A stretch of DNA of 36,004 nt from an uncultured virus (IMG/VR IMGVR_UViG_3300046474_000019) (Duplodnaviria > Heunggongvirae > Uroviricota > Caudoviricetes): IMG/VR virus record IMGVR_UViG_3300046474_000019; one strand, given 5' to 3'. Numbering within the stretch: the stretch's first letter is position 1; the number at the start of each line of letters is the position of its first letter. The notes under the pieces are model-generated. The model had not been told where the DNA came from. It was given only the letters and a program-made list of their open reading frames with translations, and ran no database searches. This document shows, piece after piece, positions 1-36,004 of this stretch. The position numbers were made by a program, and so were the translations under genes.

Positions 1-1
1 C

Positions 2-271
2 AGAGCGACAAGGGGAGACTATCCAGTTGGGGTCCATAGAGATATTGATAGCAAAAGTTTTATTGCACAGTGTAGCGGACATGTCCCACGTCGTTTGGGT
101 GCATTTTGTACGCCGATGGAAGCCCATAAGGCTTGGCAGAAAGCTAAGCTTAGGCAGTTGACAAAGACTCTAGAAGACAATAGACTGGGGGCCAAAGCAG
201 TAGAAGCTTTGAAGAACCTGATAGCAAAAATTGAAACTGACCTTGAAAACGGAGAAGAAACATTATGCTGA
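2..271 (+). CDS. C-terminal part of HNH/AP2-type homing endonuclease (runs off window start)
   Basis: Manual translation RGDYPVGVH...RRLGAFCTPMEAHKAWQKAK...ETLC*; same RGxYPxGV / EAHxAW motifs as ORFs at 3818 and 28293. Confidence 0.75.
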   Translation, partial: RATRGDYPVGVHRDIDSKSFIAQCSGHVPRRLGAFCTPMEAHKAWQKAKLRQLTKTLEDNRLGAKAVEALKNLIAKIETDLENGEETLC

Positions 272-1203
272 TGATCGGAAGTCGCGCCCTTATCGCCAAC
301 AACCCGGAACTCTGTGGTGTAAGAACCCCGAACGACTGGGATTTTATCTGCACAATCGAACAGTTTACTGCATGGCACAAAGCTAGTAAGGCTAATCTCC
401 AATTTGCCGTGCCAACTCAAGGCGGTAAGTACTACCACGCACGTGATAAGCAAGGTGTAAATTTCGAGTTTGAGTTGGCGTGGACGGGTACGTCTGCTGA
501 GACATTCCTCATCGAGTACAACTGCATGAATGTTGATACTCATGCAACGGCGAGCAACCACGACCTGCTGTTGATCAAGGAGAGTCATAAGTATAAGCGT
601 AACAGTCCACATTTCCTGAAAACTATGTCGGATATTAAATTCTTGCGTGGGAAGCTCAACGGCGGGAAGCCTGTGGAGTGGATCGAACGTAACCTGGAAA
701 TCCTTAAAACCCGTGAAGCTGAGTCATACAACTACGCTCACCCAAAACTGAACGTCAGTTCAAAAGACTTCTTCAATGGTGATGGTGTGAACTACGTGTA
801 CGACCATGACGAAATCCATAAGATAGTGGCTGTAGAAAATACACCAGCATACACGAAGTACATGCAAGATGGTGAACAGGTAATGACTAGCAAAGAGAAA
901 TTCTGGTCTGTCGATCAACGCACACGTCTGTTGGGTGGTCTTGAAGAGTCAATGGTCTTGGCATTGGAACGTTCTCAAATTCCACACGGACTCGGTAAAG
1001 AGGGCGGTCCTACTGACCGTTGGAGTTTTGAAATGGCACTCAATAAAGTCTGCACCTCGATTACCAGTGGGTACTTCCGCGAGTTTTGCTGGGAACACCA
1101 CAGTGAGATTATGGCAATGTATGAAGAAATGGGAGAGTCTTGGTACACAAATAAATTTAAGGAGGCAGTAGTTAATGGGAAAATCTTACCTCGGGATATG
1201 TGA
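265..1203 (+). CDS. Conserved phage protein with N-terminal Pol-beta-type nucleotidyltransferase motif
   Basis: 312 aa, GGAG RBS; MIGSRAL-x14-DWDFI matches hGS...DhD. Confidence 0.55.
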   Translation: MLMIGSRALIANNPELCGVRTPNDWDFICTIEQFTAWHKASKANLQFAVPTQGGKYYHARDKQGVNFEFELAWTGTSAETFLIEYNCMNVDTHATASNHDLLLIKESHKYKRNSPHFLKTMSDIKFLRGKLNGGKPVEWIERNLEILKTREAESYNYAHPKLNVSSKDFFNGDGVNYVYDHDEIHKIVAVENTPAYTKYMQDGEQVMTSKEKFWSVDQRTRLLGGLEESMVLALERSQIPHGLGKEGGPTDRWSFEMALNKVCTSITSGYFREFCWEHHSEIMAMYEEMGESWYTNKFKEAVVNGKILPRDM

Positions 1204-1744
1204 GGACGTTTACAGGAACGGTAAGTGGTTACAGACTGAGACGACTGCTATGGGTGTGTATAACACTCGTAGTGGTTCGATTTGGAGGGGCTTACAGTAC
1301 CGCACAAAGAAGGCAACGAAAGGTTATGCTGAGTCAACCAACGACTTCGTAGACTTCCAACACTTTGCCGTTTGGCACAGGAGTCAGGTTGGCTACGATC
1401 TTGGTTGGCACTTGGATAAAGACCTACTTGGAGACGGAAACAGTTATTCACCAGACACTTGCTGCCTACTACCCGGTACACTCAATGTGTTGATGCAAGG
1501 AATCGGTAGCTGGAAGCGTGGCGAAAAGGTTGGAGCTTCACACTATAAGCGTGATGACAACTGGCGAGCCTACGGGAATGACTTCTACGAGCAGGTACAT
1601 CTTGGGTACTTCAAGACTCAAGACGAAGCCCACTGGCAGTGGAAGCTGGACAAAGCTGCGAGGATTAAAGGTGCTTGTGATATGTTGCTACCACTGCACG
1701 TCAGTGATGGTATAAATAATTTGATAAAACAGTTGACACAATAG
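1175..1744 (+). CDS. HNH homing endonuclease with AP2-like C-terminus
   Basis: HLDKDLL...YSPDTCCLLP..LN, HLGYFKTQDEAH..W. Confidence 0.8.
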   Translation: MGKSYLGICEDVYRNGKWLQTETTAMGVYNTRSGSIWRGLQYRTKKATKGYAESTNDFVDFQHFAVWHRSQVGYDLGWHLDKDLLGDGNSYSPDTCCLLPGTLNVLMQGIGSWKRGEKVGASHYKRDDNWRAYGNDFYEQVHLGYFKTQDEAHWQWKLDKAARIKGACDMLLPLHVSDGINNLIKQLTQ

Positions 1745-1761
1745 AAAGAAAGATTCAGAAT
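1733..1761 (+). promoter_or_regulatory. sigma70 promoter
   Basis: TTGACA-17-CAGAAT upstream of GGAGGA RBS and ATG 1801. Confidence 0.7.
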
Positions 1762-1800
1762 ACACCCCTCGACACGGACAACCTACTGGAGGAAACATTA

Positions 1801-1944
1801 ATGTTTAAAGAATATCGTTTGGAATTGGCAGTTGTAACTGCTGTATGCTGCGTGTACAATCTGTACACCGCCAACATCATCTTGGCTGTCGTTTGTGGAG
1901 TAGCGGCTGTCGGCAACTACCTGTGCTATAAGGTGGGCAAATGA
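1801..1944 (+). CDS. Small membrane protein (47 aa, not in ORF track)
   Basis: GGAGGA RBS; MFKEYRLELAVVTAVCCVYNLYTANIILAVVCGVAAVGNYLCYKVGK. Confidence 0.75.
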   Translation: MFKEYRLELAVVTAVCCVYNLYTANIILAVVCGVAAVGNYLCYKVGK

Positions 1945-2096
1945 ACTTCCACGGCATGATGGCATCGGCTGGTTGGGGCTTGTTCATGGCTGCGGTGATT
2001 GCTCCCGGTCTTGACCTTACCCAAACTGAGAACATACTTGGTACTATCGCTGGTGCTTTGATGATCACTGCAATTTTCTCTGTCAGTCGCAACTAA
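1941..2096 (+). CDS. Small membrane protein (51 aa, not in ORF track)
   Basis: ATGA overlap with previous gene; two hydrophobic stretches. Confidence 0.7.
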   Translation: MNFHGMMASAGWGLFMAAVIAPGLDLTQTENILGTIAGALMITAIFSVSRN

Positions 2097-2100
2097 ACGC

Positions 2101-2129
2101 TTGACACTGAGGGTGAAAGCCCTCAGAAT
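2101..2129 (+). promoter_or_regulatory. sigma70 promoter with inverted repeat in spacer
   Basis: TTGACA-17-CAGAAT; CTGAGGG..CCCTCAG. Confidence 0.75.
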
Positions 2130-2159
2130 ACTCACACACTAAACAACGGAGCTACAACG

Positions 2160-2549
2160 ATGCGTTTCAACATGACCAAAACTGAATTCGACCTGTACTG
2201 TGCCAAGCACCTGACTTGGAAAGCAGAGAACGCCAAGAAGCGTGGTATTGAATTCGATCTGTCATTCCAGTCGATGAAGAATTTGATGAGTGCTGAGCGT
2301 TGCTATTACACTGGCATCATCCTCACCAAAAGCACTGGCAAAGAAGCCAATGGCGAGCTGCGTCTGTCGGATGCCACCATTGACCGCATCGACGGCACTA
2401 AAGGGTATATTCGCGGGAATGTTGTAGCCTGCTGCCATGCTGCAAACCAGATGAAGAATCAGTTTGAATCGATGGGTGTTGTGGGTTTGAAGGCTGGTCG
2501 TAACATTTTCGATAAGGCAATTAAGCGCATTGAAGGAGCAAAGAAATGA
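2160..2549 (+). CDS. His-Me finger (HNH-like) endonuclease
   Basis: AKKRGIEFDLS, CYYTG, TIDRIDGTKGYIRGNVVACCHAANQMK. Confidence 0.75.
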   Translation: MRFNMTKTEFDLYCAKHLTWKAENAKKRGIEFDLSFQSMKNLMSAERCYYTGIILTKSTGKEANGELRLSDATIDRIDGTKGYIRGNVVACCHAANQMKNQFESMGVVGLKAGRNIFDKAIKRIEGAKK

Positions 2550-2881
2550 AGGTTGAACTCTTCTCCAAAGAAATCATCAAGATTGGTGAGTCGTTTGTCG
2601 CACTGTCGGTTATTTATTCGGTTGGCCCTGTATACCTTTACGGCTCACGTGGTCATGGTGATGTAGGCTATGCCTTCGAAGTGAAAGGCATCTTTGGTGA
2701 GAAGGGTATCACCACTGTCTACGGCAACGAGATTGAGTATTATAGGCTTGATCGTGCTGAGTTGGGTTGGAATGAAGAGGAACACCCGATGTATGTGGAT
2801 GCCAAGGTTGAAATCTTGACAGTCCGTGATGAGGTGGTGGAACTCTGGTCTAAGTACATGGAGAGCAGGAGTGGACAGTAA
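2546..2881 (+). CDS. Hypothetical phage protein
   Basis: ATGA overlap, AGGAG RBS, 111 aa. Confidence 0.75.
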   Translation: MKVELFSKEIIKIGESFVALSVIYSVGPVYLYGSRGHGDVGYAFEVKGIFGEKGITTVYGNEIEYYRLDRAELGWNEEEHPMYVDAKVEILTVRDEVVELWSKYMESRSGQ

Positions 2882-3080
2882 CGCAAAGGTGGCACACGTT
2901 GAAGACTTCGTGCTGATGGTGAGTGAGGCCAAGACCTATGAGTCTGCCCTTAGCCACTGCACATACACGAAGGGCATGGTGGGTGCATGGCACCTTGATG
3001 GCACAATCCCAACAAGTTTCTACCAGCAAGTGTGGGAAGATTTGGATACTATTATGACTAACAAAAGGATACTATTTTGA
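2871..3080 (+). CDS. Hypothetical phage protein
   Basis: GTG start after GGAG; overlaps previous stop. Confidence 0.6.
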   Translation: MDSNAKVAHVEDFVLMVSEAKTYESALSHCTYTKGMVGAWHLDGTIPTSFYQQVWEDLDTIMTNKRILF

Positions 3081-3220
3081 GAAAGGCAAGTGTAGAAGAG
3101 TTTGGTAAGAACTGGGAATACGAGAAAGCTAAGCGTGAAGAACGCAAGACTGATCGTAACTCACGTGACCAACGAAAAGGTCGTAAGGGCCAGTGGCAGG
3201 AACTTCCAGCGGATGAGTAG
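3077..3220 (+). CDS. Small Arg/Lys-rich protein (47 aa, not in ORF track)
   Basis: TTGA overlap, AAGGA RBS; MRKASVEEFGKNWEYEKAKREERKTDRNSRDQRKGRKGQWQELPADE; paralog at 6547. Confidence 0.65.
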   Translation: MRKASVEEFGKNWEYEKAKREERKTDRNSRDQRKGRKGQWQELPADE

Positions 3221-3458
3221 TATCTTCAAAGATAGGATAATAAAAGACCACAACTTCATGAAAAAGATCGATATTCTGAGGCTGGAGTTTGAAGAGTATT
3301 TTTCAGTGGAAGCTATAAAGGTGGGACATCCTATATCCTGCACTGGTGGTAGACATCCTGCCTTCCACAGATTCTTCAATAACTCAGGTAAGAATAAGTC
3401 GTCTACCCAGTTACTAGAAGCTGAACTTTTAAAGCATGGAGTGCCATCTTGGCCTTGA
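3213..3458 (+). CDS. Hypothetical phage protein
   Basis: ATG 3213 in the 3102..3458 ORF, coupled to previous stop. Confidence 0.55.
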   Translation: MSSIFKDRIIKDHNFMKKIDILRLEFEEYFSVEAIKVGHPISCTGGRHPAFHRFFNNSGKNKSSTQLLEAELLKHGVPSWP

Positions 3459-3483
3459 CTAAAAACTCCGTAGATGGTACAAT
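3455..3483 (+). promoter_or_regulatory. sigma70 promoter
   Basis: TTGACT-17-TACAAT with TG extension. Confidence 0.7.
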
Positions 3484-3521
3484 CAGTATAGACAAGGAGG
3501 TTTTCCACTAAAAGGAAGCCA

Positions 3522-3716
3522 ATGATGGCTGACACAACACCCGCTGCACTGGTGGCTTACTATACGAAAGAACAGGTCAGAATTCTTAGAGTCAAGCTCA
3601 CTGCATTCCGTGAATGCTTGAAGACAACAACAATCCCAAAGCGTAGAATGTGGCTTGAGGCAAGAATCGAAGAACTAACAACTGCTCTGTTTGATCGCAC
3701 TGGTATTCGCTATTAA
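3522..3716 (+). CDS. Hypothetical phage protein
   Basis: AAGGA RBS, followed by terminator. Confidence 0.7.
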   Translation: MMADTTPAALVAYYTKEQVRILRVKLTAFRECLKTTTIPKRRMWLEARIEELTTALFDRTGIRY

Positions 3717-3718
3717 TG

Positions 3719-3743
3719 AACCCGCTTCGGCGGGTTTCTTTTT
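3719..3743 (+). terminator. Rho-independent terminator
   Basis: AACCCGC-TTCG-GCGGGTT + T-tract. Confidence 0.85.
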
Positions 3744-3765
3744 GTCTGGGATTAAGTGAAAAGGG

Positions 3766-3793
3766 TTGACACGGCACCCCATTCCTGTAAAAT
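3766..3793 (+). promoter_or_regulatory. sigma70 promoter
   Basis: TTGACA-16-TAAAAT. Confidence 0.7.
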
Positions 3794-3817
3794 CGTTTTT
3801 ATTTACTAGGAGGTTGT

Positions 3818-4387
3818 GTGAAAACTGGAAGACCAAGGGGTTTGATTCATGGCGTAGGTATTAATGATGCGAGCTACGTGACAAATGGGAAGACGGTGTG
3901 TCCGTTCTACTCAAAGTGGCGTGATATGCTGGGAAGATGTTATTCAAAAACAACCTATAGAACTTACGAAGGTTGTACTGTTTGTGACGATTGGCGTCTC
4001 TTCTCAAAATTCAAAGCTTGGATGGAAGCTCAAGATTGGGAAGGGAAGGAGCTTGACAAAGACCTGCTTATACAAGGTAATAAAGTATATTCTCCAGATA
4101 CTTGTGTGTTCGTGAGTAAAGAGGTCTACACCTTCACAACTAAATGCCAAGCCTCTAGAGGTGAGTATCCTATTGGAGTATGCCTACATAAAGAGTCTGG
4201 TAAATTTGTTGCTCAGTGCCGTGTAGATGGTAAGAAGAAGCACCTTGGTATTTTCACAACAGTAGAACAAGCTCACAACGCATGGGTTAACAAGAAGAGG
4301 GAATTGGCGATAGAATTAGCATCAAGGCAGGAAGACTGTAAAATTTCTTCTGCTATTCTCAACATCAAATATGAGGAATGGTTATGA
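3818..4387 (+). CDS. HNH homing endonuclease with AP2 domain
   Basis: GVGINDA, WRDMLGRCY, ELDKDLL...YSPDTCVFV, KKHLGIF..EQAH.AW. Confidence 0.85.
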   Translation: MKTGRPRGLIHGVGINDASYVTNGKTVCPFYSKWRDMLGRCYSKTTYRTYEGCTVCDDWRLFSKFKAWMEAQDWEGKELDKDLLIQGNKVYSPDTCVFVSKEVYTFTTKCQASRGEYPIGVCLHKESGKFVAQCRVDGKKKHLGIFTTVEQAHNAWVNKKRELAIELASRQEDCKISSAILNIKYEEWL

Positions 4388-4566
4388 TTAACTACGAAGT
4401 TAAGGACGAGTATATTAAAGTCCGGTGGCACAAGAAAGAGCTTGGCCGTATTTACAATGAGGATATGGCTTGGCATTATCGCCCCCGAGGGTGTTGTGGG
4501 AAGATTCGGAGTGAAGAGTTTGCTTCTCTCACTGCACTCAAGCAACACATTGAAGGCACTGACTAA
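4378..4566 (+). CDS. Hypothetical phage protein
   Basis: 62 aa ORF coupled to previous gene, ends at terminator. Confidence 0.65.
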   Translation: MVMINYEVKDEYIKVRWHKKELGRIYNEDMAWHYRPRGCCGKIRSEEFASLTALKQHIEGTD

Positions 4567-4586
4567 CCCGCTTCGGCGGGTTTTCT
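4565..4586 (+). terminator. Rho-independent terminator (same hairpin as 3719)
   Basis: AACCCGCTTCGGCGGGTTTTCT. Confidence 0.8.
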
Positions 4587-4598
4587 AATGGAGGATGA

Positions 4599-5141
4599 AT
4601 GAGTAGATTTAACAATGGAGCTAGGGATTTTGATATGAACAGGTTAACACTTCATCCTTTCTACCCTATCTGGAATGCGATGGTACAACGTTGTACCAAC
4701 CCTAAATATAAGGGTTACGAAAACTATGGGGCAATCGGTATTACTTTGTGTGATGAGTGGATGCCGCCAAAAGAATCAGGATTCCTTACTTTCCTGAGGG
4801 ACATGGTGGACCCACACTTACTTCCCGGTGAGGATTACTTTCAGCCTTACTTTTCGCTTGGCAAAAGTTTGGACAGAAGATTTGGCCCGGCAGGGTATAA
4901 CCCAGAAAACTGCCGATGGGTAACGCCAGAAGTGCAGAACCTTAATAGACGGGGCGGAAGGTCTGGCAGGTTATACCCTCAAGGTGTGAAGTGGGACAAG
5001 AGGGCTAACAGGTTCTATGCATACTACATAGTCGAAGGGAAGACTGTGCCACTGGTAAGCACTGGTAACCTCTTTGAGGCTATCGCAAGGCGCCGTTCGT
5101 GGGAGTTGGCTAGATACAAAGAGCTTGGTGTTGAATCTTAA
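4599..5141 (+). CDS. HNH homing endonuclease with AP2-like C-terminus
   Basis: WNAMVQRC, NYGAIGITLCDEW, SLDR...GYNPENCRWVT...N.N, GVKWDKR. Confidence 0.85.
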   Translation: MSRFNNGARDFDMNRLTLHPFYPIWNAMVQRCTNPKYKGYENYGAIGITLCDEWMPPKESGFLTFLRDMVDPHLLPGEDYFQPYFSLGKSLDRRFGPAGYNPENCRWVTPEVQNLNRRGGRSGRLYPQGVKWDKRANRFYAYYIVEGKTVPLVSTGNLFEAIARRRSWELARYKELGVES

Positions 5142-5300
5142 AATTGAAATGCAAAATCCCCAGATCAAAATTTATGGAGAAACGGGTAAGTTTTTATGAA
5201 CAAAGTACTCGACAGATTTTTAGGGAGCCGGAGAAACGGATGGAAATTCATGGAAATTTTGAAATCCGGGTCGATTTTTACAGATCGGTACATTTTTCCG
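5142..5300. other. Non-coding DNA with roughly helically phased A/T tracts (likely curved)
   Basis: A/T tracts near 5153, 5167, 5180, 5191, 5202, 5216, 5234, 5244, 5254, 5274, 5292. Confidence 0.45.
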
Positions 5301-5375
5301 CGAGGGTGGGGATTCCGGTGGAGTGGCGTGCTACTCGAAAATGGTGTAGCACGTCTGTAGCCCGCTGGCTGAGAG

Positions 5376-5465
5376 GGAGAATCATTCTCATCTGGTGTTG
5401 AGAGCAGTTCTCATTTGAGATTGCTACCGAGAATCATTCACTTGTGTAAGTGGGAGGTATTCGCA
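5376..5465. promoter_or_regulatory. Array of Fur-box-like 7-1-7 inverted repeats
   Basis: GGAGAATCATTCTCA (5376), TGAGAGCAGTTCTCA (5399), CGAGAATCATTCACT (5428), TGGGAGGTATTCGCA (5451). Confidence 0.5.
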
Positions 5466-5565
5466 TTACTAGAATGACAGGCACCCTCCCTGTTTATCTC
5501 CGGGTTTACAACCCCGCCACATCATGGGAACAATTATAATCACTCAAGCAAGGAAGTACAAGGGG

Positions 5566-5593
5566 TTGACGAAATTAAATTCTGTGGTACAAT
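5566..5593 (+). promoter_or_regulatory. sigma70 promoter
   Basis: TTGACG-16-TACAAT with TG extension. Confidence 0.7.
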
Positions 5594-5623
5594 CCCTGAT
5601 TCACAATCAATTGAGGGTACAGA

Positions 5624-6076
5624 ATGCTAAATATGAGTGCAACACGTACAAAATGGCGAGCTAAGAAGTATCACGCCGCCGAACATGGAATAGACTTTAA
5701 CCTATCGTTTGAGGACTACGCAAGCCTTCTAGTTGAGGCTGGTATAACAGAAGCCGATGTAGGTCGTGGGGCTGAAAAGTATTGTTTAGGTCGCTACGGT
5801 GACGAAGGGCCATATGAGCTAGGAAATTGCAGGTTCATAACTAACCGTGAGAATGGTATAGAAGGCACGGATACAAGGAAACGGCGTGGTGATGGTATGC
5901 CGGGAGGTGAAAATTTTGTAGGTGAAAACCATTGGAATCATCAAGGTTTTGTGGTAACGCCTTGGGGAGAGTTTGAATCTCTGAGGAAAGCAGCAAAGGC
6001 CGTTGGCTCTCTATGGGGGCATAACAAGATTAAGAACCTTATCCATGAAGGCGCCGAAGGCTACTGCTATAGGTAG
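5624..6076 (+). CDS. HNH-like endonuclease with C-terminal NUMOD-like DNA-binding segment
   Basis: GIDFNLSFEDY, CLGRYGDEGPYELGNCRFITNREN, FESLRKAAKAVG. Confidence 0.7.
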   Translation: MLNMSATRTKWRAKKYHAAEHGIDFNLSFEDYASLLVEAGITEADVGRGAEKYCLGRYGDEGPYELGNCRFITNRENGIEGTDTRKRRGDGMPGGENFVGENHWNHQGFVVTPWGEFESLRKAAKAVGSLWGHNKIKNLIHEGAEGYCYR

Positions 6077-6110
6077 CTCAAAAGATTTTATCCGTTAGAA
6101 TAAAAAGGTG

Positions 6111-6138
6111 TTGACTCAAGGTCGAATAGTGATAAGAT
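6111..6138 (+). promoter_or_regulatory. sigma70 promoter
   Basis: TTGACT-16-TAAGAT followed by GGCCCACACAAAC leader. Confidence 0.65.
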
Positions 6139-6172
6139 GGCCCACACAAACAACCCAACTAGAGGAACTAAG

Positions 6173-6475
6173 ATGCAAGCTTTGAAGACTGTAAAGACTG
6201 ATGTTGTTAGCAAGCAAATTGCCGCACTGATTCACGCCAACGGCTCTAAGTTTTTCGGTGTTACATTCATTAAGAAGGACGGCACCGAACGCACACTAAA
6301 CGGTCATATCCGCAAGACTGGCAAAGGTGGCGTTAATACTACGGCTCACATTGAAAAGTATGTGACGATTGTCCTTAACAAGAAGGACGATAAAGGCCGG
6401 GAACAACTCCGCAATGTCAACATGGAAACTATCAAAGCGTTATCTATTGGTGGCCGTCGAATTAAATTCGATTAA
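6173..6475 (+). CDS. SH3/WYL-like beta-barrel early protein
   Basis: GAGGA RBS before ATG 6173; FFGVTFIKKDGTERTLNG motif. Confidence 0.6.
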   Translation: MQALKTVKTDVVSKQIAALIHANGSKFFGVTFIKKDGTERTLNGHIRKTGKGGVNTTAHIEKYVTIVLNKKDDKGREQLRNVNMETIKALSIGGRRIKFD

Positions 6476-6479
6476 ACGC

Positions 6480-6508
6480 TTTACATGGTAAGCCGTTAAC
6501 CGTAGAAT
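6480..6508 (+). promoter_or_regulatory. sigma70 promoter with inverted repeat around -10
   Basis: TTTACA-17-TAGAAT; GCCGTTA..TAACGGC. Confidence 0.65.
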
Positions 6509-6546
6509 AACGGCACAACTAAGAACGGTTTAAGGATAAGTAGTAA

Positions 6547-6690
6547 ATGGCACGTCCAGTCAAAGCATCTGATTTTGTAGCCTCCTACCAGTATGAACAA
6601 GCCAAGAAACAAGCTCGAAAGGGTGACATAGGGCGCCGTTCAGGCCGCCGGGGCACCCAAGCTTGGGGCATTTGGGCTGATAAAGAATAG
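6547..6690 (+). CDS. Small Arg/Lys-rich protein (47 aa, not in ORF track)
   Basis: AAGGA upstream; MARPVKASDFVASYQYEQAKKQARKGDIGRRSGRRGTQAWGIWADKE. Confidence 0.7.
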   Translation: MARPVKASDFVASYQYEQAKKQARKGDIGRRSGRRGTQAWGIWADKE

Positions 6691-6693
6691 GGC

Positions 6694-6722
6694 TTGACAG
6701 CCTGTCAATCGTTGTCTACACT
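6694..6722 (+). promoter_or_regulatory. sigma70 promoter with palindromic -35
   Basis: TTGACA-GCC-TGTCAA; TTGACA-17-TACACT. Confidence 0.6.
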
Positions 6723-6857
6723 CGGTTTTAGGAGATTGCAAAGTGTTGTTTTATGTATGGTTTGACTCGATTCATCATGCGGTACTGTGGGCGGACACTT
6801 GCGGTTATACTGTCAAGGTTGGCAGAATTGATGGCAAGTGGTACGTAGGGTTTTAAT

Positions 6858-7238
6858 ATGGCTGGCATACGACGGGCTCCACAACCCAAAGCACAGCTTA
6901 AACCTAAAGTCAAGGTGAAGCCACCACTCCACCAACGGATTCTAGGCAAGGGTGCTGTAGAGGCTGACACTATCGACGATCTTCGGATAGAGCTGGAACG
7001 CGCTCTAAGCCTCGATATGATCGAATATGACACCTATCTAGACTGCCATGAGGCTCTAGATATCCGTGAGGCTAGAGCAAAAACGGCCATGCTCAAGGCT
7101 ACAGGCCGTTACGTCAAGCCAGATAAAACGGTTGAAATCAAGGCACGGACGGTGCAAGCCAAGCCGTGGCCTAAATGGAAAGTCAAGCTAGTTTATATTG
7201 TTGTGGCCATAATTCTTTTTAAATTTCTTGGTAAATAG
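6858..7238 (+). CDS. Hypothetical protein with C-terminal transmembrane anchor
   Basis: 126 aa, basic N-terminus, LVYIVVAIILF tail. Confidence 0.7.
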   Translation: MAGIRRAPQPKAQLKPKVKVKPPLHQRILGKGAVEADTIDDLRIELERALSLDMIEYDTYLDCHEALDIREARAKTAMLKATGRYVKPDKTVEIKARTVQAKPWPKWKVKLVYIVVAIILFKFLGK

Positions 7239-7240
7239 TG

Positions 7241-7268
7241 TTGACGCTACATATCAGCACTGTACAAT
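7241..7268 (+). promoter_or_regulatory. sigma70 promoter
   Basis: TTGACG-16-TACAAT. Confidence 0.7.
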
Positions 7269-7314
7269 ACTCGACATTGAAAAGCACAAACCCTCTAAGT
7301 AGTAAGGAATTGCA

Positions 7315-8007
7315 GTGTTCTACGTTCTTAATCCAGTTTCCGGCAACACTAAAACCGGTCCTATGCCTGTCTCCACTTCTAACTCTACCACTTGCCCCGA
7401 TGCTTGCCCTATTAAGGCTAAAGGCTGCTATGCCAAGTATGGTCCTGTCGGTATGCATTGGCGTAAACTGGATAATGGCGAGTCTAAGAACGCTGTAGAA
7501 TGGCCTCAGTTTATCCGTCAAGTTAAAGCCCTTTCGAACAACACACTTTGGCGTCACAATCAAGCCGGTGATTTAAACGGTGATGCTGTAATGATTGACG
7601 GGCCTAAGTTGCGTGATTTGATTGTCGCCAATGGTCGTAAACGTGGCTTTACATATACGCATTATGACGTGCTGTCTGATACATTCGAAAGCCGACAAAA
7701 CGCTTTGTTAATTCAAGATGCAAACGTTAAAGGCTTGACAATTAATGTTAGTGGCAATGACGTTAATCATGCTGATAAGTTGAAAGCTTTAAATGTTGCC
7801 CCAGTTGTTGTAATTATGCCGCGTGATGCTGAGAAAGTATCTTATACTCCCGCTGGTAATAAGGTTGTGATTTGTCCAGCCGAGAACAACGACAAAGTTA
7901 ATTGTGTTAAGTGTGCCCTTTGTCAAGATGTAAAACGTGACTACATAATCGGCTTTCGCGCTCATGGTACAGCCGCAAAGTCTGTCGAATTGATTGCAAG
8001 GGGTTAA
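7315..8007 (+). CDS. Cys-rich putative Fe-S protein (GP88/radical-SAM-like phage family)
   Basis: NTKTG, CPDACP-x5-CYA, WRHNQAGD, YTH, CPAE..CVKCALC..IIGFRAHG. Confidence 0.6.
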   Translation: MFYVLNPVSGNTKTGPMPVSTSNSTTCPDACPIKAKGCYAKYGPVGMHWRKLDNGESKNAVEWPQFIRQVKALSNNTLWRHNQAGDLNGDAVMIDGPKLRDLIVANGRKRGFTYTHYDVLSDTFESRQNALLIQDANVKGLTINVSGNDVNHADKLKALNVAPVVVIMPRDAEKVSYTPAGNKVVICPAENNDKVNCVKCALCQDVKRDYIIGFRAHGTAAKSVELIARG

Positions 8008-8011
8008 TACT

Positions 8012-8353
8012 ATGAATTGTACTATCTGGAACGCGCTTAACCAATGCTCCACAACGGGTTATGAGGTAGAACTACGCTCCCTTAACCTAGATAATGGGTT
8101 CATAGTTAAGCTTTTTCGTGACCATAAAGGCTGGCACCGTGTGGCCTTGTTTGAGAGTGACGCGCCAGACAGCGGCCTGAGTGGTGTTATCATCCAGCCA
8201 GACGGCGAAGTGTATTATAAGCAGACAGCCACCTATGCGCAGGGCAACAACTACACACGCAAACTTCAGGCTATGTTAACAGTGTGGGGCATTGAATGGC
8301 ACCGTTCAGAACTGTTAACAGAATCCGGTGCTGCCTGTTATAAAGGGCTTTAA
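8012..8353 (+). CDS. Hypothetical early protein
   Basis: ATG 8012 after AGGGG, within 7994..8353 ORF. Confidence 0.65.
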   Translation: MNCTIWNALNQCSTTGYEVELRSLNLDNGFIVKLFRDHKGWHRVALFESDAPDSGLSGVIIQPDGEVYYKQTATYAQGNNYTRKLQAMLTVWGIEWHRSELLTESGAACYKGL

Positions 8354-8394
8354 AGTGTTCTGGAAAGTATACAGAAAAGGTGTGTTCAACCCTA

Positions 8395-8422
8395 TTGACA
8401 GGGTGTTCTACCCTGCTATAAT
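8395..8422 (+). promoter_or_regulatory. sigma70 promoter
   Basis: TTGACA-16-TATAAT; CAGGGT..ACCCTG inverted repeat. Confidence 0.8.
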
Positions 8423-8484
8423 GGACGCTCAAGATGTACACGCTATGCTTGAGGATGATTATGATTTTCCTGTCACAATTACCC

Positions 8485-8513
8485 TTGACGAATGCGATTA
8501 ATTGACCTAGAAT
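8485..8513 (+). promoter_or_regulatory. sigma70 promoter
   Basis: TTGACG-17-TAGAAT. Confidence 0.65.
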
Positions 8514-8547
8514 CACCATGTAACTAACCCACAGTGAGTACAGGCAA

Positions 8548-8880
8548 ATGGCTACCATCGTTATCAAAGGCGCTTCAATCGAAAAGAAACGTGAAATCCT
8601 TGACTCTAATAAGGGCCAAATGTTCGCCGTGACGTGGCAGAAAAAGGACGGCACTAGCACACATCGCGTGCTTAAGCAATGGATGAATAAAGCCCTTGCC
8701 AGCGGTACTAATGAAGTGGTACAGGCCAATCCAGCGGCACACAACCCGGACAACTACACAGCAGCCGACCCGGACAAGATCGCAAAGGGCAATCCCTATC
8801 CTTGGGTAAACGTCACACTGTCGAAAATGTCAAGCTGCAAGGTTGGCGGTGACGAATACATTTTTGAAGATGATAAGTAG
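8548..8880 (+). CDS. SH3/WYL-like early protein, paralog of 6173..6475
   Basis: MFAVTWQKKDGTSTHR ... WVNVTLSKMSSCKVGG. Confidence 0.6.
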   Translation: MATIVIKGASIEKKREILDSNKGQMFAVTWQKKDGTSTHRVLKQWMNKALASGTNEVVQANPAAHNPDNYTAADPDKIAKGNPYPWVNVTLSKMSSCKVGGDEYIFEDDK

Positions 8881-8938
8881 CCTGAATAAACCGTCTAGGG
8901 GCGCTGATTTAATTAGAGTTTTTCTAGTGTTTTGCTAG

Positions 8939-8966
8939 TTGACATGCCCCTAACATCCTGTAGACT
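8939..8966 (+). promoter_or_regulatory. sigma70 promoter
   Basis: TTGACA-16-TAGACT. Confidence 0.65.
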
Positions 8967-9029
8967 ACGCATCACCGGGAAGGAATAAGCCAGAAAGGCA
9001 GCCACCGGCAACCATAGGAGTAGGACAGA

Positions 9030-9332
9030 TTGGGCAGTATGAATAAGGTTGTTTTGCTGTCGTTAGGAGCTGTAAAGACTTTCCGTGGCTATGACGTGAA
9101 GCTGGGGGTTGTACAGGTGTCAGACGGGGAGTTTGTCGAGCATCTAGATAGCACGTTTGCAGAAGTGGCACTCTGCAATCATAACGTAAAGCCGGGGAGC
9201 GCCTTGCAAGTGGTGGCCCCGTTCTGGTTTCAAACTCTTAAGAATGAATATCAAGAAGAGTTGCAAAGCTCGCTACGATCGCAAGTGATACAAGGTAATG
9301 ATGTTGATATAGATTTTCATTACAACATGTAA
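9030..9332 (+). CDS. Hypothetical early protein
   Basis: ORF between promoter and terminator; start may be ATG 9039. Confidence 0.6.
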   Translation: MGSMNKVVLLSLGAVKTFRGYDVKLGVVQVSDGEFVEHLDSTFAEVALCNHNVKPGSALQVVAPFWFQTLKNEYQEELQSSLRSQVIQGNDVDIDFHYNM

Positions 9333-9347
9333 GCTACACGCATGAGG

Positions 9348-9372
9348 AAAGCCCCGACAGGCGGGGCTTTTT
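9348..9372 (+). terminator. Rho-independent terminator
   Basis: AAAGCCCCG-ACAGG-CGGGGCTTTTT. Confidence 0.85.
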
Positions 9373-9401
9373 CATACCCACAAAATAAATTGAAAATTTC
9401 C

Positions 9402-9429
9402 TTGACATGGTGAACCAGCCTGCTAATCT
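9402..9429 (+). promoter_or_regulatory. sigma70 promoter of DGQHR gene
   Basis: TTGACA-16-TAATCT with A/T-rich upstream element. Confidence 0.65.
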
Positions 9430-9472
9430 CCTAATCAAGCAAGGGGAATACAGAACACCCCAGCTTGAAAGA

Positions 9473-9488
9473 TGTTCCACGTGGAACG
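9473..9488. promoter_or_regulatory. parS: parS-type palindrome (copy 1), in leader of DGQHR gene
   Basis: TGTTCCACGTGGAACG; 15/16 match to Pseudomonas parS TGTTCCACGTGGAACA. Confidence 0.75.
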
Positions 9489-9512
9489 TCTCAACGCTCT
9501 AGGAGAAATGCC

Positions 9513-10970
9513 ATGTTCATGCCAAATGAATCGCTTCCTACTCCACTCACTTCCATCGATAACCTGCTGAAAGAAGCTGACTCTCAAGTCAGACCGGAAA
9601 AGGTGTTCATTGGTCACAATCTGGGGCATCGTACCTTTATTGCCTTGATCCCAATGAAAGACTTCTACGCCATGAGTAAGGTAGCCAACGAACGTCAACC
9701 GGACGGCTCGCCAGCTACACAACGCCCACTCAATGAGGCACACGCTACAGGGTTGGCAAAATACATCCTTCGCGGTATGATCGCCGCTGCAATCGAATAC
9801 CGCCGCAACTTCAATAAGCCAGAATCGCTGGCATTGCACGAACTACAGCGTGTAATGGGGCCACAAACCTACATGAGCTTGCAGCCTATCGTGTGCAACC
9901 TTCGCACCGTTGCCCCCGGTGGAGCTGGGATTGAAGGCAAGCGGATGGAAGCGGACGGCGAAACGGCCTGCTTTAAAGTGTTCCTCGGTCAACGTGACAT
10001 GCTGTATGTGATCGATGGCCAGCACCGTCGTTATGCCATGGATTTGGTTTTCGAATTCCTGACTGAAATCAGGTTGAACCGTAAGTATCCACGTAAGCCT
10101 AAACTGTTTGAAGGTAACTTCAAGGAGCCAATCCCTACCGAAGTGCTAGCGGCATGGGACGAATGCGATGAAGTGGCAAGGGGCTTCAGCAAGATCGCTG
10201 TAGAGATTCACCTAGGGCTTGGCGTTCGGGAAGAGCAACAACTGTTCCACGACCTGAACAACCTTGCCAAGAAGGTGGAGCGCTCGCTCGCTCTGAAGTT
10301 CGACAGCGCCAACCCGGTCAACCAGTTCATACAGAACGAGCTGTTACCGCATATCCTAGATTGGGACGACGTAACGGACGGTGACCAGTCCAACTGGAGC
10401 AAGGATACAGGCCGCTGGACATTCCGCGATCTGGCAGCGACTAACGCTATCCTGTTTCTGAACAAAACCAGCATTGCCAGTGCTACGCCTGCCGATGTAG
10501 AAGAAAAATATGCTACAGCTTGCAGGGCATGGGGCGCTATCGCTAACGTTCCGGGGTTTGGCAAGCCGGGGGCAAAAGCTTATACGGTGCTGGCACAGCC
10601 TGTAGTCGTCAAAGCTGTCGCAAAACTGGTGTACGATCTGGGGTTTGGTCGTCGTCGTGATGCTACAGCCGGTGAAGACCTTGAAAGGCTTCTGCAAGGC
10701 TTGTCACAAGTCAACTTCAGCCACACCAACCCTGTATGGCGGTTTTATGAACTGACTGAACAGGACCGTATCAAGCAAAAGCTTAACGGCTTGCGTGACT
10801 ATCTGCCTGATGGTGGTGACACTAACCGGAATATCGGAACGTTCGATAGCCAGAACAAATGGATGAAATTTGGCACCCGCCATAACGACATTTACCCAAT
10901 CATTGGTGACATGATTCGCTGGATGTTGAAACTCCCAAGCCGTACCGCTGAAAAGCCAGAAGCGGCGTAA
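9513..10970 (+). CDS. DGQHR-domain protein (DndB-like, ParB/Srx-fold superfamily)
   Basis: AGGAG RBS before ATG 9513; TQRPLNEAHA..LAKYI, YVIDGQHRRYAM, EEQQLFHDLN motifs of the DndB/DGQHR family; 485 aa. Confidence 0.85.
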   Translation: MFMPNESLPTPLTSIDNLLKEADSQVRPEKVFIGHNLGHRTFIALIPMKDFYAMSKVANERQPDGSPATQRPLNEAHATGLAKYILRGMIAAAIEYRRNFNKPESLALHELQRVMGPQTYMSLQPIVCNLRTVAPGGAGIEGKRMEADGETACFKVFLGQRDMLYVIDGQHRRYAMDLVFEFLTEIRLNRKYPRKPKLFEGNFKEPIPTEVLAAWDECDEVARGFSKIAVEIHLGLGVREEQQLFHDLNNLAKKVERSLALKFDSANPVNQFIQNELLPHILDWDDVTDGDQSNWSKDTGRWTFRDLAATNAILFLNKTSIASATPADVEEKYATACRAWGAIANVPGFGKPGAKAYTVLAQPVVVKAVAKLVYDLGFGRRRDATAGEDLERLLQGLSQVNFSHTNPVWRFYELTEQDRIKQKLNGLRDYLPDGGDTNRNIGTFDSQNKWMKFGTRHNDIYPIIGDMIRWMLKLPSRTAEKPEAA

Positions 10971-10982
10971 CGCAAACCCCTT

Positions 10983-11008
10983 GCCCCGCCTAACCAGCGG
11001 GGCTTTTC
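10983..11008 (+). terminator. Rho-independent terminator
   Basis: GCCCCGC-CTAACCA-GCGGGGC-TTTT. Confidence 0.85.
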
Positions 11009-11037
11009 TCCGTCACACATTAGGCCAGGGTGATGCT

Positions 11038-11133
11038 ATGACAAGCCTTGAAAAAGCAGTGTTGGCTATCTTTGGTACGCTGTTCGTTGTGTGGGTGATA
11101 TCTATCCTCATGCTATTTTCAACATTACGTTAA
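11038..11133 (+). CDS. Small single-pass membrane peptide (31 aa)
   Basis: MTSLEKAVLAIFGTLFVVWVISILMLFSTLR, AGGGTG upstream. Confidence 0.5.
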   Translation: MTSLEKAVLAIFGTLFVVWVISILMLFSTLR

Positions 11134-11141
11134 AATGTGTG

Positions 11142-11169
11142 TTGACATGGATGTCATACCCTGTAGAAT
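11142..11169 (+). promoter_or_regulatory. sigma70 promoter with palindrome over -35
   Basis: TTGACA-16-TAGAAT; TGACAT-GG-ATGTCA. Confidence 0.7.
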
Positions 11170-11217
11170 CCACCACAAGATGTGAACAAGCCTCACAAAT
11201 CAAGAAGGAACGCTACC

Positions 11218-11538
11218 ATGGAGCAAATAATAACCGCTTTGGCCCAACTGGAAACAATCCTCAACTCTGACCCATCGGTTGAAGGGCTGCCATACAACTA
11301 TAAAATCGAATTGCAAATGGGTAAAGTATACGCCCGTATTGTTCGCCGTGAAGTGTGGCACCACAACCCAACCGAGCCCGTGAATGGCTCTGTGTATGGT
11401 TTCATCAAGCTAGAAGACCTGACCTTGTGGAAAGCAGCAGGATGGAAGGCGTCAGCCAAGAACAAGGCACGCGGCGTTCTTTCTGACCTGACAGACGCTG
11501 AAAAGGTTCTGCCTATGTGGCGTTACAGTATCAGCTAA
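11218..11538 (+). CDS. Conserved phage early hypothetical protein
   Basis: AAGGA RBS; KVYARIV...SVYGFI...KAAGWKASAKNKARG. Confidence 0.7.
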   Translation: MEQIITALAQLETILNSDPSVEGLPYNYKIELQMGKVYARIVRREVWHHNPTEPVNGSVYGFIKLEDLTLWKAAGWKASAKNKARGVLSDLTDAEKVLPMWRYSIS

Positions 11539-11557
11539 AACAATTTTATCGTATGGC

Positions 11558-11586
11558 TTGACGTCCTCAGGCCATTCTATTAAGAT
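11558..11586 (+). promoter_or_regulatory. sigma70 promoter
   Basis: TTGACG-17-TAAGAT. Confidence 0.7.
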
Positions 11587-11624
11587 TGTTTACATCGAAA
11601 CCCAACCACTAGGAATACGTCACC

Positions 11625-11996
11625 ATGAACACGAACTATAAGACTGAAGCTGTAGCAGAACTGGCCCAATCAATCAAGGCCGCTGGTTTCCGTGTGTTCA
11701 TTGCAAAGAGTGGCACTTACGGTTTCTACACTGATGAGGCTGGTAGCCGAATCGTCTCTTTCCAATTTGATTTGGGCGGCTTCAAGTTTTCCGGCAACTA
11801 TAAAACAGATCAACCACATAGCACCGGCAATGGTTGGGGTTTTGGTGAAGGTGTTGATATTTCCGCTAGCGGCTTGCGTAGTATGTTCGAATCTACACCA
11901 CCGCAATGGGCAGTGCGTGGTGCTAACTGGGAACTCACCACACTAGAACAGCACCTAAAGACCTATCAGGCATCGTCGCAATACGTCGAAGTCTAA
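11625..11996 (+). CDS. Hypothetical early protein
   Basis: 123 aa, AGGA RBS, own promoter. Confidence 0.75.
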   Translation: MNTNYKTEAVAELAQSIKAAGFRVFIAKSGTYGFYTDEAGSRIVSFQFDLGGFKFSGNYKTDQPHSTGNGWGFGEGVDISASGLRSMFESTPPQWAVRGANWELTTLEQHLKTYQASSQYVEV

Positions 11997-12004
11997 TAAA
12001 ACGC

Positions 12005-12032
12005 TTGCATGGGCTGTTCACTCTGATAGAAT
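12005..12032 (+). promoter_or_regulatory. sigma70 promoter
   Basis: TTGCAT-16-TAGAAT; imperfect GGGCTGTTC..GAATGGCCC. Confidence 0.6.
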
Positions 12033-12066
12033 GGCCCTACACAATCAACGCTCTAGGACGTTCGCC

Positions 12067-12351
12067 ATGATCACCATCACAAGCCTTACCCATCCTATAA
12101 TGATTGCAAAGATTCGTCACGGCCTACGCTGTGCTGCCTCGGGTAATGGTCATTTGCTTGGCGGACATGATAACCGTGTGTACATCCAGAATCGCAAAGG
12201 CCACAACATCATGCGAATCGACTACAAAGGCAATGGCCAGTTTGTGGCGTATGGTGGGGCAGACTGGGGCTTAACTGAAGTGACTGAGGTTGTCAAGGCT
12301 GCATTGCGTCGTGCCACAGTTCGAACAATCCTTAATAGGAGGTTGACATGA
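12067..12351 (+). CDS. Hypothetical early protein
   Basis: AGGA RBS before ATG 12067. Confidence 0.7.
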   Translation: MITITSLTHPIMIAKIRHGLRCAASGNGHLLGGHDNRVYIQNRKGHNIMRIDYKGNGQFVAYGGADWGLTEVTEVVKAALRRATVRTILNRRLT

Positions 12352-12455
12352 ACGCTAAACATTTGAAAATCTATAACACTGTACTGTCTGTAGCCTTTTT
12401 GGTTATCGCTTCAGCCGTTGTCTATCAGTTGGGTATTGCATGGCTATCACAGTGA
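12348..12455 (+). CDS. Small membrane peptide (35 aa)
   Basis: AGGAGG RBS, ATGA overlap; MNAKHLKIYNTVLSVAFLVIASAVVYQLGIAWLSQ. Confidence 0.7.
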   Translation: MNAKHLKIYNTVLSVAFLVIASAVVYQLGIAWLSQ

Positions 12456-12508
12456 CGCTAGACACACCGTAATGGCTTTTCAACGTGTGATAAATCGTTA
12501 AACAAGTG

Positions 12509-12538
12509 TTGTATAGAGCATTCGAAGCATAGTAGAAT
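12509..12538 (+). promoter_or_regulatory. sigma70 promoter with inverted repeat overlapping -10
   Basis: TTGTAT-18-TAGAAT; AGAGCATTC..GAATGCTCT. Confidence 0.55.
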
Positions 12539-12568
12539 GCTCTCACACCAACCAATGAGGCTAGGCAA

Positions 12569-12811
12569 ATGAGAAAAATACAAATCTTCACTAACGCAAA
12601 TCTTGAATCCGTCAAAGTGGCAAACATCTTTCAAACCACACCACAGCCGGGTATGGAAGCAATCCACGTGCCATCCTTCGAAGTGTCGACTACATCCGGT
12701 GGCGTGGACATTGGTTGGAAATTTGAAAGCTTCGCATTGCTTGAGGATGCCCAACAATTCGCATTACAGTTCATCATGCCTAAAGGCATGCTTTGCAAAA
12801 TAGTGGCCTAA
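12569..12811 (+). CDS. Hypothetical early protein
   Basis: 80 aa ORF after promoter. Confidence 0.7.
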   Translation: MRKIQIFTNANLESVKVANIFQTTPQPGMEAIHVPSFEVSTTSGGVDIGWKFESFALLEDAQQFALQFIMPKGMLCKIVA

Positions 12812-12824
12812 CCGAATAAACCAC

Positions 12825-12853
12825 TTGCGGGGTGTTGATTGCAGATATACAAT
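12825..12853 (+). promoter_or_regulatory. sigma70 promoter with inverted repeat around -10
   Basis: TTGCGG-17-TACAAT; TGATTGCA..TGCAATCA. Confidence 0.6.
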
Positions 12854-12886
12854 GCAATCACACCCACACACAACCGAGTGACCATC

Positions 12887-13186
12887 ATGACCAAATCCAC
12901 TTCCATTCGTTGCACTTGCTGTCAAGCTGAGCTTACCGCACCTCAGTTTTACAATGGCAAGCCTTATGGCTGGACTTGCATCAAGAAGGTTGACCCAGCT
13001 TTCAAACGCACTAAAACCGTTTATGTGGCTTGTGAAGCTTTCAAGATTGTTCAAGCTGGTAGTCGTTGTGTCGTTAACGTCAAGCTTGCTGGTAAGTGGT
13101 CACAAGTGGTGGTGTATGGTGATATCGAAACACGCACTACTTCGACCTACATGCAAGACGGTATCCTGTACGTGGTAGCTAAATAA
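12887..13186 (+). CDS. Zn-finger-like early protein
   Basis: CTCCQAELT...YGWTCIKK. Confidence 0.65.
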   Translation: MTKSTSIRCTCCQAELTAPQFYNGKPYGWTCIKKVDPAFKRTKTVYVACEAFKIVQAGSRCVVNVKLAGKWSQVVVYGDIETRTTSTYMQDGILYVVAK

Positions 13187-13260
13187 TGCTACCGCTAAAA
13201 GCGCTCTACCTGTATTCCGCTGTCATTGTTGCCCTCGGCCTTGCTTGGAGTTTTTCCTAA
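13186..13260 (+). CDS. Small membrane peptide (24 aa)
   Basis: TAATG coupling at both ends; MLPLKALYLYSAVIVALGLAWSFS. Confidence 0.55.
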   Translation: MLPLKALYLYSAVIVALGLAWSFS

Positions 13261-13544
13261 TGTACGCACTAATCCTTACCCTTTGCTCACTCGCCAACTG
13301 TAATGGCTATGTGATTGCCACTGATGATGCTTGGCAGCAACAAGCCCCATGCAATGAGACACTGTATGTTGAAAGCGACCTATTCGGAAAGGCTTTCACC
13401 TTCGACAATACAGGCAAGCTCACAGCCTTAAATAGCCAATTAGCTCAAGGCTATCTAGATCGTTTCAATGTCCGTGAGGAACTCACAACCCTGACAGATT
13501 ACGACTTCACGTGTGAGAAAGTGGCAGACAACGACATTCCATAA
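13260..13544 (+). CDS. Hypothetical exported protein
   Basis: MYALILTLCSLANC signal-like N-terminus; Cys pairs. Confidence 0.65.
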   Translation: MYALILTLCSLANCNGYVIATDDAWQQQAPCNETLYVESDLFGKAFTFDNTGKLTALNSQLAQGYLDRFNVREELTTLTDYDFTCEKVADNDIP

Positions 13545-13546
13545 CA

Positions 13547-13562
13547 CGTTCCACGTGGAACA
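13547..13562. promoter_or_regulatory. parS: parS-type palindrome (copy 2, inverted)
   Basis: CGTTCCACGTGGAACA = reverse complement of copy 1. Confidence 0.75.
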
Positions 13563-13565
13563 ATT

Positions 13566-13586
13566 GCCCGCCTTGAGCGGGCTTTC
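13566..13586 (+). terminator. Terminator ending the early + strand region
   Basis: GCCCGC-CTTGA-GCGGGC-TTTC. Confidence 0.65.
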
Positions 13587-13595
13587 GCACTGGCT

Positions 13596-13637
13596 AAAGC
13601 GTAGCTTTGAAGGTTGTATACCCGAAAGCTACGCTTT
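13596..13637. repeat. Perfect 13-bp inverted repeat
   Basis: AAAGCGTAGCTTT ... AAAGCTACGCTTT. Confidence 0.8.
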
Positions 13638-14200
13638 CAGTGTTTTGCACGGTATCAAATGCGTTAGCATTGGTTGTTTTTGTGTAATAAAACATACAAA
13701 TAACCTACAATAAACATATATGAAACCTCAAGCCTTCGGCTGTCAGCGTATCACTCAAACCTTCGGTTTAAAGGGCTCTCAAACGGCCTGTAGGCCACGT
13801 GTTACAAGGCTTAGAGCTTTGTACGACCGTTAGCATACGCTAACAAGAAAACCCCTCAGAATCGTTCTAAACCCCTTTCCTGTACACTGGTAGCGTGTGT
13901 GAGTGGGCGATAGCCTACGTTCTACTAAGCGAAGCGCTCTCACCCTGACAAATATGTCAAGCATAATCTTCAAATATATTCCTATCCAATGCGTAGCATT
14001 GATTAATACATTCAATGGGCGCACCCTCACAGGTTGGCATGATCCTAGCCTAGCATAATGCATGCCAGAATAAACACTCTGAGCTACGCTCACATCTGTA
14101 CGCACATGTCAAATATCCCTTGTGTGTTAACCAATGTTGACAGTAGTCTACGACGTGTGAGTCATTGTGTGAATGTGTTTCCTTGTGTGGTGATGCTCTA

Positions 14201-14302
14201 TATATAGTGCGTCGGAATCAAAATGGCTTGCCATTGAATGATAATCCCCTTTGCCGTGTGTCCATCCTGTTAGTGTGTCCTCTATATAGTGCGTCGGAAT
14301 CA
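14201..14302. repeat. 20-bp direct repeat (two copies)
   Basis: TATATAGTGCGTCGGAATCA at 14201-14220 and 14283-14302. Confidence 0.9.
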
Positions 14303-14310
14303 CATTGTAC

Positions 14311-14326
14311 TGTTCCACGTGGAACG
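14311..14326. promoter_or_regulatory. parS: parS-type palindrome (copy 3)
   Basis: TGTTCCACGTGGAACG. Confidence 0.75.
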
Positions 14327-14484
14327 AATTCACCCCACAGGGTAGACCCATGGGCGAGCCACCCCATAGAGTGTATGCATCATTGAGGGTACATTGATAG
14401 GTTATTTCCATTTTACGTGGCGCCAGCCTTCGGGCCTTTGTGCTTGGTTAAGTGCCTATCGTGAAGACACCAATTCCTGTAGAC

Positions 14485-14519
14485 AAAAAGAAACCCTCAC
14501 AAGGAGGGCTCTTATTTTT
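14485..14519 (-). terminator. Terminator (possibly bidirectional) ending the - strand operon
   Basis: AAAAAGAAA-CCCTC-ACAAG-GAGGG-CTCTTATTTTT. Confidence 0.6.
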
Positions 14520-14536
14520 GGGCGGGAGTTTAAACT

Positions 14537-14824
14537 TTACAAGGAAAGAAGCTTCTCGGCTGTAGCGGCGGGGATGGAGTACTTCGCAATAAGGGCTACC
14601 ATTTTCAGACGGGTGTACCCTTTATAATAGTCAGCGGCAGCCATTGGGCTGGTAAACTTTCCAAGATAATGTTGCTTGTTGTCTACGTCCGTGGTCTTTA
14701 CAAACCAATGCTTACCTGTGTAGCCAACACCCTGCTTAGAATTGTAACACTTTAACAGTTGATTAACGGCATTTGCCACACCATCCACACCAGCCGTTGG
14801 AGCTTGAACAGGGTTCATTCGCAT
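14537..14824 (-). CDS. Stand-alone AP2-like DNA-binding domain protein
   Basis: GVGYTGKHWFV...KQHYLGKFTSPMAAADYY. Confidence 0.55.
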   Translation of the reverse strand: MRMNPVQAPTAGVDGVANAVNQLLKCYNSKQGVGYTGKHWFVKTTDVDNKQHYLGKFTSPMAAADYYKGYTRLKMVALIAKYSIPAATAEKLLSL

Positions 14825-14848
14825 TTTCGATTTCTTTCCAGTCGTCCA

Positions 14849-15043
14849 TTATTGTTTGCTCAGGTCAATGCTGATTGCTGCAACTTGGATGTTCAGACGG
14901 TCTACAACAATCTGGAGAGCGTTACGAATAGCGTTCTCTACAATCATCCTGTCCGCACTACGAGAGCCAGAGCTATAGATGGCTCCTTCAGCACGGTCAG
15001 CAATATTGTAGATTTCTTGAGCAGTTGGCATTGGCAGTCTCAT
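14849..15043 (-). CDS. Hypothetical phage protein
   Basis: AAGGAG RBS, 64 aa. Confidence 0.7.
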   Translation of the reverse strand: MRLPMPTAQEIYNIADRAEGAIYSSGSRSADRMIVENAIRNALQIVVDRLNIQVAAISIDLSKQ

Positions 15044-15165
15044 ACGGGTTCTCCTTTGATATAAGATTGCATCAGTGTTTTGAAGTTGATTACAACGTCA
15101 GGGTACTTCTCTTTGTACGCACGCACATAGGCTGTCCAGCCTGTTGTAGACTCGCCCTTCACCAT
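15040..15165 (-). CDS. Small hypothetical protein (not in ORF track)
   Basis: MVKGESTTGWTAYVRAYKEKYPDVVINFKTLMQSYIKGEPV fills the gap with overlaps at both ends. Confidence 0.55.
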   Translation of the reverse strand: MVKGESTTGWTAYVRAYKEKYPDVVINFKTLMQSYIKGEPV

Positions 15166-15362
15166 TCACACCCACAGTGCGTCGGGTGCCCTTGAGGCAT
15201 TGTACAGCCTTTAGAAGGCTTACGACATGCGTATGGAATCGCAAACTCTACTACAACTTCAATATCCATATTTGGATAGAGGTCAAGGATATGGTCTACA
15301 GCCTCTTTAGCTTCCTTCAGACCACAGCCAGCCCTTTCCCGTACACTCTTGATTGCCATCAC
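15159..15362 (-). CDS. Ribosomal protein bL12 (L7/L12) C-terminal-like protein
   Basis: AIKSVRERAGCGLKEAKEAVD resembles bL12 IKxVRxxTGLGLKEAKxxVE. Confidence 0.6.
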   Translation of the reverse strand: MMAIKSVRERAGCGLKEAKEAVDHILDLYPNMDIEVVVEFAIPYACRKPSKGCTMPQGHPTHCGCEW

Positions 15363-15622
15363 TTTCCAGATACATAGGGTGTTGGATGTGGTATCATGTG
15401 CTTCTCACTCTCGATGGCGAGTACTAAGGAGGTGAGTAACTGAAGAGCTTTCTCTTTATTGGCGTGCTGACTCCGCTCACTGTCACAGCTTACACCAATA
15501 CCAGAAGGTATATGATGCACGGTGATACCACTGGTGGTAAGTCCAACGGTCATTCCGCCAGCTCCGTGTCCAGACTGAGGGAGGTAGCTGGTGATTCGTA
15601 GATCATGTGGGTTAAGCATCAT
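15359..15622 (-). CDS. Class I release factor domain-3-like protein with GGQ->GGM
   Basis: GAGGMTVGLTTSGITVHHIPSGIGVSCDSERSQHANKEKAL vs RF [40 protein letters not shown]; GGAG RBS. Confidence 0.8.
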   Translation of the reverse strand: MMLNPHDLRITSYLPQSGHGAGGMTVGLTTSGITVHHIPSGIGVSCDSERSQHANKEKALQLLTSLVLAIESEKHMIPHPTPYVSGK

Positions 15623-15791
15623 CGTCTCCGTAGTAGAGGATTTCTTCAAACTCATTGCCAAAGTTTTCCAGCACTGCCTCATTGAACCAGCGACTAGCAC
15701 CAGCAGGACAGAGCTTTCCGCACTCAGCAAGGGCAGCATAGAAGTTATTGTACTGGGTTTTCTCTTTCAGTGCAAGCTTATGTTCTGTCAT
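15612..15791 (-). CDS. Hypothetical phage protein
   Basis: ATG 15791 (MTEHKL...), coupled to neighbours. Confidence 0.6.
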   Translation of the reverse strand: MTEHKLALKEKTQYNNFYAALAECGKLCPAGASRWFNEAVLENFGNEFEEILYYGDDDA

Positions 15792-16105
15792 TTGATTACT
15801 ATATACCCCTCTGGAAATGGTTTGTTGTGGTGCTTCCGTGCTAGCCTGTCGATTGTATCCTCGTAGAGAAACTTCCACTCTTGGTCGCACATGTAGCAGT
15901 GGTACTCACGTGAGCGTTCAGCAAAGTAGTTTGGGTAGTATGTGTGGTCACGCACTGCTAGGTGCGACTCTGGGTGTGGACACGTTTTACGCAACTCGTA
16001 CACTGCATTACGAGCTTTCCGTGCAACCTCTTCCAATCGTCCATGCTCGCCATTGCGAAGCAACTCTTGCCCTTCGTAATAATCTGGTCCACTAACTTGT
16101 GTCAT
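15788..16105 (-). CDS. Hypothetical protein with CPH...CxxC Zn motif
   Basis: KTCPHPE...YHCYMCDQEW. Confidence 0.65.
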   Translation of the reverse strand: MTQVSGPDYYEGQELLRNGEHGRLEEVARKARNAVYELRKTCPHPESHLAVRDHTYYPNYFAERSREYHCYMCDQEWKFLYEDTIDRLARKHHNKPFPEGYIVIK

Positions 16106-16362
16106 ATTGCACACATCACAATAACCAATACCAACCACATCATATACAGAGCCCAGAAATCATCATCTGTCATGTCATTCCTCCTATAATAACCAATAGA
16201 TGCCACACTGGCGTCTTAATTTATTGTACTCACCCACAGACATGTATGAGTCGTCTTTCAGTTTGTACACATAGCCACGTGTAGCGTGGAAGAAGAGAGA
16301 AGCGCCCCTCAGGCGCTCCCTCAACGCACGTCGTTGTTGCTCAAGCTCTTGGTAGCGGGTCA

Positions 16363-16605
16363 TTAGTCGCCCCAGTAGGAGAGTTCTTCATCGATTGCTT
16401 CTTTAGCAGTGTACATCAATTCTCCGCCCTCATCACGTGCGTGAAACTCAAGGCTTTCCGCCAGTGCAAAGCAACCATCAACTTCTTCCTGTGCGTAGAT
16501 GCCAAGGCCAATCAGATAGCCTACAGCATCAGCAATCCACTCTTTACGTTCAGCCGCATGGCGTTCTGTGCGTGTTACAAAACTCACTTCTTTCACTGCT
16601 GGCAT
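16363..16605 (-). CDS. Hypothetical phage protein
   Basis: GGAGG RBS before MPAVKEV; ends AIDEELSYWGD. Confidence 0.7.
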   Translation of the reverse strand: MPAVKEVSFVTRTERHAAERKEWIADAVGYLIGLGIYAQEEVDGCFALAESLEFHARDEGGELMYTAKEAIDEELSYWGD

Positions 16606-16781
16606 TCTAGTCCCTCCGTTAAGCCCCAAGCTTCCAGTTCAGCGTAGAGCGAAGTGTTAAACGTCTTGACCGGGGAGATATACGTGCGAGCATACTCCCT
16701 GATCGTTTCATTCATGGGTTGTTCAAACCAAGGCTCTGGTTCTTCCGCACCACAAAGAGGGCAGATGCTACCAGTAGCCAC
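16593..16781 (-). CDS. Hypothetical phage protein
   Basis: GTG after GAGAGGA in the 16593..16991 ORF; CPLC motif. Confidence 0.5.
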   Translation of the reverse strand: MATGSICPLCGAEEPEPWFEQPMNETIREYARTYISPVKTFNTSLYAELEAWGLTEGLECQQ

Positions 16782-17139
16782 GATCCTCTCCCGGTGCACA
16801 ATATTTAGTGGAGACACTGGTGCTGTAGCCATTGGAGGTTCCATACCAGCGAATCCAAGCGTAACCCTCGTCCGTGCGGATAGTGTAAAACGTCCACTCT
16901 TCCACATCGCCGTACTCACTATTACGATCTTTGTTGCTAGACACTTCACACTCAAACCAGACAGCACCCTCAAGGGAGCAAGAAGAATCAATATCCTCTA
17001 TGGATACAGACTCACAGCAGTCTTGGCTATGCCACATGTGGAAGCTAGAGCCGTCTTCAAAGGTGATGGTAACAGAGTCACTACCATTGTCAAGGCCATC
17101 AACACCAACAATCACTTTACCGTAAAATTCTTCGCTCAT
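16768..17139 (-). CDS. Conserved acidic phage protein
   Basis: HSQDCCESVSIEDI...WTFYTIRT.EG...IRWYGTSNGYS; AGGAG RBS. Confidence 0.75.
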   Translation of the reverse strand: MSEEFYGKVIVGVDGLDNGSDSVTITFEDGSSFHMWHSQDCCESVSIEDIDSSCSLEGAVWFECEVSSNKDRNSEYGDVEEWTFYTIRTDEGYAWIRWYGTSNGYSTSVSTKYCAPGEDRGYW

Positions 17140-17196
17140 TATACTCTCCTTTGTAGTGTGAGAGCAGGAAACCTGCTCAATTTTTCACGCGGTCGC

Positions 17197-17541
17197 TTAG
17201 GCGATGATATCATCCCAAGGCACAGCCACCATATTGAAGTCTGCGTATGGAATCAGGTGTTCCACTGCCTGTCCAAGGTCGTTGTAGGTGCTGTAAGACA
17301 CCATTTCACCAGTCCACTGTGTATCAGGGAACCAGTTACTCCAAACTCGGGTGCGTACACCGTAAGGCAAGCCTTTTGGCAGTGCGAAGGTGAGAGTGTT
17401 GAACATTGTTGCCTCAGCCAGCACCAGCGGAACATCTTGCACGTAGAAGTTGATGCTTTTGGCCTTCATCACATCGTCAAGACGATAATCAGAGATTTGA
17501 CCAGTTGGTCTGCAAGAAGGGCCGTCATATCCGTAGAACAT
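17197..17541 (-). CDS. Hypothetical phage protein
   Basis: AGGAG RBS, 114 aa. Confidence 0.7.
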   Translation of the reverse strand: MFYGYDGPSCRPTGQISDYRLDDVMKAKSINFYVQDVPLVLAEATMFNTLTFALPKGLPYGVRTRVWSNWFPDTQWTGEMVSYSTYNDLGQAVEHLIPYADFNMVAVPWDDIIA

Positions 17542-17568
17542 TGTGTTTCTCCTATGGGTTTATATACC

Positions 17569-17592
17569 AAGAAACCCCGCCGAAGCGGGGTT
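17569..17592 (-). terminator. Rho-independent terminator after terD
   Basis: AACCCCGC-TTCG-GCGGGGTTTCTT on - strand. Confidence 0.8.
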
Positions 17593-17599
17593 GGGTGTG

Positions 17600-18175
17600 T
17601 TACGCGAAAGCTTTTAGCACTTGGTTCGGGTTAGCAGCAGCCGATTCACCCATTGGTTGGAAGCCCCAACCGTCTGCTGTACGTTGCAGAGTACCAACAT
17701 GCAGAGCAGTATGGTTGACAAACTGTTGCAACTTGTACTCGGCCAGCAGCTTGTTGTCCTGATCGTATAGCTTGAAGCTACCACCGCTGATCATACTCAG
17801 GTCTTGCTGGCGATCTACCGCATCGTGCAAGAAGACGAAGTGTTCAACCTTGTCAATGTGAGCAGGAATCTTGGTGATGTCTACGAGAATTTCTTCGTCG
17901 TCTTGGCCTGCAACGTCAGCACCATTACGGTTATCACGTGGCAGAACAACAGCACCGTTGTAGCAGTCTTTGTTGTTGAAGAAGCAAACGTTCTTCATAT
18001 CACCTTTGATGCTACCGTTGCTGGTCAGGAACATGAAGATGTCAAGGTCAAATTCATGGCCTTTGCTTGCCATCGGGTGCAGTTCCCAGTTCAGAGCGCC
18101 ACGCAGGCGGGTCAGCGAAGGGGAAACTTTGGTCAGGTCCAACATCAGGGTATCTTTGCTCAAGTTAAGCTCCAT
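17600..18175 (-). CDS. terD: TerD-family stress protein
   Basis: FDLDIF, VCFFNN, DNRNG...DDEEILVDITKIPAHI, W.FQPMGE. Confidence 0.9.
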   Translation of the reverse strand: MELNLSKDTLMLDLTKVSPSLTRLRGALNWELHPMASKGHEFDLDIFMFLTSNGSIKGDMKNVCFFNNKDCYNGAVVLPRDNRNGADVAGQDDEEILVDITKIPAHIDKVEHFVFLHDAVDRQQDLSMISGGSFKLYDQDNKLLAEYKLQQFVNHTALHVGTLQRTADGWGFQPMGESAAANPNQVLKAFA

Positions 18176-18236
18176 TATAAAATCCTCATTTTAGTGTTTG
18201 GTTGAGGGGCCATTGTGCCCCTCTTTTGGTTTAGTG

Positions 18237-18917
18237 TCAAGCAGTCTTTGCGATGAACTGTTTGTTTACGAAGGCGAACGCTACAACAGTCAGGCCACCA
18301 ACAACTTTAGCCAACAGGTGGTTCACTTCGCCAACATGAGTGATGAAGAATGGATCAGAGATCAACATTTCAGCACCAACTACACCCAACATTGCAGCAC
18401 CGATCCAGATGATGATCTTGAAACGATCCATCAAGCCCGACAGGTATTTCGCACCGTAGACAATGATTGGGATGCTCAGAACGATACCAGCGATTGCGTA
18501 CAGAGTCGAATGAGCGCCAGTGTTAGAAGCAGCACCAGCTACAGCCATTACGTTGTCCAGCGAGAGCATGAAGTCCGCTACGATGATAGTCCAGACAGCG
18601 CCCCAAATCGAGTCTTTCTGTGCAACTTCGTGTGGCTCATCGTGACCAGTCAACAACGAGTAGCCGATGTAAACCAAGTACAGACCAGCAACCAGCTTCA
18701 GGAACGGCACGCCCAAGAGGAACGTTGCAAACACCAGCAGGACAGCTCGCAGTGCAATGGCACCAGCAGTACCCAGCAGGATTGCCTTACCTCGTACACT
18801 TACCGCCAACGAGGCACATGCCAGAGCGATTACGATTGCGTTGTCAAGGCCGAGAAGCAAGTCGATCATCATGATCTTGAAGATTGCAACCCAGTCCAAC
18901 ATTGCGAAAAATTCCAT
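18237..18917 (-). CDS. terC: TerC-family integral membrane protein
   Basis: IDLLLGLDNAIVIALA, IIVADFMLSLDNVMAVAGAA; multiple TM helices. Confidence 0.9.
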   Translation of the reverse strand: MEFFAMLDWVAIFKIMMIDLLLGLDNAIVIALACASLAVSVRGKAILLGTAGAIALRAVLLVFATFLLGVPFLKLVAGLYLVYIGYSLLTGHDEPHEVAQKDSIWGAVWTIIVADFMLSLDNVMAVAGAASNTGAHSTLYAIAGIVLSIPIIVYGAKYLSGLMDRFKIIIWIGAAMLGVVGAEMLISDPFFITHVGEVNHLLAKVVGGLTVVAFAFVNKQFIAKTA

Positions 18918-19198
18918 TATTTAGCCTCCAGTGCTTCGATTTGTGCCAAAACGGTCAGTACATCTTCATCCGACAGGTGCCCAATAACATCATTGGTAAT
19001 CGGTGTAGAGTAGTCCAGATGGAACTCAGTGTCGTTAACGAAGGTGAGCACTGCCAGTTCCCAGAGCCCTTCGTCGTAGCCGTAGGTAGTACCAAAAAAT
19101 CCTACGTTAGGTGCTCGTACCACCGAAGCGCCGTACCCATTTTCAAACTTGTGAACAACTTGAGTACCGCCGTTCAGGTCGCGAGTATAAAGTTCCAT
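18917..19198 (-). CDS. Conserved phage protein
   Basis: FENGYGASVV...GLWELAVL...TPITNDVIGHL; AGGAGG RBS. Confidence 0.8.
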   Translation of the reverse strand: MELYTRDLNGGTQVVHKFENGYGASVVRAPNVGFFGTTYGYDEGLWELAVLTFVNDTEFHLDYSTPITNDVIGHLSDEDVLTVLAQIEALEAK

Positions 19199-19224
19199 GT
19201 ATCCTCCTTTGTTTGTGTTGGGCT

Positions 19225-19253
19225 ATCTTACTAAGGATAGCCCATCGTGTCAA
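19225..19253 (-). promoter_or_regulatory. sigma70 promoter with inverted repeat overlapping -10
   Basis: TTGACA-17-TAAGAT; TGGGCTATC..GATAGCCCA. Confidence 0.8.
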
Positions 19254-19256
19254 CGT

Positions 19257-19907
19257 TTATTTGGTTGCGAAAGCCTTGAACTCTTCGTTCAACAACAGCT
19301 CATAGAAGCGGTTCTGGTCTACAGCCTTCGGATTCGGGATGTACAGCACTTCAACAGTGTCGTACTTGGCCCCGATCATGTCCAGATAACGCTTATCAAC
19401 GCCGTTGCCGATTGCCACGATCTGTACGAAGGTGTTCTCCAGCGAATCCAGTTGAGCTTCGAAGTCACGCTGGTCGTTGTTCTGACCATCAGTGATGAAG
19501 CCGATGTAAGTTGGGGTTGCTACCTTAGCAGGTCCAAAACCGAACAGCCCACGTTTGGTTGCACTACCTTTCAAACCCTTGATGGCATCTGCGAAGTTGG
19601 TGCCGCCACCAGCGGTGATACGGTGTTTACGGACGTACAGGCCGTGGTCGTCAATAGTTGCATCTGGAGTGCGGTCAAAACTGGTGTTGAAGAAACCAAT
19701 CTCCATCTTACCGTCATCGTCAAACTTCATGGCAGCAGCCAAGAATAGGTCGATAGTGTCTTGTACCCAACCGCAGCGGAACTCGTCGTCCATGCTACCA
19801 GATTTGTCTACAGCCAGCTTAACGGCCATAGTGATTGGTGTGAAAATCTGAGCCTTTTCGAGATTCAGTTCCAGCGATTTGGTCAGGTCTAACATTGGCA
19901 TACCCAT
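19257..19907 (-). CDS. vWA-domain protein (ter-associated)
   Basis: MIDAS DKSGSM, GGTNF, FITDG, FVQIVAIG. Confidence 0.9.
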   Translation of the reverse strand: MGMPMLDLTKSLELNLEKAQIFTPITMAVKLAVDKSGSMDDEFRCGWVQDTIDLFLAAAMKFDDDGKMEIGFFNTSFDRTPDATIDDHGLYVRKHRITAGGGTNFADAIKGLKGSATKRGLFGFGPAKVATPTYIGFITDGQNNDQRDFEAQLDSLENTFVQIVAIGNGVDKRYLDMIGAKYDTVEVLYIPNPKAVDQNRFYELLLNEEFKAFATK

Positions 19908-19929
19908 ATATCCTCCTTTGGATTAAGTT

Positions 19930-21030
19930 TTAGATTGTACCGGAAGCTTTCAACGCCGTCAACAGTGATTTTTGCCCCTCTACAATCTGGATTGCTTCTT
20001 GTTCACGTTTGGTTTGAGCATCAGCTTCAACCCGTTTCACTTCCACTACGGTTTCCATTACACGGTTACGTAGTATTTGAAGCGTGTCACTTGTGATCAC
20101 CGGGGTGTTCAAGGCTTTAGCGCTTTCAACGGCAGCCATCTTAGCACCGTCAGCACCTTTGATCAAGGTTTTTGTTGCCAAAGTTCGCACCTCGTTTGTG
20201 AGTTTGATACTCTTCTGGCTATCCACTGTTTGGATGTACAGGGCAAACTCCATCTTGACGATAGGAATAGTCTGACTGATGATATCCTTCAACGTGCTGA
20301 TAGTCACACGACTGGTGTCCTGCTGCTGACGAATCTTCGGGCTATTCAGCTCGGTCATCGCCTTCAGGCGGATCAAGTTGTCATGCTTCATACGCAAGCG
20401 GTTAAGCTTGGCTTCAGCATCACGTGTCTGCTGAATAGCCATCGCAGCGGTTGGGCTGCTCAGGTCAATCTCAGGCCAGTTCTTAATCTGGTTCTCTACA
20501 TAACTGATCAGACGATCAGTCTCGCCCATTTCAGCAACGATCTTCTGGTAGTGGTTGAAGTTTTCATTATATAGAGACTCCAAGTCCTTCACCCACTCTT
20601 GCTGGGTAGTGATGTGCGTACCGATCTTACCTTCCAGATTGTCGAACACTCCTTGAGCGCTCTTCAGCCGCATGGTGAGAGTGGCCTTCACGTCAGTAAA
20701 CTTGTTCTGCATCCAGCCGATCATACCACCCTTTTGCAAGGAAGCCGGGTCGAGCTTGTCCACTTCGCCAGTGATCTGGGTCAGGATTGCACCCAAGTCA
20801 TCAAACTTACCAACGACCATTTTGTCAATAATCTTCTGAGTGGTTTGACCAATCTCACGGCTCACGTCTTCACCGATCTTATCAATGTCAGCGTCCGTGA
20901 CGATCAGGTTTTGCATTGGTGCAATCTGAGACTGCTGTGTAGCAGCCGGAAACATGCTTGGTTTTGGCGCTGCTGGGGCGAAGCCAACATTCACAGCGTC
21001 CTTGACACCAGCTTTAGCGAACAAACTCAT
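19930..21030 (-). CDS. TelA/KlaA-like toxic anion resistance protein
   Basis: 366 aa coiled-coil, DDLGAILTQI...LDP, TIPIVK; ter context. Confidence 0.75.
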   Translation of the reverse strand: MSLFAKAGVKDAVNVGFAPAAPKPSMFPAATQQSQIAPMQNLIVTDADIDKIGEDVSREIGQTTQKIIDKMVVGKFDDLGAILTQITGEVDKLDPASLQKGGMIGWMQNKFTDVKATLTMRLKSAQGVFDNLEGKIGTHITTQQEWVKDLESLYNENFNHYQKIVAEMGETDRLISYVENQIKNWPEIDLSSPTAAMAIQQTRDAEAKLNRLRMKHDNLIRLKAMTELNSPKIRQQQDTSRVTISTLKDIISQTIPIVKMEFALYIQTVDSQKSIKLTNEVRTLATKTLIKGADGAKMAAVESAKALNTPVITSDTLQILRNRVMETVVEVKRVEADAQTKREQEAIQIVEGQKSLLTALKASGTI

Positions 21031-21534
21031 TTAATCCTCCTTCAAATCTGATAATGGCATGTCTTCTCTTGGGTAGATGAAGACTGCTGGGTATTTCATC
21101 AATCTTACGTTGTCGTCACAGTAGTTGTCAACCAATCTTTCGTGTAATAGTTCACACGCTTTCATGTACCTCTGTGCTTGACGTTCTCCTATGTTCAACA
21201 GATGCGAGATTGTACTAGCATTTATCTCTTCAAGGCAAGCGAAACATTGCATGATGCCCTTACTGCTCAGAGGAATATTTCTAGACCCCCTGTCGTACCA
21301 GTCTAACCTTGACACGCCAACAACGGCATCATCAACCCACAAAGGCCAGTTATCTTCCTCAATATAGCGGATTTGCTGAATCTCTGGCTGAATTAAGTTA
21401 CAAAAAGAGGCGGGCTTGCGGCCCGCCTTAATTGGTTTGAAATTGTAGAGGGATTTCTCCCTCTTCGCAATCAACTTATCAGCATTGGCAGAGAGACGTG
21501 CGTCAAGAGCCGCAAGTTCCTCCACTGTCATCAT
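21031..21534 (-). CDS. Hypothetical protein with HTH-like segment
   Basis: INASTISHLLNIGERQAQRYMKA. Confidence 0.6.
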   Translation of the reverse strand: MMTVEELAALDARLSANADKLIAKREKSLYNFKPIKAGRKPASFCNLIQPEIQQIRYIEEDNWPLWVDDAVVGVSRLDWYDRGSRNIPLSSKGIMQCFACLEEINASTISHLLNIGERQAQRYMKACELLHERLVDNYCDDNVRLMKYPAVFIYPREDMPLSDLKED

Positions 21535-21851
21535 GCCGGTAGAAGCTCCGGCGTAGGGTATAACGGGTCAGGACGCAAGGAAGGGTCAGAAGGCCACAGT
21601 GCAGCTTCCTCTACCAAGTAGTAGTTTTCCTTGAAGCGAGCGTGCCCGCCGTCAGCGTAGTAGACGTGATACTGAACAACAGACGTTTTGGTGTTGTTCC
21701 CTGCACTGTTACGTTCAAGTTTGATTGCAGCCACATCTGGCGAGCCATTTGCAGTTACGTCAACCCACCAATCGTCTACGATTGCCCCTGTTCCCTGTCC
21801 AGCAACTTCCACCAAACGGCAGATGATGTAAACCATTACTCTTTGTGTCAT
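21531..21851 (-). CDS. Hypothetical phage protein
   Basis: 106 aa, coupled. Confidence 0.65.
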   Translation of the reverse strand: MTQRVMVYIICRLVEVAGQGTGAIVDDWWVDVTANGSPDVAAIKLERNSAGNNTKTSVVQYHVYYADGGHARFKENYYLVEEAALWPSDPSLRPDPLYPTPELLPA

Positions 21852-22099
21852 TTTGTAATCCTTGTATTAGGAGAGGCGTAACTCGCCTCTACAGCTAATT
21901 GTACCATATCCATGAGAATATGTACACCCCTGTTGTAGGTGGGGCCAGTACGCCAACGAGCCTCTTCGATCTGGTCGAGCATGTAGTCTCTGTCGGCATC
22001 TTCCAGCAATTCTACACCCCGCATAAAGCGATCACGTATTTCCTCAGTACCCATGTCCACTAGCAGAAACCTCACGATAGATACGAACGTCCTCTTCAA
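21848..22099 (-). CDS. Hypothetical phage protein
   Basis: Coupled ORF; start may be the internal ATG (MGTEE). Confidence 0.55.
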   Translation of the reverse strand: MKRTFVSIVRFLLVDMGTEEIRDRFMRGVELLEDADRDYMLDQIEEARWRTGPTYNRGVHILMDMVQLAVEASYASPNTRITK

Positions 22100-22268
22100 G
22101 GGTTGTCATTTTGCTCACTACCCAGCCAAAGAGGATTGCACCCTCAAAATAGGTCAGGACTTCGTACTTGTCAACGTCATCCTCACAGACAACACTTGAC
22201 GATGTGATAGCTGGACGACCATGCTCCATACGGCTTGTGTGTACAAAGTCAACTCTCACTACTTTCAT
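22044..22268 (-). CDS. Hypothetical phage protein
   Basis: GGAGG RBS, TAATG coupling (MKVVRV...). Confidence 0.6.
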   Translation of the reverse strand: MKVVRVDFVHTSRMEHGRPAITSSSVVCEDDVDKYEVLTYFEGAILFGWVVSKMTTLEEDVRIYREVSASGHGY

Positions 22269-22840
22269 TACATTCCTCCAATCCACTTTGTGATGCGTTC
22301 GTAGTCCTCAGCCTTGTTCAGGTTGAAGCATTGAACGCCATTCTCAGTTGCCAGTTTGATTGCAGTAGCAGTTCCACCTTTAGGGTTACCTTGCTTATCC
22401 AACTTCGTCCATGCTATTAGCATTTTGGATGGCTGGTCAAGCGTTTTCCCTAGCACTTGAAAGACGTTGCGAGTGTGCATCTTTCTTGCGCCTTGTTTGC
22501 AAGCTTCCCAAGCCGGATGAACCGCCATAGCCATACCCTCAGCAATGGACTCAGTATTAAAGTGGATTTCACTTGGAAGGACATTCAACCCTCCATGCGT
22601 ATACCTGTGGTGATTTTCATAGCCTGCCCAAGGTAAGTAGATTTCAGCGGGTGTCCACTCGTAAGGGCCATCCAATCCAACAAACCTAAACATCCCTCTT
22701 TCAAACGCTTGATCCGCTCCTACAGCACCCCCAGACCTCAGTGTCCAGCCTTGGGAGGCGAGGGCAAAGCCCACGTCCTCCATCAGCGTTAGAATGTTGG
22801 CAGGCGTCTCTCTCGATCCAACGCCCGTATAACACTTCAT
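22268..22840 (-). CDS. SLOG-superfamily (DprA/Smf-like Rossmann) protein
   Basis: YTGVGSRETP, LRSGGAVGADQAFE, RN..QVLG, GGTATAI. Confidence 0.8.
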   Translation of the reverse strand: MKCYTGVGSRETPANILTLMEDVGFALASQGWTLRSGGAVGADQAFERGMFRFVGLDGPYEWTPAEIYLPWAGYENHHRYTHGGLNVLPSEIHFNTESIAEGMAMAVHPAWEACKQGARKMHTRNVFQVLGKTLDQPSKMLIAWTKLDKQGNPKGGTATAIKLATENGVQCFNLNKAEDYERITKWIGGM

Positions 22841-23136
22841 ACCACAGAACGACCGGATGGTTTAGGCTCTTCCTTCGGCAGGCCAACGTTCACCATTGCC
22901 AGAATACTCACCTTGACGGTGGACATGGCATCACCAATCATACGGCATGGCAGGATGAATGGGCCGTAAACCGCTTCACCACAAGCCTCGCTAAAGTCAC
23001 GTTGGGTTACACGACGCACTTCCTTGAAACGGATTGCGTACAAGAAGTAGAACACATAAGTGGCATACACGATCCCGTAGGCAATTGCGATAACCAACCA
23101 GTTGTTTACCAAGAAACTCAGTGCAGAATCAATCAT
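22837..23136 (-). CDS. Hypothetical membrane protein
   Basis: Hydrophobic N-terminus, 99 aa. Confidence 0.65.
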   Translation of the reverse strand: MIDSALSFLVNNWLVIAIAYGIVYATYVFYFLYAIRFKEVRRVTQRDFSEACGEAVYGPFILPCRMIGDAMSTVKVSILAMVNVGLPKEEPKPSGRSVV

Positions 23137-23288
23137 TTATCTCTCCCTTCTAATTTACGCCAAGCGGCATCTGTTTGTTTTAGTAGAGCCTCAAGCTCTT
23201 TCCACTTCTTAGCTTTGTAAAGCTCTAAGGCTTCACTTCCCGGTGCTAGCCAATGACCCGGCTTGTACTCAACTGCATCACGGTACAT
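23133..23288 (-). CDS. Small hypothetical protein (51 aa, not in ORF track)
   Basis: MYRDAVEYKPGHWLAPGSEALELYKAKKWKELEALLKQTDAAWRKLEGRDK. Confidence 0.6.
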   Translation of the reverse strand: MYRDAVEYKPGHWLAPGSEALELYKAKKWKELEALLKQTDAAWRKLEGRDK

Positions 23289-23766
23289 CTTCTTCCCTCA
23301 GCACGTAGATGGTGACATCGAAACCATTAAATAGTCTGTCGATGATTTCAGCGATTGTACCCCAATCACCACCGCCAAGTCCAGCACCAATTTTAGGGAA
23401 ACCGATGTGCCAAGGGCCGTTGCCAGTTAGGAGGTCATCACGCATTACTGTGAGAGCCTGTTCCAGCTTGGCGTAGTCAGTGTAGCCCTTGGCGTCGTAA
23501 CCGTAGTGGTATTGACCATAGAGGTTGTAGATGGCTCCAATGCCTCCGTGGTCATAGTAGTGGATGCCCAAGCTCAGATCACCAAACTTATTCTTGTCAC
23601 CCTTCACGGTTTCTTGGTCAGCCTCCCAAGCATCACGGAATGCCAACTTGATTGCCTTGGCAACACCAGAGTTCATCGTGTTGAAGCAGTTAGCTTGGTG
23701 CCCGATTACATTCACTTCACCGTCGATCAGAGCCTGACACAGATCACCTACTTTGTACTTAAGCAT
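23278..23766 (-). CDS. Macrodomain (ADP-ribose binding/processing) protein
   Basis: KVGDL, HQANCFNTMNSGVA, NLYGQ, FPKIGAGLGGGDW; AGGAG RBS before ATG 23766. Confidence 0.9.
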   Translation of the reverse strand: MLKYKVGDLCQALIDGEVNVIGHQANCFNTMNSGVAKAIKLAFRDAWEADQETVKGDKNKFGDLSLGIHYYDHGGIGAIYNLYGQYHYGYDAKGYTDYAKLEQALTVMRDDLLTGNGPWHIGFPKIGAGLGGGDWGTIAEIIDRLFNGFDVTIYVLREEDVP

Positions 23767-23881
23767 AGATCGTCTCCTTGAAGTGCTTGGCTTTAGCCAT
23801 TTGGCGTTCGTGATACTTCTCATGAATGTCAGAAGCCAGTACGAGTGCACCCAAACCCAGAATGAAAATCAGAAATTCCAT
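23759..23881 (-). CDS. Small membrane protein (40 aa)
   Basis: AGGAGG RBS; MEFLIFILGLGALVLASDIHEK... Confidence 0.65.
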   Translation of the reverse strand: MEFLIFILGLGALVLASDIHEKYHERQMAKAKHFKETIYA

Positions 23882-23926
23882 AAATCCTCCTTTGAAAAGA
23901 AACCCCTCCGAAGAGTGGCTTAGTGG

Positions 23927-25702
23927 TTACAGCGAACGTTGGCGAATCTCGTCGAGCGTTACACGTTTCAGGAACTTCCCGTCACGGTAGATCAGCTCCA
24001 GTTTGTTCTCAGGACGTTCTTCAACTTCCTGAGTGACGTTATCAGACAGCTCGAAACGTCGAGTACCATCTTCAAACTCAAACTCACCCACATACAGACG
24101 ACCTTTGGCAGACTTCTTCTTGCTGTCAGTCTTCGGGTCTTTGAAGATTGCCACTTCGTCACCATTGATGATCGAGTTGGTTGCCTTCACAGCAAAACCG
24201 AACACATCACGTGTTACACACTGGTAGGTGTAAGAACCCACGCCGAACACGACGTTTGCAGCAGCGTAGCCTTGTTCTTCCAGACGACGCAGAATCTCTT
24301 CAGCACGCTTGGTCGTAATACTGTCACCATAAATCAAACCGATGTGCGAGTCAAGCAGTTTGTGACCAGTTTCAGTGATAGTGCCACCGAAGGTTTTGTA
24401 CAGAGTGCGGATCGCACCAGCAACTACTTCGTATGGGTACACCACGTCAGTATCAATGCCGTAGCCAGTATCGGATACGCTCAAGTCATAGAACACACCA
24501 GCAATCTTGATGCAGTCTTTGCCTTTGAATTTTTCAAATCCTTTGTAGTCAATGAAATGGTAGGCATCGTTTTCACTTGCAAAGTCGATTGCTTTGCCAT
24601 CTTCACCCGCTACAGGCTTCATACCACAGATAACCAGTACAGGATCGCCAGAATCTGGACGTACTACCACTTTACCCGGTTGCAGGCCCAGTGGATCACG
24701 ACGCATGATCACTTCTTTCAGGTACGGATAACCGCGAGTCAACATACCCCAGAAGTCATAAGTGTCCGATACGTTCGACACGATACCGTTTGGCACAATG
24801 CGAGTGATCAGGTCATAAACGAACATCACCTCAGCAATCAGGCGGATTTCTTCATCAGCCTTAGCCATCTTGACGTAGATTTCACGTTGTTCTTCGCTTA
24901 CGAACTCGTACTCTTGCAGCATCAGCTCACGTTCAATCGAGATAATGTTGTTGGAAGTTACAGCGTGTTCTGTTGCTGGAACAGAGATACCGATCAAACC
25001 AGTTGCATCGTAGTAACGCTTAGCGTGACGAATAGCTGGCAGAGTATCAGTACCAACGAACTGTGTCAAGTGACCTACGCCCGAACGAGCAGCATCTTCG
25101 ATACCAGACATACCACGCATCGAGAAGTCGTGGCACATAACCGAGACAGCGAAGGCATCGTAGCAGCCAGTCAGCTTGGTGTAGTGTTCACAAATCTTGC
25201 GGTATTCACGTGCAATCGTTGCGTTGGTTGCAGTCTTCCAAGTGGTGGCAGACAGCGGAGTTTCATGGTAGTTCACCAACCAGAAGAACGCATCCAGAGT
25301 GTTGGTGACGGTCAAGACGGGAATACCCATCGGAACCAGCGAGCCTTCTGGCAGGGAGCGGAACTCCAGTGGCAGATAACCCAAGTCGTGCAGTGCAGCC
25401 ATTTGAGCCGAGGTAGGCAGGTCACGACCGAGATAACCTTGTAGGAACTCTTCGTATTCAGGGATCACTACAGCTTTTGGCTGAGAGAAGAAAGAACGTT
25501 CCCAGTTTTCGGTCAGCTCTTGAATAGCAGCCTGACCACCGACCCAAACCAGTTGGTTGTCGTAAAATGTAGTGCAGGAACGTTTATAGATTTTGTCAGT
25601 ACGTGGGGTAAGGTTGGAACCCACTTTGGAAGTACCGCGACGATACATTGGACCGTGACCCAGTTTGTAACCATCGGTAGCGAACATCATTTCAAAGAAC
25701 AT
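23927..25702 (-). CDS. Nicotinamide phosphoribosyltransferase-family enzyme (Nampt/NadV; likely NARP1 Namat)
   Basis: TDGYKLGH, HDFSMRG, SVPATEH, VSDTYD, VVRPDSGDP, LIYGDSI, FGVGS, KDPKTD.KKKSAKG. Confidence 0.92.
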   Translation of the reverse strand: MFFEMMFATDGYKLGHGPMYRRGTSKVGSNLTPRTDKIYKRSCTTFYDNQLVWVGGQAAIQELTENWERSFFSQPKAVVIPEYEEFLQGYLGRDLPTSAQMAALHDLGYLPLEFRSLPEGSLVPMGIPVLTVTNTLDAFFWLVNYHETPLSATTWKTATNATIAREYRKICEHYTKLTGCYDAFAVSVMCHDFSMRGMSGIEDAARSGVGHLTQFVGTDTLPAIRHAKRYYDATGLIGISVPATEHAVTSNNIISIERELMLQEYEFVSEEQREIYVKMAKADEEIRLIAEVMFVYDLITRIVPNGIVSNVSDTYDFWGMLTRGYPYLKEVIMRRDPLGLQPGKVVVRPDSGDPVLVICGMKPVAGEDGKAIDFASENDAYHFIDYKGFEKFKGKDCIKIAGVFYDLSVSDTGYGIDTDVVYPYEVVAGAIRTLYKTFGGTITETGHKLLDSHIGLIYGDSITTKRAEEILRRLEEQGYAAANVVFGVGSYTYQCVTRDVFGFAVKATNSIINGDEVAIFKDPKTDSKKKSAKGRLYVGEFEFEDGTRRFELSDNVTQEVEERPENKLELIYRDGKFLKRVTLDEIRQRSL

Positions 25703-25735
25703 CGTGTTTCTCCTTTGTGTTTGTCTATGTGGGCC

Positions 25736-25764
25736 ATCTTACAGACTGGCCCGAATCATGTCAA
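25736..25764 (-). promoter_or_regulatory. sigma70 promoter with inverted repeat around -10
   Basis: TTGACA-17-TAAGAT; GGGCCA..TGGCCC. Confidence 0.8.
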
Positions 25765-25767
25765 CAG

Positions 25768-26517
25768 TTATTTAGGCTGCTCACAGTAGAACTTAGGGTC
25801 CATCACCAGCGGTGCATCCTGTGGTAGGAAGCATTGTGGAGCTTGAGCTTGCGATGGCACTTTCTGCTGAAGTTGTTGGTTCGCAAGGATGGTGTCCATC
25901 TTGGCTTCCAGATGCTTAGCCTCATTATTAGAGGTCAGAGCATCATAGATCATCATACCTCCGAACGCACCCAATGCACCACCCAGCATAGAGGTTCCCA
26001 TGCCGCTATTACCATAGTGATTGCCATAGTAGCCACCACCATAACCTCGATTGTATCCATTGTAGCCTCCATAGCTATTGCCATAATAATTGCGTTGAAT
26101 CACTGTCACATTACGTGGCTGTGAACGGTAGTTTGTCGGGCTCATAACCTTACGGACTGGAGGTTTGTAAGCTGGTGTAGAGCTTACACGCTTCTGAGAG
26201 AACCAACCACCAGAAGTGGTTGTGGTATTCTTAGGGCTAGGCGATAGGCTCGCACTTGGCCCGCTTTTCACCGTTTGGTTTGTAGCAGGACGACTGAAGC
26301 CCAAAGCTTTCAGACCCGGATTGCTTGACGTGCCCACGCTGCTCCGACTTGGAGCGGAAGGCTTTGGGGCGCTATAGCTACTCTTTGGTGTAGAGTAGGA
26401 AGAACGGGAACTTGAGAAGCTACTCCGTGAAGAAGAGACACGGCTGGCCGCATCAGCCTCAACAGCAATCATACCCACCATCAAGAAACCCATCATACCA
26501 GCCATAATCTTTTTCAA
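25768..26517 (-). CDS. Exported low-complexity Ser/Pro/Gly/Tyr-rich protein
   Basis: Signal peptide MKKIMAG...EADA; S-rich then YGG-rich segments; LGGALGAFGGMMIYDAL. Confidence 0.8.
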   Translation of the reverse strand: MKKIMAGMMGFLMVGMIAVEADAASRVSSSRSSFSSSRSSYSTPKSSYSAPKPSAPSRSSVGTSSNPGLKALGFSRPATNQTVKSGPSASLSPSPKNTTTTSGGWFSQKRVSSTPAYKPPVRKVMSPTNYRSQPRNVTVIQRNYYGNSYGGYNGYNRGYGGGYYGNHYGNSGMGTSMLGGALGAFGGMMIYDALTSNNEAKHLEAKMDTILANQQLQQKVPSQAQAPQCFLPQDAPLVMDPKFYCEQPK

Positions 26518-26531
26518 TTTGAAACTCCTAA

Positions 26532-26960
26532 TTAATCACAAGAAGAGGAAGAGCTGCTGCTAGAGCTGCTGTCACACGAAGAACTAGAGCTGCTGGACCC
26601 ACTATCACCACCCCAACTGGAATAGCTGCTGTAGCCATCATCACTGCTTCGACTGGAACGACTTGAACTGCTTCCCGAAGTGGAGCCAGAATACGACTTT
26701 GGCTTTGGCTTGTCAACAGGTTTTTGCTGAGACTTTGCAACTACTGGAACACCACGTGGGATTCCTGCGTTCACACGTACTTCCTGAATAGACTCAGCTC
26801 GCAGTTGATCCAGAGTGAATTCGGATACTTCTACCCGTGTCGGCTTAACTGCTGGCATTGGCGGCACTTGGTAGTGCCTGATAGGCTTCGGCTCACGCAC
26901 GATCAGCCAGATTAAGCCCAGAGTGGCAGCACCAATTGCAATCATAATCAAAATTTCCAT
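26532..26960 (-). CDS. Membrane-anchored protein with poly-Ser tail
   Basis: N-terminal TM; tail SSSSSSCDSSSSSSSSSSCD; GGAGG RBS. Confidence 0.8.
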   Translation of the reverse strand: MEILIMIAIGAATLGLIWLIVREPKPIRHYQVPPMPAVKPTRVEVSEFTLDQLRAESIQEVRVNAGIPRGVPVVAKSQQKPVDKPKPKSYSGSTSGSSSSRSSRSSDDGYSSYSSWGGDSGSSSSSSSCDSSSSSSSSSSCD

Positions 26961-26969
26961 GTAGCCTCC

Positions 26970-27857
26970 TTACAGTTTAACAACAGTGAGTTTAGAATGT
27001 GCCTGTTGTGGCAACGTGTCAGTGGTGTAGACATGATCAAACTCATCAGTCAGTACACCAACCCCTTTCGAGAAGATACCGTGTGTAACGGCCAGCTCAA
27101 TGGTGTAGTCCATCTTGCCTGTGTAGTAGCCCGGAGAGACACGCTCGATGGCACCCGCCACTTCAATGAAGGTACGGCCACCGTCACAGATATCGTCCAA
27201 CACCAACAACTTACTGCCGAGCGTCTGAAGAATCTCAGGGTTGAGAATGCTCATACCCAGAATCTTACCGTCAGACAGATTACGCTTCTTGTTGCAGTAC
27301 AGAACATCCTTGGCTCCAACCAGTTTGGCGAAGTCTTCGGTCTTCTTGGTAGCACCCATATCAGGAGCAACGATTGTCCAGTTGTGCCAGTCTTGTTTGA
27401 TGCCTTTGAAGGCGTCTTTCTGCTCAATGACGAAGCAGCGGTCCAAAGCAGCCACCAGAACAGGGCTGTGAGGGTCTACAACCGTCACTGTGGAGTATTT
27501 CATCGCATTGATGAGCTGAGCCACCACCTTCACGCTCAAAGCCTCTCCAGCGTTGCATACGCGGTCCTGACGGGCATACGGGAAGTATGGGATCAACAGG
27601 TCGATGTGTGCGAACGGATAGACACGCTTCAAGGCGTCAGTCGCCATGAACATTTGCATCAGATGGTCACTGGATTGAATCTTGGCAGTGAGGGTAACAG
27701 TAATCACGCCTTGTGCTTCCGTGGTGAACGGATTGAGACTGCCAGTGTTGATGTTCACACCCACTTCGCCACCGGGAAACTTCATGGTGCTGATAGACAC
27801 ACGCTGATTTTTGTTCTGGTTCAAAGTGTAGAACAGGTTTTCGTTAAACTCGGTCAT
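26970..27857 (-). CDS. Ribose-phosphate pyrophosphokinase-family enzyme (Prs-like; likely NARP1 Adps)
   Basis: FPGGE, PYFPYARQDR, VDPHS, VAPDMGA, VLDDICDGGRTF, VTHGIFS. Confidence 0.92.
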   Translation of the reverse strand: MTEFNENLFYTLNQNKNQRVSISTMKFPGGEVGVNINTGSLNPFTTEAQGVITVTLTAKIQSSDHLMQMFMATDALKRVYPFAHIDLLIPYFPYARQDRVCNAGEALSVKVVAQLINAMKYSTVTVVDPHSPVLVAALDRCFVIEQKDAFKGIKQDWHNWTIVAPDMGATKKTEDFAKLVGAKDVLYCNKKRNLSDGKILGMSILNPEILQTLGSKLLVLDDICDGGRTFIEVAGAIERVSPGYYTGKMDYTIELAVTHGIFSKGVGVLTDEFDHVYTTDTLPQQAHSKLTVVKL

Positions 27858-27886
27858 ATTCGACCCTCCTTTGTTTGTGTGGGGCC

Positions 27887-27916
27887 ATTCTGGCAGGAAT
27901 GGCCCCCTTCTGTCAA
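27887..27916 (-). promoter_or_regulatory. sigma70 promoter with perfect 10-bp inverted repeat overlapping -10
   Basis: TTGACA-18-CAGAAT; GGGGCCATTC..GAATGGCCCC. Confidence 0.7.
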
Positions 27917-27919
27917 GCG

Positions 27920-28315
27920 TTAAATAGAAACTTGAAATGCTTTACGCATATCATCCAACGCCTCTTGAGGCACGTCATGAATATTCACTCCACCACGACG
28001 ATTCTCTACGACGATGTACGTTACACGGTGTCCATACTTCTCAGCCAGCTTCCTGTAGTTTTTCAACGACTTGGAGGTTGGGAAAACGTTGGAGACGACG
28101 ACAGGCTCACCCTCGGCCATTGTAGCTTCCGTGTCACGCAGACACTGACGATAGGCATAAGCCATACGCTGCTCAGTCCAAAGGTATTCACCTTCTTCGG
28201 TGTACAGATACTTGTCATGCTCGTAGTGATTGCAGTCCAGAGCATCTGCCAGCGACTTAGCGAAGGTGGACTTGCCAGAACCCGGCAAGCCTCTAATCAG
28301 GTAAAGCATGCTCAT
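27920..28315 (-). CDS. P-loop kinase (polynucleotide-kinase-like, AAA_33)
   Basis: IRGLPGSGKSTFA, VVVSNVF, IHDVP. Confidence 0.85.
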   Translation of the reverse strand: MSMLYLIRGLPGSGKSTFAKSLADALDCNHYEHDKYLYTEEGEYLWTEQRMAYAYRQCLRDTEATMAEGEPVVVSNVFPTSKSLKNYRKLAEKYGHRVTYIVVENRRGGVNIHDVPQEALDDMRKAFQVSI

Positions 28316-28970
28316 ACTTAGTAGTCTCCCGTCCTAAATCAAAATCTGACTGAATCTTGTCTGCAACACTCAGTACAGTCTTGCCTACAAGTTCTTTATA
28401 ATGTTCAAAGCTTTTCCACTCATCAACTACGGCACGAAGGACTTGAATTTTACCAAGCTGCCAAGCCCTGTGGGCTTCTGTGGCAGTGGCATAGACGCCA
28501 AGATGTTTATTCTTTTCTCCAGTAAAACCTTCTGACACGAAAGGTTTTGAGTAGTCGTTGACCATATCCTTACCCGGTTTCCGTTTATGCACGCCCAATG
28601 GGTAGTCACCCTTAGACCTGCGTCTGTCCGTGAACAGAACGTTTATCTTTCGTGGTATAAACGCACAAGTCTCTGGAGAGTACAGCTTATTACCCGGATA
28701 CATCATATCCTTGTCCAAGTCAAGACCTTGCCACTGTTGGGACTCCATCCAAGTTTTGAATACTGAAAATACTAACCATTCTTCACAAACTGTAGAGTCT
28801 TTATATGCTTTACTGCCAGTTCTGTTTGTGTATGCCCTGCTGTAACACCGCTCAAGCATGCCCTTCCACTTTTGATAGAATGGGCAGATAATACGCTTAC
28901 CATCTACAGTCTCTTGCGTCAAATAGTCGGAGTCGTTAATCCCAACTCCGTATATCGGCCTACGCGGCAT
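28293..28970 (-). CDS. HNH homing endonuclease with AP2-like domain
   Basis: GVGINDS, WKGMLERCY, LDKD...YSPETCAFIP..IN, GDYPLGV, HLGVY..ATEAHRAW. Confidence 0.85.
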   Translation of the reverse strand: MPRRPIYGVGINDSDYLTQETVDGKRIICPFYQKWKGMLERCYSRAYTNRTGSKAYKDSTVCEEWLVFSVFKTWMESQQWQGLDLDKDMMYPGNKLYSPETCAFIPRKINVLFTDRRRSKGDYPLGVHKRKPGKDMVNDYSKPFVSEGFTGEKNKHLGVYATATEAHRAWQLGKIQVLRAVVDEWKSFEHYKELVGKTVLSVADKIQSDFDLGRETTKYEHALPD

Positions 28971-29856
28971 TACCATTGAAGTAACCCTCCAACCAAGTTT
29001 TTCGTTCCGCTTCAGTTTTAGATTTCCAGAATTCCTCACCTTGCTTCAAAATTTCATCAAAACAGTCGTAAAATTCTTCATCCAATCGTTGGCGGAACTC
29101 TACAGGGTCTTTGAATATGCTATCAATTTTCTTATCACCAAGACGCATTAGAGCTTTCTTGCTCAGGTAGTGTGGAGATTTGATCTTCATCACAGTTTCC
29201 CGTGTAGCAGCGTCAATCACCATCCAACCTTCGTGTCTGCACTCACGCACCATATGCCAGAGCTGTCCAAACGTCCCACGGAACACTTCTGGACGCAGGG
29301 CGCCCATGATGCCTGCCATCGTATCCAAACGAGCTTCTGGAACCATTTCAAAGGTATCCATATCACGTGCACCAATAAGCCATGCACCTTCATCCTCAGC
29401 CACGATGTGTGGGTCAGATGGATCGCAGATTTCAAACAGCAGAGTGTGAACACGTGCTGTACCGCGAACGAACGATTGGTTTGGAAGCGCTTCAATGTGC
29501 TTACGAGCCAGAACAGCGAAGTCCGAATCCAGCGAGCCAGTTGTCGAAACAATCAACTCGCCATTCCAGTAACGACATGCTGCCATGAAACCGTTCACTT
29601 TACGTGGAGCGATGATTGGGGTATCCATCATCAGGTTCACGCCAGCGTTGTTCTCTTTGTAGTTGAAGACCTTGGTGAAAGGCCAGATGACCTTGGTTCC
29701 ATCGTCAGCCAGCACCATGCCACGAGCTTCTAGCAGCAGAGGATTGGTGTTCCACAGGGCTTTGTAGAACACTTCACGGGAATACTTGAAAACGGAAAGA
29801 CCGTTGTCGTAGCGCTTTTGTTTTACCAGCCCTTGGTCAATCAGTTCTTGAAACAT
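28960..29856 (-). CDS. RNA ligase (Rnl1-like)
   Basis: LEARG, FTKVFNY, motif I KVNG, TLLFEI, EGWMV, KIKSPHY. Confidence 0.85.
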   Translation of the reverse strand: MFQELIDQGLVKQKRYDNGLSVFKYSREVFYKALWNTNPLLLEARGMVLADDGTKVIWPFTKVFNYKENNAGVNLMMDTPIIAPRKVNGFMAACRYWNGELIVSTTGSLDSDFAVLARKHIEALPNQSFVRGTARVHTLLFEICDPSDPHIVAEDEGAWLIGARDMDTFEMVPEARLDTMAGIMGALRPEVFRGTFGQLWHMVRECRHEGWMVIDAATRETVMKIKSPHYLSKKALMRLGDKKIDSIFKDPVEFRQRLDEEFYDCFDEILKQGEEFWKSKTEAERKTWLEGYFNGNAA

Positions 29857-29857
29857 T

Positions 29858-30328
29858 TCAAACTCCTTTCAGTTTTCCGTAGAATTCTAGTTCAGCCGAC
29901 TCACGAGCGGCAATCGCGTCTTCCTTCTCTACAAAGAAACCAAGGCGCTTTCGCTTCTTGTTCTGGTAGATATAGGCTTCCCACTTCTCTTTCTCAGTGT
30001 TCCACATTACGCCAGCTTTTCCAGACGTGTTGTTGCTGCGGAGGCGAGTATTATACGCTTGGACACTTCTGTCAAGCTCCCAATAGCAATTATCTCGCCC
30101 GTAGCCTTTATTCACGTCCCTGCGTTCGATTGTGGCGCCTTCTGGTCGTGGCCCCATATCACCAATGAAAGAGGAAAAGTTGTGCCGCCAGTCGTGCGAC
30201 ATGACGATACCACGTTCCCCGTAATCCTTGTATTGGGCACAGCCTTCATCATAGCACCGTTTTACGATACTCGCCCACACTTGGTACTCGGCAGTATAGC
30301 GTTGACCGTGCTGCTCATACGCTTTCAT
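29858..30328 (-). CDS. HNH homing endonuclease with AP2 domain
   Basis: YGERGI, DMGPRP..TIERRDVNKGY..DNC.W, NNTSG..GV, RLGFF..KEDAIAAR. Confidence 0.88.
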   Translation of the reverse strand: MKAYEQHGQRYTAEYQVWASIVKRCYDEGCAQYKDYGERGIVMSHDWRHNFSSFIGDMGPRPEGATIERRDVNKGYGRDNCYWELDRSVQAYNTRLRSNNTSGKAGVMWNTEKEKWEAYIYQNKKRKRLGFFVEKEDAIAARESAELEFYGKLKGV

Positions 30329-30894
30329 TCCCGCTGCCCGTCGTGGTGATCAACAACAGTGAACTCCTGCTTTGCCATATGGATTTTAATCTCGGCAAGA
30401 GAGAACACTTGGCGGTCTGGATGATTATCGATGCCCACGTCCAGACGACGACCACGTGGTTTCATGCTGCCATGCGAATGACCGTGCAAATGCCATGCAC
30501 CGTGGTGTGCCTTGTTCCAAGTCTCCATTGGATAGTGGAACATACAAATCTTGGTACGCTCGACAGTGATTTCCTTGTAGTGGCAAATCTCCTTCACGTG
30601 CGGCAGGTTAGCACGCTCGATCAGTTCCCACAGACCATCTTGACAGTGGTTGCCACGGATGAACGTGATGTTGCCGTTCAGTTCCTTGATCACTTCCAGA
30701 GTCTTCTGCAAGCCTTTCGAGCCAGCGAACACGAAGTCGCCCAAGTGGTATGCGTCGTCGTACAGGCCAACACGGCTGTTCCAGCGAGTGATGATTTCCT
30801 CGCGTTGTTGCTCAAACGTCCAAGGACGACTGCAATATTCAATGATGTTTTTATGATCTACGTGCAGATCACTTGTGAACCAAACTTCACTCAT
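30325..30894 (-). CDS. Calcineurin-like metallophosphoesterase
   Basis: FTSDLH, HLGDF, RGNH, HYP, LHGHSH, DVGID. Confidence 0.9.
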   Translation of the reverse strand: MSEVWFTSDLHVDHKNIIEYCSRPWTFEQQREEIITRWNSRVGLYDDAYHLGDFVFAGSKGLQKTLEVIKELNGNITFIRGNHCQDGLWELIERANLPHVKEICHYKEITVERTKICMFHYPMETWNKAHHGAWHLHGHSHGSMKPRGRRLDVGIDNHPDRQVFSLAEIKIHMAKQEFTVVDHHDGQRE

Positions 30895-31057
30895 TCTCTT
30901 CTCCTTTAAAATGTTCTAACAGCCAATTGGCTTTCCAGACAACTTCTTCTAAGCGCTCCATCAGGTCAGGTCGTGCCCGTAGGGGATCAATATTATCCAG
31001 AAGGATACAAATCTCTCCGTTGGCATTCTCGATCTTCTGCCGCAGGTAATCACTCAT
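30887..31057 (-). CDS. Small hypothetical protein (56 aa, not in ORF track)
   Basis: AGGAG RBS; MSDYLRQKIENANGEICILLDNID... Confidence 0.6.
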   Translation of the reverse strand: MSDYLRQKIENANGEICILLDNIDPLRARPDLMERLEEVVWKANWLLEHFKGEENE

Positions 31058-31496
31058 AATAAACTCCTGTTACCAAAATTGTCAATTGACGTGGATACTT
31101 TACCAAGCCTTTGGCATTACCACTTTTGATGCTCTCCACCATATTGGCCATAGTATCGCAGATTTTCACTTCTCGTACAAGAGCAGCACCTACAATCGTT
31201 TCCATGTACTCTTTATAGGAGCGGCCACTACGCTTAGTTAGCCCTAAGACGGAGTAGGCAACAGCAGTGCCAAACTCACGCTCGATCACACGATACTCTG
31301 TATCAGTGTCTTCTAGAACGTCGTGCAACCATGCGATGGCAATCAGAGTGGACAGCAACGGATGACCTTGATTACGCTTATTGACATTCTCCACAACCTG
31401 ACGCAGGTGGTAGGTGTACTCCTTGTCACCATATTTCTGGCCTTTGTGTTTCTCAGTTGCAAAGGCTTCTGCACGTTTCTCAAGGTCTAACGACAT
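31050..31496 (-). CDS. HD-domain hydrolase (SpoT/Mesh1-like small alarmone hydrolase)
   Basis: HKGQKY..Y.YHL..V, AWLHDVLEDT, LTK, VKICD..AN. Confidence 0.85.
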   Translation of the reverse strand: MSLDLEKRAEAFATEKHKGQKYGDKEYTYHLRQVVENVNKRNQGHPLLSTLIAIAWLHDVLEDTDTEYRVIEREFGTAVAYSVLGLTKRSGRSYKEYMETIVGAALVREVKICDTMANMVESIKSGNAKGLVKYPRQLTILVTGVYYE

Positions 31497-31520
31497 ACGG
31501 TTCTCCTAAATTTCAGGGAT

Positions 31521-31545
31521 AAAGAAGCCCGCCTTGTGGGCGGGC
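31521..31545 (-). terminator. Rho-independent terminator
   Basis: GCCCGCC-CACAA-GGCGGGC-TTCTTT on - strand. Confidence 0.75.
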
Positions 31546-31551
31546 AGTCAT

Positions 31552-31983
31552 TTAAGCTTCTGGTTCGATCAGAGCCAGAACTGTGGCGTTCAAAGGCTTG
31601 ACCATAACGTCTTGAGTTACAACGTTACCCTTGCGGGTGACGGAGAATTTAACCTTCTGTACCAGCTTAGAAGCGATAGCCAGATTCACACCGATAGGCG
31701 AGAAGCCTTGCTGTAGGCTGACACCTTTAGGCAGTGTCATGCTCAGGGTCAAGTCTTCGTTCTGGTAAACCTCCCATTGGTGCTGCTGGAGGTTGTGCAT
31801 GCGGATAGCCACACCCATGCTCAAGTAACGGTTGCCCTGATGTTCACGATGATTGGTTACGAACCGGCCAGTCTTAGAAGTTTCATCGAGGCGGTAGCCT
31901 AGTGCGTACATGAAGTTCAGCACAGAGCGTACTTGGATAACGGTTGTGTCAACCTTTTGGAATTCTTGAGTTTCTTGAGTCAT
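31552..31983 (-). CDS. Conserved hypothetical phage protein
   Basis: AAGGAG RBS before MTQETQ. Confidence 0.7.
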   Translation of the reverse strand: MTQETQEFQKVDTTVIQVRSVLNFMYALGYRLDETSKTGRFVTNHREHQGNRYLSMGVAIRMHNLQQHQWEVYQNEDLTLSMTLPKGVSLQQGFSPIGVNLAIASKLVQKVKFSVTRKGNVVTQDVMVKPLNATVLALIEPEA

Positions 31984-31993
31984 ATTTCTCTCC

Positions 31994-33157
31994 TTATTCA
32001 TAATCACGAATTACAACTCCCGTGGGAAATTGTGGCAGTTTAGTCTTTTTGTATCGGGACTGGTATCTTACAGTAATCATCTTACCGATGTAAAGATGTT
32101 TGTTTGCCAGATACTCGGCTCGTTGAGCCATAGAACCCAGTGTAACAGTGAACGTTCGGTCGTTCAAGTTGTTTCGAACAACGAATCGACTTCCGTCTTC
32201 TTTGTCTGGGATTACATCAAGAATCTCAAACTCAGCGTCAACAAACTCTTTGTACTTCTGCAAGTCTGTCGAGCGTTTCCCGCTCTCATACAAACCCTTG
32301 AAGTTGCGGAGCATCAAGCCTTCGTAGCCACGATCCACAGCATCATCGTGCTTGACTTTCATATCTACCGCATCAGCAACCCAAACATACTGAGTAATCT
32401 GAATGCAAGGCGATACTACAGGAATACCTGTCAGCTCGTCAAGGTCTTCCATACGCTCGATGAAAGTTTTATCAGACACAACGTCAAAGATGTGGAACTG
32501 GAGCTTAGGACGAATCTCATGGATGTGTATGGCTTCTTGCAGAGCCTCGTAGTTATCGTCGCACACAACCTTCCCGTATTTACGCTGAGCAGCGTCAATC
32601 TTCGCCTGAGTGTCAGTACGACCTACAGCAGACGTAATGTCTTGCAGCACTTCACCATGCAGGTAGATTTCACCGTCCCAAATGTCACCGTCTTGCATAT
32701 GGATCACAAAAGCTTCATGGATATGCGGGATATCGTAAAGCTGCGATGTGCGAGATTCGATGGTTACAACGCCATTGCGTTTCTTCGCCAGAGCACGAAC
32801 ACCGTCATACTTATCAGAGCCGTAGCACGGATACACGATGCTCTTGCCACGCTTGCGGTAGTCAGCAGCCAACATAGCCAGAATATCAAGGTTGGCAAGA
32901 TCAGCCGTGTTCTCACGGTAGTTCTTATCTTCCTGCTTCTTGATGCGAGCCTTGGCTTCAAGGACAGCTTGTTCAAAGCAGTTACGGCCTTGCTTGCCTT
33001 CAGTGATGCTTTCAGGTTTGACGGTCATCTTACCGCCGAGCTTGCCGTGTGTGATGGTGATGATTGCTTCATCGTTGTCACACTGAGCTTGCTCAACCTG
33101 AATAGTCCAAACCTTCATGTCGCCTTTCTTGTCAAGGCCATAGAGTGTCTTATTCAT
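31994..33157 (-). CDS. ATP-dependent DNA ligase
   Basis: motif I KYDGVR, WDGEIY, FHIFD, YEGLMLR, KRS.DLQKYK, PQFP; start ATG 33157. Confidence 0.92.
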   Translation of the reverse strand: MNKTLYGLDKKGDMKVWTIQVEQAQCDNDEAIITITHGKLGGKMTVKPESITEGKQGRNCFEQAVLEAKARIKKQEDKNYRENTADLANLDILAMLAADYRKRGKSIVYPCYGSDKYDGVRALAKKRNGVVTIESRTSQLYDIPHIHEAFVIHMQDGDIWDGEIYLHGEVLQDITSAVGRTDTQAKIDAAQRKYGKVVCDDNYEALQEAIHIHEIRPKLQFHIFDVVSDKTFIERMEDLDELTGIPVVSPCIQITQYVWVADAVDMKVKHDDAVDRGYEGLMLRNFKGLYESGKRSTDLQKYKEFVDAEFEILDVIPDKEDGSRFVVRNNLNDRTFTVTLGSMAQRAEYLANKHLYIGKMITVRYQSRYKKTKLPQFPTGVVIRDYE

Positions 33158-33380
33158 ACTCGGCATCCAACAGATGGCTGATACGCTCTTGCAAAGCATG
33201 TTTATACACATTCACTTCACCACAATCAGTAACGATTTGTGAGTAGTAAACCCAAGCGAGTTCTTCACCCATTTCAGCCTCTACACGTGATACGAAATCC
33301 TGTGGACTCAACACACCAGTGAACATCGACAGGTAGTCGTCACCAGATTCAGTCCTCATTGCTACAGCGATAGTTGTCAT
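33150..33380 (-). CDS. Hypothetical phage protein
   Basis: GGAGG RBS, coupled. Confidence 0.7.
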   Translation of the reverse strand: MTTIAVAMRTESGDDYLSMFTGVLSPQDFVSRVEAEMGEELAWVYYSQIVTDCGEVNVYKHALQERISHLLDAEYE

Positions 33381-33748
33381 TTCCCCTCCCTCATTTTTGC
33401 ACGTTCTTCATAGACTTTATCAACCTTCGCTTGGTGCTCTGCACTCCAATGCCAAGGGCAATCGCTCACTCGATAACGGTCGGCAGTATACCCGAACAAC
33501 TCAAAGTTGTCCATACGTGGACAGGTGCAACCTTTAATTTCCAACTGATAGCGATGGAATTTGGGGTCTTGTGGGAACTTCCACTCCTTCTGAAGACGGA
33601 ATTCCAAATCACGAACCTTGGTTTCAACATCCTCATACCGCTCAGGATTCTCAAGGATATCGAACAATAAGTCATACGTCAAATCGAGAGCATTACACTC
33701 TTCAGCGGTCAAACCTTGCTTGTCAGCTAGTGCTTCATTATAGTGCAT
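33377..33748 (-). CDS. Conserved phage protein with CxCP...CPxH motif
   Basis: LQKEWKFPQDPKFH...GCTCPRMDN...CPWH. Confidence 0.75.
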   Translation of the reverse strand: MHYNEALADKQGLTAEECNALDLTYDLLFDILENPERYEDVETKVRDLEFRLQKEWKFPQDPKFHRYQLEIKGCTCPRMDNFELFGYTADRYRVSDCPWHWSAEHQAKVDKVYEERAKMREGK

Positions 33749-34139
33749 ATTGTTCCACCTCCACTCCATATTTTCTTAAATAGTCAAGTCCGGTTGTCAA
33801 GCGGTACTCATCCCGATAAACGACGCGCCTGACCCCCGCTCTAACCAGCAGTTTCGAGCATTCAAGGCAAGGTGAGAGAGTAACATACATTGTCGCCCCT
33901 TTGGTTGAAAGTCCTTGCTCCAAACATTTCCCCAGCGAATTAAGCTCGGCATGTACAACCTCGGGGTTCCCGTCAGGTGAGAATTCCCATTGATTAGGTC
34001 CACCACTTGCCATCCCGTTGAGGCCGGGAGATACGACGCCCGAAGCCAGTACGAGAGCGCACCCGACTTTAGTACGAGGACACTGAGACTTAGCGGCGAA
34101 CGCTTCTGCGGTTTCCATATACGACTCGTCATAGTTCAT
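33738..34139 (-). CDS. dCMP deaminase
   Basis: KVGCALV, HAELN, YVTLSPCLEC. Confidence 0.92.
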   Translation of the reverse strand: MNYDESYMETAEAFAAKSQCPRTKVGCALVLASGVVSPGLNGMASGGPNQWEFSPDGNPEVVHAELNSLGKCLEQGLSTKGATMYVTLSPCLECSKLLVRAGVRRVVYRDEYRLTTGLDYLRKYGVEVEQYAL

Positions 34140-34330
34140 TTTACCTCCTTATGCCTGAACCTGTCTTGGTATGTCTTGAAGGACATGCACTCAAGTGATT
34201 CCCTCCAGCTCATGATCCATAGGCCACGGTTAAGGACGGCATACACCTCACCGTCCCAGCCACCCATCTTTTCTCTGGGCTTCTCCTTGTAGGCACACCA
34301 AGTGCCACAAGGGTGTTGAGCGATCCACAT
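34136..34330 (-). CDS. Hypothetical phage protein
   Basis: Coupled 64 aa ORF. Confidence 0.65.
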   Translation of the reverse strand: MWIAQHPCGTWCAYKEKPREKMGGWDGEVYAVLNRGLWIMSWRESLECMSFKTYQDRFRHKEVK

Positions 34331-34542
34331 CAGCAGTAAACAACCACAGCATTGATTGGAATTTCATCAACGTTGTCGTCAGGATCAATCTCTTCCAGAT
34401 AACGTTCGTTGAGGTCTTCTACTACGATAGCTTCCACGCCGCCAACCTTGAACATCTTGTTGCAGTCACCAGCAACAACCTCAACGTTACCATGCTTTTT
34501 ATGTAGAGCGATACAATCTTTGATGTGTTCAAGAAGTTTCAT
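34330..34542 (-). CDS. Hypothetical phage protein
   Basis: GGAGG RBS, coupled 70 aa ORF. Confidence 0.7.
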   Translation of the reverse strand: MKLLEHIKDCIALHKKHGNVEVVAGDCNKMFKVGGVEAIVVEDLNERYLEEIDPDDNVDEIPINAVVVYC

Positions 34543-35126
34543 CGTTTTTGTCCTCCATAATTAATCTTCAAAAGTGCATCTGCAATCCTTGGATCAGTTT
34601 GCACCAAACTTAACTCAGTTGCAAGCTCTCTCTTTCGAGAGCGCCAAGCTTGGTGAGCTTCTTCTGGTGTAGGAAAGGAGCCGAGGTATTCGTAGCCATG
34701 CTCATTTGACCTGAGCTTCGCAACGAAGGTTTTTCTGTCTTCCCTGTATATAACACCTGTAGGCAGTAAACCGCTGGACCTCTTTTCAGTGATGAAGCTG
34801 TTCACCCTCGGGCTTACAAATACACATGTGTCTGGACTATAAACCTTGCTACCTTGAGATAGCAAGTCCTTATCCAATGCGTTTCCTTCCCAATCTTGAA
34901 GCTCCATCCAAGCCTTAAAGTTGGAGAATGTTAACCACTCATCGCAAACTTTTACGCCACTGTAGGATGGTCTTATAGCGTGGTATTTCTCAGAATAACA
35001 TCGTGTAACCATACTCTTCCAAGTCTTGTAATATGGGCAAACCCATCTGATTCCACCTGTTTGGCCCTCAACTACGTAGTCTGCATCATTTACAGCGATG
35101 CCTTGAACCAATCTAGACCTGCTCAT
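34539..35126 (-). CDS. HNH homing endonuclease with AP2-like domain
   Basis: WKSMVTRCY, LDKDLL...YSPDTCVFVS..VN, YLGSF.TPEEAHQAW. Confidence 0.88.
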   Translation of the reverse strand: MSRSRLVQGIAVNDADYVVEGQTGGIRWVCPYYKTWKSMVTRCYSEKYHAIRPSYSGVKVCDEWLTFSNFKAWMELQDWEGNALDKDLLSQGSKVYSPDTCVFVSPRVNSFITEKRSSGLLPTGVIYREDRKTFVAKLRSNEHGYEYLGSFPTPEEAHQAWRSRKRELATELSLVQTDPRIADALLKINYGGQKR

Positions 35127-35467
35127 TTACGTTGCCCACGTCTAGTTGCAGTTCCAAATGCTGGTTTGCTATCCTCACCCAGAGGCTTACCTTTTTGAAG
35201 CCTGCTTGTGTTAACCGCATAACGTCCTTTGCCATACTCAAGATCAACCCATTCCTGTGCAACAGCTCGCTTAGCTGTGTGGATAAAAATGTAGTCGCCC
35301 ATTGCGTCTTTGATAAAAAATGTAGCTGGCGGAATGAATTCCCATTTGGCGAAATCTGAGTAGGATACAATCGTAATCTTCTGTTTGTCAACGGTGTATA
35401 CAACATAAATGCTCTCCTTAGCCTGCATCTTCTCCAAAACTTGTTCCATTAGGCTAATCTTGCTCAC
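35123..35467 (-). CDS. Conserved hypothetical phage protein
   Basis: GGAGGT RBS before GTG 35467. Confidence 0.7.
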   Translation of the reverse strand: MSKISLMEQVLEKMQAKESIYVVYTVDKQKITIVSYSDFAKWEFIPPATFFIKDAMGDYIFIHTAKRAVAQEWVDLEYGKGRYAVNTSRLQKGKPLGEDSKPAFGTATRRGQRK

Positions 35468-35490
35468 TAATACCTCCTTTCGACAGACAT

Positions 35491-35519
35491 AAAAATAGCC
35501 GGACACCAAGGCATCCGGC
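35491..35519 (-). terminator. Rho-independent terminator
   Basis: GCCGGA..TCCGGC-TATTTTT on - strand. Confidence 0.7.
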
Positions 35520-35530
35520 ATGGGCACATC

Positions 35531-36004
35531 TTAATCGCTAAACGGGTCTTCGTCAACCACTTCTTGCTCATCGTGACGATTGGCTTCACGAATCGCTTCA
35601 CGGTACACACTGTACGCAGACAGGCGCTGAGCAAGCTCTTCACCTTCGAAGTACATTTCACGACCGTCGATAACACGCTCAATCTCTTCCTCAGTCAAGA
35701 ACCCTGCGTAGGTGAGGCGAACGTAGCGTTCAATCATCTTCGTGTTGTGGCGAACGTTAGCTTCAACGTGTGGAGCCATCCCAACGTAGCCGTAGCTGCC
35801 AGTGTGGATCATGAAAGAGGACATGTCATCAATCTCCCACTCTTCACACGCCAGAGCAATCGCCGTACCAGCAGACGCACAGGTTGGACCAATGTACGCC
35901 ACCACGTGAGCTTGTGTACGCTGAATAGCACGACACAGCATGTGAGCTGTATCCATACTACCACCCGGCGTTACGATATCGATGTGAATCAAGTCACGCT
36001 CGCC
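35531..36004 (-). CDS. ClpP-like serine protease (N-terminus outside window)
   Basis: I.TPGG, CASAG (catalytic Ser), FMIH (His), EMYF. Confidence 0.85.
   Translation of the reverse strand, partial: GERDLIHIDIVTPGGSMDTAHMLCRAIQRTQAHVVAYIGPTCASAGTAIALACEEWEIDDMSSFMIHTGSYGYVGMAPHVEANVRHNTKMIERYVRLTYAGFLTEEEIERVIDGREMYFEGEELAQRLSAYSVYREAIREANRHDEQEVVDEDPFSD

Follow-up and report, generated by a model that had tools for sequence, protein, structure and literature searches.

In the early region of an uncultured phage, a palindrome of the parS type lies in the leader of an orphan gene of the DGQHR (DndB) family, which raises the question of whether palindrome and gene form one system and, if they do not, what each of them serves. 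The locus belongs to a stretch of 36,004 nucleotides, referred to as the window in its full length; the phage is an Otagovirus-like Pseudomonas phage, and every match of the window DNA in sequencing runs is a metagenome contig. An earlier note, made from the sequence alone, had proposed the parS and the gene as an undescribed system, with three possible models: a phage ParB-like clamp acting at its own parS sites, a gene controlled by host ParB occupancy, or an anti-defence factor.

A monocistronic early cassette

The cassette around the DGQHR gene (9342–11003) comprises the following features.

9342–9375, + strand: intrinsic terminator of the preceding early gene, with the stem GCCCCG-ACAGG-CGGGGC and then a T-run
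9402–9429, + strand: putative sigma-70-like promoter, with TTGACA (9402–9407), a 16-nt spacer and TAATCT (9424–9429)
9473–9488, no strand assigned: parS-1, TGTTCCACGTGGAACG, 24 nt ahead of the ATG in the 5′ leader, with one mismatch at the outermost base
9501–9506, + strand: ribosome-binding site AGGAGA, with the ATG at 9513
9513–10970, + strand: orphan DGQHR (DndB-family) gene of 485 aa, from the ORF and domain models
10983–11003, + strand: intrinsic terminator of the cassette

All of these elements, which the earlier note had described as a self-contained cassette, are read in the sequence, and the cassette is a genuine monocistronic unit flanked by its own terminators. The RNA fold of the upstream terminator reaches −19.2 kcal/mol (z −4.87), a value as good as which was found in 0 of 200 shuffles, and that of the downstream terminator reaches −15.3 kcal/mol, with a stem conserved among the relatives in the alignment. 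The −35 box is perfect and the −10 box is weak, matching at just 3 of 6 positions, and hence the promoter is not listed by the promoter scan. In the alignment of the upstream region, 11 of 11 phages share the TTGAC and CTAnTCT segments and the ribosome-binding motif TAGGAGA without any change. The palindrome at 9473 is a canonical parS, both arms of which read GTTCCAC, and the gene is, as claimed, the largest of the early region, at least within the + strand early block. The reported lack of dnd genes nearby also holds: none of the 55 window ORFs is Dnd-like in the PHROGs scan, and the DndC-type PAPS_reduct domain is found in 0 of 5 relatives across whole genomes. In addition, the window contains no RNA family at the Rfam gathering thresholds and no tRNA detected by ARAGORN.

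Twenty-one phage records, representing 18 distinct phages, contain the gene, and about 25 further relatives are absent from the gene-bearing list. In the window, the cassette is situated between syntenic blocks and has no alignment with phiPsa374 there; judging from these comparisons, this early cassette is an accessory one, and the part of the early region that holds it is hypervariable.

Family, fold and genomic setting of the DGQHR protein

[quoted passage not shown] The DndB equivalog TIGR03233 reaches 34.7 bits, below its cut-off of 328, NCBIfam yields no DpdB or DndB equivalog, and the DndB model of PADLOC gives a weak match of 39.7 bits, with no known defence system assigned. A ParB/Srx-like NTPase N-domain is predicted at approximately residues 35–255, followed by a helical C-terminal domain of the DndB/GmrSD kind at approximately 256–485. 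Three motifs, QRPL (70–73), DGQHRR (168–173, in which D168–R172 form DGQHR) and FHDLN (245–249), are invariant among 18 aligned homologues of 49–77% identity.

The whole predicted model is most similar to SspE (Z 7.8), 9jfl_A (Z 6.3) and PadC (Z 6.2, rmsd 3.3 over 99 residues), followed by the weaker matches BrxU (Z 5.2), KorB (Z 4.8), sulfiredoxin (Srx; Z 4.5), the pNOB8 ParB N-domain (Z 4.3) and SerK (Z 3.6). Taken together, these matches appear to point consistently to the ParB/Srx superfamily, but they are modest, all with Z below 8. Foldseek against the PDB returns nothing at E ≤ 0.001 for either the whole or the C-terminal model, a sequence search of the PDB gives 0 matches at E ≤ 1, and the ESM Atlas yields DndB-named clusters alone. 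The C-terminal model (pLDDT 91.5) is most similar to BrxU 246–425 (Z 5.2), with no match to the HTH of ParB, Noc or KorB. Thus, of the structure suggested earlier, the ParB-like N-terminal fold is suggested by modest matches, but a ParB-type HTH in the C-terminal domain is not recognized, and a missing match of this kind does not amount to a lack of DNA binding.

A homodimer is predicted with a score of 0.61, compared with 0.00 for the best of three controls; among solved structures, 20 of 30 one-chain pairs and 1 of 23 single chains attain this mark. At least 66% of the contacts are shared between runs, the partner pLDDT is 76 or more, and D168 and R172 belong to the predicted interface, which passes through the N-domain. 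Since dimers of ParB N-domains have already been solved, the pass may reflect likeness only. According to the excerpted text of PMC12704722, a bacterial DndB-like protein binds both ATP and GTP.

Beyond phages, the stand-alone DGQHR subfamily counts more than 1,300 proteins at E ≤ 1e-5 among 8,000 candidates scored, with 45–67% identity, and ranges from Proteobacteria to Firmicutes and Acidobacteria. The bacterial homologues sit in defence islands without any partner: no fixed neighbour gene exists across 66 loci, the commonest neighbour being a C5 methylase (11 of 65 loci), with others including Vsr (6 of 65), McrBC-like, Z1/HATPase, CBASS, toxin–antitoxin and resolvase genes.

The methylase and Vsr neighbours bear on one alternative, in which the protein is an NTPase cofactor of DNA modification, similar to DpdB/DpdA or Dnd, acting with an unrecognized phage or host enzyme for restriction evasion. 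The available portion of PMC10164549 describes a DpdB ATPase that is needed for base exchange by DpdA and has a similar two-domain plan. Against this, TGT/DpdA (PF01702) is found in 0 of 5 relatives, as is the DndC-type PAPS reductase; the bacterial loci contain no conserved neighbour, the phage gene is monocistronic between its own terminators, and no DpdB or DndB equivalog is recognized. Such a cofactor role is therefore quite improbable.

Distribution of parS in the window and in related phages

Two further parS sites, beyond the one previously noted, are found near the end of the early region, together with a terminal repeat.

13547–13562, no strand assigned: parS-2, CGTTCCACGTGGAACA, 3 nt downstream of the last early ORF and just ahead of a terminator hairpin at 13566–13582
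13928–14475, no strand assigned: equivalent of the direct terminal repeat (DTR), from alignments to REC and phiPsa374
14198–14307, + strand: 28-nt repeat in two copies (CTMTATATAGTGCGTCGGAATCA...), the second of which ends 4 nt before parS-3
14311–14326, no strand assigned: parS-3, TGTTCCACGTGGAACG, within the DTR equivalent

The three sites of the window (9473, 13547 and 14311) each differ from the 16-bp palindrome TGTTNCACGTGNAACA by one mismatch at the outermost base, and all arms read GTTCCAC. This number exceeds chance, as 0.27 matches with at most one mismatch are expected and 0 of 100 shuffles reached three. Half-parS heptamers number 15 in the window, where 5.65 ± 2.52 are expected; 6 of the 15 derive from the three full sites, and no clear surplus remains. 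With regard to an anti-Dnd role, the GAAC/GTTC tetramers within parS are too short for meaning. In the section of PMC5961200 drawn on here, GTTCCAC and GTTTCAC, the heptamers bound by Pseudomonas ParB, account for 94% and 5% of the strong ParB ChIP peaks in P. aeruginosa, with perfect palindromes bound best and one-mismatch sites slightly less.

The DTR equivalent follows from several alignments. Window 13927–14070 aligns with REC 1–144, and REC 1–548 equals REC 97885–98432; window 13567–13970 aligns with phiPsa374 and reaches 43 nt into its annotated DTR. Furthermore, one metagenome contig (run X5) begins at 13928, near which we infer the physical genome end. The right boundary (14475) is set by the REC repeat length alone. 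In the alignment, parS-3 falls on the parS of REC at 409; a second copy of the latter stands at 98293, so that both copies of the 548-bp DTR carry a site, and phiPsa374 has parS at 389 and 98150, both within its annotated 526-bp DTR. The motif of the 28-nt repeat also adjoins the terminal-region parS of UAVern and Ep020. A placement similar to that of parS-2, just after the last early ORF, is observed for ventosus 39671 and UAVern 1019.

The survey of relatives covered 15 related phage records, 10 DGQHR-bearing and 5 DGQHR-less, of about 45 Otagovirus-like records. Sites with at most two mismatches exist in 11 of the 15, compared with 0 of 15 for the reversed control pattern. Nearly all arms in the relatives are GTTCCAC or GTTTCAC, with one deviant arm in four listed sites, namely a two-mismatch site of ventosus and one site each of Ep020, PPSC2 and SYP.

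These data weigh against the reading of the palindromes as RNA hairpins at mRNA ends, involved in stability or processing, or as sites of another phage regulator, with a coincidental likeness to parS. In the window, the leader palindrome does extend into a 9-bp hairpin in the RNA fold, and sites are situated in 5′ leaders or beside 3′-end terminators. Nevertheless, matches at 16 or 15 of 16 positions in about 30 sites of 11 of the 15 records, with 0 control matches, are not a coincidence. Variants combining C5 with A12 break the Watson–Crick pair of the hairpin without compensation, which indicates half-site variation rather than RNA covariation. Sites are also located in the terminal repeat, which looks untranscribed, and their positions are not conserved relative to transcripts, leaving this reading very unlikely.

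Around the DGQHR gene, counted in 11 genomes (the window and the 10 relatives), a parS abuts the gene in 8, upstream in 4 and downstream in 4, and is missing in 3. The leader position is occupied in the window, ventosus, UAVern and Ep020 (4 of 11) and also in one metagenomic relative, and the other four abutting sites come after the DGQHR stop codon; three kinds of position are thereby distinguished, in the leader, between the stop and the terminator, and after the terminator. Three of the 10 DGQHR-bearing relatives (Psxphi15, VCM and Kremar) have no parS anywhere and still keep the protein at 86–87% identity. Conversely, the PF14072 gene is missing in 5 of 5 tested relatives, 4 of which keep parS, with none in UNO-G1W1. 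Since parS is absent from 3 of 10 and 1 of 5 relatives, any benefit would be conditional. vB_PpuM-KoPa-4, a phage on P. putida KT2440, carries both the DGQHR gene and three parS sites and forms a genetically tractable pair with this host.

The same separation extends beyond these phages. Sixty-six bacterial DGQHR homologue loci (908 kb) lack parS, with merely two matches of two mismatches each. The exact 16-mer occurs in at least 121 viral contigs, which is taken to show no more than that parS occurs without DGQHR; most of these sites are within ordinary coding genes, and the G+C content of the phages varies widely. A DGQHR homologue within 1.5 kb of an exact parS is found in 0 of 80 viral contig loci examined, and ParB, ParA or DndB domains in 0 of the 142 largest ORFs flanking parS in viral contigs.

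Accordingly, the proposal of one system composed of a leader parS and a DGQHR gene is not supported in the form given. The co-occurrence across related phages, to which the earlier note had pointed as a check, shows independent occurrence in both directions, the leader site is confined to a minority of the genomes, and on the sequence comparisons made here the parS sites and the DGQHR gene are separable. Independence does not fully explain the constant abutment, however: each of the eight DGQHR-bearing genomes that carry parS at all has one site next to the gene. A functional link is thereby hinted at and treated as secondary, and the adjacency counts are not independent events because the genomes are phylogenetically related.

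The abutment also speaks for a second alternative, in which the DGQHR protein itself binds parS as a ParB-fold clamp gated by NTP. It would load at the sites on either side of its gene and in the terminal region, slide, and autoregulate or organize the phage DNA, perhaps competing with host ParB. The three distinct positions of the abutting sites fit such a clamp, as do the larger number of sites in DGQHR-bearing genomes (0–6 per genome, against 0–1 unique sites in the five without the gene) and the symmetric dimer predicted through the NTP-binding domain. Sliding clamps such as KorB need not load upstream of their targets, which also counts for it. In addition, DndB autoregulates via palindromes in its own promoter according to the excerpt of PMC4507180. 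The same excerpt gives the DndB site as TACG-N10-CGTA, which is unlike parS, and the phage sites are the exact host ParB consensus and the host half-site variants described in the cited section of PMC5961200. The protein kept at 86–87% identity in the three relatives without parS, the sites kept by four of five relatives without the gene, the 66 bacterial loci without parS and the viral parS loci without a homologue also argue against it; the lack of a recognized ParB-type HTH in the C-terminal model, for which BrxU is the best match, stands on the same side without amounting to a negative. Independent occurrence has thus weakened this model of the earlier note, and it is now unlikely.

Proposed host ParB occupancy and relation to known systems

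Within the earlier note's three models, control by host ParB occupancy fits best, and in a modified form it is somewhat more probable than all other readings together: the parS sites would recruit host ParB to the genome ends and the early region, with the DGQHR protein as a separate accessory. ParB_N (PF02195) is found in 0 of 5 relatives' genomes in a six-frame search that included the DGQHR genes, DndB is the sole Pfam match of the window protein, and ParA-like AAA_31 and tyrosine integrase are each found in 0 of 5 relatives. As the phage itself encodes neither ParB nor ParA, its sites would most likely be occupied by the host chromosomal ParB.

On this reading, host ParB would bind the phage parS right upon entry of the DNA. 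With ParB at the terminal repeat of both ends and at the adjoining early region, ends and early region would be gathered into a ParB complex, and the phage genome could thereby ride the machinery with which the host positions and segregates its DNA. The bound ParB may also form a roadblock that, as a by-product, damps transcription across nearby early genes; in the window, such a roadblock would fall on the DGQHR mRNA, in which the leader site is located at about +36 to +51. At free DNA ends ParB clamps are lost by sliding, and the sites approximately 165–385 bp from the linear ends may hence load ParB poorly until the genome is circularized or concatemerized. The DGQHR protein, in turn, is most likely an NTP-gated dimeric DNA-binding switch, as judged by analogy with DndB or DpdB. 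Given that the bacterial homologues are located in defence islands, it probably serves the phage in conflicts fought at the DNA level, either with defences of the host or with rival elements.

A combination of both ideas, with host ParB captured at both terminal repeats and the early region and the DGQHR protein acting as a phage ParB-fold NTP clamp on the same complexes, is likewise improbable. The DGQHR clamp could act by loading at parS, by remodelling the ParB bound to it, or by taking ParB-coated DNA for its platform, which would explain the parS beside the gene at three independent positions. If true, it would constitute a two-part system of host ParB and a phage ParB-fold partner that handles or protects incoming linear DNA.

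In the preferred reading of host ParB occupancy with a separate accessory protein, the novelty is the host-type parS in the termini of virulent phages, for which no prior description in such phages was found in the limited collection of literature searched. If true, it would represent a new use of the chromosome-segregation machinery, by phages without ParA, ParB and integrase, possibly to position or partition their genomes, to time early transcription, or to protect or bridge the ends of the DNA. Meanwhile, the function of the stand-alone 485-aa DGQHR subfamily, which is large, strongly conserved and present in defence islands without a partner, would become a testable question.

Among known systems, DndB of Salmonella enterica, the regulator of dndBCDE, shares the Pfam DndB domain, the DGQHR motif and the architecture of a ParB/Srx-type N-domain with a helical domain. 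The autoregulatory binding of DndB to promoter palindromes and the operator distinct from parS come from the excerpt of PMC4507180, and the modulation of DndB by ATP is cited within the available portion of PMC10164549. Compared with DndB, the phage protein is approximately 125 residues longer and possesses a conserved extra C-terminal beta-beta-alpha element (FG..HNDI.PI..DM.RW); the phages lack dndCDE, and the bacterial homologues have no fixed neighbour.

In the case of DpdB, the excerpt of PMC10164549 describes a homodimer with a ParB-fold N-domain together with a C-domain of alpha helices, predicted to encircle DNA, and a DNA-stimulated ATPase. The two-domain plan is similar, and an N-domain dimer is also predicted for the phage protein, but DpdB contains DGQQR instead of DGQHR and needs DpdA, the TGT homologue that is absent from 5 of 5 relatives.

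The type IV restriction enzymes GmrSD, SspE and BrxU (DUF262–DUF1524) provide the best structural matches for both the whole protein and the C-terminal domain. However, the phage protein contains no DUF1524 (His-Me finger) or other nuclease domain (Pfam, E ≤ 1), the likeness to BrxU is confined to the helical middle region of BrxU, and DGQHR takes the place of DGQQR. As for the nicking motif of SspE, EHxxP, it is absent as such; the nearest phage string, KHNDIYP, differs in spacing.

Chromosomal ParB–parS, KorB, Noc and VirB have in common with the phage locus the canonical parS sites and the predicted NTP-binding fold, and the three phage motifs are read as equivalents of Boxes I, II and III by comparison with the description in the excerpted text of PMC12704722. 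The ParA-binding motif LG(R/K)GL given there is absent from the phage protein, in which an insertion of approximately 100 residues separates Box I from Box II; the protein has no ParB_N match and, in an inconclusive structural search, no recognized parS-binding HTH, and ParA is absent from the relatives.

Finally, the plasmid-prophages P1 and N15 and the parS plasmids are mobile elements with centromere-like ParB sites. Elements of the P1 and N15 type are temperate and bring along a ParA and a ParB of their own, whose site specificity is private, whereas the Otagovirus-like phages carry no ParA, ParB or integrase in the five relatives, their sites follow the host chromosome consensus, and the best-conserved of these sites is situated in the terminal repeat.

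Phage source and elements of the cassette

The window (36,004 bp, G+C 47.6%) derives from an Otagovirus-like Pseudomonas phage. The segment 9300-11100 shares 75-82% DNA identity with eight phage records, every one from Pseudomonas, a different part matches phiPsa374-like phages at about 80%, and the segment 9300-14700 is present unbroken in one contig of a rhizosphere metagenome run. Positions 1 to ~13,544 form a + strand block of small early-type genes, where a promoter scan finds 24 sigma-70-like promoters compared with 14.9 +/- 4.2 in shuffled sequences; among its many strong promoter-like sites is a sigma-70 promoter at 8395-8422 with 12/12 consensus positions and an extended -10 TG. From about 14,500 on, the genes run on the - strand, and their PHROG matches include HNH endonucleases, NAD salvage enzymes, RNA and DNA ligases, and dCMP deaminase.

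Within the early block, all the elements that the earlier note had named at 9348..11008 are found on direct reading of the sequence.

Elements of the DGQHR cassette (position, strand, element, source)
~9342-9375, +, terminator preceding the promoter, RNA fold (-19.2 kcal/mol, z -4.87)
-35 at 9402-9407, +, promoter TTGACA, 16-nt spacer, TAATCT, sequence reading
9473-9488, no strand, parS-1 TGTTCCACGTGGAACG, sequence reading
9501-9506, +, RBS AGGAGA, sequence reading
9513-10970, +, ORF of the 485-aa DGQHR protein, ORF call
10983-11003, +, downstream terminator, terminator scan and RNA fold

The cassette promoter is not listed by the scan because of its weak -10 (3/6), notwithstanding which TTGAC and CTAnTCT are invariant in the leaders of 11 aligned phages. 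The cassette lies inside a region (~8344-13567) that has no alignment with phiPsa374, while the flanking blocks do align.

Elsewhere in the window, genes for nicotinamide phosphoribosyltransferase (23927-25702, -, PHROG E 3.8e-180) and ribose-phosphate pyrophosphokinase (26970-27857, -, PHROG E 1.5e-89) together resemble a phage NAD+ salvage module, and modules of this kind are reported as a counter to NAD-depleting defences. HNH (homing) endonuclease matches are unusually dense, with eight ORFs per 36 kb, one of which (2160-2549) has a second match to Srd anti-sigma/sigma-70 decoy families. Furthermore, kinase/ATPase, RNA ligase, phosphoesterase and DNA ligase genes cluster with HNH genes interspersed, constituting a tRNA/nucleic-acid repair set. 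The small ORF 15359-15739 (-) matches an RF-1-domain (peptide chain release factor-like) PHROG, and its homologue in the related phage REC is annotated 'peptide chain release factor'.

HNH and repair-type ORFs (PHROG matches)
1175-1744, +, HNH
2160-2549, +, HNH
3818-4387, +, HNH
4599-5141, +, HNH
14537-14824, -, HNH
28293-28976, -, HNH
29858-30328, -, HNH
34539-35126, -, HNH
27920-28315, -, kinase/ATPase
28960-29856, -, RNA ligase
30325-30894, -, phosphoesterase
31994-33211, -, ATP-dependent DNA ligase

parS sites, their probable binder and their relation to the gene

Three parS sites occur in the window (9473, 13547 and 14311), each with a single mismatch at the outermost base, against 0.27 expected; three were reached in 0/100 shuffles. 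In 15 whole records of related phages, searched at up to two mismatches with the reversed pattern as control, parS is present in 11/15 and the control in 0/15.

parS sites per related phage
Gene-bearing (n=10), with parS: ventosus 5, vB_PpS_SYP (SYP) 6, UAVern 4, Ep020 5, REC 3, KoPa-4 3, Pyxpy02 1
Gene-bearing, parS-free: Psxphi15 0, VCM 0, Kremar 0
Gene-less (n=5): phiPsa374 2, PE09 1, PPSC2 1, PHB09 1, UNO-G1W1 0

Across window and relatives, the arms are GTTCCAC or GTTTCAC nearly throughout, another arm (one per site) appearing in four listed sites, namely a two-mismatch ventosus site and single sites of Ep020, PPSC2 and SYP. GTTCCAC accounts for 94% and GTTTCAC for 5% of strong ParB ChIP-seq peaks in P. 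aeruginosa, and perfect palindromes are bound best, one-mismatch sites slightly less (PMC5961200). The variants break rather than compensate an RNA stem, as where position 5 is C and position 12 is A, and the phage sites are therefore read as protein-binding DNA of the host ParB type. Action of the palindromes at the RNA level, or via another factor, is very improbable. In addition, ParB_N, ParA-like AAA_31 and tyrosine integrase are each found in 0/5 relatives' genomes, which suggests that the phages lack a parS binder of their own. In UAVern, one perfect parS (MZ605293.1, 43120-43135) is ~36 kb away from both the termini and the early region; no other site with one mismatch or none in the 15 records is an outlier of this kind.

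The parS does not appear to be tied to the gene as an operator. In a leader alignment of 11 genomes, conserved AATCAAGCAAGG and CTCTAGGAGA flank a variable segment, and this segment holds the parS in just 4/11 (window, ventosus, UAVern and Ep020), as it also does in a metagenomic relative. In SYP, REC and KoPa-4 it is located between stop codon and terminator, and in Pyxpy02, the closest by protein (93.8%), just past the terminator. Psxphi15, VCM and Kremar, whose whole records hold no parS at up to two mismatches, are probably one lineage, since their leaders are near-identical to each other. Conversely, the gene is found in 21 phage records representing 18 distinct phages, and ~25 more relatives are missing from this list; on direct test, the PF14072 gene is found in 0/5 of those, and parS is kept in 4/5 relatives without it. 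The gene is not core to Otagovirus-like phages. Among 66 bacterial homologue loci (908 kb), only two parS matches exist, with two mismatches each. Gene and parS therefore occur independently in both directions, one of the outcomes that the earlier note had named as counting against its reading. The cassette is thus confirmed as observed and the note's interpretation partly supported, but parS plus orphan DGQHR is not supported as a single system.

Where gene and parS coexist, one site abuts the gene in 8/8 genomes, at three different positions, and gene-bearing genomes have more sites than gene-less ones (10 of 18 gene-bearing and 5 of ~25 gene-less phages sampled). Because the genomes are related, this adjacency and higher site number are a statistical hint, treated as a lead only.

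parS in the terminal repeat

The ends of REC are identical across 548 bp, with parS in both copies (409 and 98293); phiPsa374 has an annotated 526-bp direct terminal repeat (DTR) with parS at 389 and 98150, and the UNO-G1W1 DTR is reported as 544-bp (PMC11256812). Window 13927-14070 aligns to REC 1-144, parS-3 (14311-14326) aligns to the REC DTR site, and window 13567-13970 aligns to phiPsa374, reaching 43 nt into its DTR. Together with a contig start at 13928 in a related metagenome population, a weak hint from a single contig at low depth, these alignments place the probable terminal-repeat equivalent at 13928 to ~14475. In the virion, parS-3 would lie near both ends, with parS-2 (13547-13562) ~0.9 kb and parS-1 ~5 kb from the right end.

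Directly before parS-3, a 28-nt direct repeat (CTMTATATAGTGCGTCGGAATCA...) occupies 14198-14225 and 14280-14307; its motif also adjoins the terminal parS of UAVern and Ep020 and could be a phage promoter or packaging signal. In three related metagenome populations (X2, X3 and X5), contigs have 21 extra nucleotides after 14112; this insertion contains a GTTCCAC half-parS and falls inside the putative terminal-repeat equivalent. The ~370 bp that separate the inferred repeat from the final early ORF (13560-13927) are non-coding, with a 13-nt perfect inverted repeat (13596-13608/13625-13637) and recurring GCGTAGC/GCTACGC motifs; neither Rfam families nor tRNAs were found there.

The DGQHR protein, its possible role and comparison with known systems

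The DGQHR protein matches Pfam DndB (E 1.2e-29, residues 31-422) and passes the TIGR03187 (DGQHR) cut-off, reaches 34.7 bits against the DndB equivalog cut-off of 328, and falls in a PHROG family without functional annotation. More than 1,300 full-length homologues (~485 aa) occur at E <= 1e-5 among 8,000 candidates scored, those in genomes at 45-67% identity coming from Proteobacteria, Firmicutes, Acidobacteria, Planctomycetes and others. Conservation is strong, and invariant motifs include QRPL (70-73), DGQHRR (168-173), FHDLN (245-249) and, on the C-terminal side, FG..HNDI.PI..DM.RW.

The AlphaFold model (pLDDT 77.5) has coherent but modest PDB matches, including SspE (Z 7.8), 9jfl_A (Z 6.3), PadC (Z 6.2) and BrxU (Z 5.2), and Foldseek returns nothing at E <= 0.001 for the whole model. 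KorB (Z 4.8) and sulfiredoxin (Z 4.5) belong to the same modest list. The C-terminal domain modelled alone (pLDDT 91.5) resembles only the BrxU helical middle (Z 5.2), with no recognised ParB-type HTH, a result still compatible with DNA binding. That the protein itself binds parS is judged unlikely. No nuclease family is recognised by Pfam or in the C-terminal model. A homodimer is predicted via the N-domain, D168 and R172 included, with a score of 0.61 (best of three controls 0.00), a mark reached by 20/30 solved same-chain pairs and 1/23 solved single chains; runs have at least 66% of contacts in common and partner pLDDT of at least 76. Likeness to solved ParB N-domain dimers alone may explain this pass. 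DpdB, a homodimeric DNA-stimulated ATPase, has the same plan of ParB-fold N-domain and helical C-domain (PMC10164549), and the plan also fits a bacterial DndB-like protein that binds ATP and GTP (PMC12704722).

A role as modification cofactor with an unseen partner is judged slightly less likely than parS binding by the protein: TGT and DndC-type PAPS reductase are each found in 0/5 relatives, the latter agreeing with the earlier remark that no dnd partner lies near the gene, and the bacterial homologue loci have no conserved neighbour gene. The commonest neighbour is a C5 methylase (11/65 loci), then Vsr (6); the others are heterogeneous (McrBC-like, Z1/HATPase/DUF4420, CBASS, toxin-antitoxin, resolvase, AlpA, SNF2, HerA, PLD and housekeeping genes), and the bacterial setting is one of defence islands and mobile elements. 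At three loci (L022, L025 and L066), the homologue adjoins a C5 methylase - HATPase_c_3 - Z1 - DUF4420 set, in some with Vsr, which looks like a 5mC-linked restriction-type module.

Canonical host-type parS is present in the DTR and early region of phages without partition genes, and the stand-alone DGQHR gene is an accessory early gene. Host ParB would occupy the phage parS on entry and draw the genome ends, together with the early region, into a ParB complex, coupling the phage genome to the host positioning/segregation system; parS-1, which falls around +36 to +51 on the mRNA, would act as a ParB roadblock damping the gene, and the DGQHR protein would be a dimeric DNA-binding switch gated by NTP and serving the phage in its conflict with rival elements or host defences. 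This whole package is held somewhat probable, with the greatest confidence in host ParB as binder and the least in what binding achieves. Counter-silencing like that of VirB, end protection, and titration of ParB off the host origin are equally plausible outcomes of ParB capture.

Among the papers listed by the literature searches, none describes host-type parS in phages without partition genes; those pairing parS and ParB with lytic phages concern temperate elements, and those on DGQHR or DndB-like phage proteins do not treat the 485-aa subfamily. Tested as a DndB, DpdB, canonical ParB or GmrSD enzyme, the protein lacks defining features of each and is therefore none of these; it is a new member of the DGQHR/DndB superfamily. 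Both host-type parS at virulent-phage termini and the widespread orphan DGQHR family are worth testing. Carriage of parS is known from plasmids and plasmid-prophages with a ParAB of their own; in contrast, the phages encode no partner, their sites match the host chromosome consensus, and the best-kept site is located in the DTR.

Follow-up and report, generated by a model that had tools for sequence, protein, structure and literature searches.

Host-type parS sites near the genome end of an Otagovirus-like virulent phage as probable loading sites for Pseudomonas ParB

Among virulent phages, parS sites of the host type are in print only for the phi29 family, where they are treated as a means of spore trapping; in a limited literature search, no account of natural host-type parS came up for lytic phages of Pseudomonas or other Gram-negative bacteria. 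According to summaries of a 2005 study by Meijer et al., the virulent Bacillus phages phi29 and Nf carry parS sites that host Spo0J reads. P1 parABS and N15 sopABC are plasmid or plasmid-prophage partition cassettes equipped with ParA, ParB, and private sites of their own. For phi29, the pertinent part of the published account gives five parS sites and an involvement of host Spo0J in moving the genome into the prespore (PMC2731898). On the P. aeruginosa chromosome, according to the relevant sections of the source, parS2 and parS3 have the sequence TGTTCCACGTGGAACA, while parS1 and parS4, which end in C, are functional, bind ParB with slightly lower affinity, and are sufficient for segregation (PMC4368675); the tabulated parS entry for P. 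putida is the same 16-mer (PMC7022226, table).

The sites considered here lie in a 36,004-nt stretch of DNA (the window) from a rhizosphere metagenome; its source is a virulent myophage of the Otagovirus type, with a genome of about 98 kb. The 14-bp palindrome GTTCCACGTGGAAC occurs exactly three times in the window, at 9474, 13548, and 14312, and the encompassing 16-mer TGTTCCACGTGGAACG is exact at 9473–9488 (+, site 1), 13547–13562 (−, site 2), and 14311–14326 (+, site 3), just as the original prediction of three identical palindromic 16-mers, the middle one inverted, had stated. The three sites are contained inside 4.9 kb. With up to three mismatches allowed, the 16-mer gives six strand-hits at three places versus 0.35 expected, and the palindrome with up to two mismatches gives three places versus 0.10 expected; in neither case does any of 100 shuffles reach the observed count (six and three, respectively). 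The further claims that all copies are intergenic, that they exceed chance, and that none occurs elsewhere hold for the window, since its ORFs leave all three sites in non-coding DNA and no other place matches at ≤3 mismatches; these counts refer to the 36,004 nt of the window, with another ~62 kb of the phage lying beyond it. Within the window, the isolated half-site GTTCCAC is not enriched (15 occurrences, six of them inside sites 1–3, vs. 5.65 expected), nor is the half-site GTTTCAC (2 vs. 6.75 expected), and the seven matches to a sigma-54 motif (3.19 expected, with 6/100 shuffles reaching seven) are not significant. In IMG/VR, the exact 14-mer is found in at least 120 stretches, and among the 80 listed nearly all are single sites on unrelated contigs; by a rough estimate, this tally is not clearly above chance at the size of the collection.

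Sites 1–3 agree with the Pseudomonas parS TGTTCCACGTGGAACA, as published for P. aeruginosa and P. putida, in 15 of 16 bases, with a perfect 14-bp core; the predicted 15/16 identity is borne out by the relevant parts of both sources (PMC4368675, PMC7022226). The single mismatch is in the outer base, a position that also differs in P. aeruginosa parS1/parS4, and all three sites match the palindrome TGTTNCACGTGNAACA of chromosomal-type parS (15/16). The perfect Pseudomonas 16-mer is present in relatives of the phage. Nearly all variants among the phage sites concern the outer base or have GTTTCAC, the second-best ParB ChIP motif, in place of GTTCCAC, and the same variants are seen on bacterial chromosomes, where 208 of 301 sampled genomes have such sites, typically 1–3 per genome.

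The phage apparently has no partition proteins of its own. No ParB_N, HTH_ParB, or ParA-type ATPase was detected by a profile scan of the 56 window ORFs, and PF02195, PF17762, and PF13614 were each found in 0/5 complete relatives, with the named control genomes positive. The lack of parA and canonical parB noted for the window is thereby extended to five complete relatives, and a self-encoded ParABS cassette, missing both genes, is found in none of these. The hosts of cultured relatives are P. syringae, P. putida, P. fluorescens, and P. plecoglossicida; phiPsa374 has been described as virulent, lysogeny not having been detected. When the scan was extended to relatives, as proposed with the original prediction, sites with at most one mismatch were found in 19 of 25 related genomes versus 0/25 for the reversed-sequence control. 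The six without a site at this tolerance are Psxphi15, Kremar, VCM, UNO-G1W1, and two Pakpunaviruses, and the sites are therefore dispensable for growth. In the relatives, the sites cluster in the last 5–8 kb of the early genes, and 14 of the 17 that were checked against annotation are non-coding. In the 17 scanned records with a DndB-like gene (a further phage record bearing this gene, REC1, was left out of the site scan), 40 of 42 unique sites are located between ~0.6 kb upstream of the gene and the terminal repeat. Sites turn over between close relatives as short indels; such gain and loss among near-identical phages would fit an accessory role, but would equally fit weak selection.

A host ParB that encounters the phage DNA should load on it. 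The original proposal is supported in part, namely in the host-type sequence of the sites, their abundance above chance, intergenic placement, and recurrence among relatives, and the absence of ParB/ParA from the phage group; judged from sequence, sites 1–3 are most likely real host-ParB loading sites.

Site 3 belongs to a gene-free stretch at 13545–14536 (990 nt), on which the plus-strand genes, ending at 13544, and the minus-strand genes, ending at 14537, converge. For this reason, the assignment of the sites to an early region stands only in part: they do occupy the last ~5 kb of early genes, but the converging genes mark a genome-end region. Site 3 has homologues at position 390 of the 526-bp direct terminal repeat published for phiPsa374 and at position 410 of the 548-bp repeat of REC. 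It is kept with its conserved flanks in L156 and COT4, and is conserved in position in phiPsa374, phiPsa347, REC, M5.1, COT4, and L156. The first base of both the REC and the phiPsa374 repeat aligns with 13927/13928 of the window, and the end of the phiPsa374 repeat (526–528) with ~14451, so that a direct terminal repeat is probable, by homology only, at 13927–14450, with the assembly permuted across this stretch. In the assembled contigs of run X3, a 242-nt unitig over 14113–14336 has a depth of 4982 compared to 2039 and 1872 beside it, and this ~2.5-fold difference is a weak hint at a terminal repeat, since a 21-nt indel alongside could also break the graph. As site 3 lies in the probable repeat, virion DNA should carry the site at both ends. 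Two copies of CTCTATATAGTGCGTCGGAATCA are present on the plus strand at 14198–14225 and 14280–14307, with 4 nt between the end of the second copy and site 3; in phiPsa374, Ep020, and PPSC2, too, this element is found ahead of the homologous parS.

Site 2 begins 2 nt after the stop codon (13542–13544) of the last plus-strand gene, ~365 nt before the terminal-repeat homologue. Directly after it comes a terminator-like hairpin on the plus strand, GCCCGC-CTTGA-GCGGGC followed by TTTCG (13566–13586), which was read by eye and was not picked up by a terminator scan. Both site 2 and the adjoining hairpin are missing from the close relative L156. A ~97.5-kb relative from runs X2–X4 aligns across site 2, where the sole change is a 2-nt deletion just before it; over 13246–14800, this relative differs by seven substitutions, whose positions are listed in part.

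Site 1 is situated in the leader of a DndB-like gene (9513..10970, +; 485 aa), 24 nt before its ATG at 9513 and downstream of a sigma-70-like promoter, TTGACA–16 nt–TAATCT (9402–9429, +). The promoter was read by eye; a simple promoter scan missed it, its −10 element matching only 3/6, while TTGAC and CTA.TCT are invariant in 14/14 aligned sequences. In the same alignment, site 1 is found at the same place in six of 14 relatives and is absent from eight; one of the eight is L149, which encodes a DndB-like protein of 100% identity. The encoded protein belongs to Pfam family PF14072 (E 1.2e-29; 103.9 bits, cut-off 29.1), and its structure model (pLDDT 82.7) has an N-domain of ParB/Srx fold and a helical C-domain. 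Residues ~40–256 of the model match SspE (Z 7.7), PadC (7.5), DndB (6.5), and KorB (6.2); a Foldseek search gave no match at E ≤ 0.001, a sequence search against solved structures gave only chance-level rows, and residues 260–485, compared only within the whole-protein model, gave no match to a ParB DNA-binding domain. No other Dnd-family match was obtained among the 56 window ORFs, and the gene is an orphan with its own promoter and terminator, not part of a dndBCDE phosphorothioation operon. The DndB-like protein is probably not the reader of the parS sites.

We favour an account in which the sites are working copies of host parS that hand the phage genome, through a ParB complex, to the positioning system of the host; taken as a whole, it appears to us somewhat likelier to be right than wrong. 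In a Pseudomonas cell, host ParB dimers would bind the sites, close into CTP-bound clamps, and spread, so that the last ~5 kb of the early genes would come to carry a complex of the partition type; via site 3 in the terminal repeat, a complex would also form at each end of the linear genome, ~0.1–0.4 kb inwards. In the least certain step, the complex would pass the unintegrated phage genome to host ParA/ParB positioning, which would place it and ensure its inheritance whenever an infection stalls in starved or stringent cells. In line with a partition function, Amme-3, a relative with three sites, injects its DNA, but lysis often fails to follow in wild-type, (p)ppGpp-producing P. putida. Against the proposal, no stable carrier state has, to our knowledge, been reported for this phage genus. 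ParB clamps slide off free DNA ends, and loading 0.1–0.4 kb from a linear end may therefore be short-lived. A partition function is nevertheless plausible, in that parAB and a single parS suffice to make an otherwise unstable plasmid stable in Pseudomonas (PMC4368675). The sequence gives no preference to the anti-defence idea of the original prediction (disguise against Wadjet/Mks) over its other suggested pay-offs, which include SMC recruitment, nuclease shielding, and ParB titration.

The leading alternative, which we consider unlikely though worth serious attention, retains host ParB as the binder and makes it a borrowed repressor or roadblock, with site 1 damping the DndB-like gene and site 3 controlling transcription or replication from the terminal repeat. 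This agrees with the position of site 1, downstream of a conserved promoter and upstream of the ribosome-binding site, and with that of site 3 and of its counterparts in phiPsa374, Ep020, and PPSC2, within ~4–16 nt after a conserved repeated TATATA element; however, this element is at most a putative promoter, many sites are found 1–5 nt after stop codons and not at promoters, and near-identical phages manage without site 1. Sources consulted in their relevant parts describe repression of adjacent P. aeruginosa genes by parS-bound ParB, with silencing of the neighbourhood upon mild overproduction (PMC7022226), and loss of parS plasmids from E. coli under ParB excess (PMC4368675).

A bolder extension concerns the DNA ends. 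ParB complexes bridge and condense DNA, and a parS within the terminal repeat might load ParB at each end, the complexes pairing or capping the ends and so promoting repeat recombination (into a circle or concatemer) or hiding them; this would amount to a host-factor-dependent first step of infection common to terminal-repeat phages, possibly tuned by the DndB-like protein with its ParB fold. We regard this idea as speculative and improbable.

It is highly unlikely that the sites are operators of a phage protein, chiefly the DndB-like one, with their likeness to host parS due to mimicry or to shared ancestry of the readers. Such a role would suit the ParB/Srx fold of the N-domain and the presence, in the window and in the 14 site-bearing of the 17 DndB-like records, of one site within 60 nt of the gene start or stop. 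Against it, sites occur in four of five records of DndB-less relatives (well matched in phiPsa374, phiPsa347, and PHB09, a mutated homologue in PPSC2), and the DndB-less XD2 carries four; conversely, Psxphi15, Kremar, and VCM have the gene without a site, L149 shows no site in the 10.3 kb scanned, and on two betaproteobacterial contigs, where the gene is 67% identical, none occurs within ~6 kb of it.

We give an equally low rating to a ParB sponge, whereby replicating phage DNA, with several high-affinity sites per copy, would pull ParB off the chromosome and, to the advantage of the phage, disturb segregation, the nucleoid, or ParB-dependent expression. Three sites in 4.9 kb equal the number typical of a whole chromosome, and P. 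aeruginosa ParB is bound at hundreds of half-sites, with effects on many genes; but sites in the terminal repeat would be superfluous for a sponge, the isolated half-sites show no enrichment, and, as far as the relevant sections of the sources go, Pseudomonas parB is non-essential and its loss causes mild defects (PMC4368675, PMC7022226), leaving no obvious gain within one lytic cycle. That the palindromes are RNA hairpins (terminators or stabilisers) or neutral leftovers with a coincidental likeness to parS is barely credible: many copies do abut stop codons and a terminator-like hairpin follows site 2, but one-mismatch variants occur in both orientations to transcription, also in the one that breaks RNA pairing, one site is within the gene-free terminal repeat, conservation extends to the T and A that flank the core of the 16-mer, and the reversed control scores 0/25 genomes against 19/25 with sites.

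The case spans a genus of crop-biocontrol phages (phiPsa374 and relatives) together with five phages of the laboratory strain P. putida KT2440, in a host whose parB can be deleted, and places the word of the host centromere at phage genome ends. It bears on what a lytic phage gains from host segregation, on stalled infections as partitioned episomes, on ParB at DNA ends, and on phage persistence in biocontrol.

With the chromosomal parS/ParB-CTP complex of Pseudomonas, the phage has in common the 16-bp word, the variants tolerated in it, and the clustering of copies at distances of a few kb, but its sites lie on a phage and not near oriC, and it lacks parAB. KorB of RK2, a ParB-fold CTP clamp, acts as a repressor at short promoter-adjacent palindromes, and its fold resembles that of the DndB-like N-domain (Z 6.2); it reads its operator via a ParB-type helix-turn-helix, whereas none is recognised in the whole-protein model of the DndB-like protein, and the phage sites also occur without the DndB-like gene. 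With P1 parABS and N15 sopABC the phage shares centromere-like sites on an extrachromosomal element, but no ParA/ParB genes were found in its window or in five complete relatives, and its site is probably the host's own. The closest parallel is with phi29 and Nf, and on its features the phage is of the phi29 type: virulent, without a ParB of its own, and with several copies of a host-type chromosomal parS, as far as the pertinent parts of the phi29 literature describe them. According to the same parts, use of the ParB homologue to move the genome has been shown for phi29, a use predicted from sequence for the present phage group, and the phi29 sites serve spore trapping. The phi29 ends are protein-primed; here a probable short direct terminal repeat holds one site, and the rest lie no more than ~5 kb from one end. 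Pseudomonas does not sporulate, which rules out spore trapping as the role of the sites, and any function they have must therefore differ from that in phi29. The role proposed here would be a Gram-negative counterpart of the use that phi29 makes of Spo0J.

The 16-mer TGTTCCACGTGGAACG occurs in the window as three exact matches, at 9473 (site 1, + strand), 13547 (site 2, - strand), and 14311 (site 3, + strand), so the original prediction of three copies, one of them inverted, holds on rescanning. The further claims that every copy is intergenic and that the window contains no other are likewise borne out: all three sites are non-coding (3/3), and even with up to three mismatches allowed, matches to TGTTCCACGTGGAACG in the 36-kb window are confined to sites 1–3 (0.35 expected; 0/100 shuffles equal the observed count). 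For the 14-bp palindrome, a scan tolerating up to two mismatches gives three places in the window versus 0.10 expected, and a window scan for isolated parS half-sites shows no enrichment of them. Site 1 is located between a promoter-like TTGACA-16 nt-TAATCT (9402–9429) and the ATG at 9513. The first base of site 2 is 2 nt past a stop codon, with a GC hairpin and T's coming after the site. Site 3 resides within a gene-free stretch (13545–14536) that represents a point of convergence between the + strand genes (1–13544) and the - strand genes (14537–36004).

The sequence closely resembles host parS. In P. aeruginosa, parS2/3 is given as TGTTCCACGTGGAACA, while parS1/4 differs from it in the last base only and binds ParB with a slightly lower affinity and is still enough for segregation (as described in PMC4368675); the same 16-mer as parS2/3 is listed for P. 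putida in PMC7022226. Among the ParB ChIP motifs, GTTCCAC ranks first and GTTTCAC second. The phage sites of relatives vary almost wholly in the outer base or to GTTTCAC, the perfect 16-mer being common (many copies), and chromosomes show the same variants: of 301 genomes sampled at class level, 208 bear 1–6 sites, usually 1–3 (207/300 without the one unpublished genome, G042, counted in this tally), while the reversed control gives almost none. One-mismatch variants of the phage site are found facing either way with respect to transcription, which argues for a constraint at the DNA rather than the RNA level.

The window matches Pseudomonas myophages of ~96–107 kb in the vicinity of the genus Otagovirus, including UAVern, Pyxpy01/02, ventosus, REC, Kremar, and SYP. 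Over 9200–14800, it agrees without difference with a 97,907-bp contig from a metagenome of the rhizosphere, its probable source. As originally supposed, neither parA nor parB is present: Pfam scans of 56 window ORFs revealed no ParB or ParA, and ParB_N, HTH_ParB, and ParA-type AAA_31 were each found in 0/5 complete relatives, with named control genomes positive in the same searches. Over the whole window, the sigma-54 -24/-12 consensus is not significantly enriched (7 matches vs 3.19 expected; 6/100 shuffles reach 7). The Pfam scan also located, on the - strand, a tellurite-resistance-type block at 17600–21030, comprising TerD (17600–18175), TerC (18237–18917), a vWA-TerF-like gene (19257–19907), and TelA (19930–21030). 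A gene of the nicotinamide/nicotinate phosphoribosyltransferase family (23927–25702) and a ribose-phosphate pyrophosphokinase-like one (26970–27857), both on the - strand, form a pair resembling a phage pathway of NAD+ reconstitution, which acts against defences that deplete NAD; a macro-domain gene (23278–23850) adjoins them. A small RF-1-domain protein (126 aa, 15359–15739, - strand) is annotated in relatives as a peptide chain release factor.

Twenty-five related records were scanned whole, with no more than a single mismatch tolerated in the 14-mer. Recurrence of the motif in relatives, suggested as a check on the original prediction, is found in 14/17 records with a DndB-like gene, in 4/5 Otagoviruses lacking this gene, and in XD2 (four sites), but not in the Pakpunaviruses (0/2); the reversed control found nothing in any of the 25. 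Amme-3 and KoPa-4, which infect P. putida KT2440/PaW85, carry three sites each, and phiPsa374, a phage of P. syringae, has the one in its terminal repeat as its sole site. Of 42 unique sites in the 17 DndB-bearing records, 40 cluster in the interval running from ~0.6 kb upstream of the DndB-like gene to the terminal repeat, and 14 of the 17 sites compared with annotation are non-coding, often 1–5 nt past a stop codon. Two parS copies fall within plausible small coding genes (L006 9954, i.e., ventosus 41410, and L008 8830, i.e., SYP 6223). In the P. aeruginosa phage XD2 (PQ288046.1), which is not among the DndB-like gene matches, the sites (17314, 28553, 54780, and 55392) are scattered over 38 kb rather than clustered at one end.

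Sites are gained and lost by short indels. Of 14 aligned relatives, 6 have site 1 and 8 do not, with the surrounding promoter conserved; one relative, L149, lacks it despite a 100% identical DndB-like protein. The close relative L156 keeps sites 1 and 3 and has neither site 2 nor its hairpin. A ~97.5-kb relative assembled from metagenome runs X2–X4 aligns over all three sites, the intervening DNA being replaced; among the differences listed, none falls within 9463–9535 around site 1, the sole one at site 2 is a 2-nt deletion right before the core, and a 224-nt piece from run X3 covers site 3 without difference. Relatives in runs X2 and X4 have a 21-nt insertion at window position 14112 with a parS-like word whose arms are parted by two extra bases.

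Exact repeats are present at both record ends of REC (548 bp), SYP (351 bp), phiPsa374 (526 bp), and phiPsa347 (522 bp); for phiPsa374, described as virulent with no lysogeny detected, a 526-bp direct terminal repeat has been published on the basis of PhageTerm. Since the first position of both the REC and the phiPsa374 repeat aligns to window 13927/13928 and the phiPsa374 repeat end to ~14451, window 13927–14450 is probably the terminal repeat of this phage, with site 3 inside. Site 3 is homologous to parS-like sites at 410 in REC and 390 in phiPsa374. Given this placement, virion DNA should carry four sites: a single one ~0.4 kb away from one terminus, plus three inside the final 5 kb at the opposite terminus. 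Two copies of an element CTCTATATAGTGCGTCGGAATCA (23–28 nt; 14198–14225 and 14280–14307) lie 82 nt apart in the probable repeat, and in phiPsa374, Ep020, and PPSC2 it immediately precedes the homologous parS; a role as promoter, origin element, or packaging signal is conceivable.

A cell containing ParB would be expected to load it on any perfect or near-perfect parS, and loading of host ParB on the phage sites is the best-supported step of the putative mechanism. A plasmid in Pseudomonas has been reported to be stabilised by parAB and one parS. The genome of phi29 is reported to be moved using host Spo0J and five parS sites (PMC2731898). The relative Amme-3 shows infections of (p)ppGpp-proficient P. 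putida in which the DNA is injected and the outcome is unproductive or much delayed. Taken together, these cases favour, by analogy, a use in which stalled phage genomes would be placed and inherited through ParABS. The main rival is that host ParB serves the phage as a borrowed repressor. The sites may also sponge ParB, mediate ParB-dependent pairing of the phage DNA ends, or act against host defence.

The gene adjoining site 1 (9513–10970, + strand) encodes DndB according to Pfam. Its confident model (pLDDT 82.7) has an N-domain of the ParB/Srx fold, with structure matches to SspE (Z 7.7), PadC (7.5), DndB (6.5), and KorB (6.2); Foldseek alone gave weak matches. In every complete genome having both, i.e., the window and 14 site-bearing records, a site lies within 60 nt of the gene, and this proximity hints at a functional link as a lead. 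That the DndB-like protein itself reads the sites is nevertheless argued against by relatives that carry sites without the gene and by the gene occurring without sites (Psxphi15, Kremar, VCM, L149 over 10.3 kb, and two betaproteobacterial contigs within ~6 kb of the gene); no ParB DNA-binding domain was recognised in the protein, its C-domain being viewed within the whole protein.

Returning to host ParB as the putative reader, host-type parS on a ParB-less phage is of a kind already known from phi29, and in the limited literature set covered no paper was found describing it on such Pseudomonas phages, for whose relatives cultured, genetically tractable phage–host pairs exist. As in phi29, where Spo0J is the host protein serving the phage parS sites, a ParB-family protein of the host would be used; however, the host of the present phage is Gram-negative and non-sporulating, and in this group the site is conserved genus-wide in a short terminal repeat.

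Follow-up and report, generated by a model that had tools for sequence, protein, structure and literature searches.

A phage gene joining a release-factor catalytic domain with a GGM loop to an L12-like module, split by a one-base deletion

The locus described here lies on a 36,004-nucleotide stretch of DNA from an uncultured Caudoviricetes virus (IMG/VR record IMGVR_UViG_3300046474_000019), referred to below as the window. Two short minus-strand open reading frames, ORF1 and ORF2, are the subject of the analysis, and the features within and around them are as follows.

15626..15629, minus strand: GGAG, a Shine-Dalgarno-like element 3 nt and 6 nt ahead of two ATGs, read from the sequence
15359..15622, minus strand: ORF1, 5' portion of the split gene, encoding 87 aa (86 aa if started at the second ATG, 15619) with the catalytic domain 3 of RF1 type
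15551..15559, minus strand: GGM codons GGC GGA ATG, residues G22, G23 and M24 of ORF1, read from the sequence
15362..15368, minus strand: frameshift site, window sequence CTGGAAAGTGATGG
15159..15362, minus strand: ORF2, 67 aa, 3' part of the split gene, with an L12-like three-helix module and a Cys/His tail
15294..15356, minus strand: bL12 alpha4-alpha5-like motif AIKSVRERAGCGLKEAKEAVD, from alignment to bL12 chains and to PF00542
15162..15227, minus strand: Cys/His-rich tail CRKPSKGCTMPQGHPTHCGCEW, modelled with low confidence; the family has two alternative Cys-rich tails, of which this is one
19930-21030, minus strand: TelA (PF05816, E 1.5e-22)
19257-19907, minus strand: vWA-TerF-like gene (PF10138, E 9e-22)
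17600-18175, minus strand: TerD (PF02342, E 7e-32)
16768-17139, minus strand: DUF7448 protein (E 7.5e-21), in the same gene block as ORF1 and ORF2
17093-17066, minus strand: promoter-like site, a consensus-level hint
14537-14824, minus strand: 95-aa ORF matching phrog_953 (HNH endonuclease) at positions 298-370 of 420 only (E 1e-7)
14511-14491, minus strand: terminator-like hairpin after the 95-aa ORF, a consensus-level hint

The gene belongs to a minus-strand block made up of small genes without an assigned function, located downstream of TelA, the vWA-TerF-like gene and TerD and bracketed by the promoter-like site and the terminator-like hairpin, both of which are hints at the consensus level. 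In related genomes no more than 2-3 kb separates this block from the end of the genome, with its direct terminal repeat. The start of ORF1 overlaps the 3' end of an upstream ORF (15612..15890), and the second ATG, at 15619, is the likely initiation codon because GGAG sits 6 nt upstream of it. No tRNA or tmRNA gene was found within the window, nor any RtcB-like or Pth-like neighbour among the ORFs scanned around the gene. The Ter-type gene set (17600-21030) occupies the same strand as the release-factor-like gene, and phage VCM likewise has a TerC-family gene nearby. On the plus strand, a 326-aa ORF at 16654-17634 is probably not a gene, because it runs antisense to three minus-strand genes with PHROG matches.

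ORF1 encodes a catalytic domain of the class-I release factor type. It matches the Pfam RF-1 family (PF00472) with an E-value of 1.3e-15 and 57.8 bits against a cut-off of 35, and its best match among solved structures is domain 3 of E. coli RF1 (residues 217-286, E 4e-12), so that RF1 (PrfA) is its closest sequence relative; weaker matches were obtained to RF2 (1e-10), PrfH (4e-6) and C12orf65 (1.6e-5), and ArfB chains gave E-values of 0.7-0.76 with no stretch passing. The original prediction, made from the letters of the window alone, that this 87-aa frame carries release-factor domain 3 is thus confirmed. Its statement that a codon-recognition domain is lacking holds as well: RF-1 and Ribosomal_L12 were the only Pfam domains detected in the window ORFs and their full-length relatives, which, unlike RF1 and RF2 with their PCRF domain and codon-reading motif, contain no Pfam match to PCRF or to the codon-recognition domains (RF domains 1, 2 and 4).

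ORF1 shares with E. coli RF1 the beta-strands of the domain, the ERSQxxNK start of the helix and the GG of the catalytic loop, and the alignment pairs M24 with the Q of GGQ. The GGQ tripeptide itself is not found in this loop, where GGM is present instead, as had been read from the codons GGC GGA ATG at 15551-15559. The loop also departs from those of cellular release factors in a 3-residue insertion before GG, in the change of GGQHVN to GGMTVG and in the loss of the Arg of SA[VI]R. Whereas RF1 has GGQ followed by HVN, the phage protein therefore has GGM followed by TVG, preceded by the insertion, and in addition a C-terminal half that is new.

ORF1 by itself is incomplete. The best PHROG match of ORF1, phrog_35727 (162 positions, E 7.5e-41), is covered at positions 1-74 only, and ORF2 matches the same profile at positions 98-122. 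P0006, a 153-aa protein encoded on a 97,508-nt contig, is 100% identical to ORF1 over 99% of the length of ORF1, and its sequence is that of ORF1 followed by V and by ORF2. Contigs from four runs (X1-X4) were compared over window positions 15100-15900, a segment of 801 bases. X2, X3 (depth 1872) and X4 have an extra C behind 15365 on the plus strand, corresponding to an extra G on the minus strand, and show 0 further differences from the window across the 801 bases, whereas X1, a 97,907-nt contig that is probably the source of the window itself, lacks the extra base. The intact coding strand reads TCT GGG AAA GTG ATG (SGKVM) within one continuous 153-aa ORF; that of the window reads TCT GGA AAG TGA TGG, with the TGA stop overlapping the ATG of ORF2 (TGATG). 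The window allele is a 1-nt deletion in a run of G (GGG to GG), which results in the stop at 15359-15361. From this comparison of contigs we lean towards a real variant rather than an assembly slip in a single sample, because three-G runs are not error-prone in Illumina-type short reads (the library type of the runs is unrecorded).

The junction is read through in 18 of 18 related loci examined, and this also bears on whether the split could be programmed, with ribosomes shifting by -1 at U GGA AAG, ahead of the TGA, so as to join the two ORFs and allow regulated expression. A tRNA-Lys slipping by -1 from AAG to AAA would yield exactly the SGKVMAIK junction of the fused protein, and the stop codon comes directly after the slip site. 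The heptamer is imperfect, however; GGGAAAG or GGAAAG is conserved in none of the 18 related loci, all of which are plain continuous ORFs, and the unshifted form occurs in three of the four runs with otherwise identical DNA. Programmed frameshifting is accordingly very improbable, and we rejected it as the cause of the split on the grounds that the 18 related loci are continuous and the GGGAAAG string is not conserved. With the deletion, the window genome can at most produce the halves as separate polypeptides, through re-initiation at TGATG or a rare -1 slip. The description of ORF1 as a minimal protein was not borne out, since it is the frameshift-truncated front of a two-domain gene of 153 aa, and the framing as a minimal mimic should be dropped.

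Relatives of the gene, 131-159 aa in length, are carried by Otagovirus phages of Pseudomonas, including PN09, phiPsa347, VCM and others, and the gene annotated as 'peptide chain release factor 1' in phiPsa/VCM-type genomes is the same gene. The family set assembled here comprises 57 distinct sequences, several of which are near-duplicates and hence not all independent. An L12-like motif is present in 44 of the 57, a tail of the form MPQGHP[ST]HCGC in 8 and one of the form CxC...RxGC[YFH]xW in 21; this second Cys tail occurs without the L12 motif in 4. By these patterns 9 of the 57 have neither motif nor tail, several of them consisting of the release-factor domain only. Among these 9, P0073 has a different C-terminal part, and the sequence of P0025 stops within the L12-like motif, so that it may be an incomplete sequence and not a form that lacks the module. 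In an alignment of 24 members, with 48-75% identity to its first row (P0006), the release-factor domain is the more conserved half of the protein: loop residues G17, G19, A20, G21, G22, V25 and G26 are conserved at 90% or above, and the HHxPxGxGxSCDSERS block is invariant or nearly so.

A phmmer search against 1.84 billion representatives returned 3416 matches at E <= 1e-3 but 15 at E <= 1e-10, and the family is therefore small and distinct. In a tree that still contained the GGM/Q columns, the phage sequences form one clade relative to cellular release factor fragments (support 100/99), and by this phylogenetic evidence the N-terminal half is shown to descend, as one phage clade, from cellular class-I release factors. 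The ESM Atlas gave top scores of 0.76, to short viral RF-1-domain clusters, which serve as leads only. Such short viral RF-1-domain proteins fall into phrog_20323 and phrog_35727, the window gene belonging to the latter; the entries carry no tested function.

The original prediction had proposed to tabulate the residue after GG among homologs, and took uniform GGQ to mean a sequencing error or a decaying allele. The homologs are not uniformly GGQ. GGM is the majority state, found in 43 of the 57 family sequences (including P0011, with GAGGMSVG), against GGQ in 6; in 5 the called ORF begins at the M, and in 3 the loop is degenerate: Ep020 (L017; GASGM), P0043 (AHGNCSW) and P0034 (loop lost in a deletion of about 11 residues). 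All three keep the rest of the release-factor domain, the L12-like module and the Cys tail. M and Q together thus account for 49 of the 52 sequences in which the loop region was called. GGM was found in 12 of the 15 isolate loci fetched, the exceptions being Ep020 (SGM), Boevelstad (GGQ, a 77-aa stand-alone form) and Y1, which lies outside the family, and in 5 of 6 IMG/VR loci. The Y1 locus (L020; OQ572403.1, an 'UNVERIFIED' Pseudomonas phage) was a tblastn match to a 300-aa ORF resembling a full cellular RF2 with GGQ, unlike the phage family, and may represent host DNA in the record. When 179 proteins were aligned to ORF1, 141 had GGQ, 31 GGM, 6 started at the M and 1 had HGN; those of the 141 GGQ rows that were inspected are cellular RF1 or RF2 or their fragments. 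GGM extends to distant members at about 50% identity.

That GGM might have arisen by faulty sequencing or might signal a pseudogene in decay is scarcely credible: the window copy does carry a disabling frameshift, but the ATG codon occurs in 12 independently sequenced isolate genomes and 5 of 6 IMG/VR loci, the release-factor domain is under clear purifying selection, and the error reading is refuted by these loci together with the 57-sequence tally.

To follow the exchange of M and Q, a tree of 54 rows and 70 columns was built with the GGM/Q columns removed. M and Q require 6 changes on it, 5 within the family, and well-supported branches alone force at least 4; an AU test rejects a single group of all GGQ rows (p 0.0006). 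The tree comes from a short alignment and leaves many forks unresolved, and recombination of alleles could mimic repeated mutation. M and Q coexist among close relatives (P0016 versus P0014; P0021 and P0024 versus P0017), and a change from ATG to CAG or CAA needs at least 2 base substitutions. Because both states persist in close relatives and almost no other residue occurs, our reading is that the position is probably constrained to a long unbranched side chain, which would fit a loop that still enters the peptidyl-transferase centre. Two functional states that can replace each other would explain this pattern better than a decoy that has lost its activity. The earlier interpretation of a catalytically altered mimic consequently stands in one part only: GGM is real and predominant, but the ORF on which it was based is truncated, and the repeated exchange of M and Q suits an inactive decoy less well.

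In its intact form, the 153-aa protein is composed of an RF1-type domain 3, a variable Pro-rich linker, a three-helix L12-like module and a Cys/His tail. ORF2 matches Pfam Ribosomal_L12 (PF00542) with an E-value of 9.7e-5 and 23.1 bits, below the cut-off of 25.9, and covers positions 10-38 of the 67-position profile only (about 29 of 67). Relatives reach 24.8-29.5 bits (E 1e-5 to 9e-7), for example 29.5 in VCM, 28.0 in P0036, 26.3 in PN09 and 25.6 in phiPsa347, and the cut-off is exceeded in VCM, PN09, P0036, P0043 and P0181. In a six-frame search of the 99-kb PN09 genome, the sole PF00542 match was this gene, at 26.5 bits and above the cut-off. The L12-like segment of ORF2 also matches phrog_26927 (94 positions) at positions 17-49 with an E-value of 4e-5, and judging by this match the module may occur on its own in other phages. 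A word-index search with the C-terminal region returned 4 family members and was uninformative on the module in other contexts.

Residues 3-23 of ORF2, the motif AIKSVRERAGCGLKEAKEAVD, pair with residues 68-88 of E. coli L12, and the equivalents of K65 and V66 lie just upstream of the motif in the fused form, at the junction GKVMAIK. In the L12 C-terminal domain (CTD), V66-V68, K70, L80 and E82 are described as contacting the G' subdomain of EF-G (PMC5887453), and the same source cites Helgstrand 2007 for the binding of IF2, EF-Tu, EF-G and RF3 to this one region. Of these factor-contact residues, V66, K70, L80 and E82 are identical in the phage protein, and V67 and V68 are not. The likeness to the bL12 CTD is therefore one of the alpha4-turn-alpha5 motif (KVxxIKxVRxxxGxGLKEAKxxV), including its reported GTPase-contact residues. 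It does not extend to the whole protein: the bL12 CTD consists of three helices and three strands, whereas the phage module is modelled as all-helical, without beta-strands, and in place of the N-terminal dimerisation and L10-binding domain and the hinge of bL12, the phage protein has its RF-1 domain.

An AlphaFold2 model built on 24 family sequences (mean pLDDT 73) predicts residues 84-133 as a three-helix bundle with pLDDT of about 96, the best-modelled part of the protein; the release-factor domain reaches pLDDT 50-80 only, and residues 148-153 fall under 50, the last residues being disordered. Foldseek against the PDB with the whole model gave no match at E <= 1e-3, and the weak rows above that value included 1ctf (L12 CTD) and EF-Ts in EF-Tu:Ts complexes. 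A wide structure search covered residues 80-142 of the model only. It returned RuvA domain III at Z 6.9, a generic small helical bundle under Z 8, and UBA and EF-Ts N-terminal domains at Z 4.4-5.0, likewise below the Z 8 at which small bundles become informative; the EF-Ts-like matches were 1xb2_B (Z 5.0, rmsd 1.6 over 43 residues) and 1aip_C (Z 4.5), both under Z 8. No UBA or EF-Ts Pfam domain was found in the window ORFs and relatives at E-values up to 10. Taken together, alignment and model indicate that the module is the alpha4-alpha5 factor-binding hairpin of bL12 combined with a different third helix, giving a predicted UBA-like or EF-Ts-N-like bundle rather than a whole bL12 CTD. A resemblance between this bL12 hairpin and the N-terminal domain of EF-Ts, which binds helix D of EF-Tu, was reportedly recognised many years ago; our literature search for a paper linking the EF-Ts/L7-12 motif with helix D of EF-Tu found none. 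A complex prediction for the module (A1 residues 78-140) with P. syringae EF-Tu gave a score of 0.01 and a mark of 0.32, which weighs neither way.

The tails that follow the module are of two mutually exclusive Cys-rich types, MPQGHP[ST]HCGC and GYCxxGxxCxCGGDxxxxRxGC[YF]xW, which are shuffled among close relatives (P0018, P0022-P0024, P0007, P0011, L003 and others); in some members the second comes straight after the release-factor domain, with no L12-like module between them. No Pfam family matches either tail, and we would guess that they may bind metal or RNA. The absence of a basic ArfB-like tail, noted for ORF1 at the outset, needs qualification: the C-terminal half is indeed neither ArfB-like nor basic, acidic and basic residues being roughly balanced in P0006 by inspection of its sequence, but a tail does exist, made up of the L12-like module and the Cys/His segment.

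Among known systems, the closest in plan are ArfB (YaeJ) and ICT1, in which a lone GGQ-type domain is joined through a flexible linker to a C-terminal module and codon recognition is absent; the arrangement of catalytic domain, linker and C-terminal module is described for ArfB in PMC3950681. The resemblance is one of architecture, and sequence kinship with ArfB was not found (E 0.7, versus 4e-12 for RF1). Moreover, ArfB and ICT1 have a basic C-terminal helix for the mRNA channel, whereas the phage protein has the L12-like bundle and the Cys/His tail. PrfH (RF-H), a truncated paralog of release factors that is reported in PMC9304027 to rescue damaged ribosomes independently of stop codons, matches the phage protein weakly (E 4e-6). 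PrfH, however, keeps GGQ where the phage protein has GGM, and no RtcB-like gene corresponding to those of the RtcB-PrfH modules lies among the scanned neighbours of the phage gene.

The explanation we favour, while holding it tentatively, is that the window carries a split copy of an Otagovirus-like gene for a codon-independent A-site factor that docks through its L12-like module and has GGM as a working variant of GGQ. On this view ORF1 forms the first half of an early gene in an Otagovirus-like Pseudomonas phage, and the protein would act on host ribosomes without reading codons, by analogy with the logic of ArfB and ICT1. The loop of the release-factor domain would reach into the peptidyl-transferase centre, and the L12-like module, replacing an ArfB-type basic tail, would attach either to a translational GTPase or to the side of the ribosome where factors bind. 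Stalled or non-stop ribosomes could in this way be freed for phage translation. Most substitutions of the Gln side chain in GGQ retain substantial activity in vitro, this side chain mainly selecting water as the nucleophile, and Met cannot be methylated by PrmC. Because hydrolysis is described as being catalysed by the backbone amide of the Gln (PMC6742477), Met is similar in size to Gln or methyl-Gln, and PrmC would be unneeded, GGM may be a tolerated variant, probably still catalytic and PrmC-independent, and we infer that Met could mimic methyl-Gln. A gain for phages from hydrolysing peptidyl-tRNA on jammed ribosomes is considered in PMC7824862. Conversely, the altered neighbours of the loop (TVG, the lost Arg and the 3-residue insertion) could abolish catalysis, and catalysis may be dispensable, because the degenerate-loop members Ep020, P0043 and P0034 keep the L12-like module.

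The serious rival to this codon-independent factor is essentially the original prediction, according to which the GGM domain fills the A site and peptidyl-transferase centre as a non-catalytic mimic and acts as an inhibitor, a host shut-off factor or a decoy. We regard it as unlikely, though it accounts for a loop that departs from canonical release factors beyond the Q and for degenerate-loop members that retain the remainder of the protein, and inactive release-factor relatives such as Dom34 and MRPS35 are known elsewhere (listed in PMC6514570). If the side chain were indifferent, however, many residues would be expected at the position where M and Q make up 49 of 52; the GG and the loop are nearly invariant, and the recurrent exchange of M and Q resembles two equivalent functional states.

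A more specific version of the favoured explanation, which we consider doubtful in this full form, is a hybrid factor in which the RF1 domain is coupled to a bL12-derived handle for EF-Tu, EF-G or RF3 and GGM provides PrmC-independent and codon-independent release; the GTPase handle would serve in delivery to the ribosome or in recycling from it. If true, bacterial viruses would have an equivalent of the logic by which eRF1-eRF3 and Dom34-Hbs1 operate.

Less probable still is that the protein is a stalk mimic, its L12-like module competing with bL12 for EF-Tu, EF-G, IF2 or RF3 so as to sequester or redirect these GTPases, with the release-factor domain as a ribosome anchor only. The motif does retain the bL12 residues named as factor contacts; 44 of 57 sequences carry the module, and no other part of the protein is modelled with higher confidence. 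Against this, 13 of the 57 sequences are without the module, including 4 with the Cys tail only and several with the release-factor domain only (P0025 being perhaps incomplete), and it is the release-factor domain that is better conserved than the C-terminal half.

The family itself was already known, as phrog_35727 and under the annotation 'peptide chain release factor 1'; the GGM loop and the fusion to an L12-like module appear to be new, being undescribed in the papers found. The genome paper PMC8622976 lists the gene in a table without comment, and neither a GGM variant of a release factor nor a fusion of RF-1 with L12 is described in any paper that our literature search found. In the main text of a survey of release-factor evolution (PMC6514570), the terms 'phage', 'L12' and 'GGM' are absent, although its supplements might list such proteins.

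A natural family that keeps GG, mostly carries Met and swaps M and Q amounts to an evolutionary experiment on the Gln side chain and its methylation. To our knowledge, peptide-release factors are taken to have GGQ without exception, and a release-factor-like GGM protein is of real interest to specialists in translation. The fusion of a release-factor domain with a bL12-derived motif suggests a new way to bring a release domain to the ribosome, and if the protein does act in early rescue or manipulation of host ribosomes, it would add a class of phage factors for translation take-over or counter-defence. Phages of this kind are already used as biocontrol agents against Pseudomonas syringae. Two further sequences of the representative library, P0040 and P0044, are release factors of 477-481 aa with PCRF and two separate RF-1 stretches, which represent a duplicated or interrupted catalytic domain.
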